Positions 1 to 64,000 of a DNA stretch of 64,000 nucleotides are shown here, one piece after another. Under the pieces are notes generated by a model, which had not been told where the DNA came from, did no database searches, and saw only the letters and a list, made by a program, of their open reading frames with translations. The stretch is from the IMG/VR virus record IMGVR_UViG_3300045988_171260. One strand, written 5' to 3'. The translations under genes were made by a program, and so were the position numbers. The stretch comes from a virus. Within the stretch, counting starts at the first letter, position 1, and each line of letters begins with the position of its first letter.

Positions 1-1438
1 TATAATCTACTAAATAAATTGGTTCAGACGACATGAATTTAAGAACTTCATCTGTATAATCTAAAAACAAAAGTATAGATTCACCCCAAACTTCTTCATC
101 ATAGCCTTTTTGACCTAGATATAAACTCAAACCAAAGGCGTTTGGATGTCCTTCTGCAAACTCTACCCCTGGTGCGGATTCACACAAATTTTTAAAATTA
201 GCAACTCCACCTTTCTCATATCCTCTCGCAGAACCTTGATAAAAAATCTTATTTTCATCTTCAACTTGAGTTAAAATGCAACAAGGTCTTTGATACTTTG
301 ACATAAACTTATTCGCGATTAATCCAGCTATATTAGAATTAATCTCCCCTGGTTTAAGTAAAAACAATAGCACTTTGTGATCTAATAAATGCTTCTTTTC
401 AATTTTATCTTCTAAGAGTGTCATTCCTACATCTTGAGCTTTTGTCTGTCGATTTTTAACATTAGCTGCAGTTCTAATTGCTTGAAGCACTAATGGCTCT
501 TCTTCTCCTTCTTTATGTCCCCTTTTTGTAGAAGGTATTTTTTTTGAAGCTTCAAATTTAAGCATTGATTTAAAAACAATATGTTTTTCTTCTAAAGTAC
601 CGCTTCTAGCAATAGCATTAACAAAAGGTGCAATGTAAAACGCAGCTCCCATAGGAGTGATATTTTTTCCTAATGAATAACTATTTCTATCTGCTATATA
701 TACGATAAAAGGATTCTGGATATTTTCATTTTTAAATCCCTTTGTAATTAAATGCCTAGTCTCAAAAGAAGTCATACTCATCATATCTGCCATTAGACCT
801 AATGCAACTAAATCTACATAATCTTCGGCATAATTGGTTTTCATAATTAAATCTATATATCTGCAAAACTGCCATACAATACCAACACCAGATAGCTGTT
901 TATTTGGATAGTCACTTAATTGATTATTTATAACAATAGCATTTTCACTTATATGATCAGCTTTATGATGATCTAGAACTAAAACATCTATTCCTTTCTC
1001 GTTTAACATTTTATGTTCTTCAAAATTGTTACTTGAAGAATCTGGGCAAATAACTAAAGAATAGTCTTTTTCAAGAATTATATCTTTACAATCCTTTAAT
1101 CCATGTTGTTTTCCGCTATGAACTAACCATTCTACTTTTGAAAGAGTATATCGCGGAAAATGGTCATATAAAAAGTTAATTAAAACAGCACTGCTGGTAA
1201 AACCATCACAGTCAGAATCTACTATGATTAAAGTTTTTGTATTATTATAAATTGCTTTTAAAAGTACAGCAACGCCTTCTTTTAATACCTTTTCTCCTAA
1301 CTCTAAAGGCGAATAAATGTCATTATCAGTAGTATTCAAATAATGTTTAATATCTTCATGTTTGATTCCACGATTTGTTAAAATTTGCTCTATCGCGGAA
1401 TATTTTAAATTAACAGGTTTAATTAACTGGTATTTCAT
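1..1438 (-). CDS. RecJ-like DHH-family phosphoesterase / ssDNA exonuclease (N-terminal part; C-terminus runs off window start)
   Basis: Minus-strand frame open to position 1; ATG at 1438 preceded by GGAGG; translation MKYQLIKPVNLKYS... contains DHH motifs VIVDSDCDGFTSS and LDHH. Confidence 0.6.
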   Translation of the reverse strand, partial: MKYQLIKPVNLKYSAIEQILTNRGIKHEDIKHYLNTTDNDIYSPLELGEKVLKEGVAVLLKAIYNNTKTLIIVDSDCDGFTSSAVLINFLYDHFPRYTLSKVEWLVHSGKQHGLKDCKDIILEKDYSLVICPDSSSNNFEEHKMLNEKGIDVLVLDHHKADHISENAIVINNQLSDYPNKQLSGVGIVWQFCRYIDLIMKTNYAEDYVDLVALGLMADMMSMTSFETRHLITKGFKNENIQNPFIVYIADRNSYSLGKNITPMGAAFYIAPFVNAIARSGTLEEKHIVFKSMLKFEASKKIPSTKRGHKEGEEEPLVLQAIRTAANVKNRQTKAQDVGMTLLEDKIEKKHLLDHKVLLFLLKPGEINSNIAGLIANKFMSKYQRPCCILTQVEDENKIFYQGSARGYEKGGVANFKNLCESAPGVEFAEGHPNAFGLSLYLGQKGYDEEVWGESILLFLDYTDEVLKFMSSEPIYLVDY

Positions 1439-1440
1439 TT

Positions 1441-1520
1441 AATTTCCTCCAAAGTAATATTTTTTTTACATTGAGGAGATTTAATTTCCTCCAAAGTAAT
1501 ATTTTTTTTACATTAGGGAC
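1441..1520. repeat. ~40-bp tandem duplication of the RBS/leader region
   Basis: aatttcctccaaagtaatattttttttacattgaggagat occurs twice in tandem; second copy ends ...ttagggaca. Confidence 0.7.
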
Positions 1521-1665
1521 AATTAATATATTTTTCATAATAAACTAGCATGATGCCCAAACAGTCTGATTTTGTTTTTACATCTTCTTCTTCATAACTA
1601 AATAAACATCCACATTCCTTACATTCTTGAATTTTTCTTGTTCCTTTTCTTATTATTTTAATCAT
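1513..1665 (-). CDS. small zinc-ribbon protein (likely start MIKIIRKG...)
   Basis: AAGGAGAG RBS then ATG at 1665; CxxC...C...C pattern (ECKECGC...CP). Confidence 0.35.
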   Translation of the reverse strand: MIKIIRKGTRKIQECKECGCLFSYEEEDVKTKSDCLGIMLVYYEKYINCP

Positions 1666-1675
1666 AATACTCTCC

Positions 1676-2107
1676 TTATAAATAACAAACAAAAATTTCA
1701 ATATCTGTATTTTCAAATGTTTCAAATAATAACCGTTTAACATCATTCCAATTTAATTGGTCTAATCCACATCCGATTTTAGGCATTGCAATTTTTGTAA
1801 TATTTTCTTTTAAACAAATTTCTTTCATTTTAATTAACGCATTTTTAAGAGTTGCTAAAGTTGGTTTACTATAGTATCTTTCTTTAGTAATAAGATTAAA
1901 TACTTTTCCTTCTTTAAGACAATCTCCATTTGTCCAAGTTTGAAGATAATTAGGATATAATTGTTTCAATTTATTTTTCATATCAAACCTTTTATTAAAT
2001 TCAACAACTATTCCCTTACCCATCCCAAAATCCGCAGAAATGCAATGTGCTAAGTAATAATCACTATCCGTGCTAAACAAGTCTCTTTTTTGTTCTTTAT
2101 ATCTCAT
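1676..2107 (-). CDS. macro domain protein (ADP-ribose binding / hydrolase)
   Basis: 143 aa; AHCISADFGMGKGIV and IGCGLDQLNW resemble macro-domain glycine-rich ADP-ribose binding loops. Confidence 0.6.
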   Translation of the reverse strand: MRYKEQKRDLFSTDSDYYLAHCISADFGMGKGIVVEFNKRFDMKNKLKQLYPNYLQTWTNGDCLKEGKVFNLITKERYYSKPTLATLKNALIKMKEICLKENITKIAMPKIGCGLDQLNWNDVKRLLFETFENTDIEIFVCYL

Positions 2108-3240
2108 AATATAATTCTCCTTTTAAATAGTTCCATAAAAGTATCTTTTCCTTCATCTATTGGGCTTGATTTATATTGCAATAGGTCCCATCTATCAAAC
2201 ATAAAAGATATTTGAGTATAAGCACCATACTTATTATGAATATCTGTTAATTTCTTTGTCCAACGCTTCCATTCATCATCACCAATAGTAATAAACTGTT
2301 TATCAAAAGCAACAATAATTTCTTTTACCCCTAAAGATAATAATAATTTAACTTGATAAGTAATTAATGAACTTCCGCAACAAGCTACACTAATGTCATT
2401 TTCTTCTCCAAAATAGCTAGCATATAAAAGACAAGATTTTTCTCCTTCATAAACAATAACTTTTTTAATTATTTTTATATTATCTTTACTATTATTAAGA
2501 TTATATAGGTTAAAGCCTAGAGGGTGGTTATACATAACTCCATTTAGAATAGCTGGTCGATATTTTCCAAAATTTTCTTCTTCTTTAATTAAAGTTCTTT
2601 CTCTTATTCCAACTAATTGATTATTTATATCATAATGCGGAATTACTATACCTTGGTTTTTAGGATCATAGGCGATGCCCCTATGATCCATTACCTCCTT
2701 TTTTATTCCCTCTTGTTCCCAAGTTATTATTCGCGGACGAGGTAAATACTGTAAAATTTTATTATCAAAAATTCTTAATTCTACTCTTTGCTCTTGTTCA
2801 TCTTTGTTTATTTGCTCATAATTATTAAGAACTTCCCAATCTTTTAATTTCTCTTGAGTCTTTTGAAAATCAAATGTTTTTGGTGAATATCCATAATATA
2901 TTGCAACAAATTCAACAGCATCAAAAAGTTCCCATTCTCTATAACAAACTTTTCCTTCTTTGTTATAATAACTTTTTAAGTCCTTACTATTATTTTTTAT
3001 CTTTCTTACAAGTTCATATATATCAAAGCTAGTCCCACAATCAGTATAGCATCTAAATAATTTAGTATTGTCATAATAATATAATTTATAAGAGCCTTCT
3101 CCAGCATGATTATGACATATTGTTTTAGAAATAAAAAAACCACTTTCCATTCGCGGCTCTCCACCCAATTCCGCGACCAGATCAAAAACTTGCTCTATTG
3201 AAAGATTTAATTTTAATTCGTCTTTATCATACTTATACAA
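2104..3240 (-). CDS. DNA primase, DnaG-like
   Basis: 378 aa; CHC2 zinc finger (CHNHAGEG...CYTDCG) and TOPRIM-like VIVYEGEKS. Confidence 0.65.
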   Translation of the reverse strand: MYKYDKDELKLNLSIEQVFDLVAELGGEPRMESGFFISKTICHNHAGEGSYKLYYYDNTKLFRCYTDCGTSFDIYELVRKIKNNSKDLKSYYNKEGKVCYREWELFDAVEFVAIYYGYSPKTFDFQKTQEKLKDWEVLNNYEQINKDEQEQRVELRIFDNKILQYLPRPRIITWEQEGIKKEVMDHRGIAYDPKNQGIVIPHYDINNQLVGIRERTLIKEEENFGKYRPAILNGVMYNHPLGFNLYNLNNSKDNIKIIKKVIVYEGEKSCLLYASYFGEENDISVACCGSSLITYQVKLLLSLGVKEIIVAFDKQFITIGDDEWKRWTKKLTDIHNKYGAYTQISFMFDRWDLLQYKSSPIDEGKDTFMELFKRRIIL

Positions 3241-3269
3241 GACTCTTTATTCCTTTCTTTCTTTTTAAA

Positions 3270-3803
3270 TTAAAAAGCACTAACATCAGCCTTTTTTTCT
3301 TCTTTTGGCTTAACAGTGATTTTTAAATCTTCAATAGGAATCAACTCATACTGGTAATTAGTTGCAAACATAGGAATAATTTTACAAGTACCTCTATTCG
3401 CCTTACACCACAATAAAATTCCTTTATATCTACCTCTACGATTTTTATAAACAGAAATTTTAATTAAAGGTATTTCAAACCCGCCTTGAGCTAAAACATT
3501 TTCTAAAGCCGTACGATCATCATTATCAACTTCAAGCATAATCATACCACAATCAATTTTATCCGCAATAGATTTAGCTCCTCTTAACAGATTCTGATCA
3601 TACTGTTGAGCTGTTATATAACTACTATTTAACTGAGTTGCCGTCATAATAAAAATGCCATACTGATTACACATATCTTTTAAACGAATTGAAATCATAA
3701 AAAGGATATTATCCTCTCTTAACCCTCTCACTCCAGTTTTAGATGAGACTTCACTTAAAATTTTCATACTTGTATGGATGTAATCGAAGCACGTAAGTCC
3801 TCT
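3270..3803 (-). CDS. replicative DNA helicase DnaB-like, exon 2 (C-terminal RecA-like half)
   Basis: Frame opens after TGA at 3807-3809; GLTCFDYIHTSM aligns to DnaB Walker B GLIMIDYLQLM; H3/H4-like RLKDMCNQYGIFIMTATQLN and RGAKSIADKIDCGMIML; 5-prime boundary uncertain by ~15 nt. Confidence 0.65.
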   Translation of the reverse strand, partial: RGLTCFDYIHTSMKILSEVSSKTGVRGLREDNILFMISIRLKDMCNQYGIFIMTATQLNSSYITAQQYDQNLLRGAKSIADKIDCGMIMLEVDNDDRTALENVLAQGGFEIPLIKISVYKNRRGRYKGILLWCKANRGTCKIIPMFATNYQYELIPIEDLKITVKPKEEKKADVSAF

Positions 3804-4811
3804 CTTTCAAGAGGCGTTGACTATCTCTTACTACGACAAAAGTCATAGGAAACCATTTCGAACTACGTACCAATAGTAGTCCTACTCCTCCGATCCGAGG
3901 ATAGTCGATACAGGTTCTTTAGACATTTTTCCAAGTTCTTCTTTTAATCAAATCTGCAACAGTTGCTTTTGAGATTCCATATTGTTTTGCTATTTTATCA
4001 TAGCTTTTCCCTGTTTTTTCTCTTTCTTCCCTAATTGCTTTTACAATTTCAACAGTAAGTTTGGTTTTTCTTCCCGTACCATCATTTGTTTTAAAAACTT
4101 CTGGCATTACAGTAGCATACCTTTTTCCAGTCCAGATATTTAAAAAAGATTGCCATTCTATTCTTCCTTCGTATTTTTCTTTAAATATTTTAGTTGGACT
4201 TTTTTGTTCTTTATAAGCAATTCGCAAAGAGATAACTTCTTCTTTCGTAAGAGCTGCATGAGACCATCTCATTTTTTCTTTAGTCTCTTCCTTATGCGGT
4301 CTCGCACAATTCTTTCCACCTTCTAAAACATTATAGCCATTAGGAACTTTTGAGTTAAATTTTAAAATATAATATTGTTCTAGCTTATTAAGTAAGTCAA
4401 AATCATTGTCATAAATTTCAGCTAATACTTCATAAGTAAAATTTTCATAACCATATTTTCTAAAAGCTCTATGAATTAATGATTCATAATCTTTATCAGA
4501 AGGATTGAAAGCAGAACTTCGATGCTGATTTTTTCTTTGCTCTGGGTTAATTGTTTGTCCTATATATTTTTTATTATTGATTTGATTAGTATAACAGTAA
4601 ACTATTGCCATTTTTAACTCCTTCCACACAATTTTCTATTTGTGTATGAAAGTAGTCAAAATAAATTTGATTATTTCTGTCCAAAGTTTCCCACGGGATT
4701 CCCATATATATTTCTACTTAGGGTTCCCCGTTAGCTATCTTAAACGATAACCCCAGTGGTAAGCTGGAAAAGTTTTACACAGTCCTTTAAACCCACAAAA
4801 GGGTTGAACAC
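3804..4811 (-). mobile_element. group I intron in helicase gene carrying a GIY-YIG homing endonuclease gene
   Basis: Splits DnaB-like ORF between Walker A and Walker B; GCUAACGGGGAA and AAUCCCGUGG core elements shared with two other introns in window; 3-prime AGAUAGUCAACGCC S-like element; exact junctions not resolved. Confidence 0.6.
3919..4629 (-). CDS. GIY-YIG homing endonuclease (intron-encoded)
   Basis: MAIVYCYTNQINNKKYIGQT...NGYNVLEGG classic GIY-YIG N-terminus; lies between helicase exons. Confidence 0.85.
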   Translation of the reverse strand: MWKELKMAIVYCYTNQINNKKYIGQTINPEQRKNQHRSSAFNPSDKDYESLIHRAFRKYGYENFTYEVLAEIYDNDFDLLNKLEQYYILKFNSKVPNGYNVLEGGKNCARPHKEETKEKMRWSHAALTKEEVISLRIAYKEQKSPTKIFKEKYEGRIEWQSFLNIWTGKRYATVMPEVFKTNDGTGRKTKLTVEIVKAIREEREKTGKSYDKIAKQYGISKATVADLIKRRTWKNV

Positions 4812-5837
4812 ATATTTAACATCATATTCTCTAACTCCACGTTTAATAGTATTCTCAATATCTTTTAAAGAAAAATCTGGTAATTGTTCTATATATAATG
4901 GACATCTCTTTAAAAGGTTTGCCGCATAAATAACACGTTCCCATTCTCCTGAATAGTATTCTCCAGAGATGATATGCTCTTCATCTACATCAGATAAAAA
5001 AGCGATCATCATAGTCTGAATTTCATCTTTCTCTTGTTCTGTTGAAATAAAGATTGTTGGTTCTTTAGTTCCATTTGGAATCCATTTTTCTTCTTTAGAA
5101 TCATAAATTTCATCGCACGCAATAGAACATGCATCCGCAATCATCGCTCGTGTTTTTCCTACTCCTGTTGCGGCTGATCGCAAATAAAATTTCTTTAATC
5201 TAGCCCCTCTAGTTACAGTATTTATCAAGGGTCCGAATAGAGGATATCCTGCTTCAGGTGTCTCTTTTAAGCGTTCGAGTAGCTCTAATGCTCCATTACC
5301 TGCCAGCTCCGCACCATTAGAAGCATCATCTACATACTTTAATCTTATATCAGTAATTTTTTTGTCAATGATCTCTGCAATATCTTCAATAGATGAATTA
5401 TCTAACCAATCCTCTTGAGCCTGCTTCTTCTTAACATCCATGATATTGTCTATATCATATAACCATGATAAATCCATTCCTATATTTTGATACATTCTTA
5501 GCAAAGTCATCTTTTTCATCCTGCTATAATAAAAATCAAAAGCAGCTAATTGTACTGATTTACTTAATTTTTGAAGATATTCTTGTCCCTTATTAGCTTT
5601 ATAAACTGCATAACTTTTTGGTCTTTGCTCTAAATAATCTTCTATCGCATTGATAGAAATTTCTTTAGCACCTAATTCATGTAAATTATATATAGACCCA
5701 AAAAGAATTTTATGAAATTCTTCTGTAAAATCCTCTTCATTAAAAAAATATTTTCCATCTTCATCTAGTAAATTAGGGTTTAAATAAATCCCTCCAATAA
5801 CTTGAATAATAGATGGAATGTCTACATATTTTCCCAC
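4812..5837 (-). CDS. DnaB-like helicase exon 1 (N-terminal domain, Walker A)
   Basis: 365-aa ORF; Walker A SAATGVGKT; last ~25 aa of ORF track product likely intron read-through. Confidence 0.65.
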
Positions 5838-5838
5838 T

Positions 5839-6354
5839 TCATTCTTCCTCCTTACTGTCTAAATTAAATAACCTTTTCATTTTTCGAATCGCGGAAGGAG
5901 GGGTGATTTCTATATATTTTATTTTAGGTTTATATTCTTCAATATTCTTATTTTCATTTGATAATTTCGCTAAATACAAGCTATAATAATATTGTAAAGC
6001 ATCCTTGTATATAAAAGGGATAATACCAATCCCGCCATTCGCTTTTTCTATTGAATTTCCTTTAATTTCATAAAACCAAATCAAAGATTTTAACATTCCA
6101 CTATAAGTATAATTATACATAGCTTTATAATCTTTAATTTGTTTTTTAATTCTAGCATTAATATAAGGTTCATCAAATAGTTTCATAATATATTGCTCTA
6201 ATTTTTCTAAGTCTTGCTCTTCCTGGCTTTTTTCTTTTTGATTCTTTTCCGCACATTCTTTATGTGCATATCTCCTTGCGGAAATTTGAGTTGTGTCTAT
6301 TTTGTCTCTATCAAAACGTTTTTTACAATAAACGCACGTTACTAAATGAGCCAT
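5839..6354 (-). CDS. zinc-ribbon protein (N-terminal module paralogous to that of AAA ATPase 33365..34567)
   Basis: VTCVYCKKRFDRD...RYAHKECAEK versus VKCYFCGERFDRD...RYAHERCAIK. Confidence 0.4.
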   Translation of the reverse strand: MAHLVTCVYCKKRFDRDKIDTTQISARRYAHKECAEKNQKEKSQEEQDLEKLEQYIMKLFDEPYINARIKKQIKDYKAMYNYTYSGMLKSLIWFYEIKGNSIEKANGGIGIIPFIYKDALQYYYSLYLAKLSNENKNIEEYKPKIKYIEITPPSAIRKMKRLFNLDSKEEE

Positions 6355-6420
6355 TTAAAACTCCTTAATTCTTTTATTATATTATAACATATTTTTTAAT
6401 AAATATCAAAAAAGTGTGGA

Positions 6421-7359
6421 CTAATCCACACTTTTTACTAATTCTTTCAAGTCAGTAACAATTAAATCTAAAGCCTCAACTTGATCTCTTGAACATTGAC
6501 TAACTTTCATACCTTTTCCTAAATATCTATCTGTAATTTGAACGATTCTAGGCTGCCAATATTCTTTAAATTCCTCATTAGATTTTTGCATGATTAAATC
6601 ATTTACAATAGTATTGAAACTATTCAATAATTCATCAAAATCTAATTCCGCTCTTGTGTCTTTATATAAGTTTGATCTTTCGTCTGTAAAATACTCACTT
6701 CCATCTTCTTCCATTTGTTTATCAATAGCCATGCCAATAGCATCAACTAAGCTTTGATAATTAAAATCAATGTAATCTGGAGTATATTTAAAACGAGAGC
6801 CTGCAATATATCTTGGCGTTCCACGCATAAATAATTTAGTTGAAGTTTTACCTTCTTTATCTTGAATACTACGAGAGTAGCCTATAATATCGCACATTCG
6901 AGATACAATCGCTCTAGGTTTATTTCCTAAGGTAGGAACGATCTGATTATACTCTTGACCTTGCTCATCTTTAAAAGTTTTATCTACTGAGTGACTAATT
7001 AAAACTAAACCGTAATCCATTTGAATAATAGAACGTAAACATTCATCATATTCTTTGGCGACTAGAGTATACCCTTTCCCAAAAGGAATATCACTAACAG
7101 AATCCACCCCAAAGCCGCCATCTGGTCTTTTTGCATTGGCACAAATATACTTTTCACACAAGTCATATGCGATATCTGCTGTATCCAGAATAATCGTTTC
7201 AAACTGTTCTTTTACTTTTTCATCTTTTAATTGTCTCAGCACTTTTCTAAATTCCGCCCAAGTATTAATTGGCTGAGCCATTGCTCCAGGAATCGCGTTG
7301 TATCCTTTCTCAAAAGCCAGTAACAGGTGGCGGGGAAACTTGGTTGCGATCGTCGTTTT
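6421..7359 (-). CDS. AAA_24/Sak4-like RecA-fold ATPase, exon 2
   Basis: Begins KTTIATKF..., which completes Walker A when joined to exon 1; IILD Walker-B-like and LVLISH. Confidence 0.6.
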   Translation of the reverse strand, partial: KTTIATKFPRHLLLAFEKGYNAIPGAMAQPINTWAEFRKVLRQLKDEKVKEQFETIILDTADIAYDLCEKYICANAKRPDGGFGVDSVSDIPFGKGYTLVAKEYDECLRSIIQMDYGLVLISHSVDKTFKDEQGQEYNQIVPTLGNKPRAIVSRMCDIIGYSRSIQDKEGKTSTKLFMRGTPRYIAGSRFKYTPDYIDFNYQSLVDAIGMAIDKQMEEDGSEYFTDERSNLYKDTRAELDFDELLNSFNTIVNDLIMQKSNEEFKEYWQPRIVQITDRYLGKGMKVSQCSRDQVEALDLIVTDLKELVKSVD

Positions 7360-8352
7360 CATATATTATATAATATAATACATCAGACTATATCTTCAAA
7401 TATTTATAAAGGAATATCAGAAAAAACAAAACCTTTTAATTTACGAATACCTTTTAAATATCGGCAAATAGATGAAGGTGCAACTCCAAAAGCTTTAGCA
7501 CACTCTTTTTGTGAATTATAAGAGTCAATAAAATTACCATTATTATCATATACATAAACTATTTTCTTGTTTGAATTACTCCAACAGTTGATCTTATCTT
7601 TTTTATACGATTTAAACTGATATTGTTTATAATGCTGCTGTTGTTCTGTTATACATCTCCATATACTAGTGTAATCCAAATTAAGCTTTTGTGCAGCTTC
7701 ATAACCATTTACAAAAGACTGAATGTAATTGCCACTTAAATCATATTGATGACATTCTTTCATTTCATGTTGTTGTAAATTACTAGTGTAACTATGACGC
7801 ATATTCTCTAATGCTGTTGACCACTCTAAATTATCTATATTATTATTTAATTTATTTCCATCTATATGATTAACTTGCAATTCATCCATCTCTTCACAAG
7901 GTTTAAATGCTTTCATAACCAATCTATGAACTGAGCAATTCTTATCTATTCGATAACGTAAATGCACCATACGATAACCATTATTAGTAACTGATCCTCC
8001 TAATAAGGTTTTAGTTGAATCATTACGCACATTACCATAATTAGATACACTATAAAAAGTTTCTTGACCGTTAATTAAAATTTTTTTCCAAATTTCTTGT
8101 TTTTCCATAATTATTCCTCCTAAATACCTACGGGTATTTCGATTATAAAATCTACGGTTATAAAACCTAGTCGTTGAACCTTTGTCTCCGTGAGACACTT
8201 GGCTGCGGATTGGAACTACAATAAACGTTTTACTATACCAAGCACATTACTACTTGCCATTATAATATCGCTATTATAACTTAGTCTTTATTGATTATAT
8301 TCTATCCCCGCAATTTCCCCATATTATCGTGGCAAAAATTCTCTCTCTATTC
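7360..8352 (-). mobile_element. group I intron interrupting the Walker A codons of the ATPase gene; carries HNH endonuclease ORF
   Basis: Exon 1 ends GGU (U) at 8353, intron ends G at 7360; intron has AAAUUGCGGGGA (P), AAUCCGCAGCC (Q), GUUCAACGACUAG (R), AAGAUAUAGUC (S) elements. Confidence 0.7.
7404..8198 (-). CDS. HNH homing endonuclease (intron-encoded)
   Basis: 264 aa; HRLVMKAF...VNHIDGNKLNNNIDNLEW...ENMRH HNH motif. Confidence 0.75.
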   Translation of the reverse strand: MSHGDKGSTTRFYNRRFYNRNTRRYLGGIIMEKQEIWKKILINGQETFYSVSNYGNVRNDSTKTLLGGSVTNNGYRMVHLRYRIDKNCSVHRLVMKAFKPCEEMDELQVNHIDGNKLNNNIDNLEWSTALENMRHSYTSNLQQHEMKECHQYDLSGNYIQSFVNGYEAAQKLNLDYTSIWRCITEQQQHYKQYQFKSYKKDKINCWSNSNKKIVYVYDNNGNFIDSYNSQKECAKAFGVAPSSICRYLKGIRKLKGFVFSDIPL

Positions 8353-8445
8353 ACCACTTTTAGGCTCTCCATAGAAGAATACACTGTATCCTCTTAAGTC
8401 TCTTGATACTTGATGCGGTTTAATGTTAAGTAAATCAATTCCCAT
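8353..8445 (-). CDS. AAA_24/Sak4-like ATPase, exon 1
   Basis: AGAGGAAAG RBS then ATG at 8445; MGIDLLNIKPHQVSRDLRGYSVFFYGEPKSG then in-frame E, stop; splice restores GEPKSGKTT. Confidence 0.6.
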
Positions 8446-8513
8446 AATTATCTTTCCTCTAACTTTCTTTATTTAATTTATTATTTATTATTTGCCATTA
8501 TTAAGTTAAATAA

Positions 8514-8534
8514 ATTGGGAGCTAAGCTCCCAAT
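8514..8534 (-). terminator. rho-independent terminator hairpin
   Basis: attgggagctaagctcccaat perfect hairpin just downstream of stop of 8537..9487. Confidence 0.5.
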
Positions 8535-8536
8535 CA

Positions 8537-9487
8537 TTAAAAATTAAAACCGCCATTGCTTACTGAAACAGTTGAAGCTTTAGGAGAAGAAGAATTACCA
8601 TTAGCAGCTTTCTGAGCTAAGTATTCCTCTCTTCTCTTCTTAACCTCAGCAAGATGAACCTCTCTATTCTGCATAGCCTGAGTAACTTCTTCCGCGGTTA
8701 AAACATTCTCATCTCCAAAATCATATGGCACAAGGGATACTCCAATAATCTCCCATTCTTTTGATTTCTTCTCATAGCTTTTTACTGCTACTTCACCGCC
8801 AAAAGCTGATTCTTCTTTCTGTTCTACTACAATAGTTCTGCAATTAATTCTTCCCCACACTTTTGTAAATAAAGGTTCTGAAGAAGAAAAATCTAAATTC
8901 TCAAAATACTTAATACCTTCTGGATTTTTTAATACAAACTCTACTGGTAAAATATCATTTCTAAAATTAAAAACTGCCCCTCTGATTGTTAAGTAATCAT
9001 TTAAAATACCTTTTTCCTCATCTGCTTCCACTCTATTCATAGAAGTCATAAGCATATCTGTTGTAAAGGTATTTCTTTCATTTTCTTTACATAAATTACT
9101 AACAATAGTAACAAATCCACCCTCATTCACTTTCTGTGATACTAAAGTGTCTTCATTAACATAGAAATCATTTAAAGCAAGAGCAGTATCAATTTTTACT
9201 TTCGTTGCCTCATCTTTTCCGTCTGTAATCCATGCTTTTCCTTCATCAATAATTTTCTTCAAAGCTGTATAAGTAGCGTTTTTCTTACCAGCTTTTGTTG
9301 TTTCTGTCACGTATGTAAAGTGTACTTCTACAATATTCATACCCTCTTCATCTACAGCTACACTTAATGTACCTGAAATGAATTCTTTTCCATAATTACT
9401 TGACTGCTGATTTTGAACTGTTTTAATTGTCAATTCATGCTCATATACTCTGCCCTCGATATGTTCTGTATTAATTGCTTTTTTCAT
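8537..9487 (-). CDS. hypothetical protein (possible ssDNA-binding / recombination-associated)
   Basis: 316-aa ORF adjacent to RecA-fold ATPase; no diagnostic motif recognised. Confidence 0.3.
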   Translation of the reverse strand: MKKAINTEHIEGRVYEHELTIKTVQNQQSSNYGKEFISGTLSVAVDEEGMNIVEVHFTYVTETTKAGKKNATYTALKKIIDEGKAWITDGKDEATKVKIDTALALNDFYVNEDTLVSQKVNEGGFVTIVSNLCKENERNTFTTDMLMTSMNRVEADEEKGILNDYLTIRGAVFNFRNDILPVEFVLKNPEGIKYFENLDFSSSEPLFTKVWGRINCRTIVVEQKEESAFGGEVAVKSYEKKSKEWEIIGVSLVPYDFGDENVLTAEEVTQAMQNREVHLAEVKKRREEYLAQKAANGNSSSPKASTVSVSNGGFNF

Positions 9488-9571
9488 CTATTTTCTCCTA
9501 CTTTTATTTTTTTTTATTCAAAATCTTTATATAATAATTATATCAAAAATTTTAAACTTTGTCAATCTATA

Positions 9572-9949
9572 CTAATCTATCTGTTTATTTCTTCCTTCAT
9601 CAGTTAAACTATAAGTTACTGGATCTTTACCAACTTTTTCAACAAAACCATTTGCAATAATTTTTCTCATTGAACCAGAAACTGAACGAGATGACATAAA
9701 AAGCCCCTCTCCAATTTCTTTTGAAGTAAAAAGGTTATTATATTTATCTTCATTAGATTGCATATATTTTAAAATCTTTGAGCCATTCTCTGTCATTTCA
9801 CTATTGTTAGGGCTTTTCTTATCACTTAAAAACTGACTCCAAAAATTTTTAATATCTTCCCAATCTTCCCCGCATTGTTCTACATATATATCTTCTCTTT
9901 CAAAAATCTCTGATTGAATAAAATTTATAAATTTTTCTTTTTTTGTCAT
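9572..9949 (-). CDS. winged-helix DNA-binding protein (one of three paralogs)
   Basis: SRSVSGSMRKIIANGFVEKVG...YSLTDEG shared with 11789..12064 and 59974..60357. Confidence 0.45.
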   Translation of the reverse strand: MTKKEKFINFIQSEIFEREDIYVEQCGEDWEDIKNFWSQFLSDKKSPNNSEMTENGSKILKYMQSNEDKYNNLFTSKEIGEGLFMSSRSVSGSMRKIIANGFVEKVGKDPVTYSLTDEGRNKQID

Positions 9950-10033
9950 AATTTTTTATATAACCTTTCTTTCTCTTTTATTATTATACAATAATTATAA
10001 CATTTATTTTAATAAAATTCAAATAAGTATATT

Positions 10034-10714
10034 TTATTTAAGAGGTTTTCTTCCGCAACTTCTCTCGCCTTCGTTACAATAACCAAGATACTCACATTTA
10101 GGACAAAAATAATTTGTAACTAAATATTCCCATTCTTCAGAATATTGTTTCAAAGCTTTAATTAAATCATTAAATAATTCACGATATTCCCAATAGGCAC
10201 AAGTACACATTCTTTGATGAGACATATCTATTAAAGTTCTTAAATTAATTTTACAAGAAACAACAGTAGTCATTCCAAGCGGAAGTCCATTCGCAGTGTC
10301 CTCATGTGGGATACTATAAACTTGCTCTAAAGTTAATAGCGTTTCATTTATAATAGCCATTAATTCATCCCACAATAAACTAGCACCTTTTTCTTTTTTA
10401 ATACTATGCGGGGTAATGTATTTAAAATTATTCTTAGCGTAGTCTATATATCTAGTAGAAGCCTGAACCCTTGTAGGCATCCCGCCAATATGCGTATACC
10501 ATTCTCTAATGACTCTTGCAGAATATCCATCTAAAGTTAAATACACATCGGGAAATTCCCAAGTTCTCCCATGCCCACTTTTTAAGTTATGAATACCTCT
10601 TTTGTAATTTTTCTCTTTATTATCTATAGGAGCGTTATAACAAACTCCAGACATTTCTCCAATTAATGTAATTGGATCTTTAGTAGTTCTTTCGTTAATG
10701 ATAATTTGTCCCAT
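10034..10714 (-). CDS. ThyX-like flavin-dependent thymidylate synthase homolog with divergent active-site motif
   Basis: SGHGRTWEFPDVYLTL resembles ThyX SGHxSVxEH; RHR...S motif replaced by THIGGMPTRVQASTRY; C-terminal Cys cluster. Confidence 0.55.
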   Translation of the reverse strand: MGQIIINERTTKDPITLIGEMSGVCYNAPIDNKEKNYKRGIHNLKSGHGRTWEFPDVYLTLDGYSARVIREWYTHIGGMPTRVQASTRYIDYAKNNFKYITPHSIKKEKGASLLWDELMAIINETLLTLEQVYSIPHEDTANGLPLGMTTVVSCKINLRTLIDMSHQRMCTCAYWEYRELFNDLIKALKQYSEEWEYLVTNYFCPKCEYLGYCNEGERSCGRKPLK

Positions 10715-10737
10715 CTATTACTCCTTTATTTTTACTT

Positions 10738-11544
10738 TTATTTATTTCCAGAAGTGCTATTATAGCCATAAATATCACTTTGATACATTTGAATCCAAAA
10801 TTTTTCTTTTTCGTTTAATTCTGTTCTTGAACATTCTTCCATCAATTCAAAAGAAAAATTCCAAACACCATCTTGTTGCATTGCTTTATATAACTTATTT
10901 GTTGCGGAAGCATCTATTCCCAATCCGCATTTAACGTGCTGCTTAAATCTATCTTGAATATTAACGCTTTGTCCAATATAGCATTGTTTAGTTAATAAAT
11001 TTGTAATTTTATAGATTCCGCATTTAGTAGTAGTTCCTAATATCCTATTGCACATTTCAGTTGTTTGTTTTTGAAAATAAGTTGACCAAATAATTTTATT
11101 TAAAACAACAGGTTGATGAAAAGAAACTTTTATTTTATTTAATGCCATGATATCTGATAATTCATTATCTGTAATAGTTAATTTGTAAAAGTTAATTTCT
11201 TCTTCTTTTTCTCTTTCGCGGAGTTGAGCTTGAACGCCTGCACTTAATGATTCTTTTAATTTACATAAAGATTCAGTAATTTCTTTCTTCTCTTTATCAG
11301 TTTTGACTTTATATAAATCATATCTTAATTCCATATCTTCATATGCTTTTTCTAATTCTATAACATATTGTTCTTTTGCATATTTAATTTTATCTTTATA
11401 ACTATTATATTCTTTTAATTGATTTTCTTTAAAAATGTTTAATTGTTCCAATATATCATCTTTCTTTTGACAGAAAGATTTAAAAGCATCAGATTGTTGC
11501 TCTGTAAGTAAAGATAATTCTCTTTGCCTGCCTTTGATTTGCAT
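10738..11544 (-). CDS. coiled-coil protein with C-terminal GIY-YIG nuclease domain
   Basis: N-terminal ~170 aa Lys/Glu-rich; C-terminus GIYKITNLLTKQCYIGQSVNIQDRFKQH...YGYN; start ATG 11544 (ORF track uses TTG 11550). Confidence 0.55.
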   Translation of the reverse strand: MQIKGRQRELSLLTEQQSDAFKSFCQKKDDILEQLNIFKENQLKEYNSYKDKIKYAKEQYVIELEKAYEDMELRYDLYKVKTDKEKKEITESLCKLKESLSAGVQAQLREREKEEEINFYKLTITDNELSDIMALNKIKVSFHQPVVLNKIIWSTYFQKQTTEMCNRILGTTTKCGIYKITNLLTKQCYIGQSVNIQDRFKQHVKCGLGIDASATNKLYKAMQQDGVWNFSFELMEECSRTELNEKEKFWIQMYQSDIYGYNSTSGNK

Positions 11545-11788
11545 TATCAAATTACGTTTTTGAAAAGCTAAAGAATTTAATTCTTTTAATAAAGCTTCTT
11601 TTTCTTTCTCTTCCTTTTTATTATTATATATAATAGTATTTTTTGATTTTATTGTTAAATATATCCCATAAAATAAAAAAATAATACTAATAAATAAAAA
11701 GAATATTATATAAACAATATCGGTAGCCTCCTTAAATAAAAAGAATGGGTTAAACTAATAATTAGCTTAACCCTTTTAAAATTTATGA

Positions 11789-12064
11789 TTACTCAGCCTG
11801 TTCTGTTACGTCTGGATCGAAAGCACGACCTTCGTCGGTCAAGCGAATAAATTTAACTGCTTTATGAGTGCCGTCTTCAAGCTCAATCTCTGACGGAACT
11901 CTTTCCATTAAACCTTTTCTCTGAAAAGCAGAAGTTACAATACCATTTACACTTCTTACTTCGAGACCAGTTGCTTCTGCAATATCTGCCGCTGTTACAT
12001 TCTGTCCATCTACACTCTTTACATAATCAAATACTTTTCTTGAATTTTCTTTTAATGCTGCCAT
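11789..12064 (-). CDS. winged-helix DNA-binding protein (paralog)
   Basis: 91 aa; EVRSVNGIVTSAFQRKGLMERV...IRLTDEG. Confidence 0.45.
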   Translation of the reverse strand: MAALKENSRKVFDYVKSVDGQNVTAADIAEATGLEVRSVNGIVTSAFQRKGLMERVPSEIELEDGTHKAVKFIRLTDEGRAFDPDVTEQAE

Positions 12065-12136
12065 TTTTTTCTTTCTCCTTTAATTTTAAAACATAGTATA
12101 TTTTATTTTTATTATTAGATGATTTCATCTTATATT

Positions 12137-12180
12137 TTATATAAATATTATACCAAAAATTTTTTAATTTGTCAATAATT
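12137..12180 (-). promoter_or_regulatory. sigma-70-type promoter (TTGACA-N17-TATAAT)
   Basis: Minus strand reads ttgacaaattaaaaaatttttggtataat. Confidence 0.5.
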
Positions 12181-12346
12181 TATTTTTGGTTATATAATCA
12201 TCTATCATAAACATATCTTCTAAAGATAACGTTTTCGATATTTCTTGAATTTCTTTCATATTCTCTTGAACATTTTTACCCTTAGAAAGTTCTTGTTCCA
12301 TCTTCACTATTTTAAGTGCTAAATCTTTTATTTCTTTATTCTTCAT
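12164..12346 (-). CDS. small coiled-coil protein; possibly leaderless transcript
   Basis: 60 aa; -10 TATAAT at 12353-12358 only 6 nt upstream of ATG. Confidence 0.3.
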   Translation of the reverse strand: MKNKEIKDLALKIVKMEQELSKGKNVQENMKEIQEISKTLSLEDMFMIDDYITKNKLLTN

Positions 12347-12377
12347 ATTTATATTATATCAAAAATTTTTTAAAAAA

Positions 12378-13487
12378 TCAAAAAATGCTACTTACTGTGC
12401 AGTCTTTTGCATCTTTATCTTCTCTTAAGCCTTTCCAAAATCCATGTCTAATTGTCTTTTCTTTAGAATCTAACTCCATACATTGTATTTTTACTACATG
12501 ATTAAGATAATTTTTTGGATTCTTAGACATATCTTCTTTTAATTCATCAGAAATTCCAGAATGAATAGTACCTATATCAATAATAGTTCCCTTATCATCA
12601 TATGCCCCTATTTTTATTCTGGCATTATGCCAATTATAATAATAAGGTTTTGTCACTGGAATTATTTCTTTTCCCATCTTAAGAAGTTCTTTATAAGTCC
12701 CTTGCATCCTAATACCATTTTTATCAATACAAAAATCCCAAGAGTCTAATTCTTTTCCATAGTACTCCTTCGTAGGCTCCTCAAAACCTATAATGATAGC
12801 GTCTATAAAATCTACTTTTTTTGCTTTTAAATTACTATCTGGACGTTTTCCAGGTTGATATATCTCATTTTTCTTTTTTAGAACCATTCCCTCTTCGCCT
12901 GCGGATAAGGCATTTCCAACTCTTTCATATAAATTATCTTCCCATGCTTCCGCAAGTTCAAGAAAGTCATATTTTTTTAAATTATACTTTTTCCAAACTT
13001 CTTTTAATATATTATATCTAACCAAACTGCCAGTATTTAGTAAGTTATAACCATTATATATTAAAATATCGTGAATATAATAATGAATTAGTCCATATGA
13101 GCCGTTTTGTCTTTCTATTGCTTTACCAGCCAAACTTCCCATAATAGGCGTAACATTTTTAGAACTTCCTCCTGGATAATAAATTTCTCCAATTAAAACA
13201 GTCTTATCTGGTAAACACTCTAAAGCATTAACTATATGAGGAATATTGTCATGCTTCTCTGTCAGAAGCCCAGTCTTCTTACTTACTGTTCGCCCAAATA
13301 AATAACAATCTTCATTTTTAACAAATTGATAGAAAGCTCCATCTTTTTTAAGCTGACCAAAATATTCTCCGCTTGAACAAGCTTTCTTTAATTGCTCTTC
13401 TGTAGAAGAATGAATCAGCATAGGTTCAATCATCAAATCTTCTGCTCCTGGATATAAAGATTTAATTTTTTCTTTATTAAAAACCAA
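12378..13487 (-). CDS. ATP-dependent DNA ligase (could alternatively be an RNA ligase)
   Basis: 369 aa; motif I KKDGAF, EGMVLKK (motif IV/V), LKAKK and C-terminal OB-like region. Confidence 0.6.
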   Translation of the reverse strand: MVFNKEKIKSLYPGAEDLMIEPMLIHSSTEEQLKKACSSGEYFGQLKKDGAFYQFVKNEDCYLFGRTVSKKTGLLTEKHDNIPHIVNALECLPDKTVLIGEIYYPGGSSKNVTPIMGSLAGKAIERQNGSYGLIHYYIHDILIYNGYNLLNTGSLVRYNILKEVWKKYNLKKYDFLELAEAWEDNLYERVGNALSAGEEGMVLKKKNEIYQPGKRPDSNLKAKKVDFIDAIIIGFEEPTKEYYGKELDSWDFCIDKNGIRMQGTYKELLKMGKEIIPVTKPYYYNWHNARIKIGAYDDKGTIIDIGTIHSGISDELKEDMSKNPKNYLNHVVKIQCMELDSKEKTIRHGFWKGLREDKDAKDCTVSSIF

Positions 13488-13524
13488 ATATAAACTCCTT
13501 TCATCTTTTTTCTATTGTTAAGTT

Positions 13525-15867
13525 TTATAACTTAACAATAGAAGAGATTGAACTATTCTTTAACATAATATTTCCTATGCTTGTGCGGCTTAACTTAGGA
13601 ATATCTTTTGTAGATATACATATTGATTTTGGTTTGCCTACAATTAATAAGTTATCTGAATCATCAACCATGCTTCCGCCAATGATTACTCCAGAAGTAT
13701 CTGTAGTTTTATAAATAACAACTCCCTTTCCCGCTCTTTGCTGAAGTGGTAGTTCCTCTAAAGATAATTTCTTTCCCAAACCCCTTGCTGTAACAATAGC
13801 TAAACAATCATTCTTATTACTAATTGGTAATCCCGCAATAACTTCATCATTTTCATCTAACTTAATAGCTTTAACGCCTGCGGTAACTCGTCCAATAGGA
13901 TTGATTTCATCTGTGGGAAAATGAATAGCCATACCATTCTTTGTTATAATCATCATCTCTTCTTTTTCTATGAAAGTTACATTAGCTAGAGAATCATTAT
14001 TTTTTAAATTTATTGCGGCAATACCTGTACTTCTCTTTACTTTAGTATATTCTTCTAAAGAAGTCTTCTTAATTAAACCTTGCTTAGTTACAAAAATAAC
14101 ATATTTTGCTTTTGTTTTTCTATGCAAAGAAGTAATAGCAATAACTTTTTCATCTTTTTCTATATTTATTAAAGTGCCAATATTTATTCCTTTTGATAGA
14201 TTAGTTCCAACTGGTATATTATCCACCAGAAGTCTATACATTTTACCTTTAGATGTAAAAATCATAAGAGTATCAATAGTATTAGTAGATATAACGTCTA
14301 ATATGGCGTCATTTTCACTTTTGACTCCTTTTCCATTCTTCTTCTGAACTTTAAAAGATTTTAAAGGAACTCTTTTAATATCTCCATTTTGAGCCGCAAT
14401 AACAACTACATTTTCTGGAATAATTTCTGCAACTTCTTTTTCTTCTGGCTTAATATCAATGTGAATTAATTCAGTTCTTCTGTCATCACCATACTTTTTT
14501 ACTAGTGATTCTAATTTAGTTTTAATATCAGATAACTGCAATTCTCTATTTGAAATATGTAATTCCAATTCCGCAATTTTAATTAACAAGTCTTTCTTTT
14601 CGTTTTCAAGAGTTATTTTTTCCAAACGAGCTAAACTAGATAATCTCATTGCCAAAATGGATTTAGTTTGAATTTCAGACAGCTTATAAATTTCAATTAG
14701 TTTATTTTTCGCAGCTTCTGAATTTTCTGACTTTTTAATTAAAGAGATTACATTATCAATGTCCTCTAAAGCTATCAAAAGACCTTCTACAATATGTAAT
14801 CTATCTTTTGCTTTCTTTAAATCAAAAGTCAATTCTTTTTTTAAACATTCAATATTATGCTCTATATATATCTTACAACAGTCAGCTAAATTTAGCTCAG
14901 TTGGTACTTTATCAACTAAGGCGACTTGATTATATGATATGCTTGTTTGAAGGTTTGTTTTAGAATAAAGCTTTTTTGCTATTGAATCTAAGTTCGAATC
15001 TTTTTTACACTCGATTACAAGTCTAATTCCTTTTTTGTTTGTTTCGTCGCGGATTTCAGAAATTCCTTCTATCTCTTTTGAATCACAAACCTCACCTATT
15101 TCAGTCAGTAACCCTTCAATAGTAGTTCCATAAGGAATTTCATAAAAGACAATGTTATTTTTTTCAATTTTATATTTTCCGCGGACTTTAACAGAACCAT
15201 GTCCAGTTTTCATAATCTGCGGAATATCTTTACTATTTATTATAATTCCACCTGTTGGAAAATCCGGTCCAGGTAAAAGAGGCTTTTTTCCGTCCATGTA
15301 ATCATAAATAGCTTGTGCAACTTCCTTAAGGTTGTGCGGAAGCCAGTTACAGGCGATGGCAACTCCAATTCCAGTATTTGGGTTACACAGTAAGTTTGGA
15401 AAAATAGCTGGTAAGGTTACTGGTTCATCCAGAGTTTCATCATAATTTTGAATAAAATCAACATTTTTCTTTTTTAATCCAGATAATAAGCCATCTTCTG
15501 CAATTTTACTTAATCTTGCTTCTGTATAACGAGATGCAGCAGGTCCATCTCCTGCAATATTTCCGTTATTACCATGCCAGTCAATAAGAGGGTATCGCAA
15601 TACCCAGTTTTGAGAGAGACGGACTAGAGCACCGTAGATTGAACTGTCTCCGTGCGGATGATATTTACCCATGACGTCTCCTACTATTCTAGCACTTTTA
15701 ATATGAGGTTTAGAAAAAGTTCTTCCCTCTTCAAAAGCTGACCATAAGATTCTCTTTGCAACAGGTTTTAAACCTGACTTTGCATCAGGAATTGCTCTAT
15801 CGGTATTAACTGCAACTGCATACTCTATAAAGTTCGTACCAAGTTCTTGCTTTATATCATTCTGCAT
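13525..15867 (-). CDS. type IIA DNA topoisomerase subunit A (GyrA/ParC / T4 gp52-like)
   Basis: 780 aa; ...YHPHGDSSIYGALVRLSQ...RYTEARL active-site Tyr context. Confidence 0.85.
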   Translation of the reverse strand: MQNDIKQELGTNFIEYAVAVNTDRAIPDAKSGLKPVAKRILWSAFEEGRTFSKPHIKSARIVGDVMGKYHPHGDSSIYGALVRLSQNWVLRYPLIDWHGNNGNIAGDGPAASRYTEARLSKIAEDGLLSGLKKKNVDFIQNYDETLDEPVTLPAIFPNLLCNPNTGIGVAIACNWLPHNLKEVAQAIYDYMDGKKPLLPGPDFPTGGIIINSKDIPQIMKTGHGSVKVRGKYKIEKNNIVFYEIPYGTTIEGLLTEIGEVCDSKEIEGISEIRDETNKKGIRLVIECKKDSNLDSIAKKLYSKTNLQTSISYNQVALVDKVPTELNLADCCKIYIEHNIECLKKELTFDLKKAKDRLHIVEGLLIALEDIDNVISLIKKSENSEAAKNKLIEIYKLSEIQTKSILAMRLSSLARLEKITLENEKKDLLIKIAELELHISNRELQLSDIKTKLESLVKKYGDDRRTELIHIDIKPEEKEVAEIIPENVVVIAAQNGDIKRVPLKSFKVQKKNGKGVKSENDAILDVISTNTIDTLMIFTSKGKMYRLLVDNIPVGTNLSKGINIGTLINIEKDEKVIAITSLHRKTKAKYVIFVTKQGLIKKTSLEEYTKVKRSTGIAAINLKNNDSLANVTFIEKEEMMIITKNGMAIHFPTDEINPIGRVTAGVKAIKLDENDEVIAGLPISNKNDCLAIVTARGLGKKLSLEELPLQQRAGKGVVIYKTTDTSGVIIGGSMVDDSDNLLIVGKPKSICISTKDIPKLSRTSIGNIMLKNSSISSIVKL

Positions 15868-15935
15868 TTAACTTTCTCCTTCTATCATTTTTCATATATT
15901 ATATCACACATTTCTATAAAAATCAATAAAATAAT

Positions 15936-16205
15936 TTATTTTTTGTCACTTTGAGTATATTTTGTAAAAATAAATAAATTATTATTTTCTTTTATATCTT
16001 CTAAGATAAATCCCTCTTTGTAAATGACAATTAAGTCGTTAATGCTTGGCTTTTCTGTCATTGTAAAGCTATTTATATCTCGTAGCGAGATACACCTTAT
16101 TATACTATTTTCAAAAGGTCTTTTATTTTCAATATCTGCTCTAATTTTATCCGCAGATATTGAACAATACCCTATAATTTTATCTTTCATCATATTATAC
16201 CTCAC
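15936..16205 (-). CDS. hypothetical protein
   Basis: 89-aa ORF. Confidence 0.3.
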   Translation of the reverse strand: MRYNMMKDKIIGYCSISADKIRADIENKRPFENSIIRCISLRDINSFTMTEKPSINDLIVIYKEGFILEDIKENNNLFIFTKYTQSDKK

Positions 16206-16451
16206 TTATATCAAAAGAAAGAAATCTAAAATCTAAATTTATAACGATATTATCTTTAATATTTTCCTTCTTCACAAGTTCCGAAAAAGTAACAAATTTC
16301 ATATGCGTTTACTTCATAATTATCAGATAACTCGAATTTTTTAATATGTCCAATAATAGTACCAATCTCATCTTTTACCATCATAAGCGGAGCCTCGCTA
16401 TCAAATTCTCGTACATCATTCTCTACCGCTTCTTTTGTATAAATAGTTCCA

Positions 16452-16493
16452 TTTCCTATCAGGCTTACTGACAGGAAATGGAACTCTCATAAT
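16452..16493 (-). terminator. strong hairpin downstream of GyrB-like exon 3
   Basis: agttccatttcctatcagg...cctgtcagtaagcctgataggaaatggaact near-perfect inverted repeat. Confidence 0.4.
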
Positions 16494-16509
16494 AACCTTT
16501 ATTGGATTA

Positions 16510-16912
16510 TTACTCAGCATTATATGTTGCCTCCTGCGAATGTTCTTTAATATATGCTTTTCTTGCAGTTACCCCATTTCCCATTAACTGTTCAAAAAGA
16601 ATTGAAGTTGCACTAACATCTTCAACTGTAATTTGTCTGATAATTCTTTTCTCAGGATCTGTTAAAGTTTCTTCTGTCTCGTCTACTGACATTTCACCTA
16701 ATCCCTTCATACGCCCAACCAAATACTTCTTTCCTGCATTAGCTTTTTTAAATGCCTCTAATTCTTCATCATTTTTTAAGTATTTATATTCTTTTCCAAT
16801 AGTAATTTTGTATAAAGGTGGAACTCCCGCATAAACATATCCATCCTTTATAAGTTCTGGACAAAAGTTCCATATAAATGTATAGAAAAGATTTTTGATA
16901 TGTGCCCCGTCG
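16510..16912 (-). CDS. type IIA topoisomerase subunit B (GyrB / T4 gp39-like), exon 3
   Basis: DGAHIKNLFYTFIWNF...VYAGVPPLYK; splice joins SDADV|DGAHI. Confidence 0.7.
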
Positions 16913-17285
16913 CGTCTCATTCTCATGTTTCCATAAGCACTGACTATCTTTTACTTAATATAAATTAAGGAGACCTTTTCGACATTTAACCAGCTTCGTT
17001 ACCTAAAACTAGACTACGTATCAATAGTAGCTCTACTTCCCTGCCCAGAAGGCTTAGGGAATAGTCGATACAGCTTCAATTATTCTTCATTTTATATTTT
17101 ATATTTTATATTTTGTAAGATTTATAAATATAAACTAAAGAACAAAAGTTTGCCACGGGATTCTCATACGCTTTATCATCACGATATACGCTCCAGAGTT
17201 CCCCGTTAGCATATATTATTATTATTATAGTAATAATATATACCCGCTTGATTAAGCGAAAAGTCTTTCATACGCCGTATTACTG
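16913..17285 (-). mobile_element. ORF-less group I intron (373 nt) in GyrB-like gene
   Basis: 5-prime exon ends GU at 17286, intron ends G at 16913; P1 GCGU pairs exon ACGU; GCUAACGGGGAA core and AGAUAGUCAGUGC 3-prime element. Confidence 0.65.
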
Positions 17286-17524
17286 ACGTCCGCATCTGAC
17301 ATTATAATTATTTTACCATATCTTAAATCTTCTTTATCGTAAGTTACTTTCATAGTTTTAGGATCAATTTTAAGTCCAAAAGCATCAATCATAGTCATGA
17401 TCTCAGCGTTTTTCTGAATTTGAGTTAATGTAGCTTTTTGACAATTTAAAATTTTTCCTCTTACAGGCATGACTGCCTGGAATTCGTTGTTCCGTGCTGT
17501 TTTTAAGTTACCTGAAGCACTATC
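17286..17524 (-). CDS. GyrB-like exon 2 (TOPRIM region)
   Basis: DSASGNLKTARNNEFQAVMPVRGKILN...YGKIIIMSDADV. Confidence 0.7.
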
Positions 17525-18609
17525 CGTGCATATCCCATATTTCTATAGGCACTGACTATCTCTTCACTCCGATTTGTCAAATCTTCAACGTGTCCTCTAT
17601 TTCCACTTTTGTATCAATAAAAAGTGTACTTCCAATCTCACTTGGAATAGTCGATACAGCTTATTTTATATCTTTGTATGTTTGTCGAGTTATTATATTA
17701 TATATAGTACTCCAGGCAGAATTTGGAGCATACTTTTTCCAAACTTCTTTTGGAGTCATTCCCTTATCATAATCTTTTCTCATATTTTTTACTTCTTCAT
17801 TAGAAAATTTTCTTTTGTTATTTGAAGCTATTTCAAAGCTATTAGCTTTAGCTTGGTGAGAATGCCAATATTTATTTTCTTCAGAATGATATTCTGGATG
17901 GATATCTTTCCAAGTTTCAAACCACCAAACTTTTTGTAAACCTCTTTTAGATATTTTATTTTTATATTCTTCATAAACTTGTTTAAAAGAAATATGATTA
18001 TTATAACATTCTCTTATATATTCTACATCTTCCTTGGATAATAAAGCTCTTCCATTTTTTTCACCATACTGAGATCTATTAGGATTATCTTCTCCTCCAG
18101 GAGTTGCATTATATCCTTCTTTATAAGAGTTATAATATTTAATAAAATATTTTTCAAGATCGTTTAGCATATCTTTAGAATATTCTTCATTAGATATTTC
18201 TGCAATTATTTCATAATCAAAATTTTCTAATCCATATTTTCTTATTGCTTGATGTAACTGGCTATTATAATCTTTTGCTTTTTCGTTAAAAGCTGATGAT
18301 TTATGTGCCATTTTTCTTTGTTTTAAATTAATACTTTGTCCTATATAGACTTTTTTATTAATTTTATTTTGATATTTATATATACCTATCATATATTCAC
18401 TGTCTCCTTATAATTTATTCATTACAATATGAAGGAGACTCTATTTTCATTAATAACCTTTGACAAAAATATAAAATCTTGCCACGGGATTGACTTCACC
18501 TAAACATGTTTTGACTTTCACGTATAATGGTCAGCTTTCCCCGTTAGCACGCAATTTGCGTACCCCGCTGATAAACGGTAAAAAGGATTAGGGCAATATT
18601 TTTTTACTT
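17525..18609 (-). mobile_element. group I intron (1085 nt) with GIY-YIG homing endonuclease gene
   Basis: Exon 1 ends GGU at 18610; IGS GCCCU pairs exon AGGGU; CAAAUUGCGUGCUAACGGGGAAAGCUGACC core; intron ends G at 17525 giving EIYVTEG|DSASG. Confidence 0.7.
17661..18392 (-). CDS. GIY-YIG homing endonuclease (intron-encoded)
   Basis: MIGIYKYQNKINKKVYIGQSINLKQRKMAH...NGYNATPGG. Confidence 0.85.
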   Translation of the reverse strand: MIGIYKYQNKINKKVYIGQSINLKQRKMAHKSSAFNEKAKDYNSQLHQAIRKYGLENFDYEIIAEISNEEYSKDMLNDLEKYFIKYYNSYKEGYNATPGGEDNPNRSQYGEKNGRALLSKEDVEYIRECYNNHISFKQVYEEYKNKISKRGLQKVWWFETWKDIHPEYHSEENKYWHSHQAKANSFEIASNNKRKFSNEEVKNMRKDYDKGMTPKEVWKKYAPNSAWSTIYNIITRQTYKDIK

Positions 18610-19881
18610 ACCCTCAGTCACGTATATTTCGCACTTCATTCTATCCTTTGAATAACAATCCGCGAGTTTAGAATCAAATTTTAAAACTTTTTCTTTTTTC
18701 TTTTTTTCTTTTTCTCTTGCAAGTTCTCTTGCTTTTTTCGCGGCTTCACTTGCCTTTTTCGCGGCGATTGCTTTATCAAAAATTACTTTAATCTCTTTTT
18801 CATTTGACAAGAGCCAGCTCTGAAGGGCGGTAGTAAAAGCAGATGTTTCAGGTTTTGTATCAATAGCTGTAACTCTGGATTTTACTTGAGCATCATACGA
18901 AACACTTGGAGCAGTATAATTAAATACAACGTACATTCCCTCTTGAATACTGTCACCTGTAAGGTTTTCGTCTTTTTCTTTTAACCATTTCTTATCTCTA
19001 AAAAATTTATTCATTTCTCTTGTAAGAGAAGTTTTAAGCTGTGTAATATGTGCTCCTGTATCGGTAAGACCAGTATTTACATATGGAATAATAGTTGAAG
19101 AATAATTAGAGGTGTACGTCATAACTAGATTAAGTTTAAATTTATCTTGTGAAAAATCTACATTTAATCTATTAGTTATAATTTCTTTATCTTTAACGGC
19201 ATCATCAACTAAATCATTTAAACCATGCTGAGATTGATATACTTCTTTTTTTCCGTTATTATCAAGATTAATAGTTAATCCGGGACATAAACAACTAATT
19301 GTTTTAAATAACGTTTGGATTTTATTAATCTCTACTTCTGTATTTGCAAAAAAATCTTCAGATGGCTGCCAAGTCACGACAGTACCACTTTCTCCTGTCC
19401 AGTGTCCTGTAGCCCTATCTTTAAATACTCCTTCATTAAAAGTAATTTTTTCATATTCATTATCTCTATGAGTTTCAACGGTCAGCCAATGTGACAAAAA
19501 CGTTGTGATTTTTGAACCGATACCGAATGAACCCAGTGAAGTTCCTTCATATGATCCATCTTCCCGGTATTTTCCAGATGTGTTTAATACACTAAAAGCT
19601 GCTTCAAGAACTGTTTTTCCATCTTCACGAATTGAATTGGGGATAAAACCTTGTCCATAGTCATGTACAGTTACTACGTCTTTGACGATATTAACATCAA
19701 TTTGAGTTCCATGTCCTGCATTAAATTCATCAACTGCATTAGAAAAAATTTCAACAAGTAATTGTGTTGAATAAGTACAATCACCAGCGTAAACTTGTGG
19801 TCTTAGTCGAGTAAATTCCAACGGATTTAATGAAATTAAGCTATTTTCATTATATAAATTATCTTGTCTCTCTTGTCTCAT
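18610..19881 (-). CDS. GyrB-like exon 1 (GHKL ATPase domain)
   Basis: ...EIFSNAVDEFNAGHG...DYGQGFIP...EIYVTEG. Confidence 0.75.
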
Positions 19882-19939
19882 TCTATAGTTTTATCCTTTC
19901 TATCCTTTTTTAATTATAATACAACAATCTTAAGAATTT

Positions 19940-30283: not shown

Positions 30284-30516
30284 TTAGCATCTTCCTCTTC
30301 TTTTTCTTTATTTTCTAAGAAAAATTGTTCTAAATTTCTCTTAATATCTTCATATTTCCCTAATTCGTTAATAATTTCCTCAAAAGGACAGTTTTTACAA
30401 ACTGAACCTTCACCTGGATATTCGCCGTAAATTTCACACAGCCAATCTTCTGCTGGACATCCGCCAGCGATTCTACATTCAAAATTATCCTTTTCTCTAG
30501 TAAAATATTTAGTCAT
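30280..30516 (-). CDS. small Cys-rich protein
   Basis: 78 aa; CRIAGGCPAEDWLC...CKNCP. Confidence 0.35.
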   Translation of the reverse strand: MTKYFTREKDNFECRIAGGCPAEDWLCEIYGEYPGEGSVCKNCPFEEIINELGKYEDIKRNLEQFFLENKEKEEEDAK

Positions 30517-30539
30517 TTATTTTCCTTCTTTCTTCTCTT

Positions 30540-30573
30540 TATTATATATAAATTATATCATTTTTTTTTAAAA
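30540..30573 (-). promoter_or_regulatory. sigma-70-type promoter (TTGATT-N17-TATAAT)
   Basis: Member of repeated tatatcat...aaaaaaatcaatt block upstream of 30516. Confidence 0.5.
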
Positions 30574-30748
30574 AAATCAATTTTTAAATTTTGGATTTAG
30601 AAAATGCTGAGACCTTTTTTAAATCAAGAATCGGCTGCCTACGCCCCAGTGGAGTAAGGATTTTTTAACAAAAAAGAAAGAGAAATGATTTAAAAATCAT
30701 CTCTCTTTTTAAGATTATATTCCTCTTTTTAAGATTAGTAATATAAAA

Positions 30749-33238
30749 TTACTCTTTTACTTTGCCCAAGTTTTCAATTAGTTTTTCAAGATTGGTTCCT
30801 CTTAACAATCTATCTGTTACTTCTGCGACAGATTCATTACCTCGAGCGATTGCGTATGGAGCCATTGATTTTGTTACAGTTTCAAGCATAGAAGCATTTG
30901 ATGTAGATGTAAGTGCGGCAACTAAGTCTGGACCGATTGCTGTTACAATCTTACTAACAGTTTCAGCATAAGCTTCCTGTTTAGCTTTCTCAATATTAGC
31001 TTTAGCTTTTTCATATTCTAATTGAGTAGTATCTTCTTTCTTAGTTCTTTCCAATTTAGCCTCAGTAATAGCATCAATAAGGGTCTGCATATCACATTCC
31101 GCTTGTTTCTTAGCTTCAAGCTGCTCCCGCTCCTTCTTATCTAATTCTTCTTTTGCTTTAAGCTCTTCCATTTCAAGAGTTTTCTTAAGTTCAAGTTTAT
31201 GAATTTGATTATCATATCTAATCTTAGCTTCTTCTTTTTCAAAAGCAGCTAATTTAGTTACAACTTCCATTTTTCTTGTTGCATCAGATAATTCAAGACA
31301 TTTACGAATCATTTCTTCTTGATGCTCATTAAGAATATCAGCAACATTTTGTTCAACAGCTATTTTTAACACTTCTACATCATGTACAAGCATACCATTT
31401 TCTTTAAAGAAACGTCCTTCTCTTTCAATTTCTGGTTTTCCATTTTTTATGTTTTTATCATCTGAAAGATCTAAGCAAACTTTTCTAACAATATCAGAAG
31501 CATTTGTATAAAAATCTTCAATATTGTATTTTTTTGCTTCTCTTTTTAGTAAGCTTCTCTGGCGGTCACACATATATTTAACATAATTCTCTACAGAAAA
31601 CCATTTATCTTTATACTTCTCCAAGAAGTCTACGCAGTAAGATACTTTAATTTGAACATTAACAAAATCCTTTGTCTGAACGTTAATTAAATCAGAAATT
31701 TTGTTATTCTCAACCCGTAAGAAAACAGTCTTAATTAAGTTATCTGTTGTTTTAGGGCGTCCTGTTGATAATTCTAAAACTTCAAGAGTTTCATCATAAT
31801 TAAGTAGTTTTGTTTTTGGTCCAACTACTACTTCTCTTTTACCAGATTTAGAAGTTACATTGATTGCATATCCAGTCCAAACATCAATAGTAATAACTCC
31901 ATCAAATCTATTATCTATTGTGATAGTTCTAGGTTTAGTGTAAGAAGTTCCTCTGCTAATACCAGCATTACTTTCAAGACAATCCATTGAAGCTACATCT
32001 GAAAATGCTGAATTAAAAATGAGATTCTTAATGTCAGAAACTCCACCAGTTTTTTTAATATTTTTCTCTAAAGATTTCTCATTTAAAGATTTATTATATT
32101 CAATAGCATCAACGTTACCTGGATACCATAACTGGCACTCTTTTGAAGTTAATTTTCTTTTTACAACTACTTCTTTACGCGGATCTGGTAAATACATCTT
32201 AGGTCCAACTACAGTCTTAATTTCACCAGTTTCACGATTCATCACATATCGACCTTCGCCTTCTGGAATAGCAATAGCGTGATGCATATGTTTTCCATCA
32301 TAAGAAATAATCGCGTGCTCTGGTCTTGGATAATAAATCATCTGCTCATTTCCAGTGATGAATAATTCTTCTCCGATTGGATGAGTAACTCCATTTTCAG
32401 TGTATTCTGCGATAACTTTTACATAGATACCAGAAATTTTTGATAACTCGATAGCTCTAAAACAATAGCTGCCATGTGAAGTTTTAACAAATGTTTCTGT
32501 TGGTTTTGGAAAAACTACATCTGGTCCATGTAGATACCTCTTATTTCCATTTTCATCTTTTAAAATACAATATTCGAGTCTTTCAAGAGTAACTGCATCT
32601 CTAATATAGTTCTTTTCATCGACAGGAATAACTTCAATACCTGTTGGCGGGATGTAAAAAGATACTTTTGTTCCTTCAATAACAAGCATCTGACCCGGAA
32701 AAAACTTGTTTGAAGTTTTCTGTTCTTTTCCATCTGTATCTGTAACTACGCCTTCATTTTTATTCGCGGCGTCCGCATCATAAACTCTAGCTAAAAGATA
32801 CTGATTACTTCTAAGGCGGTGTCCTTGAATTACTTTCGCCATCTGCCCAGGATAAAGAGCAAAAGACTCTGGACCGAAGATGTTTACTTTCTTACCGATC
32901 TCAAGATTAGATGGAGACTGATTTGGTCTACCTGCCTGCGGATGCTGCCCATCTGCTGTTGGATTTTTTAATACCACATACCAGCCTTCTGGGGCTGAAA
33001 TAAAAAGTTGCTTGGCTTTATCATAATCTCCACACTCTTCAAAACGTTTATTCACAGTATTGAAAATAACTGGAGTTTCCTGCTGAGAAAGTGAAGTCTG
33101 AAAAGGTCCGACTGCACATTTGATATTACCATCTGTTTTACTCAAAATGTGAGCAAACTCATTCATATTTAAAACAAAATCTCTCTGGCGAGGAGCTACT
33201 GCTCTTCCGTCATTTTCGTATTCATCATATCTTCCCAT
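30749..33238 (-). CDS. major vault protein (MVP) homolog
   Basis: 829 aa; N-terminal MVP-repeat-like segments (FALYPGQ, YIPP); shoulder region [27 protein letters not shown] versus human [41 protein letters not shown]...[13 protein letters not shown] versus LFSVPDFVGDACKA...DDFHKNSARIIRT; long coiled coil; C-terminal [11 protein letters not shown] versus EAIGPSTIRDL. Confidence 0.75.
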   Translation of the reverse strand: [829 protein letters not shown]

Positions 33239-33267
33239 TCATTTACCTCTTTATTTTTTTTATTTTC

Positions 33268-33300
33268 TTTATGTATTTATTATATCATAATTTTTTAATT
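33268..33300 (-). promoter_or_regulatory. sigma-70-type promoter upstream of MVP-like gene
   Basis: Minus strand TTGAAA-N17-TATAAT within repeated tttattatatcataatttttt block. Confidence 0.45.
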
Positions 33301-33364
33301 TTTTCAATTTATGTAAATATATCTGACCATTTTTAATAATGTTGAGGAATTGAAACTATGAAAA

Positions 33365-34567
33365 CTACTTAGCTTTCATAGCTTCAACATATTTATTACC
33401 TTTAAGCTCTTTATCTTTTGCTAATTCTTTATTTATGATATTTAAGTCATCAACATCCATTCCTTTTAAAAGAGAAATCTGAATTACTTCTTTTAAATTT
33501 GAAAATACCTGCTCTAATTTTGCGATACGGTTAATGGTTCTATAAGAAAATAAACATTCAATTCCCATAGAATCAGTTGCTTTTCTAAAAGCATGAGCAA
33601 AGTTTACTAAGTCCATATTATTTAAAGCCATAGCCTTCTCAATTTTTGGGGAATAGTCAATATTAACTAAAGCAAATCTATCAAGAGAAGCTCTATCAAG
33701 ACAATAGCGTCCAGTGTAATTATTATCTGCACCTGTGCCTAATGTATTACCTGCCGCGATAATTCGAAAATTTGGATGTGCTTCTACTTTGCCAATAGGA
33801 AAATCAAAATACCTATTAGCAATCGCCGCGTTTAATATAATTAAAACTTCTGGAATAGAACCATCCATTTCATCAAGGAAGAAAACTCCGCCTTTAGTAA
33901 ATACTTTGTAGAATTGAGTTTCTTGATATTTACCATTTGCATCAATAAAACCAGTCAGTTTATATTCTTGAGTTACAGCATTGGTAAAATAAAAATCTAA
34001 ACCAAGAGCTTCTGCAACTTGCTTACAGATAACGTTTTTACCAGTTCCTGCCTTGCCAGTCAGATATACTGGAATATCAAGATTAACAATCTGCAATACC
34101 TCGTCAAATTTCTCATGTAAAGTACCTTCAATTTTTCGGGTTTCTGTTGGAGTCTTAATTTCATGCTTCTCTGGGAGGAAACCATAAACTTCTTTAATTC
34201 TTGCATCAATTTTAGGTACAATAATATTCATAATTTCGTCTTCACTTGCTTTTGCAATAGTAGACATCATAAACTTCTGCATTTCTTTAATCATCTGTGC
34301 AGTAGTTTGAGCCATAGCATCTGTCATTAAATTTGCATTTTTTGATTCTATTCTTGGCATATCTTTATCAACCTCTTTCTTCTCTTTTTCAACACTAATA
34401 GAGGAACCATTTTTAAAAATGATTGCAGCGTCAGAAGCTTCTGACTTTTTCTTGGCTTTTATCGCACAACGTTCATGTGCATACCTATTTGCATTTACTT
34501 TAATAAAAGGTTCAAAATCACGATCAAATCTTTCACCACAAAAATAACATTTTACTGGATGTCCCAT
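33365..34567 (-). CDS. AAA_5 / MoxR-like ATPase with N-terminal zinc ribbon
   Basis: CYFCGERF...HERC; Walker A LTGKAGTGKN, Walker B FFLDEMD, sensor AAGNT, LDRASLDRF. Confidence 0.65.
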   Translation of the reverse strand: MGHPVKCYFCGERFDRDFEPFIKVNANRYAHERCAIKAKKKSEASDAAIIFKNGSSISVEKEKKEVDKDMPRIESKNANLMTDAMAQTTAQMIKEMQKFMMSTIAKASEDEIMNIIVPKIDARIKEVYGFLPEKHEIKTPTETRKIEGTLHEKFDEVLQIVNLDIPVYLTGKAGTGKNVICKQVAEALGLDFYFTNAVTQEYKLTGFIDANGKYQETQFYKVFTKGGVFFLDEMDGSIPEVLIILNAAIANRYFDFPIGKVEAHPNFRIIAAGNTLGTGADNNYTGRYCLDRASLDRFALVNIDYSPKIEKAMALNNMDLVNFAHAFRKATDSMGIECLFSYRTINRIAKLEQVFSNLKEVIQISLLKGMDVDDLNIINKELAKDKELKGNKYVEAMKAK

Positions 34568-34574
34568 ACACTAA

Positions 34575-35414
34575 TCAACTCCTTTGCTTATCTTGTAATT
34601 TTTCAACAATCTTTTTAACATCATATCCATTTTCTCTAATCCAATAACTATTTAAAATTACGACCGAACCATTTTTACAATTAAGATTTTTTTTAATTAT
34701 ATCTAAATCTTGAATTGGACATCCATATGAGAGAGCGAAAAGAGTTTCTTTAAGATCTGGACAAGTTTCTAAGTATTTAAAGCCAAATCTTCTAAACATG
34801 GATGGATGTGCTATTGGAAAACAAAGTTTTTGTAAGTCCAATTCTTGTCCATAACTTTTTACTTTTACCATTGGAAAAACTGCTTCACTTCTGTTCACAG
34901 TCATCGCTCCAATAAAACCTACTGATAATTCTACTGAGGTGCCTTGAGATTCAAGGAGTTTAATTATAGTAAGTAATGTAGCACCAGCTTTTATAAAAAA
35001 ATCTTGTGACTCACCACAACTTCCAGCAATAGAATAAATAATCGAAATTGTTTTTTTCTTTTGCGGAATTTTATTAATAGTAATCATTGAATTAGGAAGA
35101 TTCCTGATTGCATTTGGAACATTTGGCACATATCCAATAACCGCGTTTGTAGGAACTCTTTTGTTTATAGTAATTAGATTACTATAGCTTTTGCTTTGTT
35201 CCTTCACTTGTTTTTTTATATCTGGTAAAATTTCAGTATATCCTTTTCTAATTAAAGAACTCGCTTCTGCATAGGATTCCGTTCCGTACCATGTTGGTTT
35301 TCTTTCAGGTTTTTCTGAACTATTGCAGTTCCTCATTATTTGATTATTAGGGCGAGAATCTAAGACTTTAATCATTTCATCAATGCTTTTAAAATTCTCA
35401 GTAATAAATCTCAT
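34575..35414 (-). CDS. hypothetical protein
   Basis: 279-aa ORF tightly following the AAA gene. Confidence 0.4.
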   Translation of the reverse strand: MRFITENFKSIDEMIKVLDSRPNNQIMRNCNSSEKPERKPTWYGTESYAEASSLIRKGYTEILPDIKKQVKEQSKSYSNLITINKRVPTNAVIGYVPNVPNAIRNLPNSMITINKIPQKKKTISIIYSIAGSCGESQDFFIKAGATLLTIIKLLESQGTSVELSVGFIGAMTVNRSEAVFPMVKVKSYGQELDLQKLCFPIAHPSMFRRFGFKYLETCPDLKETLFALSYGCPIQDLDIIKKNLNCKNGSVVILNSYWIRENGYDVKKIVEKLQDKQRS

Positions 35415-35624
35415 ATCTTATCAAACCCTTTCTTTTTCTTTATATATCTATTATATCATAATTTTTATAAAAAATAAAAGATGCTTTTTTATTTAGCCTT
35501 TATAAAGATATAAAAAAGAAAGCTTTTTCTTTTTCATACATATAATTATATCAAAAAATTATAAAAAAATAAAGGTTACATTTTATAATGTAACCTTTCA
35601 TATAACTTATTTAAAATAATTGTT

Positions 35625-37190
35625 TTATTTAGCTTCATCAATAGTAGGCTCAATATTGACGGTAACATCTTTGTCTTTTACTAATTTAGCTCCAAGGATT
35701 CCTGACAGTAAGCCTTTAAGATCTAATCCCATAGACTCACTCAATCCTTCTGATACCTGAGTAATGTTCTTCATCACATTCTCAGTTAGCTTAGAGCTAT
35801 CTCCGCCATACATATAGATTTTATCTACGTTTGTATAAGCTTTACCTGCGGCTTCCGCGATAGCTGGCATCTGTTCAAATAATGTTTTAATAGCCTGTAA
35901 TTGCATATCCATCTGTGCAGCTTCGCCATACTGTTTCATAGCTTCAGCTTTCTTTAAAATACCTTCAGCTTCCGCTAAAGCTTTAGCCTGAACTGCAGCA
36001 GCTTCAGCCTCTCCTTTAGCTTTAATACCAGCAGCTTCGTTTTCCATCGCAATCTTCTGAGCTTCTGCGGCAGCCTTGGTTGCTTCCGCTTGCTGTTCAG
36101 CTTCAAATTTTTCAGCTTCAGCTTTTTTCTGTCTCTCGAACAATTCAGCTTCAGAAGCTTTCTGAATTTCATAAAGTTTAGCATCTGCGTCCTGCTGAGC
36201 CGCGTATTTACGAGCTTCCGCTTCTTTCTTAACTTCCGCTTCAAGTGTTCTTTCTTTAATTGCAACTGCCCGCTCCTTCAATTCAATTTCTTTCTCTTGT
36301 CTAGCCAAGTTGGCGTTAGCAGTTGTAATTTCAATAGTCTTACGCTGTTCTTCCTGTTGAATCTGATAAGCTGCATCTGCTTCAGCTTTCTTTGTATCAG
36401 CTTCCTTCTGTAACTCAGCTTTCTGAATAGAAAGTTCATTTTGTTTCTTAGCGATTTCCAAATCAGCTTTTACTTTTGCATCATTTGCTGCCTGAGCTGC
36501 TTCCGCCTTAGCAACCGCAATTTCTTTTTCTGCTTTTGCTTTTGAAATAGCTGCGTCTTTACTAATCTGAACAGTATTTTCCAGACCTAAGTTTTCGATA
36601 ACTCCGTTGCGGTCTTTAAAATTCTGGATATTAAAAGTTGTTAAATCAAGTCCCATATCATTAAGATTAGGAGTCACGTTATCAATGACTTTTTCAGCAA
36701 AAGCCTTTTTATCTCCTTGAATTAATTCTTTTAAAGTTGTTTGAGAAATGATTTCTCGAATATTACCTTCAAAGACAGGAGTAATAATCTCTTTAATTTG
36801 ATCAGGTCTATAACCTAAAAACTTTGAAGCCGCAATTTTCAGTCTTTCTGGATCCTGAGAAATAGATACGTTTGCTACTGCATCTACAAGAATATTGATT
36901 GCATCGCTTGTAGGGATTTCATCTCTTGATGTAAAATCTGATTGAATGTTTTCAAGAGACAAATAATCTACTCTTTGAATAATTGGAATTACAAAACAGC
37001 CTTTTCCAATAGCAGTTCTACATCCTCTCGGACCTGTAATTACCATTGCTGTGTTAGGTGGAGCTTTTTTATACATTGTCTTACTAATTCCCACAATAAT
37101 GGCAATAACAATAGCAAGAATTATAACTGTCGTAAAAACAGGTGCACATTTAGCTAAAGTAAAAAGAATTGCGTTTCCTATATTTCCCAT
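35625..37190 (-). CDS. SPFH / band-7 (flotillin-like) membrane protein with long coiled coil
   Basis: N-terminal TM helix, SPFH-like core (VITGPRG...IPIIQRVDYLSL...), ~250-aa Ala/Glu/Lys-rich coiled coil. Confidence 0.65.
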   Translation of the reverse strand: MGNIGNAILFTLAKCAPVFTTVIILAIVIAIIVGISKTMYKKAPPNTAMVITGPRGCRTAIGKGCFVIPIIQRVDYLSLENIQSDFTSRDEIPTSDAINILVDAVANVSISQDPERLKIAASKFLGYRPDQIKEIITPVFEGNIREIISQTTLKELIQGDKKAFAEKVIDNVTPNLNDMGLDLTTFNIQNFKDRNGVIENLGLENTVQISKDAAISKAKAEKEIAVAKAEAAQAANDAKVKADLEIAKKQNELSIQKAELQKEADTKKAEADAAYQIQQEEQRKTIEITTANANLARQEKEIELKERAVAIKERTLEAEVKKEAEARKYAAQQDADAKLYEIQKASEAELFERQKKAEAEKFEAEQQAEATKAAAEAQKIAMENEAAGIKAKGEAEAAAVQAKALAEAEGILKKAEAMKQYGEAAQMDMQLQAIKTLFEQMPAIAEAAGKAYTNVDKIYMYGGDSSKLTENVMKNITQVSEGLSESMGLDLKGLLSGILGAKLVKDKDVTVNIEPTIDEAK

Positions 37191-37243
37191 GTTTTTCTCC
37201 TTTAATATAATATTTAATTGTCAATGTTCATTATTTATTTATT

Positions 37244-37462
37244 TTAATCGTTTGGTACAATTTTTTCACCAATAGGCTGATTTAGTTCATCTACCTCTTG
37301 GATAAAGTTAATAGTGTTCTTTTTTAAATTACCAAAGTTTTTCATAAAGGCATCTGTTGCGGTCTTAGCATCAATCGCTTTAATTTTGGTCTTTGTACGA
37401 GTTACATTTGGATTATACTTTTTATTTATCTGCCAATTAAAAATAAAAGTTTTCATCAACAA
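37244..37462 (-). CDS. hypothetical small protein
   Basis: 72-aa ORF. Confidence 0.3.
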   Translation of the reverse strand: MLMKTFIFNWQINKKYNPNVTRTKTKIKAIDAKTATDAFMKNFGNLKKNTINFIQEVDELNQPIGEKIVPND

Positions 37463-37513
37463 TCTCCTTTTTGTTTATTTATTTATTATAAAAATATTAT
37501 ATAATATTTTTTG

Positions 37514-38560
37514 TTAAAATTCAAATGCTTCCGCTTTTAATTCAGGATGAGTAATTTTAATATAAGTACCTTTCATGCCCATACTAGCAATATCTGCTAC
37601 TTTATTCTCTTTCATTTTACTTAAAAGATTATTATAAACAGAACGTGAAATTTTGTTTTTTTCAACCAACTTAACGATACTTATACTGCCCTCACTGCCA
37701 ATTTCTTCAATAATAGAATAATAAGCTCTCTCTTCTGCATTAGTTAATTGTCTAAAGAAATTTTTTTTTGAAATAAATTCTTTTTTAACTCCGTCAAAAG
37801 AACTTCTTAAAATTTCAATAGTACCAATATCTAACGCAGCTTCTGCGTTTTCACGTTCTGGAGATTTTCTATTGCGATATTTTGTTGCGAACCTATCTAC
37901 ATCATACATAAGAGTTTCTGCGAGATATAATTTTTTTTCTGGATTTGAGCATACCTTTAATAAACCATACTTTAAATTCCAAAGCATAGTAAAGTTTTCT
38001 TCTTTTGGTTGAATACACTCTAAGTAAGGTTTATTTTGAACATATTGTTCTAAGAAATAAAATAATCTTTTTGCATTATGCAATTTCTTATTATCTGTAG
38101 GATTCTGCTTTAATGTATGAACTAACTGACCGCTAATGGACTGTATTGCCCTAAGTTCATCATATCTTGCAATAGATTCTCTTGAGGCGATAAAATATTT
38201 ATGAAATAAATCTTTATATTTTGGATTTATAATACAATATTCTGTAAATAAAATCTCTGTATAGTTGATATTTTGTTTCATTAGCTGAATCCGCAGAGAA
38301 CGAAAGTCTTTTAAATCAATATGTTCACCATTTTTATAATGGATTTCTTTAGAAAGTAGTGAAGTGTTTAAACACAAATCAGAAAAAGATGGCAAAATAA
38401 ACACCTTACTATCAACATCACTAGTCTCTGTCGCAAAACCATAGTTTTGAGAGCCATAAAGAAAGATACCTAAAATTCTATCTTCATTATAACCTAAGTC
38501 GATTACATAGTCTAAATGCTCTTGAAGTCTTTTCATTATTTTTTCTTTTTGTACAGCCAT
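37514..38560 (-). CDS. Pol-beta superfamily (minimal) nucleotidyltransferase with C-terminal winged-helix-like region
   Basis: LYGSQNYGFATETSDVD matches GS...DxD NTase motif; C-terminal SIIEEIGSEGSISIVKLVEKNKISRSVYNNLLSKM HTH-like. Confidence 0.55.
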   Translation of the reverse strand: MAVQKEKIMKRLQEHLDYVIDLGYNEDRILGIFLYGSQNYGFATETSDVDSKVFILPSFSDLCLNTSLLSKEIHYKNGEHIDLKDFRSLRIQLMKQNINYTEILFTEYCIINPKYKDLFHKYFIASRESIARYDELRAIQSISGQLVHTLKQNPTDNKKLHNAKRLFYFLEQYVQNKPYLECIQPKEENFTMLWNLKYGLLKVCSNPEKKLYLAETLMYDVDRFATKYRNRKSPERENAEAALDIGTIEILRSSFDGVKKEFISKKNFFRQLTNAEERAYYSIIEEIGSEGSISIVKLVEKNKISRSVYNNLLSKMKENKVADIASMGMKGTYIKITHPELKAEAFEF

Positions 38561-38577
38561 ATAATTCCTCCTTTCAT

Positions 38578-39303
38578 TTAAAGAGTAAATTTTCTATCAT
38601 AAAAATATTTTTCTACTTTCATTTCATCTAAGTCAAATAAGGCGACTTTTCCTGAATTAACAGAATTTAAGTCTAAATCTATTTTATGACCATTAGCGTA
38701 TATTAAAATTTCTGCTTTAGCGGTCTGACCTAAAACAGAAGATACCCACTGAACAGGAGAATGTCCATGGATGATATACCGGTTTTCATGTTCTTTTGTT
38801 TTATTCCAATCTTCAAAAATATGGATTCTACCCCATAAATAAGGTAATTCAGTTTTTTCGATTACTTTCATTTCTTCTTTGGATTTATCTATATTCATTC
38901 CAGCGTGAGATAGAAAAATTTTCTGACCTTTCGTGTTCGTATAATTTATATATTCTGGTAAATTATTTAATTTTTTTACAAGGTTAATCAAAGAATCATC
39001 ACTCCATAAAGAAAGAGAGTCCCAGGTAGGTCTTCCGCCATCGGAAAACCAAAAAAGTAGAAATTCAGTATCTCCATGAAGATATTCTGAAATACAGGAT
39101 GCCGCCATATGCTCGTGGTTTCCTTTTAAATAAATAACTCTTTTATCTTTTAAAAGTTCTTCCATGAGAACTACTCCATCTGGACCGCGGTCTATTGCAT
39201 CTCCGAGGAAATATAATGTATCTGTTTCATCGCAATAATTTTTAATTTGACGCCATAAATCGTAGCAACCATGCAAATCTGTAAAACAATAATGTTTATT
39301 CAT
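38578..39303 (-). CDS. metallophosphatase (PP-lambda / ApaH-like)
   Basis: CFTDLHGC, LGDAIDRG, KGNHEHM, GHSP motifs. Confidence 0.65.
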   Translation of the reverse strand: MNKHYCFTDLHGCYDLWRQIKNYCDETDTLYFLGDAIDRGPDGVVLMEELLKDKRVIYLKGNHEHMAASCISEYLHGDTEFLLFWFSDGGRPTWDSLSLWSDDSLINLVKKLNNLPEYINYTNTKGQKIFLSHAGMNIDKSKEEMKVIEKTELPYLWGRIHIFEDWNKTKEHENRYIIHGHSPVQWVSSVLGQTAKAEILIYANGHKIDLDLNSVNSGKVALFDLDEMKVEKYFYDRKFTL

Positions 39304-39479
39304 ATCTATTCCTCACTTTTCTTTTATTATAAATATATTATATAATAATTTTAATGAAAAATCAATTTTTATTCTATTGGACAAAACAAAATAATTTTAA
39401 AATTAGATTTTTAATAAGTTTTATAGAAGAAAATAATTTTGTTTATATAAAAATTTTAAGAAAGGAATAGATAATATAA

Positions 39480-64000: not shown

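What the first reader, a model, noticed from the sequence alone, without database searches (positions are those of the whole stretch)
1676..2107. Macro domain and NADAR domain proteins: possible dual reversal of DNA ADP-ribosylation (anti-DarTG)
The window encodes a stand-alone macro domain (1676..2107) and a NADAR/YbiA-like protein (61230..61682). Macro domains such as DarG remove ADP-ribose from thymidine modified by DarT1. NADAR enzymes reverse guanine ADP-ribosylation by DarT2. A phage carrying both would be equipped against both DarT families, or against other ADP-ribosylating defences.
Basis: partly seen in the sequence, partly recalled or inferred. Interest (0 to 1): 0.6.

Follow-up and report, generated by a model that had tools for sequence, protein, structure and literature searches.

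The report
Phage ADP-ribose erasers: macro plus NADAR
A large SPbeta-like gut phage carries two intact stand-alone enzymes (a TARG1-type macro domain and a NADAR) of the kinds that other phages use to strip ADP-ribose off their DNA and escape DarTG defence, so this is a new example of a strategy published in 2025-2026, not a new mechanism.

Summary
Both ORFs are real, and both lie on the minus strand. The macro ORF (1676..2107, 143 aa) is a TARG1/OARD1-type macrodomain. It matches human TARG1 in the PDB at E=4e-26, and its model has pLDDT 96.8 and TM 0.87 to TARG1. The TARG1 Lys/Asp catalytic dyad is present as K75/D116. The NADAR ORF most likely starts at the ATG at 61673 (147 aa). It has every ADP-ribose-contacting and catalytic residue except one Tyr, which is Arg here. 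It is 44% identical (E=3e-41) to AdfN of phage Bas32, which neutralises DarT1 experimentally.

DarT2 modifies thymidine and is reversed by macro domains. DarT1 modifies guanosine and is reversed by NADAR.

The concept is already published as AdfN (NADAR) and AdfM (macro), and T4 carries both. What is specific to this phage:
- The macro is TARG1-like, not DarG2-like as the known AdfMs are.
- It is an accessory insertion between primase and a RecJ-like gene, and its start overlaps the primase stop.
- The NADAR subfamily has a conserved CxCxxC insert.
- The NADAR start overlaps the stop of a 66-aa basic four-Cys ORF.

Activity, substrate and host DarT content were not tested. Verdict: new member of a known kind, moderate interest.

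The parts
1676..2107 (-). Stand-alone TARG1/OARD1-type macrodomain, 143 aa. The putative catalytic Lys is K75 (LITK) and the Asp is D116 (GCGLD).
   Evidence: Sequence and family: PDB TARG1 E=4e-26, MtbDarG 3e-7. Pfam Macro is above its cutoff. PADLOC DarG matches at 2e-16 on the macro part only. Structure: AF2 model pLDDT 96.8. Foldseek TM is 0.87 to TARG1 and 0.80-0.84 to DarG macros. Conservation: K75 and D116 are invariant in 34 homologues. [LIV][LIV]TK occurs in 119/119 and G[CA]GLD in 118/119 full-length homologues.
61230..61673 (-). Stand-alone Glu-type NADAR (YbiA-core) protein, 147 aa from the ATG at 61673. The longest ORF reaches a TTG at 61682. It contains a WHD...CxCxxC insert.
   Evidence: Family: Pfam NADAR 8e-30. 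PDB YbiA 1e-19 and PnNADAR 8e-13. It is 44% identical, E=3e-41, to AdfN-Bas32. Structure: model pLDDT 95.7. TM is 0.84 to YbiA, 0.77 to PnNADAR and 0.42 to G. lovleyi DarG1. Residues: the counterparts of PnNADAR E43, K50, K75, R79, D86, W89, R93, E125, D130, W133 are E31, K38, K58, R62, D69, W70, K74, E105, D111, W114. This mapping comes from the alignment and the residue list in PMC11543638. Most are invariant in 36 homologues.
61673..61873 (-). 66-aa very basic ORF (pI 10.2) with four Cys. Its stop overlaps the NADAR start (TAATG). It may be an accessory or nucleic-acid-binding partner; this is inferred only.
   Evidence: The ORF is and the overlap. pI and Cys count are. A 65-66-aa ORF overlapping the NADAR start is present in related contigs L005-L011 and L120. 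There is no significant Pfam hit.
2104..3240 (-). SPbeta YorJ-type DNA primase. Its stop codon overlaps the macro start codon. This is context that places the macro in the replication operon.
   Evidence: PHROG 47 DNA primase at 2.8e-31. tblastn matches primases of SPbeta-like phages. The order helicase-primase-macro-small ORF-DHH/RecJ-helicase-PolIII alpha is conserved in relatives.
1513..1665 (-). Small CxxC-containing ORF directly downstream of the macro. It is 50 aa here and 62 aa in relatives. In this window it is truncated at a 42-bp tandem duplication.
   Evidence: Sequence. The alignment with L001 and L118 shows the 42-bp duplication and the early stop. The gene is present after the macro in L001-L004, L118 and L119.
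61060..61087 (-). Intrinsic-terminator-like hairpin about 140 nt downstream of the NADAR stop. It is the likely end of the transcription unit that contains the NADAR.
   Evidence: 10-bp stem, 4 GC pairs, T-run. This is a consensus match only.

Best explanation
The phage encodes two orphan, antitoxin-like ADP-ribosyl glycohydrolases. They most likely erase ADP-ribose that host ADP-ribosyltransferase defences (DarT-type or similar) place on phage nucleic acid.

NADAR. It cleaves the N-glycosidic ribose-base bond of ADP-ribosyl-guanine, the DarT1-type lesion. Because it is a Glu-type NADAR, it probably also acts on ADP-ribosyl-cytosine, on ssDNA and ssRNA. It would work like AdfN.

Macro. It is a TARG1-type macrodomain. 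It would use the Lys75/Asp116 dyad to remove ADP-ribose from thymine N3 in ssDNA, the DarT2-type lesion. It would work like DarG2, TARG1 or AdfM. It is made together with the primase, helicase and RecJ-like replication proteins, so it would act where ssDNA is exposed at the fork.

Shown here: the folds, the intact active sites, close homology of the NADAR to a validated AdfN, no DarT2 homologue or Pfam-detectable ART in the window, conservation within the phage family, and operon placement.

Inferred: the substrates, the in vivo role, and that the hosts deploy such toxins.
For: Macro:
- TARG1 E=4e-26 with K84/D125 aligned to K75/D116.
- Both residues are invariant in homologues.
- Model TM is 0.87 to TARG1 and 0.80-0.84 to DarG.
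- TARG1, DarG and SCO6735 all reverse DarT thymidine-ADPr. [quoted passage not shown]
- Phage macros AdfM of PhiKZ and T4 counter DarTG2 (PMC13309987; bioRxiv 10.1101/2025.11.20.689424).
- hhalign of our family against PhiKZ AdfM gives probability 92.7%.
- The macro is an accessory insertion between primase and the RecJ-like gene. Those two genes are contiguous in C. difficile phage LIBA2945. The macro start overlaps the primase stop.
- The 65%-identical homologues sit in other ~155-kb phage contigs among DNA methyltransferases and a microbial PARG.

NADAR:
- It is 44% identical to AdfN-Bas32. That protein neutralises DarT1 and rescues three phages from DarTG1 (PMC11825919).
- All ADPr-contacting and catalytic residues are kept except Y84, which is R67 here.
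- Glu-type NADARs remove G- and C-ADPr from ssDNA and ssRNA (PMC12945103).

Both genes:
- There is no DarT2 homologue in the window or next to any of 159 macro loci. Pfam finds no ART among the surveyed window ORFs.
- In an unrelated viral contig the same two subfamilies are adjacent, overlapping genes (L112).
- Both proteins are basic, pI about 8.9.
Against:
- The host is unknown. It is probably a gut member of the Clostridia. I could not establish that such hosts carry DarT1 or DarT2.
- TARG1-type macros also hydrolyse protein Glu/Asp-ADPr, O-acetyl-ADPr and phosphate-linked ADPr on nucleic acids. Thymidine specificity is therefore not implied.
- The macro is only distantly related to the validated AdfMs (23% identity to PhiKZ gp104). 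It has Ser where DarG/AdfM has the functionally important Asn.
- The NADAR passes the riboflavin-type HMM TIGR02464 more strongly than AdfN-Bas32 does.
- E. coli YbiA and T4 gp30.3 fail to rescue DarT1 toxicity in uninfected cells despite in vitro activity (PMC11125620). In vitro competence therefore does not guarantee counter-defence.
- The window also carries an RNA-repair set and a cREC domain. A comprehensive survey favoured soluble ADPr derivatives as targets of phage Macro and NADAR domains (PMC9503650).
Confidence: 0.5

Rival explanations
1. Both enzymes degrade soluble NAD-derived immune signals or toxins, not DNA adducts. Candidates are Thoeris-type cyclic ADPR isomers, His-ADPR, ADPr-1''-phosphate and ADPr>P. 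The effect would be to blunt TIR-, sirtuin- or ART-based host signalling.
For: [quoted passage not shown] - The NADAR lies in an early-type region of small unknown genes.
- A cREC cyclic-phosphate-processing domain lies 4.2 kb away.
- The relatives are SPbeta-like phages of Firmicutes. That Firmicutes commonly carry Thoeris is from my own knowledge.
Against: - I know of no experiment showing a TARG1-type macro or a NADAR cleaving these signals.
- Every phage NADAR and macro tested so far acts on DNA adducts (PMC11825919, PMC13309987, PMC11125620).
- The macro is embedded in the replication operon, not in an early anti-defence cluster.
Confidence: 0.18
2. The macro acts on proteins, as TARG1 does canonically. 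It would remove Glu/Asp-linked mono-ADP-ribose placed on phage or host proteins, for example replisome proteins. The ADP-ribose would come from a host ART or bacterial PARP-like defence, or from a phage-encoded ART. The NADAR would have an unrelated role.
For: - The full TARG1 Lys/Asp dyad is present. DarG keeps only the Lys (PMC9411070).
- The 65%-identical homologues co-reside with a microbial-type PARG in ~155-kb phage contigs. This recalls the eukaryotic PARG plus TARG1 division of labour.
- Bacterial PARP homologues are reported in clostridial species (reference list of PMC9967889).
Against: - Pfam detects no ART or PARG among the ORFs surveyed in this window.
- TARG1 itself also reverses DarT thymidine-ADPr (PMC9411070), so the dyad does not discriminate.
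- The adjacent NADAR-macro gene pair in L112 points to nucleic-acid base adducts as a shared theme.
Confidence: 0.15
3. The two enzymes clean up ADPr by-products of RNA repair. NAD-dependent removal of a 2'-phosphate would yield ADPr>P. cREC would open it to ADPr-1''P, the macro would dephosphorylate it, and the NADAR would process what remains. This would support the phage's tRNA-repair module and its 32 tRNA genes.
For: - The window encodes an RNA ligase (27865..29109), a PNK-like kinase (26555..27046), phosphoesterases, a cREC domain (56703..57026) and 32 tRNAs.
- PHROG 335 labels the macro family 'phosphatase'.
- Links between NADAR or Macro domains and RNA repair have been proposed (PMC9503650).
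Against: - Pfam found no KptA/Tpt1 or sirtuin in the window. The rest of the genome was not seen.
- A kinase, phosphoesterase and ligase set is the T4 type, which leaves no 2'-phosphate (established knowledge of T4 Pnkp/Rnl1).
- The macro lies 24 kb from the RNA-repair genes, inside the replication operon.
- Structurally it is TARG1-like (TM 0.87) and less Poa1p-like (TM 0.74).
Confidence: 0.1
4. The NADAR is a housekeeping YbiA-type N-glycosidase. It would detoxify reactive riboflavin-pathway intermediates and would have nothing to do with defence.
For: It scores 102 bits against TIGR02464, above the 73.7 cutoff. The best PDB hit is E. coli YbiA.
Against: - There are no riboflavin-pathway genes in the window.
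- 511 phage records carry such NADARs.
- The protein is closer to validated AdfN-Bas32 (122 bits, 44% identity) than to YbiA (74 bits).
- YbiA-type enzymes themselves de-ADP-ribosylate G and C (PMC12945103).
Confidence: 0.05

Closest known systems
AdfN (anti-DarT factor NADAR), especially AdfN-Bas32 of Escherichia phage IrisVonRoten (bas32_0066); also T4 gp30.3 and AdfN-Bas60
   Same: It is a phage-encoded, stand-alone NADAR with no DarT2 homologue and no Pfam-detectable ART in the window. It is 44% identical to AdfN-Bas32 over 146 residues. It has the same naked YbiA-core fold with no N-terminal extension, and the same catalytic Glu and Lys.
   Different: It has a CxCxxC insert that Bas32 and YbiA lack. 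Its start overlaps the stop of a 66-aa basic four-Cys ORF. It is Glu-type, whereas the T4-like AdfN has His at that position. It comes from a Firmicutes-type SPbeta-like phage. It is untested.
AdfM (anti-DarT factor macro): PhiKZ gp104 and T4 Tk.4
   Same: It is a phage-encoded, stand-alone macrodomain of the ALC1-like class, with the catalytic Lys conserved (FPTK in AdfM, LITK here). hhalign probability is 92.7%.
   Different: Identity is only 23%. AdfM is DarG2-like: 91 bits to MtbDarG, 138 bits to the NCBIfam DarG model, and no TARG1 hit. Ours is TARG1-like: 95 bits to TARG1 and 33 bits to MtbDarG. Ours has Ser24 where AdfM has N23 and DarG has N22, and it keeps the TARG1 Asp. Ours is basic (pI 8.9) while PhiKZ AdfM is acidic (pI 5.1). 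Ours sits in the replication operon.
Human TARG1/OARD1 (C6orf130)
   Same: It is the best sequence and structure match: E=4e-26, 41% identity in the structural alignment, TM 0.87. The size is similar (143 aa; TARG1 PDB chains are 146-160 aa). The K84/D125 dyad is conserved.
   Different: This one is viral or prokaryotic. The physiological substrate is unknown. TARG1 is a multi-substrate enzyme acting on protein Glu-ADPr, OAADPr, T-ADPr DNA and phosphate-ADPr on nucleic acids.
DarG antitoxins (DarG2 macro type; DarG1 NADAR type)
   Same: The two catalytic domain families are the same, and so are the predicted chemistries.
   Different: There is no adjacent darT. The macro lacks the C-terminal DarT-binding domain (55 bits against a cutoff of 250). 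The NADAR lacks the DarG1 N-terminal extension, has Glu instead of Asp, and has TM of only 0.42 to G. lovleyi DarG1.
E. coli YbiA / TIGR02464 riboflavin-intermediate N-glycosidase
   Same: The HMM score is above the cutoff, TM is 0.84, and the Glu in the last strand is present.
   Different: The context is a phage with no riboflavin genes. It has the extra Cys-cluster insert. It is closer to AdfN-Bas32 than to YbiA.

Membership tests
Macrodomain, ALC1-like class, TARG1-like subgroup | Macro fold most similar to TARG1 | tested here: met
   phmmer against the PDB gives TARG1 at 4e-26. The AF2 model has pLDDT 96.8. Foldseek gives TARG1 at TM 0.87, ahead of DarG at 0.80-0.84.
Macrodomain, ALC1-like class, TARG1-like subgroup | Catalytic Lys84/Asp125 dyad (Sharifi 2013, as cited in PMC9411070) | tested here: met
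   K75 (LITK) and D116 (GCGLD) align to K84 and D125. Both are invariant in 34 homologues.
AdfM (phage anti-DarT2 macro) | Phage-encoded stand-alone macro with no toxin partner | tested here: met
   The ORF is 143 aa and single-domain. No DarT2 homologue is found in the window or near 159 macro loci.
AdfM (phage anti-DarT2 macro) | DarG2-like sequence type, including the conserved Asn (PhiKZ N23 / TaqDarG N22) | tested here: not met
   The aligned position is Ser24. The NCBIfam DarG model scores 55 bits here against 138 bits for PhiKZ AdfM. Ours is TARG1-like.
AdfM (phage anti-DarT2 macro) | Removes DarT2 thymidine-ADPr and protects the phage from DarTG2 | not testable with these tools
   This needs biochemistry and plaque assays.
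DarG2 antitoxin | Macro domain plus C-terminal DarT-binding domain, encoded next to darT | tested here: not met
   The NCBIfam DarG model gives 55 bits against a cutoff of 250, covering only model positions 26-145 of 338. No darT is adjacent.
NADAR superfamily | NADAR fold and ADPr-binding/catalytic residues (PnNADAR E43, K50, K75, R79, D86, W89, R93, E125, D130, W133) | tested here: met
   Pfam gives 104.7 bits. The model has TM 0.84 to YbiA and 0.77 to PnNADAR. The residues map to E31, K38, K58, R62, D69, W70, K74, E105, D111 and W114. Only Y84 differs, as R67.
AdfN (phage anti-DarT1 NADAR) | Phage-encoded orphan NADAR homologous to a validated AdfN | tested here: met
   It is 44% identical, E=3e-41, to AdfN-Bas32. 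No ART is detected among neighbouring ORFs.
AdfN (phage anti-DarT1 NADAR) | Removes guanine-ADPr from DNA and rescues phage from DarTG1 | not testable with these tools
   This needs biochemistry and plaque assays.
DarG1 antitoxin (BC4488-type NADAR) | N-terminal extension, Asp at the catalytic position of the last strand, adjacency to darT1 | tested here: not met
   There is no extension (147 aa). The residue is Glu, E105. TM is 0.42 to G. lovleyi NADAR 8bat. No ART is adjacent.
YbiA / TIGR02464 riboflavin-intermediate N-glycosidase | HMM score above the curated cutoff, and Glu in the last strand | tested here: met
   102 bits against a cutoff of 73.7, and E105 is present. The model is not discriminating: AdfN-Bas32 scores 66 bits and UTK0009 scores 76.5 bits.
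YbiA / TIGR02464 riboflavin-intermediate N-glycosidase | Physiological link to riboflavin biosynthesis (fusion or neighbourhood with rib genes) | tested here: not met
   No rib genes are found in the window by the Pfam surveys.

The most novel reading that the evidence does not exclude
The TARG1-type macro may be an independent third recruitment of an ALC1-class macrodomain by phages, distinct from the DarG2-like AdfMs. It is wired into the replisome operon between primase and the RecJ-like gene, which would make it a replication-coupled remover of ADP-ribose from ssDNA. The NADAR may be a new two-part variant of AdfN. It is Glu-type, has a probable Zn-binding H+CxCxxC insert, and its start overlaps the stop of a basic four-Cys mini-protein. 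Its reach would extend beyond DarT1 to guanine and cytosine adducts on DNA and RNA. With the orphan Panacea antitoxin domain in the same window, the phage would carry a panel of stolen antitoxin modules.
Probability: 0.25. Interest if true: 0.55.

Novelty: new member of a known kind. Interest (0 to 1): 0.35.

Why it matters
Counter-defence against DarTG by enzymatic erasure of ADP-ribose has been shown only in phages of Gram-negative hosts: T4-like, T5-like and phi92-like phages, and chimalliviruses.

This locus suggests the same strategy in large SPbeta-like phages of gut Firmicutes. It would use a different macro subtype (TARG1-like) and a Cys-cluster NADAR subtype. About 2,300 database homologues were found for each protein.

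If confirmed, three things follow:
- The host range and the enzyme repertoire of this counter-defence class would both widen.
- It would imply that DNA- or RNA-targeting ADP-ribosyltransferases put real pressure on phages in the gut.
- It would supply compact (143-147 aa) base-specific ADP-ribose erasers as reagents.

It does not reveal a new principle.

Tried and rejected
1. Co-occurrence in IMG/VR. Pattern-based scans for each protein gave 66 macro loci and 33 NADAR loci with no shared contig. The method finds only close relatives, and IMG/VR lacks this phage family (best 66% and 78% identity). The result is uninformative. It did reveal L112, where NADAR and macro are adjacent.

2. Macro and NADAR on the same related long contigs. 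I looked up contigs for P0003, P0023, P0122, P0125 and P0132. The flank limit is 10 kb and the genes lie about 59 kb apart, so joint presence in relatives could not be shown directly.

3. Toxin adjacency. tblastn with P. aeruginosa DarT2 against 200 loci plus the window found nothing. Sensitivity is limited to DarT2-like sequences, and DarT1 was not queried.

4. A conserved partner gene of the macro family. Clustering the up- and downstream ORFs of 159 loci gave no universal neighbour, so I rejected a two-gene system for the macro.

5. Host identification. Cluster names gave no organism. The genome scan shows the macro family in Lachnospiraceae, Oscillospiraceae, Ruminococcus and Paenibacillus genomes, but at no more than 65% identity. 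The host stays unassigned. A literature query for DarTG in Firmicutes was badly posed and returned nothing useful.

6. Group I intron at the split DnaB gene. Rfam gave no hit at gathering thresholds.

7. Geometry of the Cys cluster.
Full report
OBSERVATION

Both ORFs exist, and both lie on the minus strand.

The macro ORF spans 1676..2107 (143 aa). It has a GGAG ribosome-binding site. Its ATG overlaps the stop codon of the upstream primase gene as ATGA. It passes the Pfam Macro threshold (26.2 bits against 22). More tellingly, it matches human TARG1/OARD1/C6orf130 in the PDB at E=4e-26 over residues 6-140.

The NADAR ORF is 61230..61682 when read as the longest ORF from a TTG. The AGGAGG site lies only 2 nt from that TTG and 11 nt from the ATG at 61673. 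That ATG overlaps the stop of the upstream gene as TAATG. Gene calls on related contigs use the 147-aa form. I therefore take 61230..61673 as the gene. It scores 104.7 bits on Pfam NADAR (cutoff 35.1). It matches E. coli YbiA at 1e-19 and the Phytophthora NADAR 8bau at 8e-13.

WHAT THE PHAGE IS

- The window has 31% GC. About 75 of 92 ORFs are on the minus strand.
- It carries 32 tRNA genes between 43.3 and 58.1 kb.
- It has no close relative among 50,697 deposited phage genomes.
- Near-identical macro and NADAR proteins occur on human-gut metagenomic contigs of 130-146 kb.
- The primase and its neighbours are of the SPbeta type (YorF, AAA_24, YorH, DnaB, YorJ-like primase, DHH/RecJ-like, helicase, PolIII alpha). 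The best cultured matches are C. difficile phages LIBA2945/LIBA6276 and the Staphylococcus and Bacillus SPbeta-like phages.
- The host is not identified.

THE MACRO PROTEIN

The alignment to TARG1 places K75 (LITK) on the catalytic Lys84 and D116 (GCGLD) on Asp125. Both are invariant in an alignment of 34 homologues. The two motifs occur in 119/119 and 118/119 full-length database homologues.

An AlphaFold2 model is very confident (pLDDT 96.8). Its best PDB matches are TARG1 (TM 0.87, 41% identity), then the DarG macrodomains of M. tuberculosis and T. aquaticus (TM 0.80-0.84), then BT1257 and Poa1p.

It is not a DarG antitoxin. The NCBIfam DarG model gives 55 bits against a cutoff of 250 and covers only the macro part.

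It is only a distant relative of the published phage anti-DarT2 macro AdfM of PhiKZ. Identity is 23% at E=1e-5, and hhalign probability is 92.7%. AdfM itself is DarG2-like: 91 bits to MtbDarG, 138 bits to the DarG model, and no TARG1 hit. Where DarG has N22 and AdfM has N23, our protein and TARG1 have Ser.

According to the literature, TARG1, DarG and SCO6735 all reverse DarT-made thymidine-ADPr on ssDNA. [quoted passage not shown] TARG1 also acts on protein Glu/Asp-ADPr, O-acyl-ADPr and phosphate-linked ADPr.

CONTEXT OF THE MACRO

In four close relatives and one 79%-identical relative the gene order is fixed: helicase, primase, macro, small CxxC ORF, DHH/RecJ-like exonuclease, helicase, PolIII alpha. 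In the related C. difficile phage LIBA2945, primase, recJ and dnaE abut with nothing between them. The macro, together with the small ORF, is therefore an accessory insertion into a conserved replication module, and it is co-expressed with that module.

About 2,300 homologues exist. The 60-66%-identical ones lie in other ~155-kb gut phage contigs among DNA methyltransferases and a microbial-type PARG. Others lie in chromosomes and MAGs of Lachnospiraceae, Oscillospiraceae, Ruminococcus and Paenibacillus.

Across 159 loci there is no DarT2 homologue nearby and no universally conserved neighbour. The family behaves as a mobile, stand-alone, orphan gene.

THE NADAR PROTEIN

I mapped the residues of the P. 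nicotianae NADAR-ADPr structure (PMC11543638) through the alignment. E43, K50, K75, R79, D86, W89, R93, E125, D130 and W133 correspond to E31, K38, K58, R62, D69, W70, K74, E105, D111 and W114 in 147-aa numbering. Only Y84 differs, as R67. Most of these residues are invariant in 36 homologues.

The model (pLDDT 95.7) is a bare YbiA core. TM is 0.84 to YbiA, 0.77 to PnNADAR and only 0.42 to the DarT1-associated G. lovleyi NADAR.

It has Glu at the position that separates three types: YbiA/NADAR (Glu), DarG1 (Asp) and T4-like phage NADARs (His). In recent work the Glu-type enzymes removed both G-ADPr and C-ADPr from ssDNA and ssRNA. The Asp and His types removed only G-ADPr (PMC12945103).

Most importantly, the protein is 44% identical (E=3e-41) to bas32_0066 of Escherichia phage IrisVonRoten. 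That protein is AdfN-Bas32. It neutralises DarT1 in E. coli and restores plating of RB69, T5 and Bas25 on DarTG1 cells, and it does not counter DarTG2 (PMC11825919).

The riboflavin-type HMM TIGR02464 is passed (102 bits against 73.7). The model does not discriminate, however. AdfN-Bas32 scores 66 bits and a T5-like Salmonella-phage homologue scores 76.5 bits. The window has no riboflavin genes.

A caution applies. E. coli YbiA and T4 gp30.3 are active in vitro but do not rescue DarT1 toxicity in uninfected cells (PMC11125620).

LINK BETWEEN THE TWO GENES

In this window they lie about 59 kb apart. In an unrelated IMG/VR contig (L112), a NADAR with the same Cys motif is directly followed by a TARG1-like macro with LVTK and GCGLD motifs, and the two genes overlap by 17 nt.

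Rhodococcus phage Grayson also has both genes. Co-occurrence of Macro and NADAR in DNA viruses above chance was already reported (PMC9503650).

COMPARISON WITH WHAT IS KNOWN

- AdfN, the NADAR type that acts against DarT1 guanosine adducts (PMC11825919).
- AdfM, the macro type that acts against DarT2 thymidine adducts. It is described for PhiKZ gp104 (PMC13309987) and T4 Tk.4 (bioRxiv 10.1101/2025.11.20.689424).

T4 carries both, so dual carriage has a precedent. The pairings of macro with thymidine and NADAR with guanine are right.

I file the NADAR as a probable AdfN-type enzyme. I file the macro as working like AdfM/DarG2 while belonging to the TARG1-like subgroup, not the DarG2-like one.

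RIVAL EXPLANATIONS

- Soluble ADPr-derived signals as targets. This is the view of PMC9503650.
- Protein de-ADP-ribosylation by the macro. The full TARG1 dyad and the PARG co-residence in sister phages point this way.
- Clean-up of RNA-repair by-products. The window has an RNA ligase, a PNK-like kinase, phosphoesterases and a cREC domain. It has no KptA or sirtuin, and the macro sits in the replication operon.
- A housekeeping riboflavin role for the NADAR.

None of these is excluded by computation. I give the nucleic-acid-adduct counter-defence reading about 0.5.

VERDICT

This is a new member of a known kind. Three features are locally new: a TARG1-type macro inserted in the replisome operon, a CxCxxC NADAR subtype, and a basic mini-ORF whose stop overlaps the NADAR start. 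Interest is about 0.35.

Noticed in passing
window 61230..61673 (residues H110, C117, C119, C122 of the 147-aa NADAR); alignment A4: The NADAR subfamily carries a WHD...G-x-C-x-C-x-x-C insert that E. coli YbiA, PnNADAR and AdfN-Bas32 lack. CxCxxC is present in 114 of 120 nearest homologues. The full-length homologues that lack it also have Gly in place of the His. This suggests a His+3Cys metal site. The NADAR papers I read do not mention it.
   Followed up: partly
window 61673..61873 (-): A 66-aa ORF with pI 10.2 and four Cys. Its stop overlaps the NADAR start (TAATG). A 65-66-aa ORF overlapping the NADAR start is present in all related contigs examined (L005-L011, L120). It could be an accessory factor. 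T4 AdfN is reported to need an unknown phage factor.
   Followed up: partly
L112 (IMGVR_UViG_3300001480_000544) 1383..2310: NADAR (169 aa, with the Cys motif) and a TARG1-like macro (144 aa) are adjacent, overlapping genes in an unrelated viral contig.
   Followed up: partly
window 56703..57026 (-): A cREC (cyclic-phosphate-processing receiver) domain protein, PF20274 at E=7.7e-22, sits inside the tRNA array. It is a third domain of the NAD/ADPr/RNA-end-processing repertoire in this window.
   Followed up: partly
window 45988..46419 (-): A stand-alone SocA/Panacea antitoxin-domain protein (PF13274, 1.3e-19) sits within the tRNA array. It is another orphan antitoxin-like gene in the same phage.
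   Followed up: no
window 26009..43207 (-): A large RNA-repair or vault-like module. It comprises:
- Metallophos_2 (26009..26545)
- PNK-like AAA_33 kinase (26555..27046)
- RNA ligase with PHA02142 OB domain (27865..29109)
- calcineurin-like phosphoesterases (29480..30283, 38578..39303)
- an 829-aa protein with Major Vault Protein shoulder and repeat domains (30749..33238)
- MoxR-type AAA (33365..34567)
- DUF7192 (34575..35414)
- Band-7/flotillin (35625..37190)
- Pol-beta nucleotidyltransferase with HTH (37514..38560)
- DUF2828/DUF7788 protein (41726..43207)
A vault-protein-like gene in a phage is unusual.
   Followed up: partly
window 43303..58088 (-): 32 tRNA genes lie in one minus-strand array, interspersed with small ORFs. 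Rfam adds a truncated tRNA-like match at 43492..43548.
   Followed up: partly
window 3270..5837 (-): The DnaB-type helicase is a single 514-aa gene in relatives. Here it is split into 4740..5837 (365 aa) and 3270..3767 (165 aa) by about 970 bp that carry a GIY-YIG/NUMOD homing-endonuclease ORF (3919..4629). Rfam finds no group I intron at gathering threshold. It may be a split gene or an unrecognised intron.
   Followed up: partly
window ~1440..1560 (-): A 42-bp tandem duplication lies at the 3' end of the small CxxC ORF downstream of the macro. It produces an early stop, giving 50 aa against 62 aa in relatives L001 and L118. It is either a real variant or an assembly artefact.
   Followed up: partly
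L012-L015 (gut metagenome contigs of 109-166 kb): Sister phages that carry the 65%-identical macro also encode a microbial-type PARG (PF10021) a few kb away, together with several DNA methyltransferases and an IS605 OrfB/Cas12f-like TnpB.
   Followed up: no
window 3919..4629, 44837..45511 and further ORFs in 3270..24801: There are many homing-endonuclease genes. GIY-YIG occurs in 4 ORFs of the first 25 kb, plus HNH_3 and NUMOD domains. The only DNA match to deposited phages is a 58-bp stretch (7820..7877) shared with HNH genes of Staphylococcus epidermidis phages.
   Followed up: no

Follow-up and report, generated by a model that had tools for sequence, protein, structure and literature searches.

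At the locus examined here, the reading frame of a phage ATPase gene is closed by a stop codon within its nucleotide-binding motif, and this raises the question of what the intervening DNA is and how the gene could still be expressed. The answer that we favor, and consider very probable, is that an uncultivated phage of about 135-140 kb carries a mobile IA2-like phage group I intron in a gene whose product is a Sak4-like (AAA_24, YorG-like) P-loop ATPase. In the window, that is, the whole 64,000-nucleotide stretch of DNA analyzed, all parts of the gene and of the intron lie on the minus strand. Exon 1 (8445..8353; 31 codons, MGIDLL...FFYGEPKSG) starts with the ATG at 8445, just 3' of the RBS-like sequence GAGGAAAG, and runs out in TTC TTC TAT GGA GAG CCT AAA AGT GGT. 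Its last base, 8353, is T (U in the RNA), the 5' splice-site nucleotide, and GAA TAG follows in frame. Exon 2 (7359..6421; KTTIATKF...KSVD and a stop) opens with AAA ACG ACG ATC GCA ACC AAG TTT at 7359 and reaches its stop codon at 6421. When the two exons are joined, the Walker A motif (GxxxxGK[ST]) reads GEPKSGKTT; the predicted ligated junction is ...AAAAGUGGU followed directly by AAAACGACG..., and spliced reads would carry AAAAGTGGTAAAACGACG.

The host gene is, by its profile matches, an AAA_24/Sak4-like P-loop ATPase gene, and the initial annotation was right to place it among the P-loop ATPases. The product matches PF13479 AAA_24 at 128 bits (cut-off 27) over profile positions 2-195 of 195 and PHROG 124, 'Sak4-like ssDNA annealing protein', at E 1e-49; it is 31% identical to YorG of SPbeta and 52% identical to homologs in Enterococcus phages, and the neighboring genes (YorF-, YorH- and DnaB-like) are the same as those in SPbeta. 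The Sak4-like family has been described as a remote homolog of RecA/RadB (PMC5928155, PMC2896510). This tie is taken from the literature only: an AlphaFold model of the ATPase, built from a shallow alignment, had a mean pLDDT of 47 and was discarded, and a PDB sequence search with the ATPase gave chance-level Rab matches only and no relative.

Intron-less alleles of the same gene (P0001-P0005, at loci L001-L005; protein identity 98-99%) delimit the interruption precisely. They have the same N-terminus as that encoded by exon 1, and across the site they read FFYGEPKSGKTTIATKFP in protein and ...AGTGG[T/C] followed by AAAACGACG... in DNA, the target-site sequence being TTCTATGGAGAGCCTAAGAGTGGTAAAACGACGATCGCAACC with a GGC variant in L001 and L002. 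Since these uninterrupted alleles match the ligated exons, the extra DNA is exactly 993 nt (8352..7360), which start with GAATAG, end with ATATG and have G as base 7360; if the boundary is moved by one base in either direction, the match is lost. Across the junction the ligated exons encode the same protein sequence as the intron-less alleles and differ from them in DNA by synonymous polymorphisms only, at -7 (AAA/AAG) and -1 (GGT/GGC). The insertion therefore lies inside the Walker A codons, as had been claimed, and exactly between those for Gly and Lys (GEPKSG and KTT). Of the coordinates first given for the intron, 7360-8445, the part 7360-8352 stands as the intron proper, whereas the remainder is exon 1. 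Homing endonucleases typically target codons of functionally critical residues, and introns of this kind often have an in-frame stop close to the 5' splice site (PMC3984707). The synonymous change from AAG to AAA at -7 was considered as an obligatory immunity or co-conversion marker and was rejected, as the intron-bearing loci L129 and L130 have AAG.

The folding of the 993 nt is that of a group I intron. In the P1 hairpin (8357..8329), the internal guide UUUGCCAC (8336..8329) is the partner of a strand made up of the end of exon 1, GUGGU, and the intron's GAA (8357..8350): GUGGU (8357..8353) is matched by GCCAC (8333..8329), with the U.G wobble formed by U8353 and G8333, and the stem is lengthened by GAA/UUU. 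The stretch UUUU (8337..8334) can alternatively pair with AAAA of exon 2 (7359..7356) as a P10 of 4 bp, which is in competition with the intron-proximal part of P1 and is weak on its own because it is short and made of A-U pairs only. The 5' part of the ribozyme (8323..8129) extends from the P3 5' strand to the P3 3' strand and comprises P3 (8323..8318/8134..8129, in a pseudoknot with P7), P4 (8312..8308/8208..8204), P5 with an extension of about 70 nt, P6/P6a, the 5' strand of P7 (GACUA, 8172..8168), P7.1 (8167..8156, GGUU/AACC) and P7.2 (8152..8141, GAUU/AAUC). It is followed by the 5' strand of P8 (GGUAUUUA, 8128..8121). The 3' part (7406..7360) holds the P8 3' strand (UAAAUAUU, 7406..7399), the S element, the 3' strand of P7 (UAGUC, 7390..7386), the P9 hairpin (7376..7363) and, as the terminal intron base, omega-G (7360). 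The P, Q, R and S elements stand at 8316, 8211, 8180 and 7397, in a core of the pattern CUAACGGGGAA...AAUCCCGUGG...UAUCGACUAU...AGAUAGUCA. With the HNH ORF and the exact junction, these elements go well beyond what chance would produce. All core helices from P3 to P9 form with standard pairs, including P-Q (P4), R-S (P7) and the P3/P7 pseudoknot, and unconstrained minimum-free-energy folding of the ORF-deleted intron recovered P1 with its U.G wobble, P4, P5, P6a, P7, P7.1, P8 and P9. Helices P7.1 and P7.2, which follow P7 and precede the 3' strand of P3, are the hallmark of subgroup IA in the Michel-Westhof scheme (compare PMC3984707); no P2 is present in the intron, and the assignment is for this reason 'IA2-like' and not a formal classification. 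A further copy of GACUA occurs inside the P5 extension.

The initial annotation had proposed the Rfam group I model, RF00028, as a check. In a permissive search this model gave a local match of 27.8 bits (E 9.7e-5) at model positions 47-158, from P3 to the P3 3' strand, but the gathering score of 50 bits was not reached, and at the gathering threshold the whole window yielded 33 tRNAs only and no intron. The match is partial and sub-threshold because the 705-nt ORF in L8 cuts off the 3' third of the ribozyme. When loci L008, L007 and L002 were searched together (E<=0.1), no match was obtained; sensitivity drops with a larger search space. For covariation, relatives were collected by a core-pattern scan and by a custom covariance model, R1, built from the ORF-deleted core of this intron; a search for related loci with the HNH protein gave, apart from identical copies, a single relative at 34% and was of no use here. 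R1 matched the 5' part at 144.6 bits (by construction) and, separately, 7420..7360 at 37.2 bits, and it had 38 other matches in viral contigs. In the alignment, which leans toward the structure because it was fitted to a model from the same sequence, the share of paired cells is 92.1%, against 32-44% for slid controls. Of the 53 pairs, 43 change on both sides, a value reached by none of 500 shuffles. The covarying helices are P3, P5, P6a, P7.1, P7.2, P8 and P9, with P7.1 and P7.2 covarying at all four pairs each, whereas P4 and P7 hardly vary, as befits the core. Most of the re-checked ORF-less relatives matched by R1 are full-length RF00028 matches of 59-108 bits, above the gathering score. 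The first reading as a group I intron, with an exon ending in U (8353) and an intron ending in G (7360), is thus upheld by the U/G splice-site rule, P1/P10, the P-Q-R-S core, the partial RF00028 match and covariation with introns that pass the Rfam threshold.

Other kinds of intervening element were weighed against these data, namely an intein, a group II intron, a translational bypass, or a split gene whose products assemble as proteins. P-loops are classic intein sites; an intein is ruled out, however, because the in-frame stop lies two codons past exon 1 and no continuous ORF runs through the element. An N-terminal piece of 31 residues that breaks off within the P-loop would be an implausible subunit of a protein assembled from two products. 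Group II introns and bypass elements do occur in phages (PMC12350094; bioRxiv 10.1101/2022.08.31.505936), but the permissive Rfam search matched a group I core and no group II family. We give almost no credence to an element of any of these kinds.

It could also be supposed that the insertion no longer splices, that it consists of an HNH cassette with intron remnants, and that the ATPase gene is either a pseudogene or the source of a 313-aa fragment without the P-loop. Exon 2 does have an ATG of its own at 7362, made of the final three bases of the intron, at which gene callers begin a truncated 313-aa protein, and the Rfam score is under the gathering threshold. However, this ATG has no RBS and lies in an AU-only tract, and a protein begun there would be without the GxxxxG portion of Walker A. 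The core helices, the splice-site U.G wobble, omega-G and the guide sequence are all intact, and introns above the Rfam threshold can be aligned to the core and covary with it. Exon 1, too, is intact in all intron-bearing loci seen, and it is the interrupted allele that is dominant in the large contigs of about 135-140 kb. Against this evidence, we judge loss of splicing to be very improbable indeed. The dN/dS of the split ATPase gene is 0.02-0.10, a value that says little on selection after the insertion because the intron is young and most of the exon divergence is probably older; as a proof of expression after insertion it was downgraded, the exon divergence being much older than the intron.

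The 993-nt intron is accordingly best read, from its structure, as one that would be spliced. In the pre-mRNA, the guide would form P1 with the end of exon 1 and place the U.G wobble at the splice site, while the in-frame TAG, as second codon of the intron, would halt ribosomes and so allow the ribozyme to fold. An exogenous guanosine bound at P7 would then attack after U8353. With exon 2 aligned by P10, the 3' OH freed on exon 1 would attack after omega-G 7360. Ligation to ...GGU-AAA... would restore GEPKSGKTT and with it an ATPase of 343 aa. The practical consequence is the correction of an annotation error: in about 168 contigs, exon 2 alone stands as a 313-aa protein without the P-loop, and database entries hold only this truncated ORF, as 'hypothetical protein' or 'ATP-binding protein [Megamonas funiformis]'. 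The pair of intron and gene was therefore unannotated, as had been suspected, and our literature search found no paper tying Sak4 to a group I intron in this sense.

The HNH ORF that had been noticed in the intron (8108..7404; 234 aa and a stop) occupies the P8 loop. Its RBS, GGAGG (8120..8116), directly follows the P8 5' strand, its stop codon falls within the P8 3' strand, and it is called as a 234-aa gene in L007. Four Pfam domains were found above their cut-offs, namely NUMOD4 (40.7 bits), HNH_3 (48.5 bits), NUMOD1 (52.8 bits) and I-HmuI_NUMOD-like (39.3 bits). The protein also matches PHROG 59, 'HNH endonuclease' (E 9e-45), and I-HmuI (PDB 1U3E; E 1.5e-8), which is the sole solved structure matching it and hence the nearest solved relative. 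These matches point to an I-HmuI-like HNH homing endonuclease, which would presumably be active.

How the intron reached its present distribution can be read from the alleles. Copies of the intron in the window, L007, L129 and L130 show differences at 0-2 of 993 positions, whereas exon 2 of the same loci differs at 29-80 of 942 (3-8.5%); near-isogenic intron-plus and intron-minus pairs exist, and exon 2 of the intron-bearing L129 is 1 nt from that of the intron-less L001. A near-identical intron in hosts with diverged exons indicates a recent horizontal spread. The intron-bearing allele is the commonest in the lineage, with about 168 contigs in 29 protein clusters, and the uninterrupted allele is found in 12 contigs. 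Megablast of the region against cultured phages gave a 58-nt match only, inside the HNH motif, and the phage is therefore absent from the cultured-phage collection.

In mixed infections, the HNH enzyme would nick or cut alleles lacking the intron close to their P-loop codons, repair by recombination would copy the intron with variable lengths of flanking exon into them, and the insertion would in turn destroy the HNH target site. Alternatively, an intron competent for splicing might have been spread by ordinary phage-phage recombination or hitch-hiking, with an HNH protein that is inactive or serves another role (maturase-like, or marker-exclusion nicking). The exon haplotypes are mosaic and show general recombination to be frequent in these phages, and, in the work on SPO1 and SP82, enzymes of the I-HmuI type are reportedly nickases for which DNA with the intron can be a substrate as well. 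A neutral passenger, however, would be expected to share the divergence of its neighbors, and the contrast between intron and exon is the pattern of a driven element; moreover, the HNH ORF is full-length, with its four domains and only two substitutions among the four loci. Spread by recombination without homing is very unlikely on these grounds.

The intron is an ordinary example of a well-known type of selfish element, and knowledge of how such introns work is unchanged by it; what is gained is that a Sak4-like recombination ATPase joins the phage genes invaded by group I introns. The DNA-polymerase introns of SPO1 and SP82 (I-HmuI/I-HmuII) are similar in being phage group I introns in a DNA-metabolism gene with an HNH enzyme of I-HmuI architecture, and Bacillus SPO1-like phages are among those with the nearest ribozyme cores. 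However, the host gene there is DNA polymerase, and here it is the P-loop of a Sak4-like ATPase; the protein similarity to I-HmuI is remote (about 100 residues), and the Bacillus phage introns are 76-80% identical to the ribozyme over only 29% of its 5' half. The best DNA matches, 73-77% over 35-48% of the ribozyme half, are to introns of Twort-like phages and Kayvirus of Staphylococcus (the polA intron with I-KsaIII; Twort orf142), and the HNH ORF is 33.5% identical to I-KsaIII. The Twort ribozyme is of the IA2 type with P7.1/P7.2. These introns nevertheless lie in other host genes and have no close sequence relationship to that of the window, which lacks P2 and has its ORF in L8. In phage T4, the endonucleases I-TevI and I-TevII belong to the GIY-YIG family and I-TevIII to the HNH family. 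The T4 introns differ in ORF positions, host genes and endonucleases and have no detectable DNA similarity to the window intron. Those of td, nrdB and nrdD (sunY) are nevertheless the paradigm of the mobile IA2 phage type to which it is likened: their ORF is looped out of the core, a stop follows the 5' splice site in frame, they are inserted where conserved residues are encoded, and they home by means of their endonuclease with co-conversion of flanking exons (PMC3984707). According to the review PMC3984707, which cites Ko et al. 2002, Bacillus anthracis and its Bacillus relatives have a group I intron in recA that resembles phage introns. That intron interrupts a recombination gene of the RecA superfamily, although the gene there is recA proper of bacterial or prophage origin and not a Sak4-like, core-only ATPase. 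P-loop inteins (in DnaB, RecA, terminase and others) are homing elements in the most conserved nucleotide-binding motif. The same targeting logic applies to the window intron (compare the neighboring inteins in PMC10643990), but inteins are removed at the protein level, whereas the present element is marked by stops in frame and a catalytic core of RNA.

The P-loop codons also harbor a second element. Sister phages have an unrelated LAGLIDADG intron 3 nt upstream, between the Ser and Gly codons, and intron-free, HNH-intron and LAGLIDADG-intron alleles of one gene thus co-exist in nature, with a clear signature of recent spread. No locus among the few examined has both the HNH and the LAGLIDADG intron, and each may therefore destroy the target of the other. 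Tentatively, and with slightly less than even confidence, we propose that the P-loop codons are a contested homing site, occupied by two unrelated introns 3 nt apart in near-identical phages, and that the HNH intron has recently swept diverged genomes. If this proves true, these uncultivated phages, with the further insertions described next, would form a natural system in which metagenomes alone suffice to measure how self-splicing introns compete and drive, and would expose a core type missed by the Rfam group I model. Three more intron-like insertions in the window lie at catalytic motifs of DnaB and GyrB-like genes: one in the Walker B region of DnaB (4806..3790), and two in the TOPRIM motifs of the GyrB-like gene (18609..17525 and 17285..16913), for which the insertion points are EG|DSA and DADV|DG. 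Rfam found no group I match in the LAGLIDADG, DnaB or topoisomerase insertions, all of which are modeled by hand only, and a canonical P1 was not found for the DnaB insertion. Among the sister genomes, the three insertions in DnaB and the GyrB-like gene assort independently.

In the minus strand of the window, the Sak4-like/AAA_24 ATPase gene is divided by an intervening sequence of 993 nt (8352..7360), as delimited by comparison with intron-less loci. Exon 1, which reads MGIDLLNIKPHQVSRDLRGYSVFFYGEPKSG and has a GAGGAAAG ribosome-binding site ahead of its start codon, extends from ATG 8445 to GGT (8355..8353) and is followed directly by the in-frame codons GAA TAG. Exon 2 (312 codons) is directly preceded by ATATG, the G of which is position 7360, and runs from AAA ACG ACG ATC GCA ACC AAG TTT (KTTIATKF...) to a stop at 6421. 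Joining of the two exons yields GEPKSGKTT, a Walker A motif. The exon ends, the E-stop, KTTIATKF and GEPKSGKTT of the initial annotation all proved correct when the minus strand was re-read; its interval of 7360-8445 spans exon 1 plus the intervening sequence, which proper is confined to 8352..7360.

A search of 5.8 billion proteins with the spliced protein recovered uninterrupted 343-aa homologs (P0001-P0005; 98–99% identity) on contigs of up to 135 kb, which cover its whole length and read FFYGEPKSGKTTIATKFP at the junction. In the DNA of five loci carrying the uninterrupted gene (L001-L005), the junction consists of ...CCTAAGAGTGG plus T or C on one side and AAAACGACGATC... on the other, and the window has exactly 993 extra bases; when the boundary is shifted by one base either way, the uninterrupted sequence is no longer reproduced. 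These proteins and loci match the joined exons, in agreement with the earlier claim of an insertion inside the Walker A codons whose precise removal restores the P-loop. This natural intron-plus/intron-minus allele pair is the strongest single piece of evidence for a discrete insertion, precise removal of which restores the gene.

The 343-aa protein spliced in silico covers the whole Pfam AAA_24 profile (128 bits; cut-off 27) and matches PHROG 124, "Sak4-like ssDNA annealing protein" (E = 1e-49). Its homologs in cultured phages (52% identity in Enterococcus phages EF1, VRE9 and others, and 31% to SPbeta YorG) are in every case one uninterrupted piece, and the neighboring genes are YorF-like, YorH-like and DnaB-like. 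Published work describes the Sak4 family as remotely homologous to RecA/RadB and active in annealing (PMC5928155, PMC2896510), and as needed for replication of some staphylococcal phages (PMC5499656). A RecA fold was not confirmed by the predicted structure, which has a mean pLDDT of 47 and comes from a shallow alignment whose members are all >80% identical, and a PDB sequence search detected no solved relative.

The last base of exon 1 is U, and that of the insert is G. The RF00028 search proposed in the initial annotation gave a local match from P3 to the P3 3' strand (27.8 bits; E = 9.7e-5 in a 1.4-kb search), in which AAUUGCGGGG, AAUCCGCAGCC and GGUUCAACGACUA are aligned as P, Q and R; this is below the gathering score of 50, because a 705-nt ORF in the P8 loop separates the last third of the ribozyme, and a whole-window Rfam search at gathering level reported no intron. 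When L8 was replaced by a tetraloop, unconstrained minimum-energy folding of the 283-nt core produced P1 (exon GUGGU and intron GAA with the guide UUUGCCAC, including a U8353-G8333 wobble), P4, P5 with a long extension, P6a, P7 (GACUA/UAGUC), P7.1, P8 (GGUAUUUA/UAAAUAUU) and P9. P3 (UAUGGG/CCCGUA) also pairs, as the pseudoknot partner of P7, and is absent from this structure because the algorithm cannot show a P3/P7 pseudoknot. P10 can form between the first four bases of exon 2 and the UUUU that directly precedes the P1 portion of the guide; overall, the guide is complementary, wobble excepted, to the ligated junction GUGGU/AAAA. The intron has no P2, and P7.1 and P7.2 lie between P7 and the P3 3' strand. 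This position of P7.1/P7.2 is the signature of subgroup IA. The classification is summarised in PMC3984707. The P/Q/R/S core and U/G splice sites noted earlier were both confirmed, and the 993-nt insert is, as judged from its sequence, a group I intron.

Viral contigs were scanned for the Q-P6-R pattern, which yielded 120 loci, and to these we applied R1, a covariance model derived from the trimmed window core. R1 matched 38 places in these loci at E ≤ 0.01, as well as the window intron in its two halves (8325..8106 and 7420..7360). In the R1 alignment, 92.1% of cells are in standard pairs, versus 32–44% with the 3' partners slid by 1–3 columns, two-sided changes occur in 43 of the 53 pairs, and none of 500 shuffles reached any observed measure, with all of these numbers inflated by the fitting of the alignment to a model built from the window core. 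Covariation is found at every pair of P3, P5, P6a, P7.1, P7.2, P8 and P9, and P4 and P7 are almost invariant. Rfam nevertheless recognises most of the re-checked R1 relatives as full-length group I introns (59–108 bits); the homology of the window core to curated group I introns therefore extends to each helix.

The endonuclease ORF (234 aa, minus strand) extends from ATG 8108, with GGAGG seven bases ahead of it directly after the P8 5' strand, to a stop (7406..7404) inside the P8 3' strand. The HNH assignment made earlier was confirmed by NUMOD4, HNH_3, NUMOD1 and I-HmuI-NUMOD-like domains and by the sole solved structure matched, that of I-HmuI (1U3E; E = 1.5e-8), which is the nicking endonuclease from the DNA-polymerase intron of SPO1. 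The closest proteins of cultured phages are HNH homing endonucleases (about 28–37% identity), among them I-KsaIII of the staphylococcal polA intron. The closest ribozyme sequences, from introns of Staphylococcus Twort-like, Bacillus SPO1-like, PhiPA3, Vibrio and Clostridioides phages, are 71–82% identical, in matches that cover no more than 48% of the 5' half. The intron therefore belongs to the familiar phage IA-type kind, with no close described relative.

Splicing would proceed by guanosine attack after U8353 and then exon ligation after G7360, and homing by nicking or cleavage of the intron-less P-loop sequence and repair from an intron-bearing copy, as expected from membership in these intron and endonuclease families (PMC3984707). 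The in-frame stop two codons into the intron fits an arrangement thought to exclude ribosomes from the folding ribozyme (PMC3984707).

The same intron occurs in different exon haplotypes. Among the window and three other loci with this intron (L007, L129 and L130), the intron differs at 0–2 of 993 positions and exon 2 at 29–80 of 942 (dS = 0.15–0.38); exon 2 of L129 is one base from that of intron-less L001, and that of L007 more closely resembles the type found in a phage that carries another intron. A near-constant intron in diverged exons is the pattern that recent endonuclease-driven spread with variable co-conversion would produce. That the insert is a dead cassette, that it owes its spread to general recombination, its enzyme being inactive, or that it is an element of another class is improbable even with the three taken together, each being contradicted by the sequence evidence. 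The dN/dS among intron-bearing alleles (0.02–0.10) would mostly reflect selection before the arrival of so young an intron. At the homing site (window 8353..8361), synonymous polymorphisms exist in comparison with L001-L005, L129 and L130: at position -7, the window and L007 have AAA, and AAG is found both in the alleles that lack the intron and in L129 and L130, which carry it. In L001 and L002, which are intron-less, exon 1 ends in C (GGC); with the intron, C-G would replace the U.G wobble.

A different insertion in the same ATPase gene was found in two sister contigs (L008 and L006), the listed exon 2 proteins of which (P0024 and P0027) are 100% identical to that of the window. Sequence comparison placed it at 3870..5003 of L008 (1,134 nt; only the 3' part is present in L006). 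Its site separates the Ser codon from the Gly codon (GEPKS/GKTT) and is upstream of that of the window intron by exactly 3 nt. The insertion is preceded by U, ends in G, and has a LAGLIDADG_3 ORF of 274 aa (4035..4859). Rfam reported nothing for the L008 insertion; a hand model contains P1, P10, P2 and P3-P9.2 with all pairs standard and the correct P3/P7 crossing, and the ORF lies between P7 and the P3 3' strand. Judged by the length and N-terminus of the ORF, among the matches listed, the HNH-intron allele (313 aa, MKTT...) is the commonest in the lineage of the window, with ~168 contigs in 29 clusters, versus about 22 contigs in 5 clusters for the LAGLIDADG-intron allele (314 aa, [M/L]GKTT...) and 12 contigs in 5 clusters for the uninterrupted allele (343 aa, 98–99% identical). 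The more distant relatives (81–91% identity) among the best 120 matches are all uninterrupted.

As the initial annotation supposed, the intron/host-gene pair is unannotated. Public records carry only the truncated exon 2, and our literature search found no paper linking Sak4-like genes with a group I intron, the sole co-occurrence being an unrelated SPP1 genome paper; so the pair is new, and the kind of element, its architecture and the targeting of a catalytic motif are textbook. The entries P0049 and P0028 present exon 2 by itself as a complete protein of 313 aa, starting at the ATG of the last three intron bases. Such entries, named "ATP-binding protein [Megamonas funiformis]" (NCBI/UniRef) or "hypothetical protein" (JGI), are systematically mis-annotated. 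Only the Megamonas label hints at the host.

Three further intron-like insertions lie on the same (minus) strand, each with U before it and G last in one register and each giving a continuous ORF when spliced in silico. They have a common core style (CUAACGGGGAA / AAUCCCGUGG / UAUCGACUAU / AGAUAGUCA). The first (4806..3790, 1,017 nt) interrupts a DnaB-like helicase gene (exons 5837..4807 and 3789..3270) in the Walker B region, at ...YDVKYVF/FDYIHTS, and contains a GIY-YIG ORF (4611..3919). In the register GUGUU/C...ACGUG/C the splice sites have U and G; elements resembling P, Q, R and S are present and P4, P7 and P7.1 pair, hand modelling found no convincing P1, and Rfam reported nothing for this insertion. 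Splicing gives a 516-aa ORF, the same length as the intact L007 gene. The DnaB genes of L001, L002, L004, L006 and L007 are intact, and that of L003 also appears interrupted; because the gene is intact in L001 and L007 and interrupted in L003, the DnaB and Sak4-gene insertions seem to assort independently.

The other two break a GyrB-like type II topoisomerase gene (exons 19881..18610, 17524..17286 and 16912..16510) within its TOPRIM domain, namely at VTEG/DSASG (18609..17525, 1,085 nt, with a GIY-YIG ORF at 18392..17661) and at SDADV/DGAHI (17285..16913, 373 nt, without an ORF). The spliced protein has 637 aa with DNA_gyraseB, Toprim and gyraseB_C domains. Both insertions share the core style of the DnaB insertion (CUAACGGGGAA, AAUCCCGUGGCAA, GCUGUAUCGACUAUUCC, AGAUAGUCAGUGC), and RF00028 detected nothing in either, even at E ≤ 1. 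The most interesting reading that the data allow is a phage population with several self-splicing introns that compete for the catalytic-motif codons of replication and recombination genes and sweep through them.

The replication module is a hotspot of homing-endonuclease polymorphism. An extra GIY-YIG+NUMOD1 gene, absent from the window, lies between a 125-aa gene and the YorF-like gene in L001, L002 and L004 (2244..2981). Of two apparently free-standing GIY-YIG genes (minus strand), one (10738..11550) adjoins the Thy1 (thymidylate synthase) gene and the other (19940..20707) lies just upstream of the topoisomerase gene. An array of 33 tRNA genes (43303..58087, minus strand), unusually large for a phage of about 135–140 kb, contains an ORF with a GIY-YIG motif (44840..45571). 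In L095, an unrelated viral contig included solely for its group I core pattern, a full-length ROOL RNA (8236..8826; 317 bits) adjoins tRNA genes and three group I introns.

What the first reader, a model, noticed from the sequence alone, without database searches (positions are those of the whole stretch)
16510..19881. GyrB-like topoisomerase subunit split into three exons by two group I introns; junctions predicted at nucleotide level
Predicted junctions follow the U/G rule with plausible P1 pairings.

- Exon 1 ends GGU (18610); intron 17525-18609 contains a GIY-YIG endonuclease; result EIYVTEG|DSASG.
- Exon 2 ends GU (17286); ORF-less 373-nt intron 16913-17285; result SDADV|DGAHI.

Both introns and the helicase intron share a GCUAACGGGGAA...AAUCCCGUGG core and an AGAUAGUCAGUGC 3-prime element. 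This points to one intron family that has spread to three or more sites; one copy has lost, or never gained, an endonuclease.
Basis: seen in the sequence. Interest (0 to 1): 0.5.

Follow-up and report, generated by a model that had tools for sequence, protein, structure and literature searches.

The report
Two self-splicing introns in phage gyrB
A phage topoisomerase (GyrB/ParE-like) gene is interrupted at its two catalytic metal-binding motifs by two mobile group I introns of the T4/Twort type, which is a well-known kind of selfish element and so ordinary in kind, though this intron family is common in uncultured phages and the standard Rfam model does not detect it.

Summary
On the minus strand, exons 19881-18610, 17524-17286 and 16912-16510 join in frame into a 637-aa GyrB/ParE-like protein. 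It aligns without gaps at either junction with S. pneumoniae ParE (E=1e-105). Eighty related viral contigs encode the same gene uninterrupted, with identical residues and spacing across both junctions.

The 1085-nt and 373-nt inserts are group I introns. They have U at -1, a terminal G, a guide sequence pairing with the exon end, and the P3/P7 pseudoknot with P4-P6, P7.1, P7.2, P8, P9 and P9.0. In 40 family members 94.6% of cells pair and 31 of 48 pairs covary. A model built only from this family finds the proven T4 td, nrdD, nrdB and Twort introns.

A third copy splits the DnaB-like helicase at 4806-3790. Rfam RF00028 misses all three, but it also scores T4 td below threshold.

Relatives show every stage of endonuclease-gene gain, decay and loss, and a sharp recombination breakpoint 215 nt upstream of intron 1.

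Verdict: correct, and a new member of a known kind. The one unusual feature is a 5' domain in which two hairpins separate P3 from J3/4. Splicing itself is inferred, not shown.

The parts
18610..19881 (-). gyrB/parE-like exon 1 (ATPase and transducer domains, up to ...EIYVTEG); last 5 nt AGGGU form the P1 5' strand
17525..18609 (-). Group I intron 1 (1085 nt): guide sequence GCCCU 18590-18594; P4-P6 core 18482-18548; P6a stem 18469-18477 with 17663-17671; 3' half (P7 to terminal G) 17525-17660; terminal G at 17525
   Evidence: (108.3 bits)
17661..18392 (-). GIY-YIG homing-endonuclease ORF (243 aa) in the P6a loop; the end of the ORF overlaps the P6a 3' strand
18402..18439 (-). Hairpin GUCUCCUU...AAGGAGAC that pairs the endonuclease ORF's Shine-Dalgarno sequence (weak support)
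   Evidence: -12.4 kcal/mol, z = -1.9
17286..17524 (-). Exon 2 (DSASG...IIMSDADV; Toprim core between the E-G-D-S-A and D-x-D-x-D motifs)
16913..17285 (-). Group I intron 2 (373 nt, no ORF): guide sequence GCGU 17272-17275; core 17153-17210; AU-rich P6a loop with AUAAAAU repeats; extra hairpin branching from P7.2; P7 3' strand and P9.0 at 16937-16949; terminal G at 16913
   Evidence: (74.6 bits, not in the seed set)
16510..16912 (-). Exon 3 (DGAHIKNL... to stop; rest of Toprim and the GyrB C-terminal domain)
3790..4806 (-). Third family member, in the DnaB-like helicase gene (exons 5837-4807 and 3789-3270); junction KYVF|FDY corrected with an empty-site allele
   Evidence: (122.8 bits)
3919..4629 (-). 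GIY-YIG plus HTH endonuclease ORF inside the helicase intron (first ATG at 4611; the ORF list starts it at a GTG at 4629)
19940..20707 (-). Free-standing GIY-YIG/NUMOD endonuclease gene immediately upstream of the gyrB-like gene (context, not part of the introns)
13525..15867 (-). GyrA/ParC-like partner subunit, uninterrupted (context)

Best explanation
The gyrB/parE-like gene of this AT-rich, tRNA-rich phage carries two group I introns with a T4/Twort-type (IA2-like) catalytic core. After transcription each intron folds. Its guide sequence pairs with the last 4-5 exon bases, placing a U.G wobble at the 5' splice site. A free guanosine bound in P7 attacks that site. The intron's own terminal G, positioned by the short P9.0 helix, then occupies P7, and the freed exon end attacks the 3' site. 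The three exons are joined into one mRNA for a 637-aa topoisomerase B subunit. Intron 1 also encodes a GIY-YIG homing endonuclease in the P6a loop. That enzyme would cut intron-less alleles during co-infection and copy the intron, with flanking exon sequence, into them. Intron 2 is a copy that has lost its endonuclease gene. Shown here: exon collinearity, exact junctions, the fold with covariation, homology of the core to proven self-splicing introns, and presence/absence polymorphisms. Inferred: that splicing occurs and is autocatalytic, and that the endonuclease is active and cuts this site.
For: Exons: the spliced product has Pfam DNA_gyraseB, Toprim and GyrB_C domains. It aligns over residues 4-628 with ParE 4juo_C, E=1.4e-105, with no gap at either junction. 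All 80 relatives (69-81% identity) encode one uninterrupted ORF with the same junction residues and 80-aa motif spacing. L123 reads GAGGGT|GATAGTGCTTC, and L125, L137 and L181 read GATGCGGACGT|CGATGG. Fold: strand-swap tests support P1 (p=5e-5 when anchored on U.G) and P3, two 5' hairpins, P6a, P7.1, P7.2, P8, P9 and P9.0 (p<=0.0002 each). On MAFFT alignments not fitted to the structure, 91.3% of cells pair against 68.2% shuffled with 24/31 pairs compensatory, and 94.6% against 76.7% with 31/48 pairs compensatory, including 5/6 pairs of the P3 pseudoknot helix; 0/500 shuffles reach these values. Homology to proven introns: model R1, built only from this family, hits T4 td (45.5 bits, E=2e-9), nrdD (45.9), nrdB (26.8), the Twort three-intron cluster and a second Twort intron, and only the three expected sites in the window. 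P7 (GACUAU/AUAGUC) and the P4/J4-5 sequence (CGGGGAA...AAUCCCG) are the same as in T4 td. Mobility: intron 1 lacks its ORF in L034 while the P6a stem is intact. The helicase site is empty in the same 86-kb contig at 96% protein identity. Endonuclease ORFs at the same sites range from intact to fragmented. Identity to L034 jumps from 45-70% to 92-100% about 215 nt upstream of intron 1.
Against: There are no RNA data. Rfam RF00028 gives no hit at its gathering score or at E<=10 on the region, and only 12.7 bits (E=1) on intron 2 alone. This is weakened by the control: proven T4 td scores only 40.3 bits, below the 50-bit cut-off. P1 is short (5 and 4 bp). Intron 2's P9.0 is reduced to 2 bp and its P10 to 2 bp. 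P4, P5 and P7 are invariant, so covariation cannot test them. The 5' domain departs from T4/Twort. The effect of this on catalysis is unknown.
Confidence: 0.9

Rival explanations
1. The inserts are group I introns by descent but no longer splice (or intron 2 does not). The gene would then be a pseudogene, or be expressed as fragments, with the host's gyrase doing the work.
For: Intron 2 has a weakened P9.0 and P10 and no endonuclease. RF00028 barely recognises it. Exon 1 would terminate two codons into the intron.
Against: All three exons keep frame and every catalytic residue, and the product is collinear with the ParE structure. The ribozyme core is conserved, with compensatory changes across 40 members, and intron 2 scores 74.6 bits full length with R1. 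The intron-bearing block is 98% identical in an independent contig. The GyrA-like partner is intact.
Confidence: 0.05
2. The introns splice at the predicted sites but only with help from a phage or host protein (a maturase-like activity of the endonuclease, or an RNA chaperone), not autonomously.
For: P1 helices are short, and the 5' domain is unusual, with no P2 between P1 and P3. Protein-assisted splicing is established for some group I introns (PMC3984707).
Against: Intron 2, and intron 1 in L034, lack any ORF yet persist in intact genes, so an intron-encoded maturase is not required. The core is as complete as in T4 td, which self-splices.
Confidence: 0.1
3. The interruptions are another kind of element: a group II intron, an intein, an insertion sequence or an assembly artefact.
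For: None found.
Against: Stop codons follow both exon ends, so inteins are excluded. There is no reverse transcriptase or group II match in Rfam. The same introns recur at the same sites in independent contigs. The fold is group I.
Confidence: 0.01

Closest known systems
T4 td intron with I-TevI (proven self-splicing IA2 intron; T4T HM137666.1)
   Same: Same order of core elements. P4/J4-5 (CGGGGAA...AAUCCCG) and P7 (GACUAU/AUAGUC) have the same sequence. P7.1 and P7.2 are present. A GIY-YIG endonuclease ORF is looped out of the P6 region, and the host gene is a DNA-metabolism gene. R1 hits it at 45.5 bits. The I-TevI catalytic domain is 33% identical to the intron 1 ORF over 93 aa.
   Different: td has P1-P2-P3-J3/4-P4 with the P3 5' strand (UCUAUC) abutting J3/4. 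The window family has no P2, and two hairpins lie between the P3 5' strand and J3/4. td has a longer 3' tail (P9.1/P9.2), whereas here the terminal G follows P9 by about 8 nt. The endonucleases' C-terminal regions show no detectable similarity: the BLAST match is limited to the N-terminal ~93 aa.
Staphylococcus phage Twort introns (three in one gene; crystal-structure ribozyme)
   Same: Several related group I introns interrupt a single phage gene. P7.1/P7.2 are present and P9 has a GAAA loop. R1 hits at 52, 22.8 and 15.1 bits in the 16.7-17.5 kb cluster and at 37 bits elsewhere.
   Different: Twort has the canonical P2 then P3 (AUCCUC) abutting J3/4 (UAAU). The host genes differ. The Twort copies in that cluster have no ORF.
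Enterococcus phage EF5/EF1 intron between two DNA polymerase gene pieces (cultured phage; record annotated only with split CDSs; an 'HNH homing endonuclease # Phage intron' CDS lies just upstream)
   Same: It is a true member of the window's family: the same GCUAACGGGGAA core, the same two 5' hairpins, P7.2 loop UAUUGAUAC, and 75-82% identity to intron 2's 3' half.
   Different: A different host gene and insertion site, and a different ORF.
Rfam RF00028 Intron_gpI
   Same: It matches one family member (L095 9031-9265, 36 bits) and aligns its P1, P4-P6, P7, P8 and P9.
   Different: The window introns do not reach any useful score. The model forces P3 onto the second hairpin's 3' strand, not onto the covarying upstream strand.

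Membership tests
Group I intron | 5' splice site after a U that forms a U.G wobble in P1 with an internal guide sequence | tested here: met
   Intron 1 AGGGU/GCCCU and intron 2 ACGU/GCGU. Across 34 distinct members, the anchored P1 score is 8.18 for cognate pairs and 5.80 for swapped pairs, p=5e-5. The exon ends are fixed independently by intron-less alleles.
Group I intron | Terminal G at the 3' splice site, positioned by P9.0 | tested here: met
   G at 17525 and 16913. There is a G 28-30 nt after P7 in all 40 members. P9.0 covaries (GUG/CAC, GUA/UAC, GCG/CGU, GCA/UGU), p<=0.0002. It is weak (2 bp) in intron 2.
Group I intron | P3-P7 pseudoknot enclosing P8, with a P4-P5-P6 domain | tested here: met
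   In P3, 5 of 6 pairs are compensatory and 91% of cells pair. P4 and P7 pair 100% but never vary. P6 and P5 each have one covarying pair. P8 p<=0.0002.
Group I intron | Guanosine-dependent self-splicing | not testable with these tools
   This needs in vitro transcription with GTP. It is supported only by the P7 sequence being the same as in T4 td.
Group I intron | Match to the curated covariance model RF00028 at its gathering score | tested here: not met
   No hit; 12.7 bits for intron 2 alone. Control: proven T4 td reaches only 40.3 bits against a cut-off of 50, so the test is insensitive for this class.
Group I intron | Detectable homology to experimentally proven group I introns | tested here: met
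   R1, built from the family's 3' halves, hits T4 td, nrdD and nrdB and the Twort introns at E from 1e-4 to 4e-11, with no other significant hit in 233 kb.
Subgroup IA2 (T4/Twort type) | P7.1 and P7.2 between P7 and the P3 3' strand | tested here: met
   P7.1 has 4/4 pairs compensatory and P7.2 has 7/7.
Subgroup IA2 (T4/Twort type) | P2 hairpin between P1 and P3, with the P3 5' strand adjacent to J3/4-P4, as read in td, nrdD and Twort | tested here: not met
   The strand that covaries with the P3 3' strand lies upstream of two hairpins (mean score 11.8, against 6.4 for the canonical position; 25 distinct duplexes). The canonical order was read. Whether the formal IA2 definition requires this order was not checked.
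GIY-YIG homing endonuclease (I-TevI-like) | N-terminal GIY-YIG catalytic domain | tested here: met
   Pfam PF01541: E=1.3e-5 for the intron 1 ORF and 6e-9 for the helicase-intron ORF. 33-36% identity to I-TevI over about 93-112 aa.
GIY-YIG homing endonuclease (I-TevI-like) | Cleaves the intron-less allele near the insertion site | not testable with these tools
   Indirect evidence only: presence/absence polymorphisms and a high-identity tract flanking the intron.
Type IIA topoisomerase B subunit (GyrB/ParE) | Transducer, Toprim (E-G-D-S-A and D-x-D-x-D) and C-terminal domains, collinear with solved structures | tested here: met
   Pfam did not list the HATPase_c domain, but the ParE alignment covers residues 4-628.

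The most novel reading that the evidence does not exclude
The window's introns belong to a large, so far undescribed structural subclass of phage group I introns. At least 120 viral contigs carry it, including cultured Enterococcus phages and Lak megaphages. In this subclass P2 is absent, and a conserved two-hairpin module (first loop UAAUCA, then GGU-hairpin-GCU) is inserted between the P3 5' strand and J3/4. This could be part of why the Rfam group I model scores these introns poorly, so such introns may be under-annotated in phage genomes and leave 'split' genes uncalled.
Probability: 0.3. Interest if true: 0.5.

Novelty: new member of a known kind. Interest (0 to 1): 0.35.

Why it matters
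For annotation, the gene should be called as one spliced 637-aa topoisomerase subunit, not as three fragments, and likewise the helicase. The same correction applies to many related metagenomic phage genomes. For biology, it adds a type IIA topoisomerase to the list of phage DNA-metabolism genes colonised by group I introns, with both introns sitting in the catalytic Toprim metal-binding motifs. I found no report of this in the paper library I could search. It also offers a natural series (intact, decayed and lost endonuclease genes, plus empty sites in near-identical genomes) for studying the homing cycle. For methods, it shows that Rfam's group I model misses a common phage intron family. 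None of this changes what is known about how such introns work.

Tried and rejected
1. Rfam at the gathering score, at E<=10 on the region, on intron 2 alone and at E<=0.05 on the whole window. There was no usable RF00028 hit, and the T4 td control shows the test is insensitive.
2. Megablast of 8 kb against GenBank phages found nothing. tblastn found only distant relatives at <=35% identity, many of them bacterial gyrB sequences.
3. I considered a tertiary pairing between the conserved P7.2 loop (GAUAC) and J6/7 (GUAUC). It has no covariation (p=0.73), and J6/7 variants are not compensated, so I dropped it.
4. Placing the P3 5' strand in the canonical position next to J3/4 gives a mean score of 6.4 against 11.8 for the upstream strand, so I rejected it.
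5. My first helicase junction (…UAUGU|) was wrong by 3 nt. The empty-site allele L249 (KYVFFDY) requires …GUGUU|. As a result the helicase seeds in A1 carry a 3-nt-short exon flank, which only weakens the P1 statistic.
6. Seed L095_7161 turned out to be a chimera of two neighbouring introns. It was left in A1, which is conservative, and excluded from A2 and.
7. An unconstrained P1 search was too noisy, so I replaced it with curated exon ends and an anchored test.
8. P10 is 4 bp for intron 1, 2 bp for intron 2 and absent for the helicase intron (hand reading). I did not use it as evidence.
9. A whole-intron covariance model was not attempted, because A1 has 406 columns and a model that long would exceed the calibration limit. 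Only the 3'-half model was built.
Full report
**Setting.** The window is AT-rich (31% GC), and almost all of its genes lie on the minus strand. It looks like a large lytic phage. It has replication genes, a GyrA/ParC-like gene at 13525-15867, a lysin, several endonuclease genes and an array of 32 tRNA genes at 43-58 kb. It has no near relative among GenBank phages. It has dozens of relatives among uncultured viral contigs of 100-170 kb.

**The observation.** Every coordinate in the finding is right. On the minus strand an ORF from 19881 runs to ...GAG GGU at 18610 and then hits a stop two codons later. Reading resumes in frame at 17524 (GAU AGU GCU...) and runs to GAC GU at 17286. It resumes again at 16912 (C GAC GGG GCA...) and ends at 16510. 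The exons are 1272, 239 and 403 nt long, which sum to a multiple of three, and give a 637-aa protein. That protein has Pfam DNA_gyraseB, Toprim and GyrB C-terminal domains. It aligns from residue 4 to 628 with S. pneumoniae ParE (4juo_C, E=1.4e-105), with no gap at either junction.

- Junction 1 lies between G and D of the Toprim E-G-D-S-A motif.
- Junction 2 lies inside the valine codon of D-A-D-V-D-G.

That these two motifs are the catalytic metal-binding motifs of type IIA topoisomerases is established knowledge about the family, not a result obtained here.

**Independent test of the junctions.** A search with the spliced protein returned 80 viral loci at 69-81% identity. In every one the gene is a single uninterrupted ORF that contains both motifs, with the same residues across the joins and 80 (in some, 82) residues between them. 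The spliced window product has exactly 80. At nucleotide level, L123 reads GAGGGT GATAGTGCTTC, and L125, L137 and L181 read GATGCGGACGTCGATGG. Junction 1 is therefore unique. Junction 2 can be drawn one base to either side because C flanks both ends.

**Are the inserts group I introns?** Rfam's model RF00028 says nothing useful. There is no hit at the gathering score, none at E<=10 on the region, 12.7 bits on intron 2 alone and none in the whole window at E<=0.05. As a control I fetched the proven T4 td intron. It scores only 40.3 bits, below Rfam's own 50-bit cut-off. The negative result is therefore weak evidence, and I built the case from comparative data.

**A large family.** Seventy distinct copies also have the 3' core. 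The distance from P6 to P7 is bimodal, 20-95 nt or roughly 500-1000 nt, which corresponds to copies without and with an ORF.

**Evidence for the fold.**

- A strand-swap test that needs no alignment compared each copy's own two strands with strands swapped between copies. It supports P1 (p=0.007; p=5e-5 when anchored on the U.G pair and with the corrected helicase site). It also supports P3, two 5' hairpins, P6a, P7.1, P7.2, P8, P9 and P9.0, each at p<=0.0002.
- On a MAFFT alignment of 26 3' halves that was not fitted to any structure, 91.3% of cells pair. The value is 68.2% after shuffling and about 40% when partners are slid. Compensatory changes occur in 24 of 31 pairs, and 0 of 500 shuffles reach the observed values.
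- On the 40-sequence whole-intron alignment, 94.6% of cells pair against 76.7% shuffled, and 31 of 48 pairs are compensatory. This includes 5 of 6 pairs in P3, the helix that forms the group I pseudoknot with P7.
- P4 and P7 pair in every sequence but never vary, so covariation cannot test them. Their sequences are the same as in T4 td.
- P9 ends in a GAAA loop (GNAA or a 5-nt AAA-containing loop in a few members).
- A short P9.0 helix covaries (GUG/CAC, GUA/UAC, GCG/CGU, GCA/UGU, ACG/CGU) and places a conserved G 28-30 nt after P7.
- Guide sequences compensate for different exon ends. Examples are GAGGAU/GUCCUC, GGCGGAU/GUCCGCU, AGCGU/GCGCU, UGGGU/GCCCA and CAGGU/GCCUG.

**Link to proven introns.** A covariance model of the 3' half (R1) was built only from this uncultured family. 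It was run over the window, the T4 loci and the whole Twort genome, 233 kb in all.

| Target | Score (bits) | E-value |
|---|---|---|
| Window helicase intron | 122.8 | 8.9e-30 |
| Window intron 1 | 108.3 | 5.4e-26 |
| Window intron 2 (not in the seed set) | 74.6 | 3.9e-17 |
| Twort three-intron cluster | 52, 22.8, 15.1 | 3.5e-11, 0.0016, 0.17 |
| T4 nrdD | 45.9 | 1.4e-9 |
| T4 td | 45.5 | 1.8e-9 |
| A second Twort intron | 37.1 | 2.8e-7 |
| T4 nrdB | 26.8 | 1.4e-4 |

It also hit two sites in Lak-B1, and nothing else was significant. The window introns are therefore homologous in their catalytic 3' domain to introns whose self-splicing has been demonstrated.

**The one departure from the textbook.** In td, nrdD and Twort the order is P1, P2 hairpin, P3 5' strand, J3/4, P4. 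For example, nrdD has UCUGCC-UAAAA-CGGG pairing with GGCAGA. In the window family the strand that covaries with the P3 3' strand follows the guide sequence after only two A's. It is separated from J3/4 (UAA) by UUU, a hairpin with a conserved UAAUCA-type loop, GGU, a second variable hairpin, and GC.

The upstream strand scores 11.8 on average, against 6.4 for the canonical position, with 25 distinct compensating duplexes. Both hairpins covary. Rfam's alignment of a family member forces P3 onto the second hairpin instead. I could not establish whether this arrangement has been described. The papers I could search do not mention it, and one recent survey notes that phage 'IA2' introns are heterogeneous (PMC11878797). 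I treat it as a family trait worth recording, not as a claim of novelty.

**The third copy.** The DnaB-like helicase is split by a family member with its own GIY-YIG ORF. My first junction was wrong by one codon. The 86-kb contig that also carries the gyrB introns has an uninterrupted helicase gene at 96% protein identity, reading AAA TAT GTA TTC TTC GAT TAC. The window's exon 1 therefore ends ...GUGUU at 4807, and the intron is 4806-3790. The splice-site rules still hold, and P1 is short (GUU/GAC).

**Mobility.**

- The three window introns are only 59-65% identical to each other in their cores, so they are old members of one family and not recent copies.
- The same gyrB site 1 is occupied in L034, L035 and L075. 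Site 2 is occupied in L034, L107, L038, L064, L078, L057 and L037. The helicase site is occupied in L013, L053, L025, L031 and L065. Other Toprim genes carry family members a few codons away, at PLRG|KI and DPDG|NHI.
- In L034, intron 1 is 98-99% identical to the window's but lacks the ORF. The P6a stem AUUUUAUAU/AUAUAAAAU, which flanks the ORF in the window, closes into a plain hairpin there.
- Intron 2's same-site homologues keep an insert of about 770 nt that encodes an intact 236-237-aa GIY-YIG protein in L038 and L064. In four others only fragments of 74-86 aa remain. This favours loss of the ORF in the window's intron 2.
- The endonucleases resemble each other over their full length (35% over about 245 aa) and resemble I-TevI over the catalytic domain (33% over 93 aa).
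- Identity between the window and L034 jumps from 45-70% to 92-100% about 215 nt upstream of intron 1. It stays at 98% through exon 2 and intron 2. That is the pattern expected if the intron-bearing block was copied into a diverged allele together with flanking exon sequence, or exchanged by recombination.

**Rivals.** Inteins are excluded by the stop codons after both exon ends. There is no group II signature, and assembly error is excluded because the introns recur in independent contigs. The serious alternatives are that one intron no longer splices, or that splicing needs a protein. Intact exons, a conserved and compensated core, and ORF-less copies persisting in intact genes argue against the first and limit the second. 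Only RNA data can settle either.

**Verdict.** This is a new member of a well-known kind of element, in a host gene and at sites I did not find reported. It belongs to an abundant intron family that the standard model fails to detect.

Noticed in passing
window 54489-54944 (-): Full-length (1-416 of 416) but sub-threshold match to GOLLD RNA (RF02032): 104.2 bits against a gathering score of 150, E=2.7e-26. It lies inside the tRNA gene array.
   Followed up: no
window 46620-46733 (-): Y-RNA-like (YrlA, RF02553) match: 40 bits against a gathering score of 69, E=2.4e-5. It lies next to tRNA-Lys at 46785-46857.
   Followed up: no
window 43303-58088 (-): An array of 32 tRNA genes covering most amino acids, all on the minus strand.
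   Followed up: no
window 18825 (approx.) versus L034: A sharp mosaic breakpoint in gyrB exon 1. Identity to contig IMGVR_UViG_3300045988_162193 is 45-70% upstream and 92-100% from about 215 nt before intron 1 through intron 2. The helicase of the same contig is 96% identical in protein sequence.
   Followed up: partly
window introns 1-3 and about 40 family members (alignment A1 columns 52-120): The P3 5' strand is separated from J3/4-P4 by two covariation-supported hairpins, and there is no P2 between P1 and P3. This differs from T4 td, T4 nrdD and Twort.
   Followed up: partly
window 16975-17020 (-), intron 2; also L065, L031, L038, L064, L086, L101, L001: An extra hairpin (…UUUUAGGNAACGAAG…) branches from the 3' side of P7.2. 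The two outer P7.2 pairs close around it in 39-40 of 40 sequences.
   Followed up: partly
window 17085-17115 (-), intron 2 P6a loop: Tandem 7-nt AUAAAAU-type repeats in the AU-rich loop. The L034 allele has one unit fewer.
   Followed up: no
window 18402-18439 (-): A hairpin pairs the Shine-Dalgarno sequence of the intron 1 endonuclease ORF (-12.4 kcal/mol, z=-1.9). From my own knowledge, it is reminiscent of the translational control of I-TevI.
   Followed up: partly
window 19940-20707, 10738-11550, 7404-8198 (all -): Further endonuclease-like genes outside introns: a GIY-YIG plus NUMOD ORF directly upstream of gyrB, a 270-aa ORF with a C-terminal GIY-YIG domain, and an ORF with an HNH-type NHIDGNKLNN motif.
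   Followed up: partly
L095 (about 15 kb viral contig): This contig carries at least seven RF00028 hits, two above the gathering score, plus two family members, one of them in a Toprim gene. It is an unusually intron-dense stretch.
   Followed up: no
L002 510-624 and 2489-2659 (Prevotella phage Lak-B1, unannotated record): Two R1 hits (50 and 40.9 bits) indicate group I introns of this family in Lak megaphages. The Lak paper discusses only tRNA introns.
   Followed up: no
window 37750-37855 (-): A marginal R1 hit (13.1 bits, E=0.56), probably noise.
   Followed up: no

Follow-up and report, generated by a model that had tools for sequence, protein, structure and literature searches.

Phage SPbeta carries, between a Sak4-like gene (yorG) and a helicase gene (yorI), the gene for YorH (phrog_4680; PF26927), a protein with a CCHC zinc finger for which we found no published function; a search for relevant literature on yorH or DUF7192 returned none. 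NorQ/NorD and CbbQ/CbbO are AAA_5 remodellers that act with vWA adaptors. In ClpX, a small treble-clef zinc domain is tethered by a flexible linker to the AAA+ ring, and this head recognises adaptors and substrates. Major-vault-protein (MVP) homologues have been described in human-gut Caudoviricetes (bioRxiv 10.1101/2023.11.10.566534), and the phage analysed here and its MVP gene are probably of the same kind; that report makes no mention of the ATPase, zinc finger, SPFH gene or DUF2828 vWA gene considered below.

The window, a 64,000-nucleotide stretch of an IMG/VR virus record, combines several of these elements. One 171-aa open reading frame (ORF) is a full-length member of the YorH family, with the same yorG-yorH-yorI synteny and the same CCHC finger, while the motor of a second, 400-aa ORF has NorQ and CbbQ as its best structural matches (TM ~0.75). 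Both ORFs lie at the coordinates that a sequence-only reading had given, are on the minus strand and begin with the finger. The duplication is real and conserved, yet it is ordinary domain shuffling and no new mechanism. The 400-aa gene and its parts are the following.

33365..34567, minus strand: finger-fused ATPase gene, predicted MoxR-class (NorQ/CbbQ-like, Pfam AAA_5), 400 aa, defined as an ORF
34448..34567, minus strand: predicted CCHC zinc finger, spanning residues 1-40 with C7, C10, H31 and C34 as ligands (BLASTP, YorH-only HMM, AF2)
34313..34447, minus strand: K/E-rich disordered linker, residues 41-85, whose length and sequence vary (pLDDT 29-60)
34410..34419, minus strand: T5A5 homopolymer tract within the linker (sequence)
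34358..34360, minus strand: internal ATG (M70) preceded by AAAGAGG (aligned homologues)
34178..34312, minus strand: two long N-terminal helices, residues 86-130 (AF2, H82-107 and H109-128)
33368..34177, minus strand: AAA+ motor and lid, residues 131-400 (conservation, NorQ/CbbQ structural match)
34034..34057, minus strand: Walker A, GKAGTGKN (sequence)

The ATPase ORF, which also contains the Walker B motif FFLDEMD, matched AAA_5 (PF07728) with E 6.8e-11 and 42.8 bits (cut-off 22), and phrog_249 with E 1e-66 across residues 51-384. In a Foldseek search of the PDB the top 21 matches were NorQ and CbbQ chains (E 5e-14 to 7e-10; target TM 0.71-0.78), and the PDB sequence matches were midasin AAA modules and CobS. 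From its profile and structural matches the motor is predicted to be a NorQ/CbbQ-like MoxR-class AAA+ ATPase, in agreement with the MoxR-type AAA_5 assignment made from the sequence. MoxR proper (Pfam AAA_3) was rejected, as PF07726 scored 15 bits (cut-off 27), and so was the CobS cobaltochelatase subunit, with TIGR01650 at 18 bits against 558.55; the PDB match to CobS reached only E 3e-5 and was confined to the P-loop core. Among 17 diverse fused homologues the mean identity is 0.65 for the finger, 0.15 for the linker and 0.88 for the motor core, and the finger is intact and in frame in fusions down to 59% overall identity. The two-helix region (identity 0.47) is common to all family members, finger-bearing or finger-less.

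The second finger belongs to a replication locus.

5839..6354, minus strand: gene for a YorH-family protein, 171 aa, with finger, helical domain and tail (phrog_4680, synteny)
6235..6354, minus strand: predicted CCHC zinc finger, residues 1-40 (BLASTP, homologue spacing, AF2)
5956..6225, minus strand: helical domain, residues 44-133 (weak similarity to DnaD-domain and G39P-like folds)
4740..5837, minus strand: DnaB-like replicative helicase, first part (DnaB and DnaB_C Pfam matches)
6421..7362, minus strand: AAA_24/Sak4-like gene upstream of the YorH-like gene (AAA_24 E 1.9e-31; SPbeta yorG synteny)

The 171-aa ORF matched phrog_4680 with E 2e-25, covering residues 1-167; by tblastn it matched yorH of SPbeta and a further 35 records of SPbeta-like phages, and its homologues bear a precomputed PF26927 annotation. 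Searching PDB sequences with the YorH profile returned nothing significant. The AF2 model has a pLDDT of 84, and the C-terminus of YorH proteins is a conserved acidic tail of the LFxFLDEE type. The sequence-only reading had treated this copy of the module as stand-alone; in fact it forms the N-terminal domain of a protein whose C-domain is helical. The same reading rightly had the gene abut the helicase, whose ORF begins 1 nt past the YorH-like stop codon. In 75 of 75 related IMG/VR loci the YorH-like gene sits between the Sak4/AAA_24 gene and the DnaB-like helicase, with the helicase start no more than 39 nt from its end, and the order Sak4-YorH-helicase recurs in SPbeta and in a Staphylococcus SPbeta-like phage. 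YorH is probably a loader or organiser partner of the SPbeta-type DnaB helicase. Homology of the helicase to SPbeta YorI stops near residue 344, where the remaining ORF enters an intervening sequence; a search of this sequence against Rfam found no group I intron.

The two N-termini align without gaps, with 19 of 40 residues identical (BLASTP E 2e-10). The spacing C-x2-C-x20-H-x2-C is found in both window copies, in 76 of 78 finger-bearing ATPase homologues and in 118 of 120 YorH-like homologues, and, besides the ligands, both groups conserve V5, F14, D/N15, R16, D17, E19, P20, R28, Y29, A30 and A35, giving both copies an F-D/N-R-D-x-E-P loop and an R-Y-A-H-x-x-C-A segment. The shared module proposed from the sequence therefore extends to flanking residues conserved across homologues, well beyond generic CxxC spacing, and its motif, C.YC..RFDRD......A.RYAH, holds in substance, although the ATPase reads CYFC and the gap between RFDRD and RYAH is 10 residues, not 8. 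A finger HMM trained on 95 YorH-side fingers only was searched against the 890 six-frame ORFs of the window: the ATPase ORF scored 63.0 bits (E 7.7e-19) and the next ORF 6.6 bits. The window holds exactly two finger copies. The same HMM matches 79 of 120 ATPase homologues, and the best cross-family identity is 76%. That the two fingers are alike by convergence or chance, as two short Cys/His motifs, might be argued from a module of only ~37 residues that yields merely sub-threshold Pfam matches to assorted zinc-finger families. Against it stand the ligand spacing kept in nearly all members of both groups, the 11 conserved non-ligand positions, the HMM score, the cross-family identity and the shared predicted topology; the chance of it is negligible, and the conserved non-ligand positions together with the YorH-only HMM score rule it out.

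In AF2 models of both fingers, built with no metal, the predicted topology is alike, with C7 and C10 in a hairpin turn and H31 and C34 at the start of a helix (32-41). The ATPase finger is modelled at pLDDT 84-90, with four short strands and the helix beginning at H31/C34. Judging by these models, the module is a CCHC treble-clef-like finger rather than the zinc ribbon it had first been called: the position of H31 and C34 at a helix start does not fit the two beta-hairpin knuckles of a classical ribbon. The sub-threshold Pfam matches were to zf-FCS (E 0.0067, P0354) and, in one member each, to Arc_trans_TRASH and YHS, and one structural relative in BFVD bears the name "TRASH domain protein". 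Pfam, NCBIfam and PADLOC returned no family for the finger or for the other heads of the ATPase. The paralogues differ systematically at four positions: 18 (K to F/W), 23 (Q to K), 25 (S to N) and 27 (R to N/Q).

In a full HMMER scan the finger profile recovered 660 clusters at E<=1e-3, nearly all with YorH architecture and one to four tandem fingers, whereas the ATPase fusion is rare and confined to one group of gut phages of roughly 110-145 kb. YorH is therefore the home family of the finger. The homology of the fingers and a capture onto the ATPase are very probable, and the distribution suggests that the transfer ran from YorH to the ATPase. Finger identity is 0.68-0.72 between orthologues and 0.45-0.53 between within-genome paralogues (only two genome pairs were assembled); since orthologous fingers are the more alike, the capture is old, and neither gene conversion nor within-genome co-evolution of the two fingers was seen in these two pairs. 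Several other fusions of the finger (with an EcoRI methylase tail, tRNA_SAD, ARMT1 and AbiJ) were discarded, as each retains only a C-terminal enzyme fragment and is likely an assembly chimera. Megablast of the 8-kb region gave no match to isolate phages, and no close relative was found in a scan of GTDB genomes. The sole hint at a host is a 68-aa fragment from Megamonas funiformis (WP_440972220.1).

The junction with the motor carries traces of how the finger was added. Finger-less relatives of the ATPase start with MSR or MPR, and M[SP]R/K stands at the position of M70 in 10 of 17 fused homologues, with a nearby internal Met in two more. Because this internal motif aligns where finger-less relatives begin, the finger appears to have accreted ahead of an old start codon; M70 is probably a leftover of the codon at which the finger-less ancestor began, and translation may still start there. 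Purine runs resembling a Shine-Dalgarno (SD) sequence precede the internal Met in six loci, a count confounded by the K/E-rich codon composition. In public assemblies, -1 frameshift variants at the T5A5 tract split the gene into a finger ORF of 66-72 aa and an ATPase of 331 aa (P0121/P0124 and P0058/P0059). Given the split variants and the possible internal start, much of the ATPase is perhaps made without a finger.

The finger is retained by 78 of the 120 closest ATPase homologues. Among close relatives the same motor carries at least five unrelated classes of N-terminal head (the finger and at least four others) or none. In a simple neighbour-joining tree without support values, finger-bearing ATPases are not monophyletic and finger-less relatives are nested among the fused ones, and a near-identical SPFH-DUF7192-AAA-MVP cluster exists without the finger; the head is thus dispensable or replaceable. 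Reading the cysteine-free N-domains of distant ATPases as degenerate fingers was rejected, as they show no significant similarity (BLAST E > 6).

The ATPase lies in an RNA-repair/vault-like island together with the following genes.

34575..35414, minus strand: DUF7192 gene, a constant neighbour to the ATPase (PF23822, E 1.3e-31)
41726..43207, minus strand: gene for a DUF2828/DUF7788 protein that contains a vWA-type domain and is a candidate for a third component (Pfam)
30749..33238, minus strand: MVP homologue downstream of the ATPase (MVP_shoulder, Vault_3)
35625..37190, minus strand: SPFH/flotillin-like gene upstream of the DUF7192 gene (Band_7, Flot)

The DUF7192 gene adjoins the ATPase in nearly all of ~100 loci, and the ribosome-binding site of the ATPase (AAGGAG) sits in its last codons. 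Its product is 32% identical to that of the gene beside the Kayvirus ATPase; NCBIfam and PADLOC gave no further family for it. The DUF2828/DUF7788 gene has a weak VWA_2 match (E 0.0012). From the sequence alone this gene had been pointed to as a possible partner of the ATPase, and a contiguous vWA-DUF7192-AAA arrangement does occur in some loci (L025-L037, L043, L083); vWA is, however, missing from most other flanks and lies 7 kb away here, and the constant partner is DUF7192. The placement of the fusion in a vault cluster likewise stands in part. The ATPase does lie between the SPFH and MVP genes, an SPFH gene is also present in L022-L024, L060, L103 and L105, and in the first 100 loci the co-occurrence of finger and MVP was perfect, with five loci holding both and ~90 neither. 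A tie between the finger and the vault gene is nevertheless broken by L102, which has the finger and no MVP or SPFH gene within 4 kb, and by L105, which has SPFH and MVP genes and no finger within 6 kb.

Because its close relatives carry a different, unrelated head or lack one altogether, the ATPase finger is best read as a swappable targeting head, which we consider likely. The finger would have started as the N-terminal head of YorH, the obligate neighbour of the SPbeta-type DnaB helicase, and would have been copied, in one gut-phage group, to the N-terminus of a NorQ/CbbQ-like ATPase, upstream of its original start codon and through a disordered linker of ~45 residues. It would then serve as a tethered head, six per hexamer if the motor forms the usual ring, and deliver a remodeller assisted by DUF7192, possibly also by vWA, to its ligand. 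Nucleic acid is our best guess for that ligand, held tentatively and at somewhat less than an even chance, with a protein of the replication apparatus as the main alternative. The account as a whole, a finger captured as a targeting head with nucleic acid as its best-guess ligand, comes out slightly on the probable side.

The TRASH/FCS/L24e class of fingers includes RNA- and DNA-binding members. Both fingers have a net charge of ~+4 to +5, judged from their sequences, a weak point in favour of nucleic acid, as is the BFVD relative named "TRASH domain protein", and the tandem arrays of one to four fingers are loosely compatible with multivalent nucleic-acid binding. The polar residues conserved in both fingers (D15, R16, D17, E19, P20 and R28) are acidic as much as basic, and such a mixture would suit a protein interface or internal salt bridges at least as well. 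The module may thus dock proteins, with the YorH copy holding the DnaB-like helicase (or some other protein of the replisome or host) and the ATPase copy bringing the remodeller to that partner, a related one or a peptide tail. The constant short gap between YorH and the helicase is typical of stoichiometric partners, the conserved surface of both paralogues is of mixed charge, and the acidic YorH tail could itself be a docking peptide; in Bacillus subtilis, a zinc domain (three Cys, one His) at the N-terminus of the loader DnaI makes the contact with its helicase, and in ClpX adaptors and substrates dock on the zinc domain. That the two paralogues differ at four surface positions speaks against an identical partner, however, up to four tandem fingers would be less usual for docking a single one, and the neighbours of the ATPase are those of an RNA-repair/vault-like island, not replication genes. 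We regard protein docking as possible, though rather unlikely. It is doubtful that the finger is a replisome address label, with YorH and the ATPase docking on the same component (the DnaB-like helicase or its DNA). If it were, a NorQ-like remodeller, and with it the adjacent SPFH/vault-like and RNA-repair genes, would be physically coupled to replication forks, and the other interchangeable heads would route the same motor elsewhere. The sequence-only reading took the two copies for one nucleic-acid- or partner-binding module in two machines; the modules are homologous, and because of the four systematic paralogue-specific substitutions a shared ligand is uncertain: the two copies may bind different things.

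A different possibility is that the finger on the ATPase is a relic, in decay or dispensable, with a functional ATPase made from M70 and the finger ORF carried along or yielding a separate small protein. The frameshift-split versions in several assemblies, the slippery T5A5 tract, the conserved internal Met with its SD-like run and the finger-less relatives nested among fused ATPases all suit it. Yet the finger has stayed intact and in frame, with 65% conservation against 15% in the drifting linker beside it, a mark of purifying selection on the finger; most of the closest homologues retain it, a K/E-rich linker gives SD-like purine runs from composition alone, and homopolymer frameshifts may be assembly errors. 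A relic is quite improbable, and we retain the targeting head as the preferred reading.

In SPbeta-like phages YorH is universally kept beside the helicase yet uncharacterised, and these results assign it a finger family defined by sequence and, as a likely role, that of a helicase partner. They also show that a widespread phage ATPase, labelled CobS or "porphyrin biosynthesis", is a MoxR motor of the NorQ/CbbQ-like kind, with a DUF7192 partner and a swappable head. If the ligand of the head were found, it would offer a first way in to what the ATPase acts on as a remodeller and, because homologues of the vault protein and SPFH are encoded next to the head, might also reveal how those enigmatic phage genes are used.

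Compared with SPbeta YorH, the ATPase has the finger alone, without the YorH helical domain and with paralogue-specific residues at the four positions. A member of the same family, the Kayvirus ATPase of phrog_249 ("CobS-like / porphyrin biosynthesis"), is 46% identical from residue 81 and has the same DUF7192 neighbour (a 281-aa gene), and the finger is covered in 0 of 829 isolate-phage records. ClpX is an analogy only, as it belongs to a different AAA+ clade and its zinc domain has C4 rather than CCHC ligands. NorQ and CbbQ share just 16-20% sequence identity with the motor and pair with vWA partners, whereas the ATPase here has DUF7192 as its constant partner within a phage RNA-repair/vault-like island, and the head and linker of this family lie outside the aligned NorQ/CbbQ chains of ~250 residues.

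The finger, a CCHC zinc finger spanning residues 1–40, heads two ORFs and occurs exactly twice in the window. The features discussed here are the following.

33365..34567 (-): finger-fused ATPase ORF, 400 aa (ORF call)
34410..34419 (-): T5A5 tract in the ATPase linker (sequence)
5839..6354 (-): YorH-like ORF, 171 aa (ORF call)
41726..43207 (-): DUF2828/DUF7788 vWA-type gene (Pfam)

An ungapped alignment of the first 40 residues of the 400-aa and 171-aa proteins showed 19 identical positions (BLASTP E 2e-10). The finger stands at the start of 78 of the 120 closest ATPase homologues, 76 of which have the exact spacing C-x2-C-x20-H-x2-C, as do 118/120 homologues of the 171-aa protein. The alternative of a generic CxxC likeness was considered; beyond the four ligands, both groups conserve V5, F14, D/N15, R16, D17, E19, P20, R28, Y29, A30 and A35. 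An HMM built from 95 helicase-side fingers only was run against the full set of 890 six-frame ORFs from the window and gave the ATPase ORF 63 bits (E 7.7e-19) and the runner-up 6.6 bits. The identities, the common spacing, the 11 non-ligand positions and the HMM score confirm the shared N-terminal module proposed in the sequence-only reading, and the likeness is more than chance. The proposed motif was essentially right, except that the ATPase has CYFC, not C.YC, and that RFDRD and RYAH lie ten residues apart instead of eight. The name zinc ribbon does not hold: AF2 models give both copies the same topology, four short strands and then a helix from H31/C34, and so predict a treble-clef-like CCHC finger rather than a two-knuckle ribbon. 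No family claimed the finger in a Pfam profile search.

The helicase-side copy is not a stand-alone ribbon gene, as had been supposed, but encodes a full-length member of phrog_4680. The 171-aa protein is homologous to YorH of SPbeta, with further homologues in SPbeta-like phages of Staphylococcus, Mammaliicoccus and Enterococcus, and PF26927 is the precomputed Pfam assignment of its metagenomic homologues. The replication module of the window is syntenic with SPbeta yorG (Sak4/AAA_24), yorH, yorI (helicase) and yorJ. Among 80 IMG/VR loci, all 75 informative ones have AAA_24 upstream of the YorH-like gene and a helicase start within 39 nt of its stop (75/75 each). Mainly on this synteny, we read YorH as a helicase partner, either a loader or an organiser. 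With the finger profile as query, a full HMMER scan over 1.84 billion representatives gave 660 clusters at E<=1e-3, of which 270 reached E<=1e-10. Because nearly all of these have the YorH architecture of 1–4 tandem fingers, a common helical domain and an acidic tail, the ATPase fusion is a rare offshoot of a YorH-centred family. The few exceptions, with C-terminal pieces of unrelated enzymes at their ends, are probably assembly chimeras. Two, three or four tandem fingers precede the helical domain in YorH-family proteins including P0354, P0418 and P0281, and a conserved acidic LFxFLDEE-type tail ends most members.

The DnaB-like helicase gene is itself split (3270..5837, -). Homology of ORF 4740..5837 to SPbeta YorI stops close to residue 344, an ORF for a GIY-YIG homing endonuclease occupies 3919..4629, and the helicase C-terminus resumes at ~3790..3270, 41% identical to YorI 342-501; a search of 3600..5000 with Rfam brought up no group I intron. 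A free-standing HNH/NUMOD homing-endonuclease gene (7404..8198, -) lies between AAA_24 and the next replication-module gene. The region also encodes a macro-domain protein (1676..2107), ThyX (10034..10714), an ATP-dependent DNA ligase (12378..13487) and a gyrase/topo IV A subunit (13525..15867), all on the minus strand. In related phages, several GIY-YIG endonuclease genes break both gyrB and gyrA into pieces (loci L020, 14045..21011, and L021, 6855..13730).

The fused protein consists of regions that differ in conservation.

Regions of the fused ATPase (mean pairwise identity, 17 diverse fused homologues)
Finger: residues 1-37/40; pLDDT 84-90; identity 0.65
Linker: residues 38/41-85; pLDDT 29-60, disordered; identity 0.15
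Two helices: residues 86-130; identity 0.47
Motor: residues 131-305; identity 0.88

The ATPase finger is under purifying selection, on a freely drifting tether. Close to the linker end lies an internal Met (M70 in the window), aligned as M-S/P-R/K in 10 of the 17 fused genes, with a Met nearby in 2 more. This position matches the MSR/MPR start of finger-less relatives, suggesting that finger and linker were added ahead of an old start codon. SD-like purine runs precede the internal Met, with K/E codon composition as a confound. In several public assemblies, a -1 frameshift at the T5A5 tract breaks the gene in two, a finger ORF of 66-72 aa and an ATPase of 331 aa that begins at the internal Met; such split versions could be genuine or could stem from sequencing errors.

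Identity is higher between orthologous fingers (0.68 among ATPases, 0.72 among YorH proteins) than between paralogous fingers inside one genome (0.45 and 0.53, two genome pairs), so the duplication is old and gene conversion has not homogenised it. The paralogues differ systematically at positions 18 (K vs F/W), 23 (Q vs K), 25 (S vs N) and 27 (R vs N/Q). The fused genes were not monophyletic in a simple NJ motor tree built without support values, where the finger-less P0077, P0082, P0087 and P0106 nested among them. On close ATPase relatives, the N-terminal head is either absent or one of at least four further types that are unrelated to each other; Pfam matched none of these heads. They sit on a similar linker (loci L084, L085, L091, L017, L077, L070 and L042; proteins P0089, P0096, P0099, P0102 and P0112), examples being a cysteine-free 'Y-N/D-P' domain and a 'VVYT' domain. 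The picture is of a motor that stays constant and a head that can be swapped.

From residue 51 on, the ATPase matches Pfam AAA_5 and phrog_249, labelled 'porphyrin biosynthesis' and CobS-like. Sequence matches in the PDB are midasin AAA modules and CobS; the protein scored below the cut-off of the CobS equivalog model. The structures closest to the AF2 model are NorQ and CbbQ, and the label 'MoxR-type AAA_5' is therefore fair. NorQ and CbbQ belong to the MoxR class of motors and work with vWA proteins (NorD and CbbO). The family is widespread in isolate phages (829 records, mainly Kayvirus, cyanophages and mycobacteriophages), with the finger region covered in 0/829.

The proposed vWA partner has some support. 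The genes for vWA, DUF7192 and AAA are contiguous in one clade (L025-L037, L043 and L083), and in other loci the DUF2828/DUF7788 gene lies within a few kb of the ATPase, so this partnership is plausible but not proven. The steadiest neighbour is DUF7192, which adjoins the ATPase in nearly all of ~100 loci, also in Kayvirus; in the window, the ribosome-binding site of the ATPase lies inside the last codons of the DUF7192 gene. In P0108 (411 aa), the first ~140 residues of DUF7192 are joined directly to the ATPase at an EIHEVRTP motif, either by a deletion fusion or as an assembly artefact; if real, this join supports a functional link between the two.

Placement of the finger in a vault cluster fared less evenly. 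For the finger against SPFH (flotillin-like) and MVP (major-vault-protein homologue), 5 of the first loci had both and ~90 neither, but two loci break the linkage: L102 has the finger with no MVP or SPFH nearby, and L105 reads SPFH-DUF7192-AAA-MVP with no finger within 6 kb. Phages with a finger-less ATPase keep finger-bearing YorH genes (same IMG/VR contigs in both locus sets). The surrounding genes (RNA ligase, Thg1, kinase, phosphoesterases, Pol-beta nucleotidyltransferase, PhoH) look like an RNA-repair-type island. In the window, such genes flank the ATPase/vault genes at 27865..30283 and 37514..39303 (-), namely an RNA ligase carrying a PHA02142 OB domain, two calcineurin-like phosphoesterases and a Pol-beta nucleotidyltransferase that has a CodY-type HTH; Thg1, a KTI12/AAA_33 kinase and PhoH come in addition in related loci. 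The vWA-type gene lies 8 kb from the MVP homologue (30749..33238, -). A preprint reporting MVPs in gut Caudoviricetes phages does not mention these neighbours; it reports the absence of a TEP1 homologue and says nothing about the DUF2828/DUF7788 gene (bioRxiv 10.1101/2023.11.10.566534).

Overall, the observation of the sequence-only reading is confirmed and its interpretation partly supported. A homologous zinc-type finger, at home in a helicase-linked family, is present in two proteins, one of them a conserved head-tether-motor design whose NorQ/CbbQ-like motor has DUF7192 as a constant neighbour. The finger would be a targeting head that brings a remodeller to its ligand. Nucleic acid is the favoured candidate, since both fingers are basic (net charge ~+4 to +5), form tandem arrays of 1–4 in their home family and show a hint of a TRASH-like fold. 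Protein docking is a serious rival: the conserved surface is mixed acidic/basic, and YorH is tightly coupled to the helicase. Given the paralogue-specific residues, the two copies need not bind one common ligand. The 400-aa protein is a MoxR-class ATPase whose N-terminal head is a captured finger of the YorH type, a combination on which a literature search (yorH, DUF7192) found nothing. ClpX bears a tethered zinc domain and, by analogy, would be the nearest architectural precedent for a finger-tether-motor ATPase.
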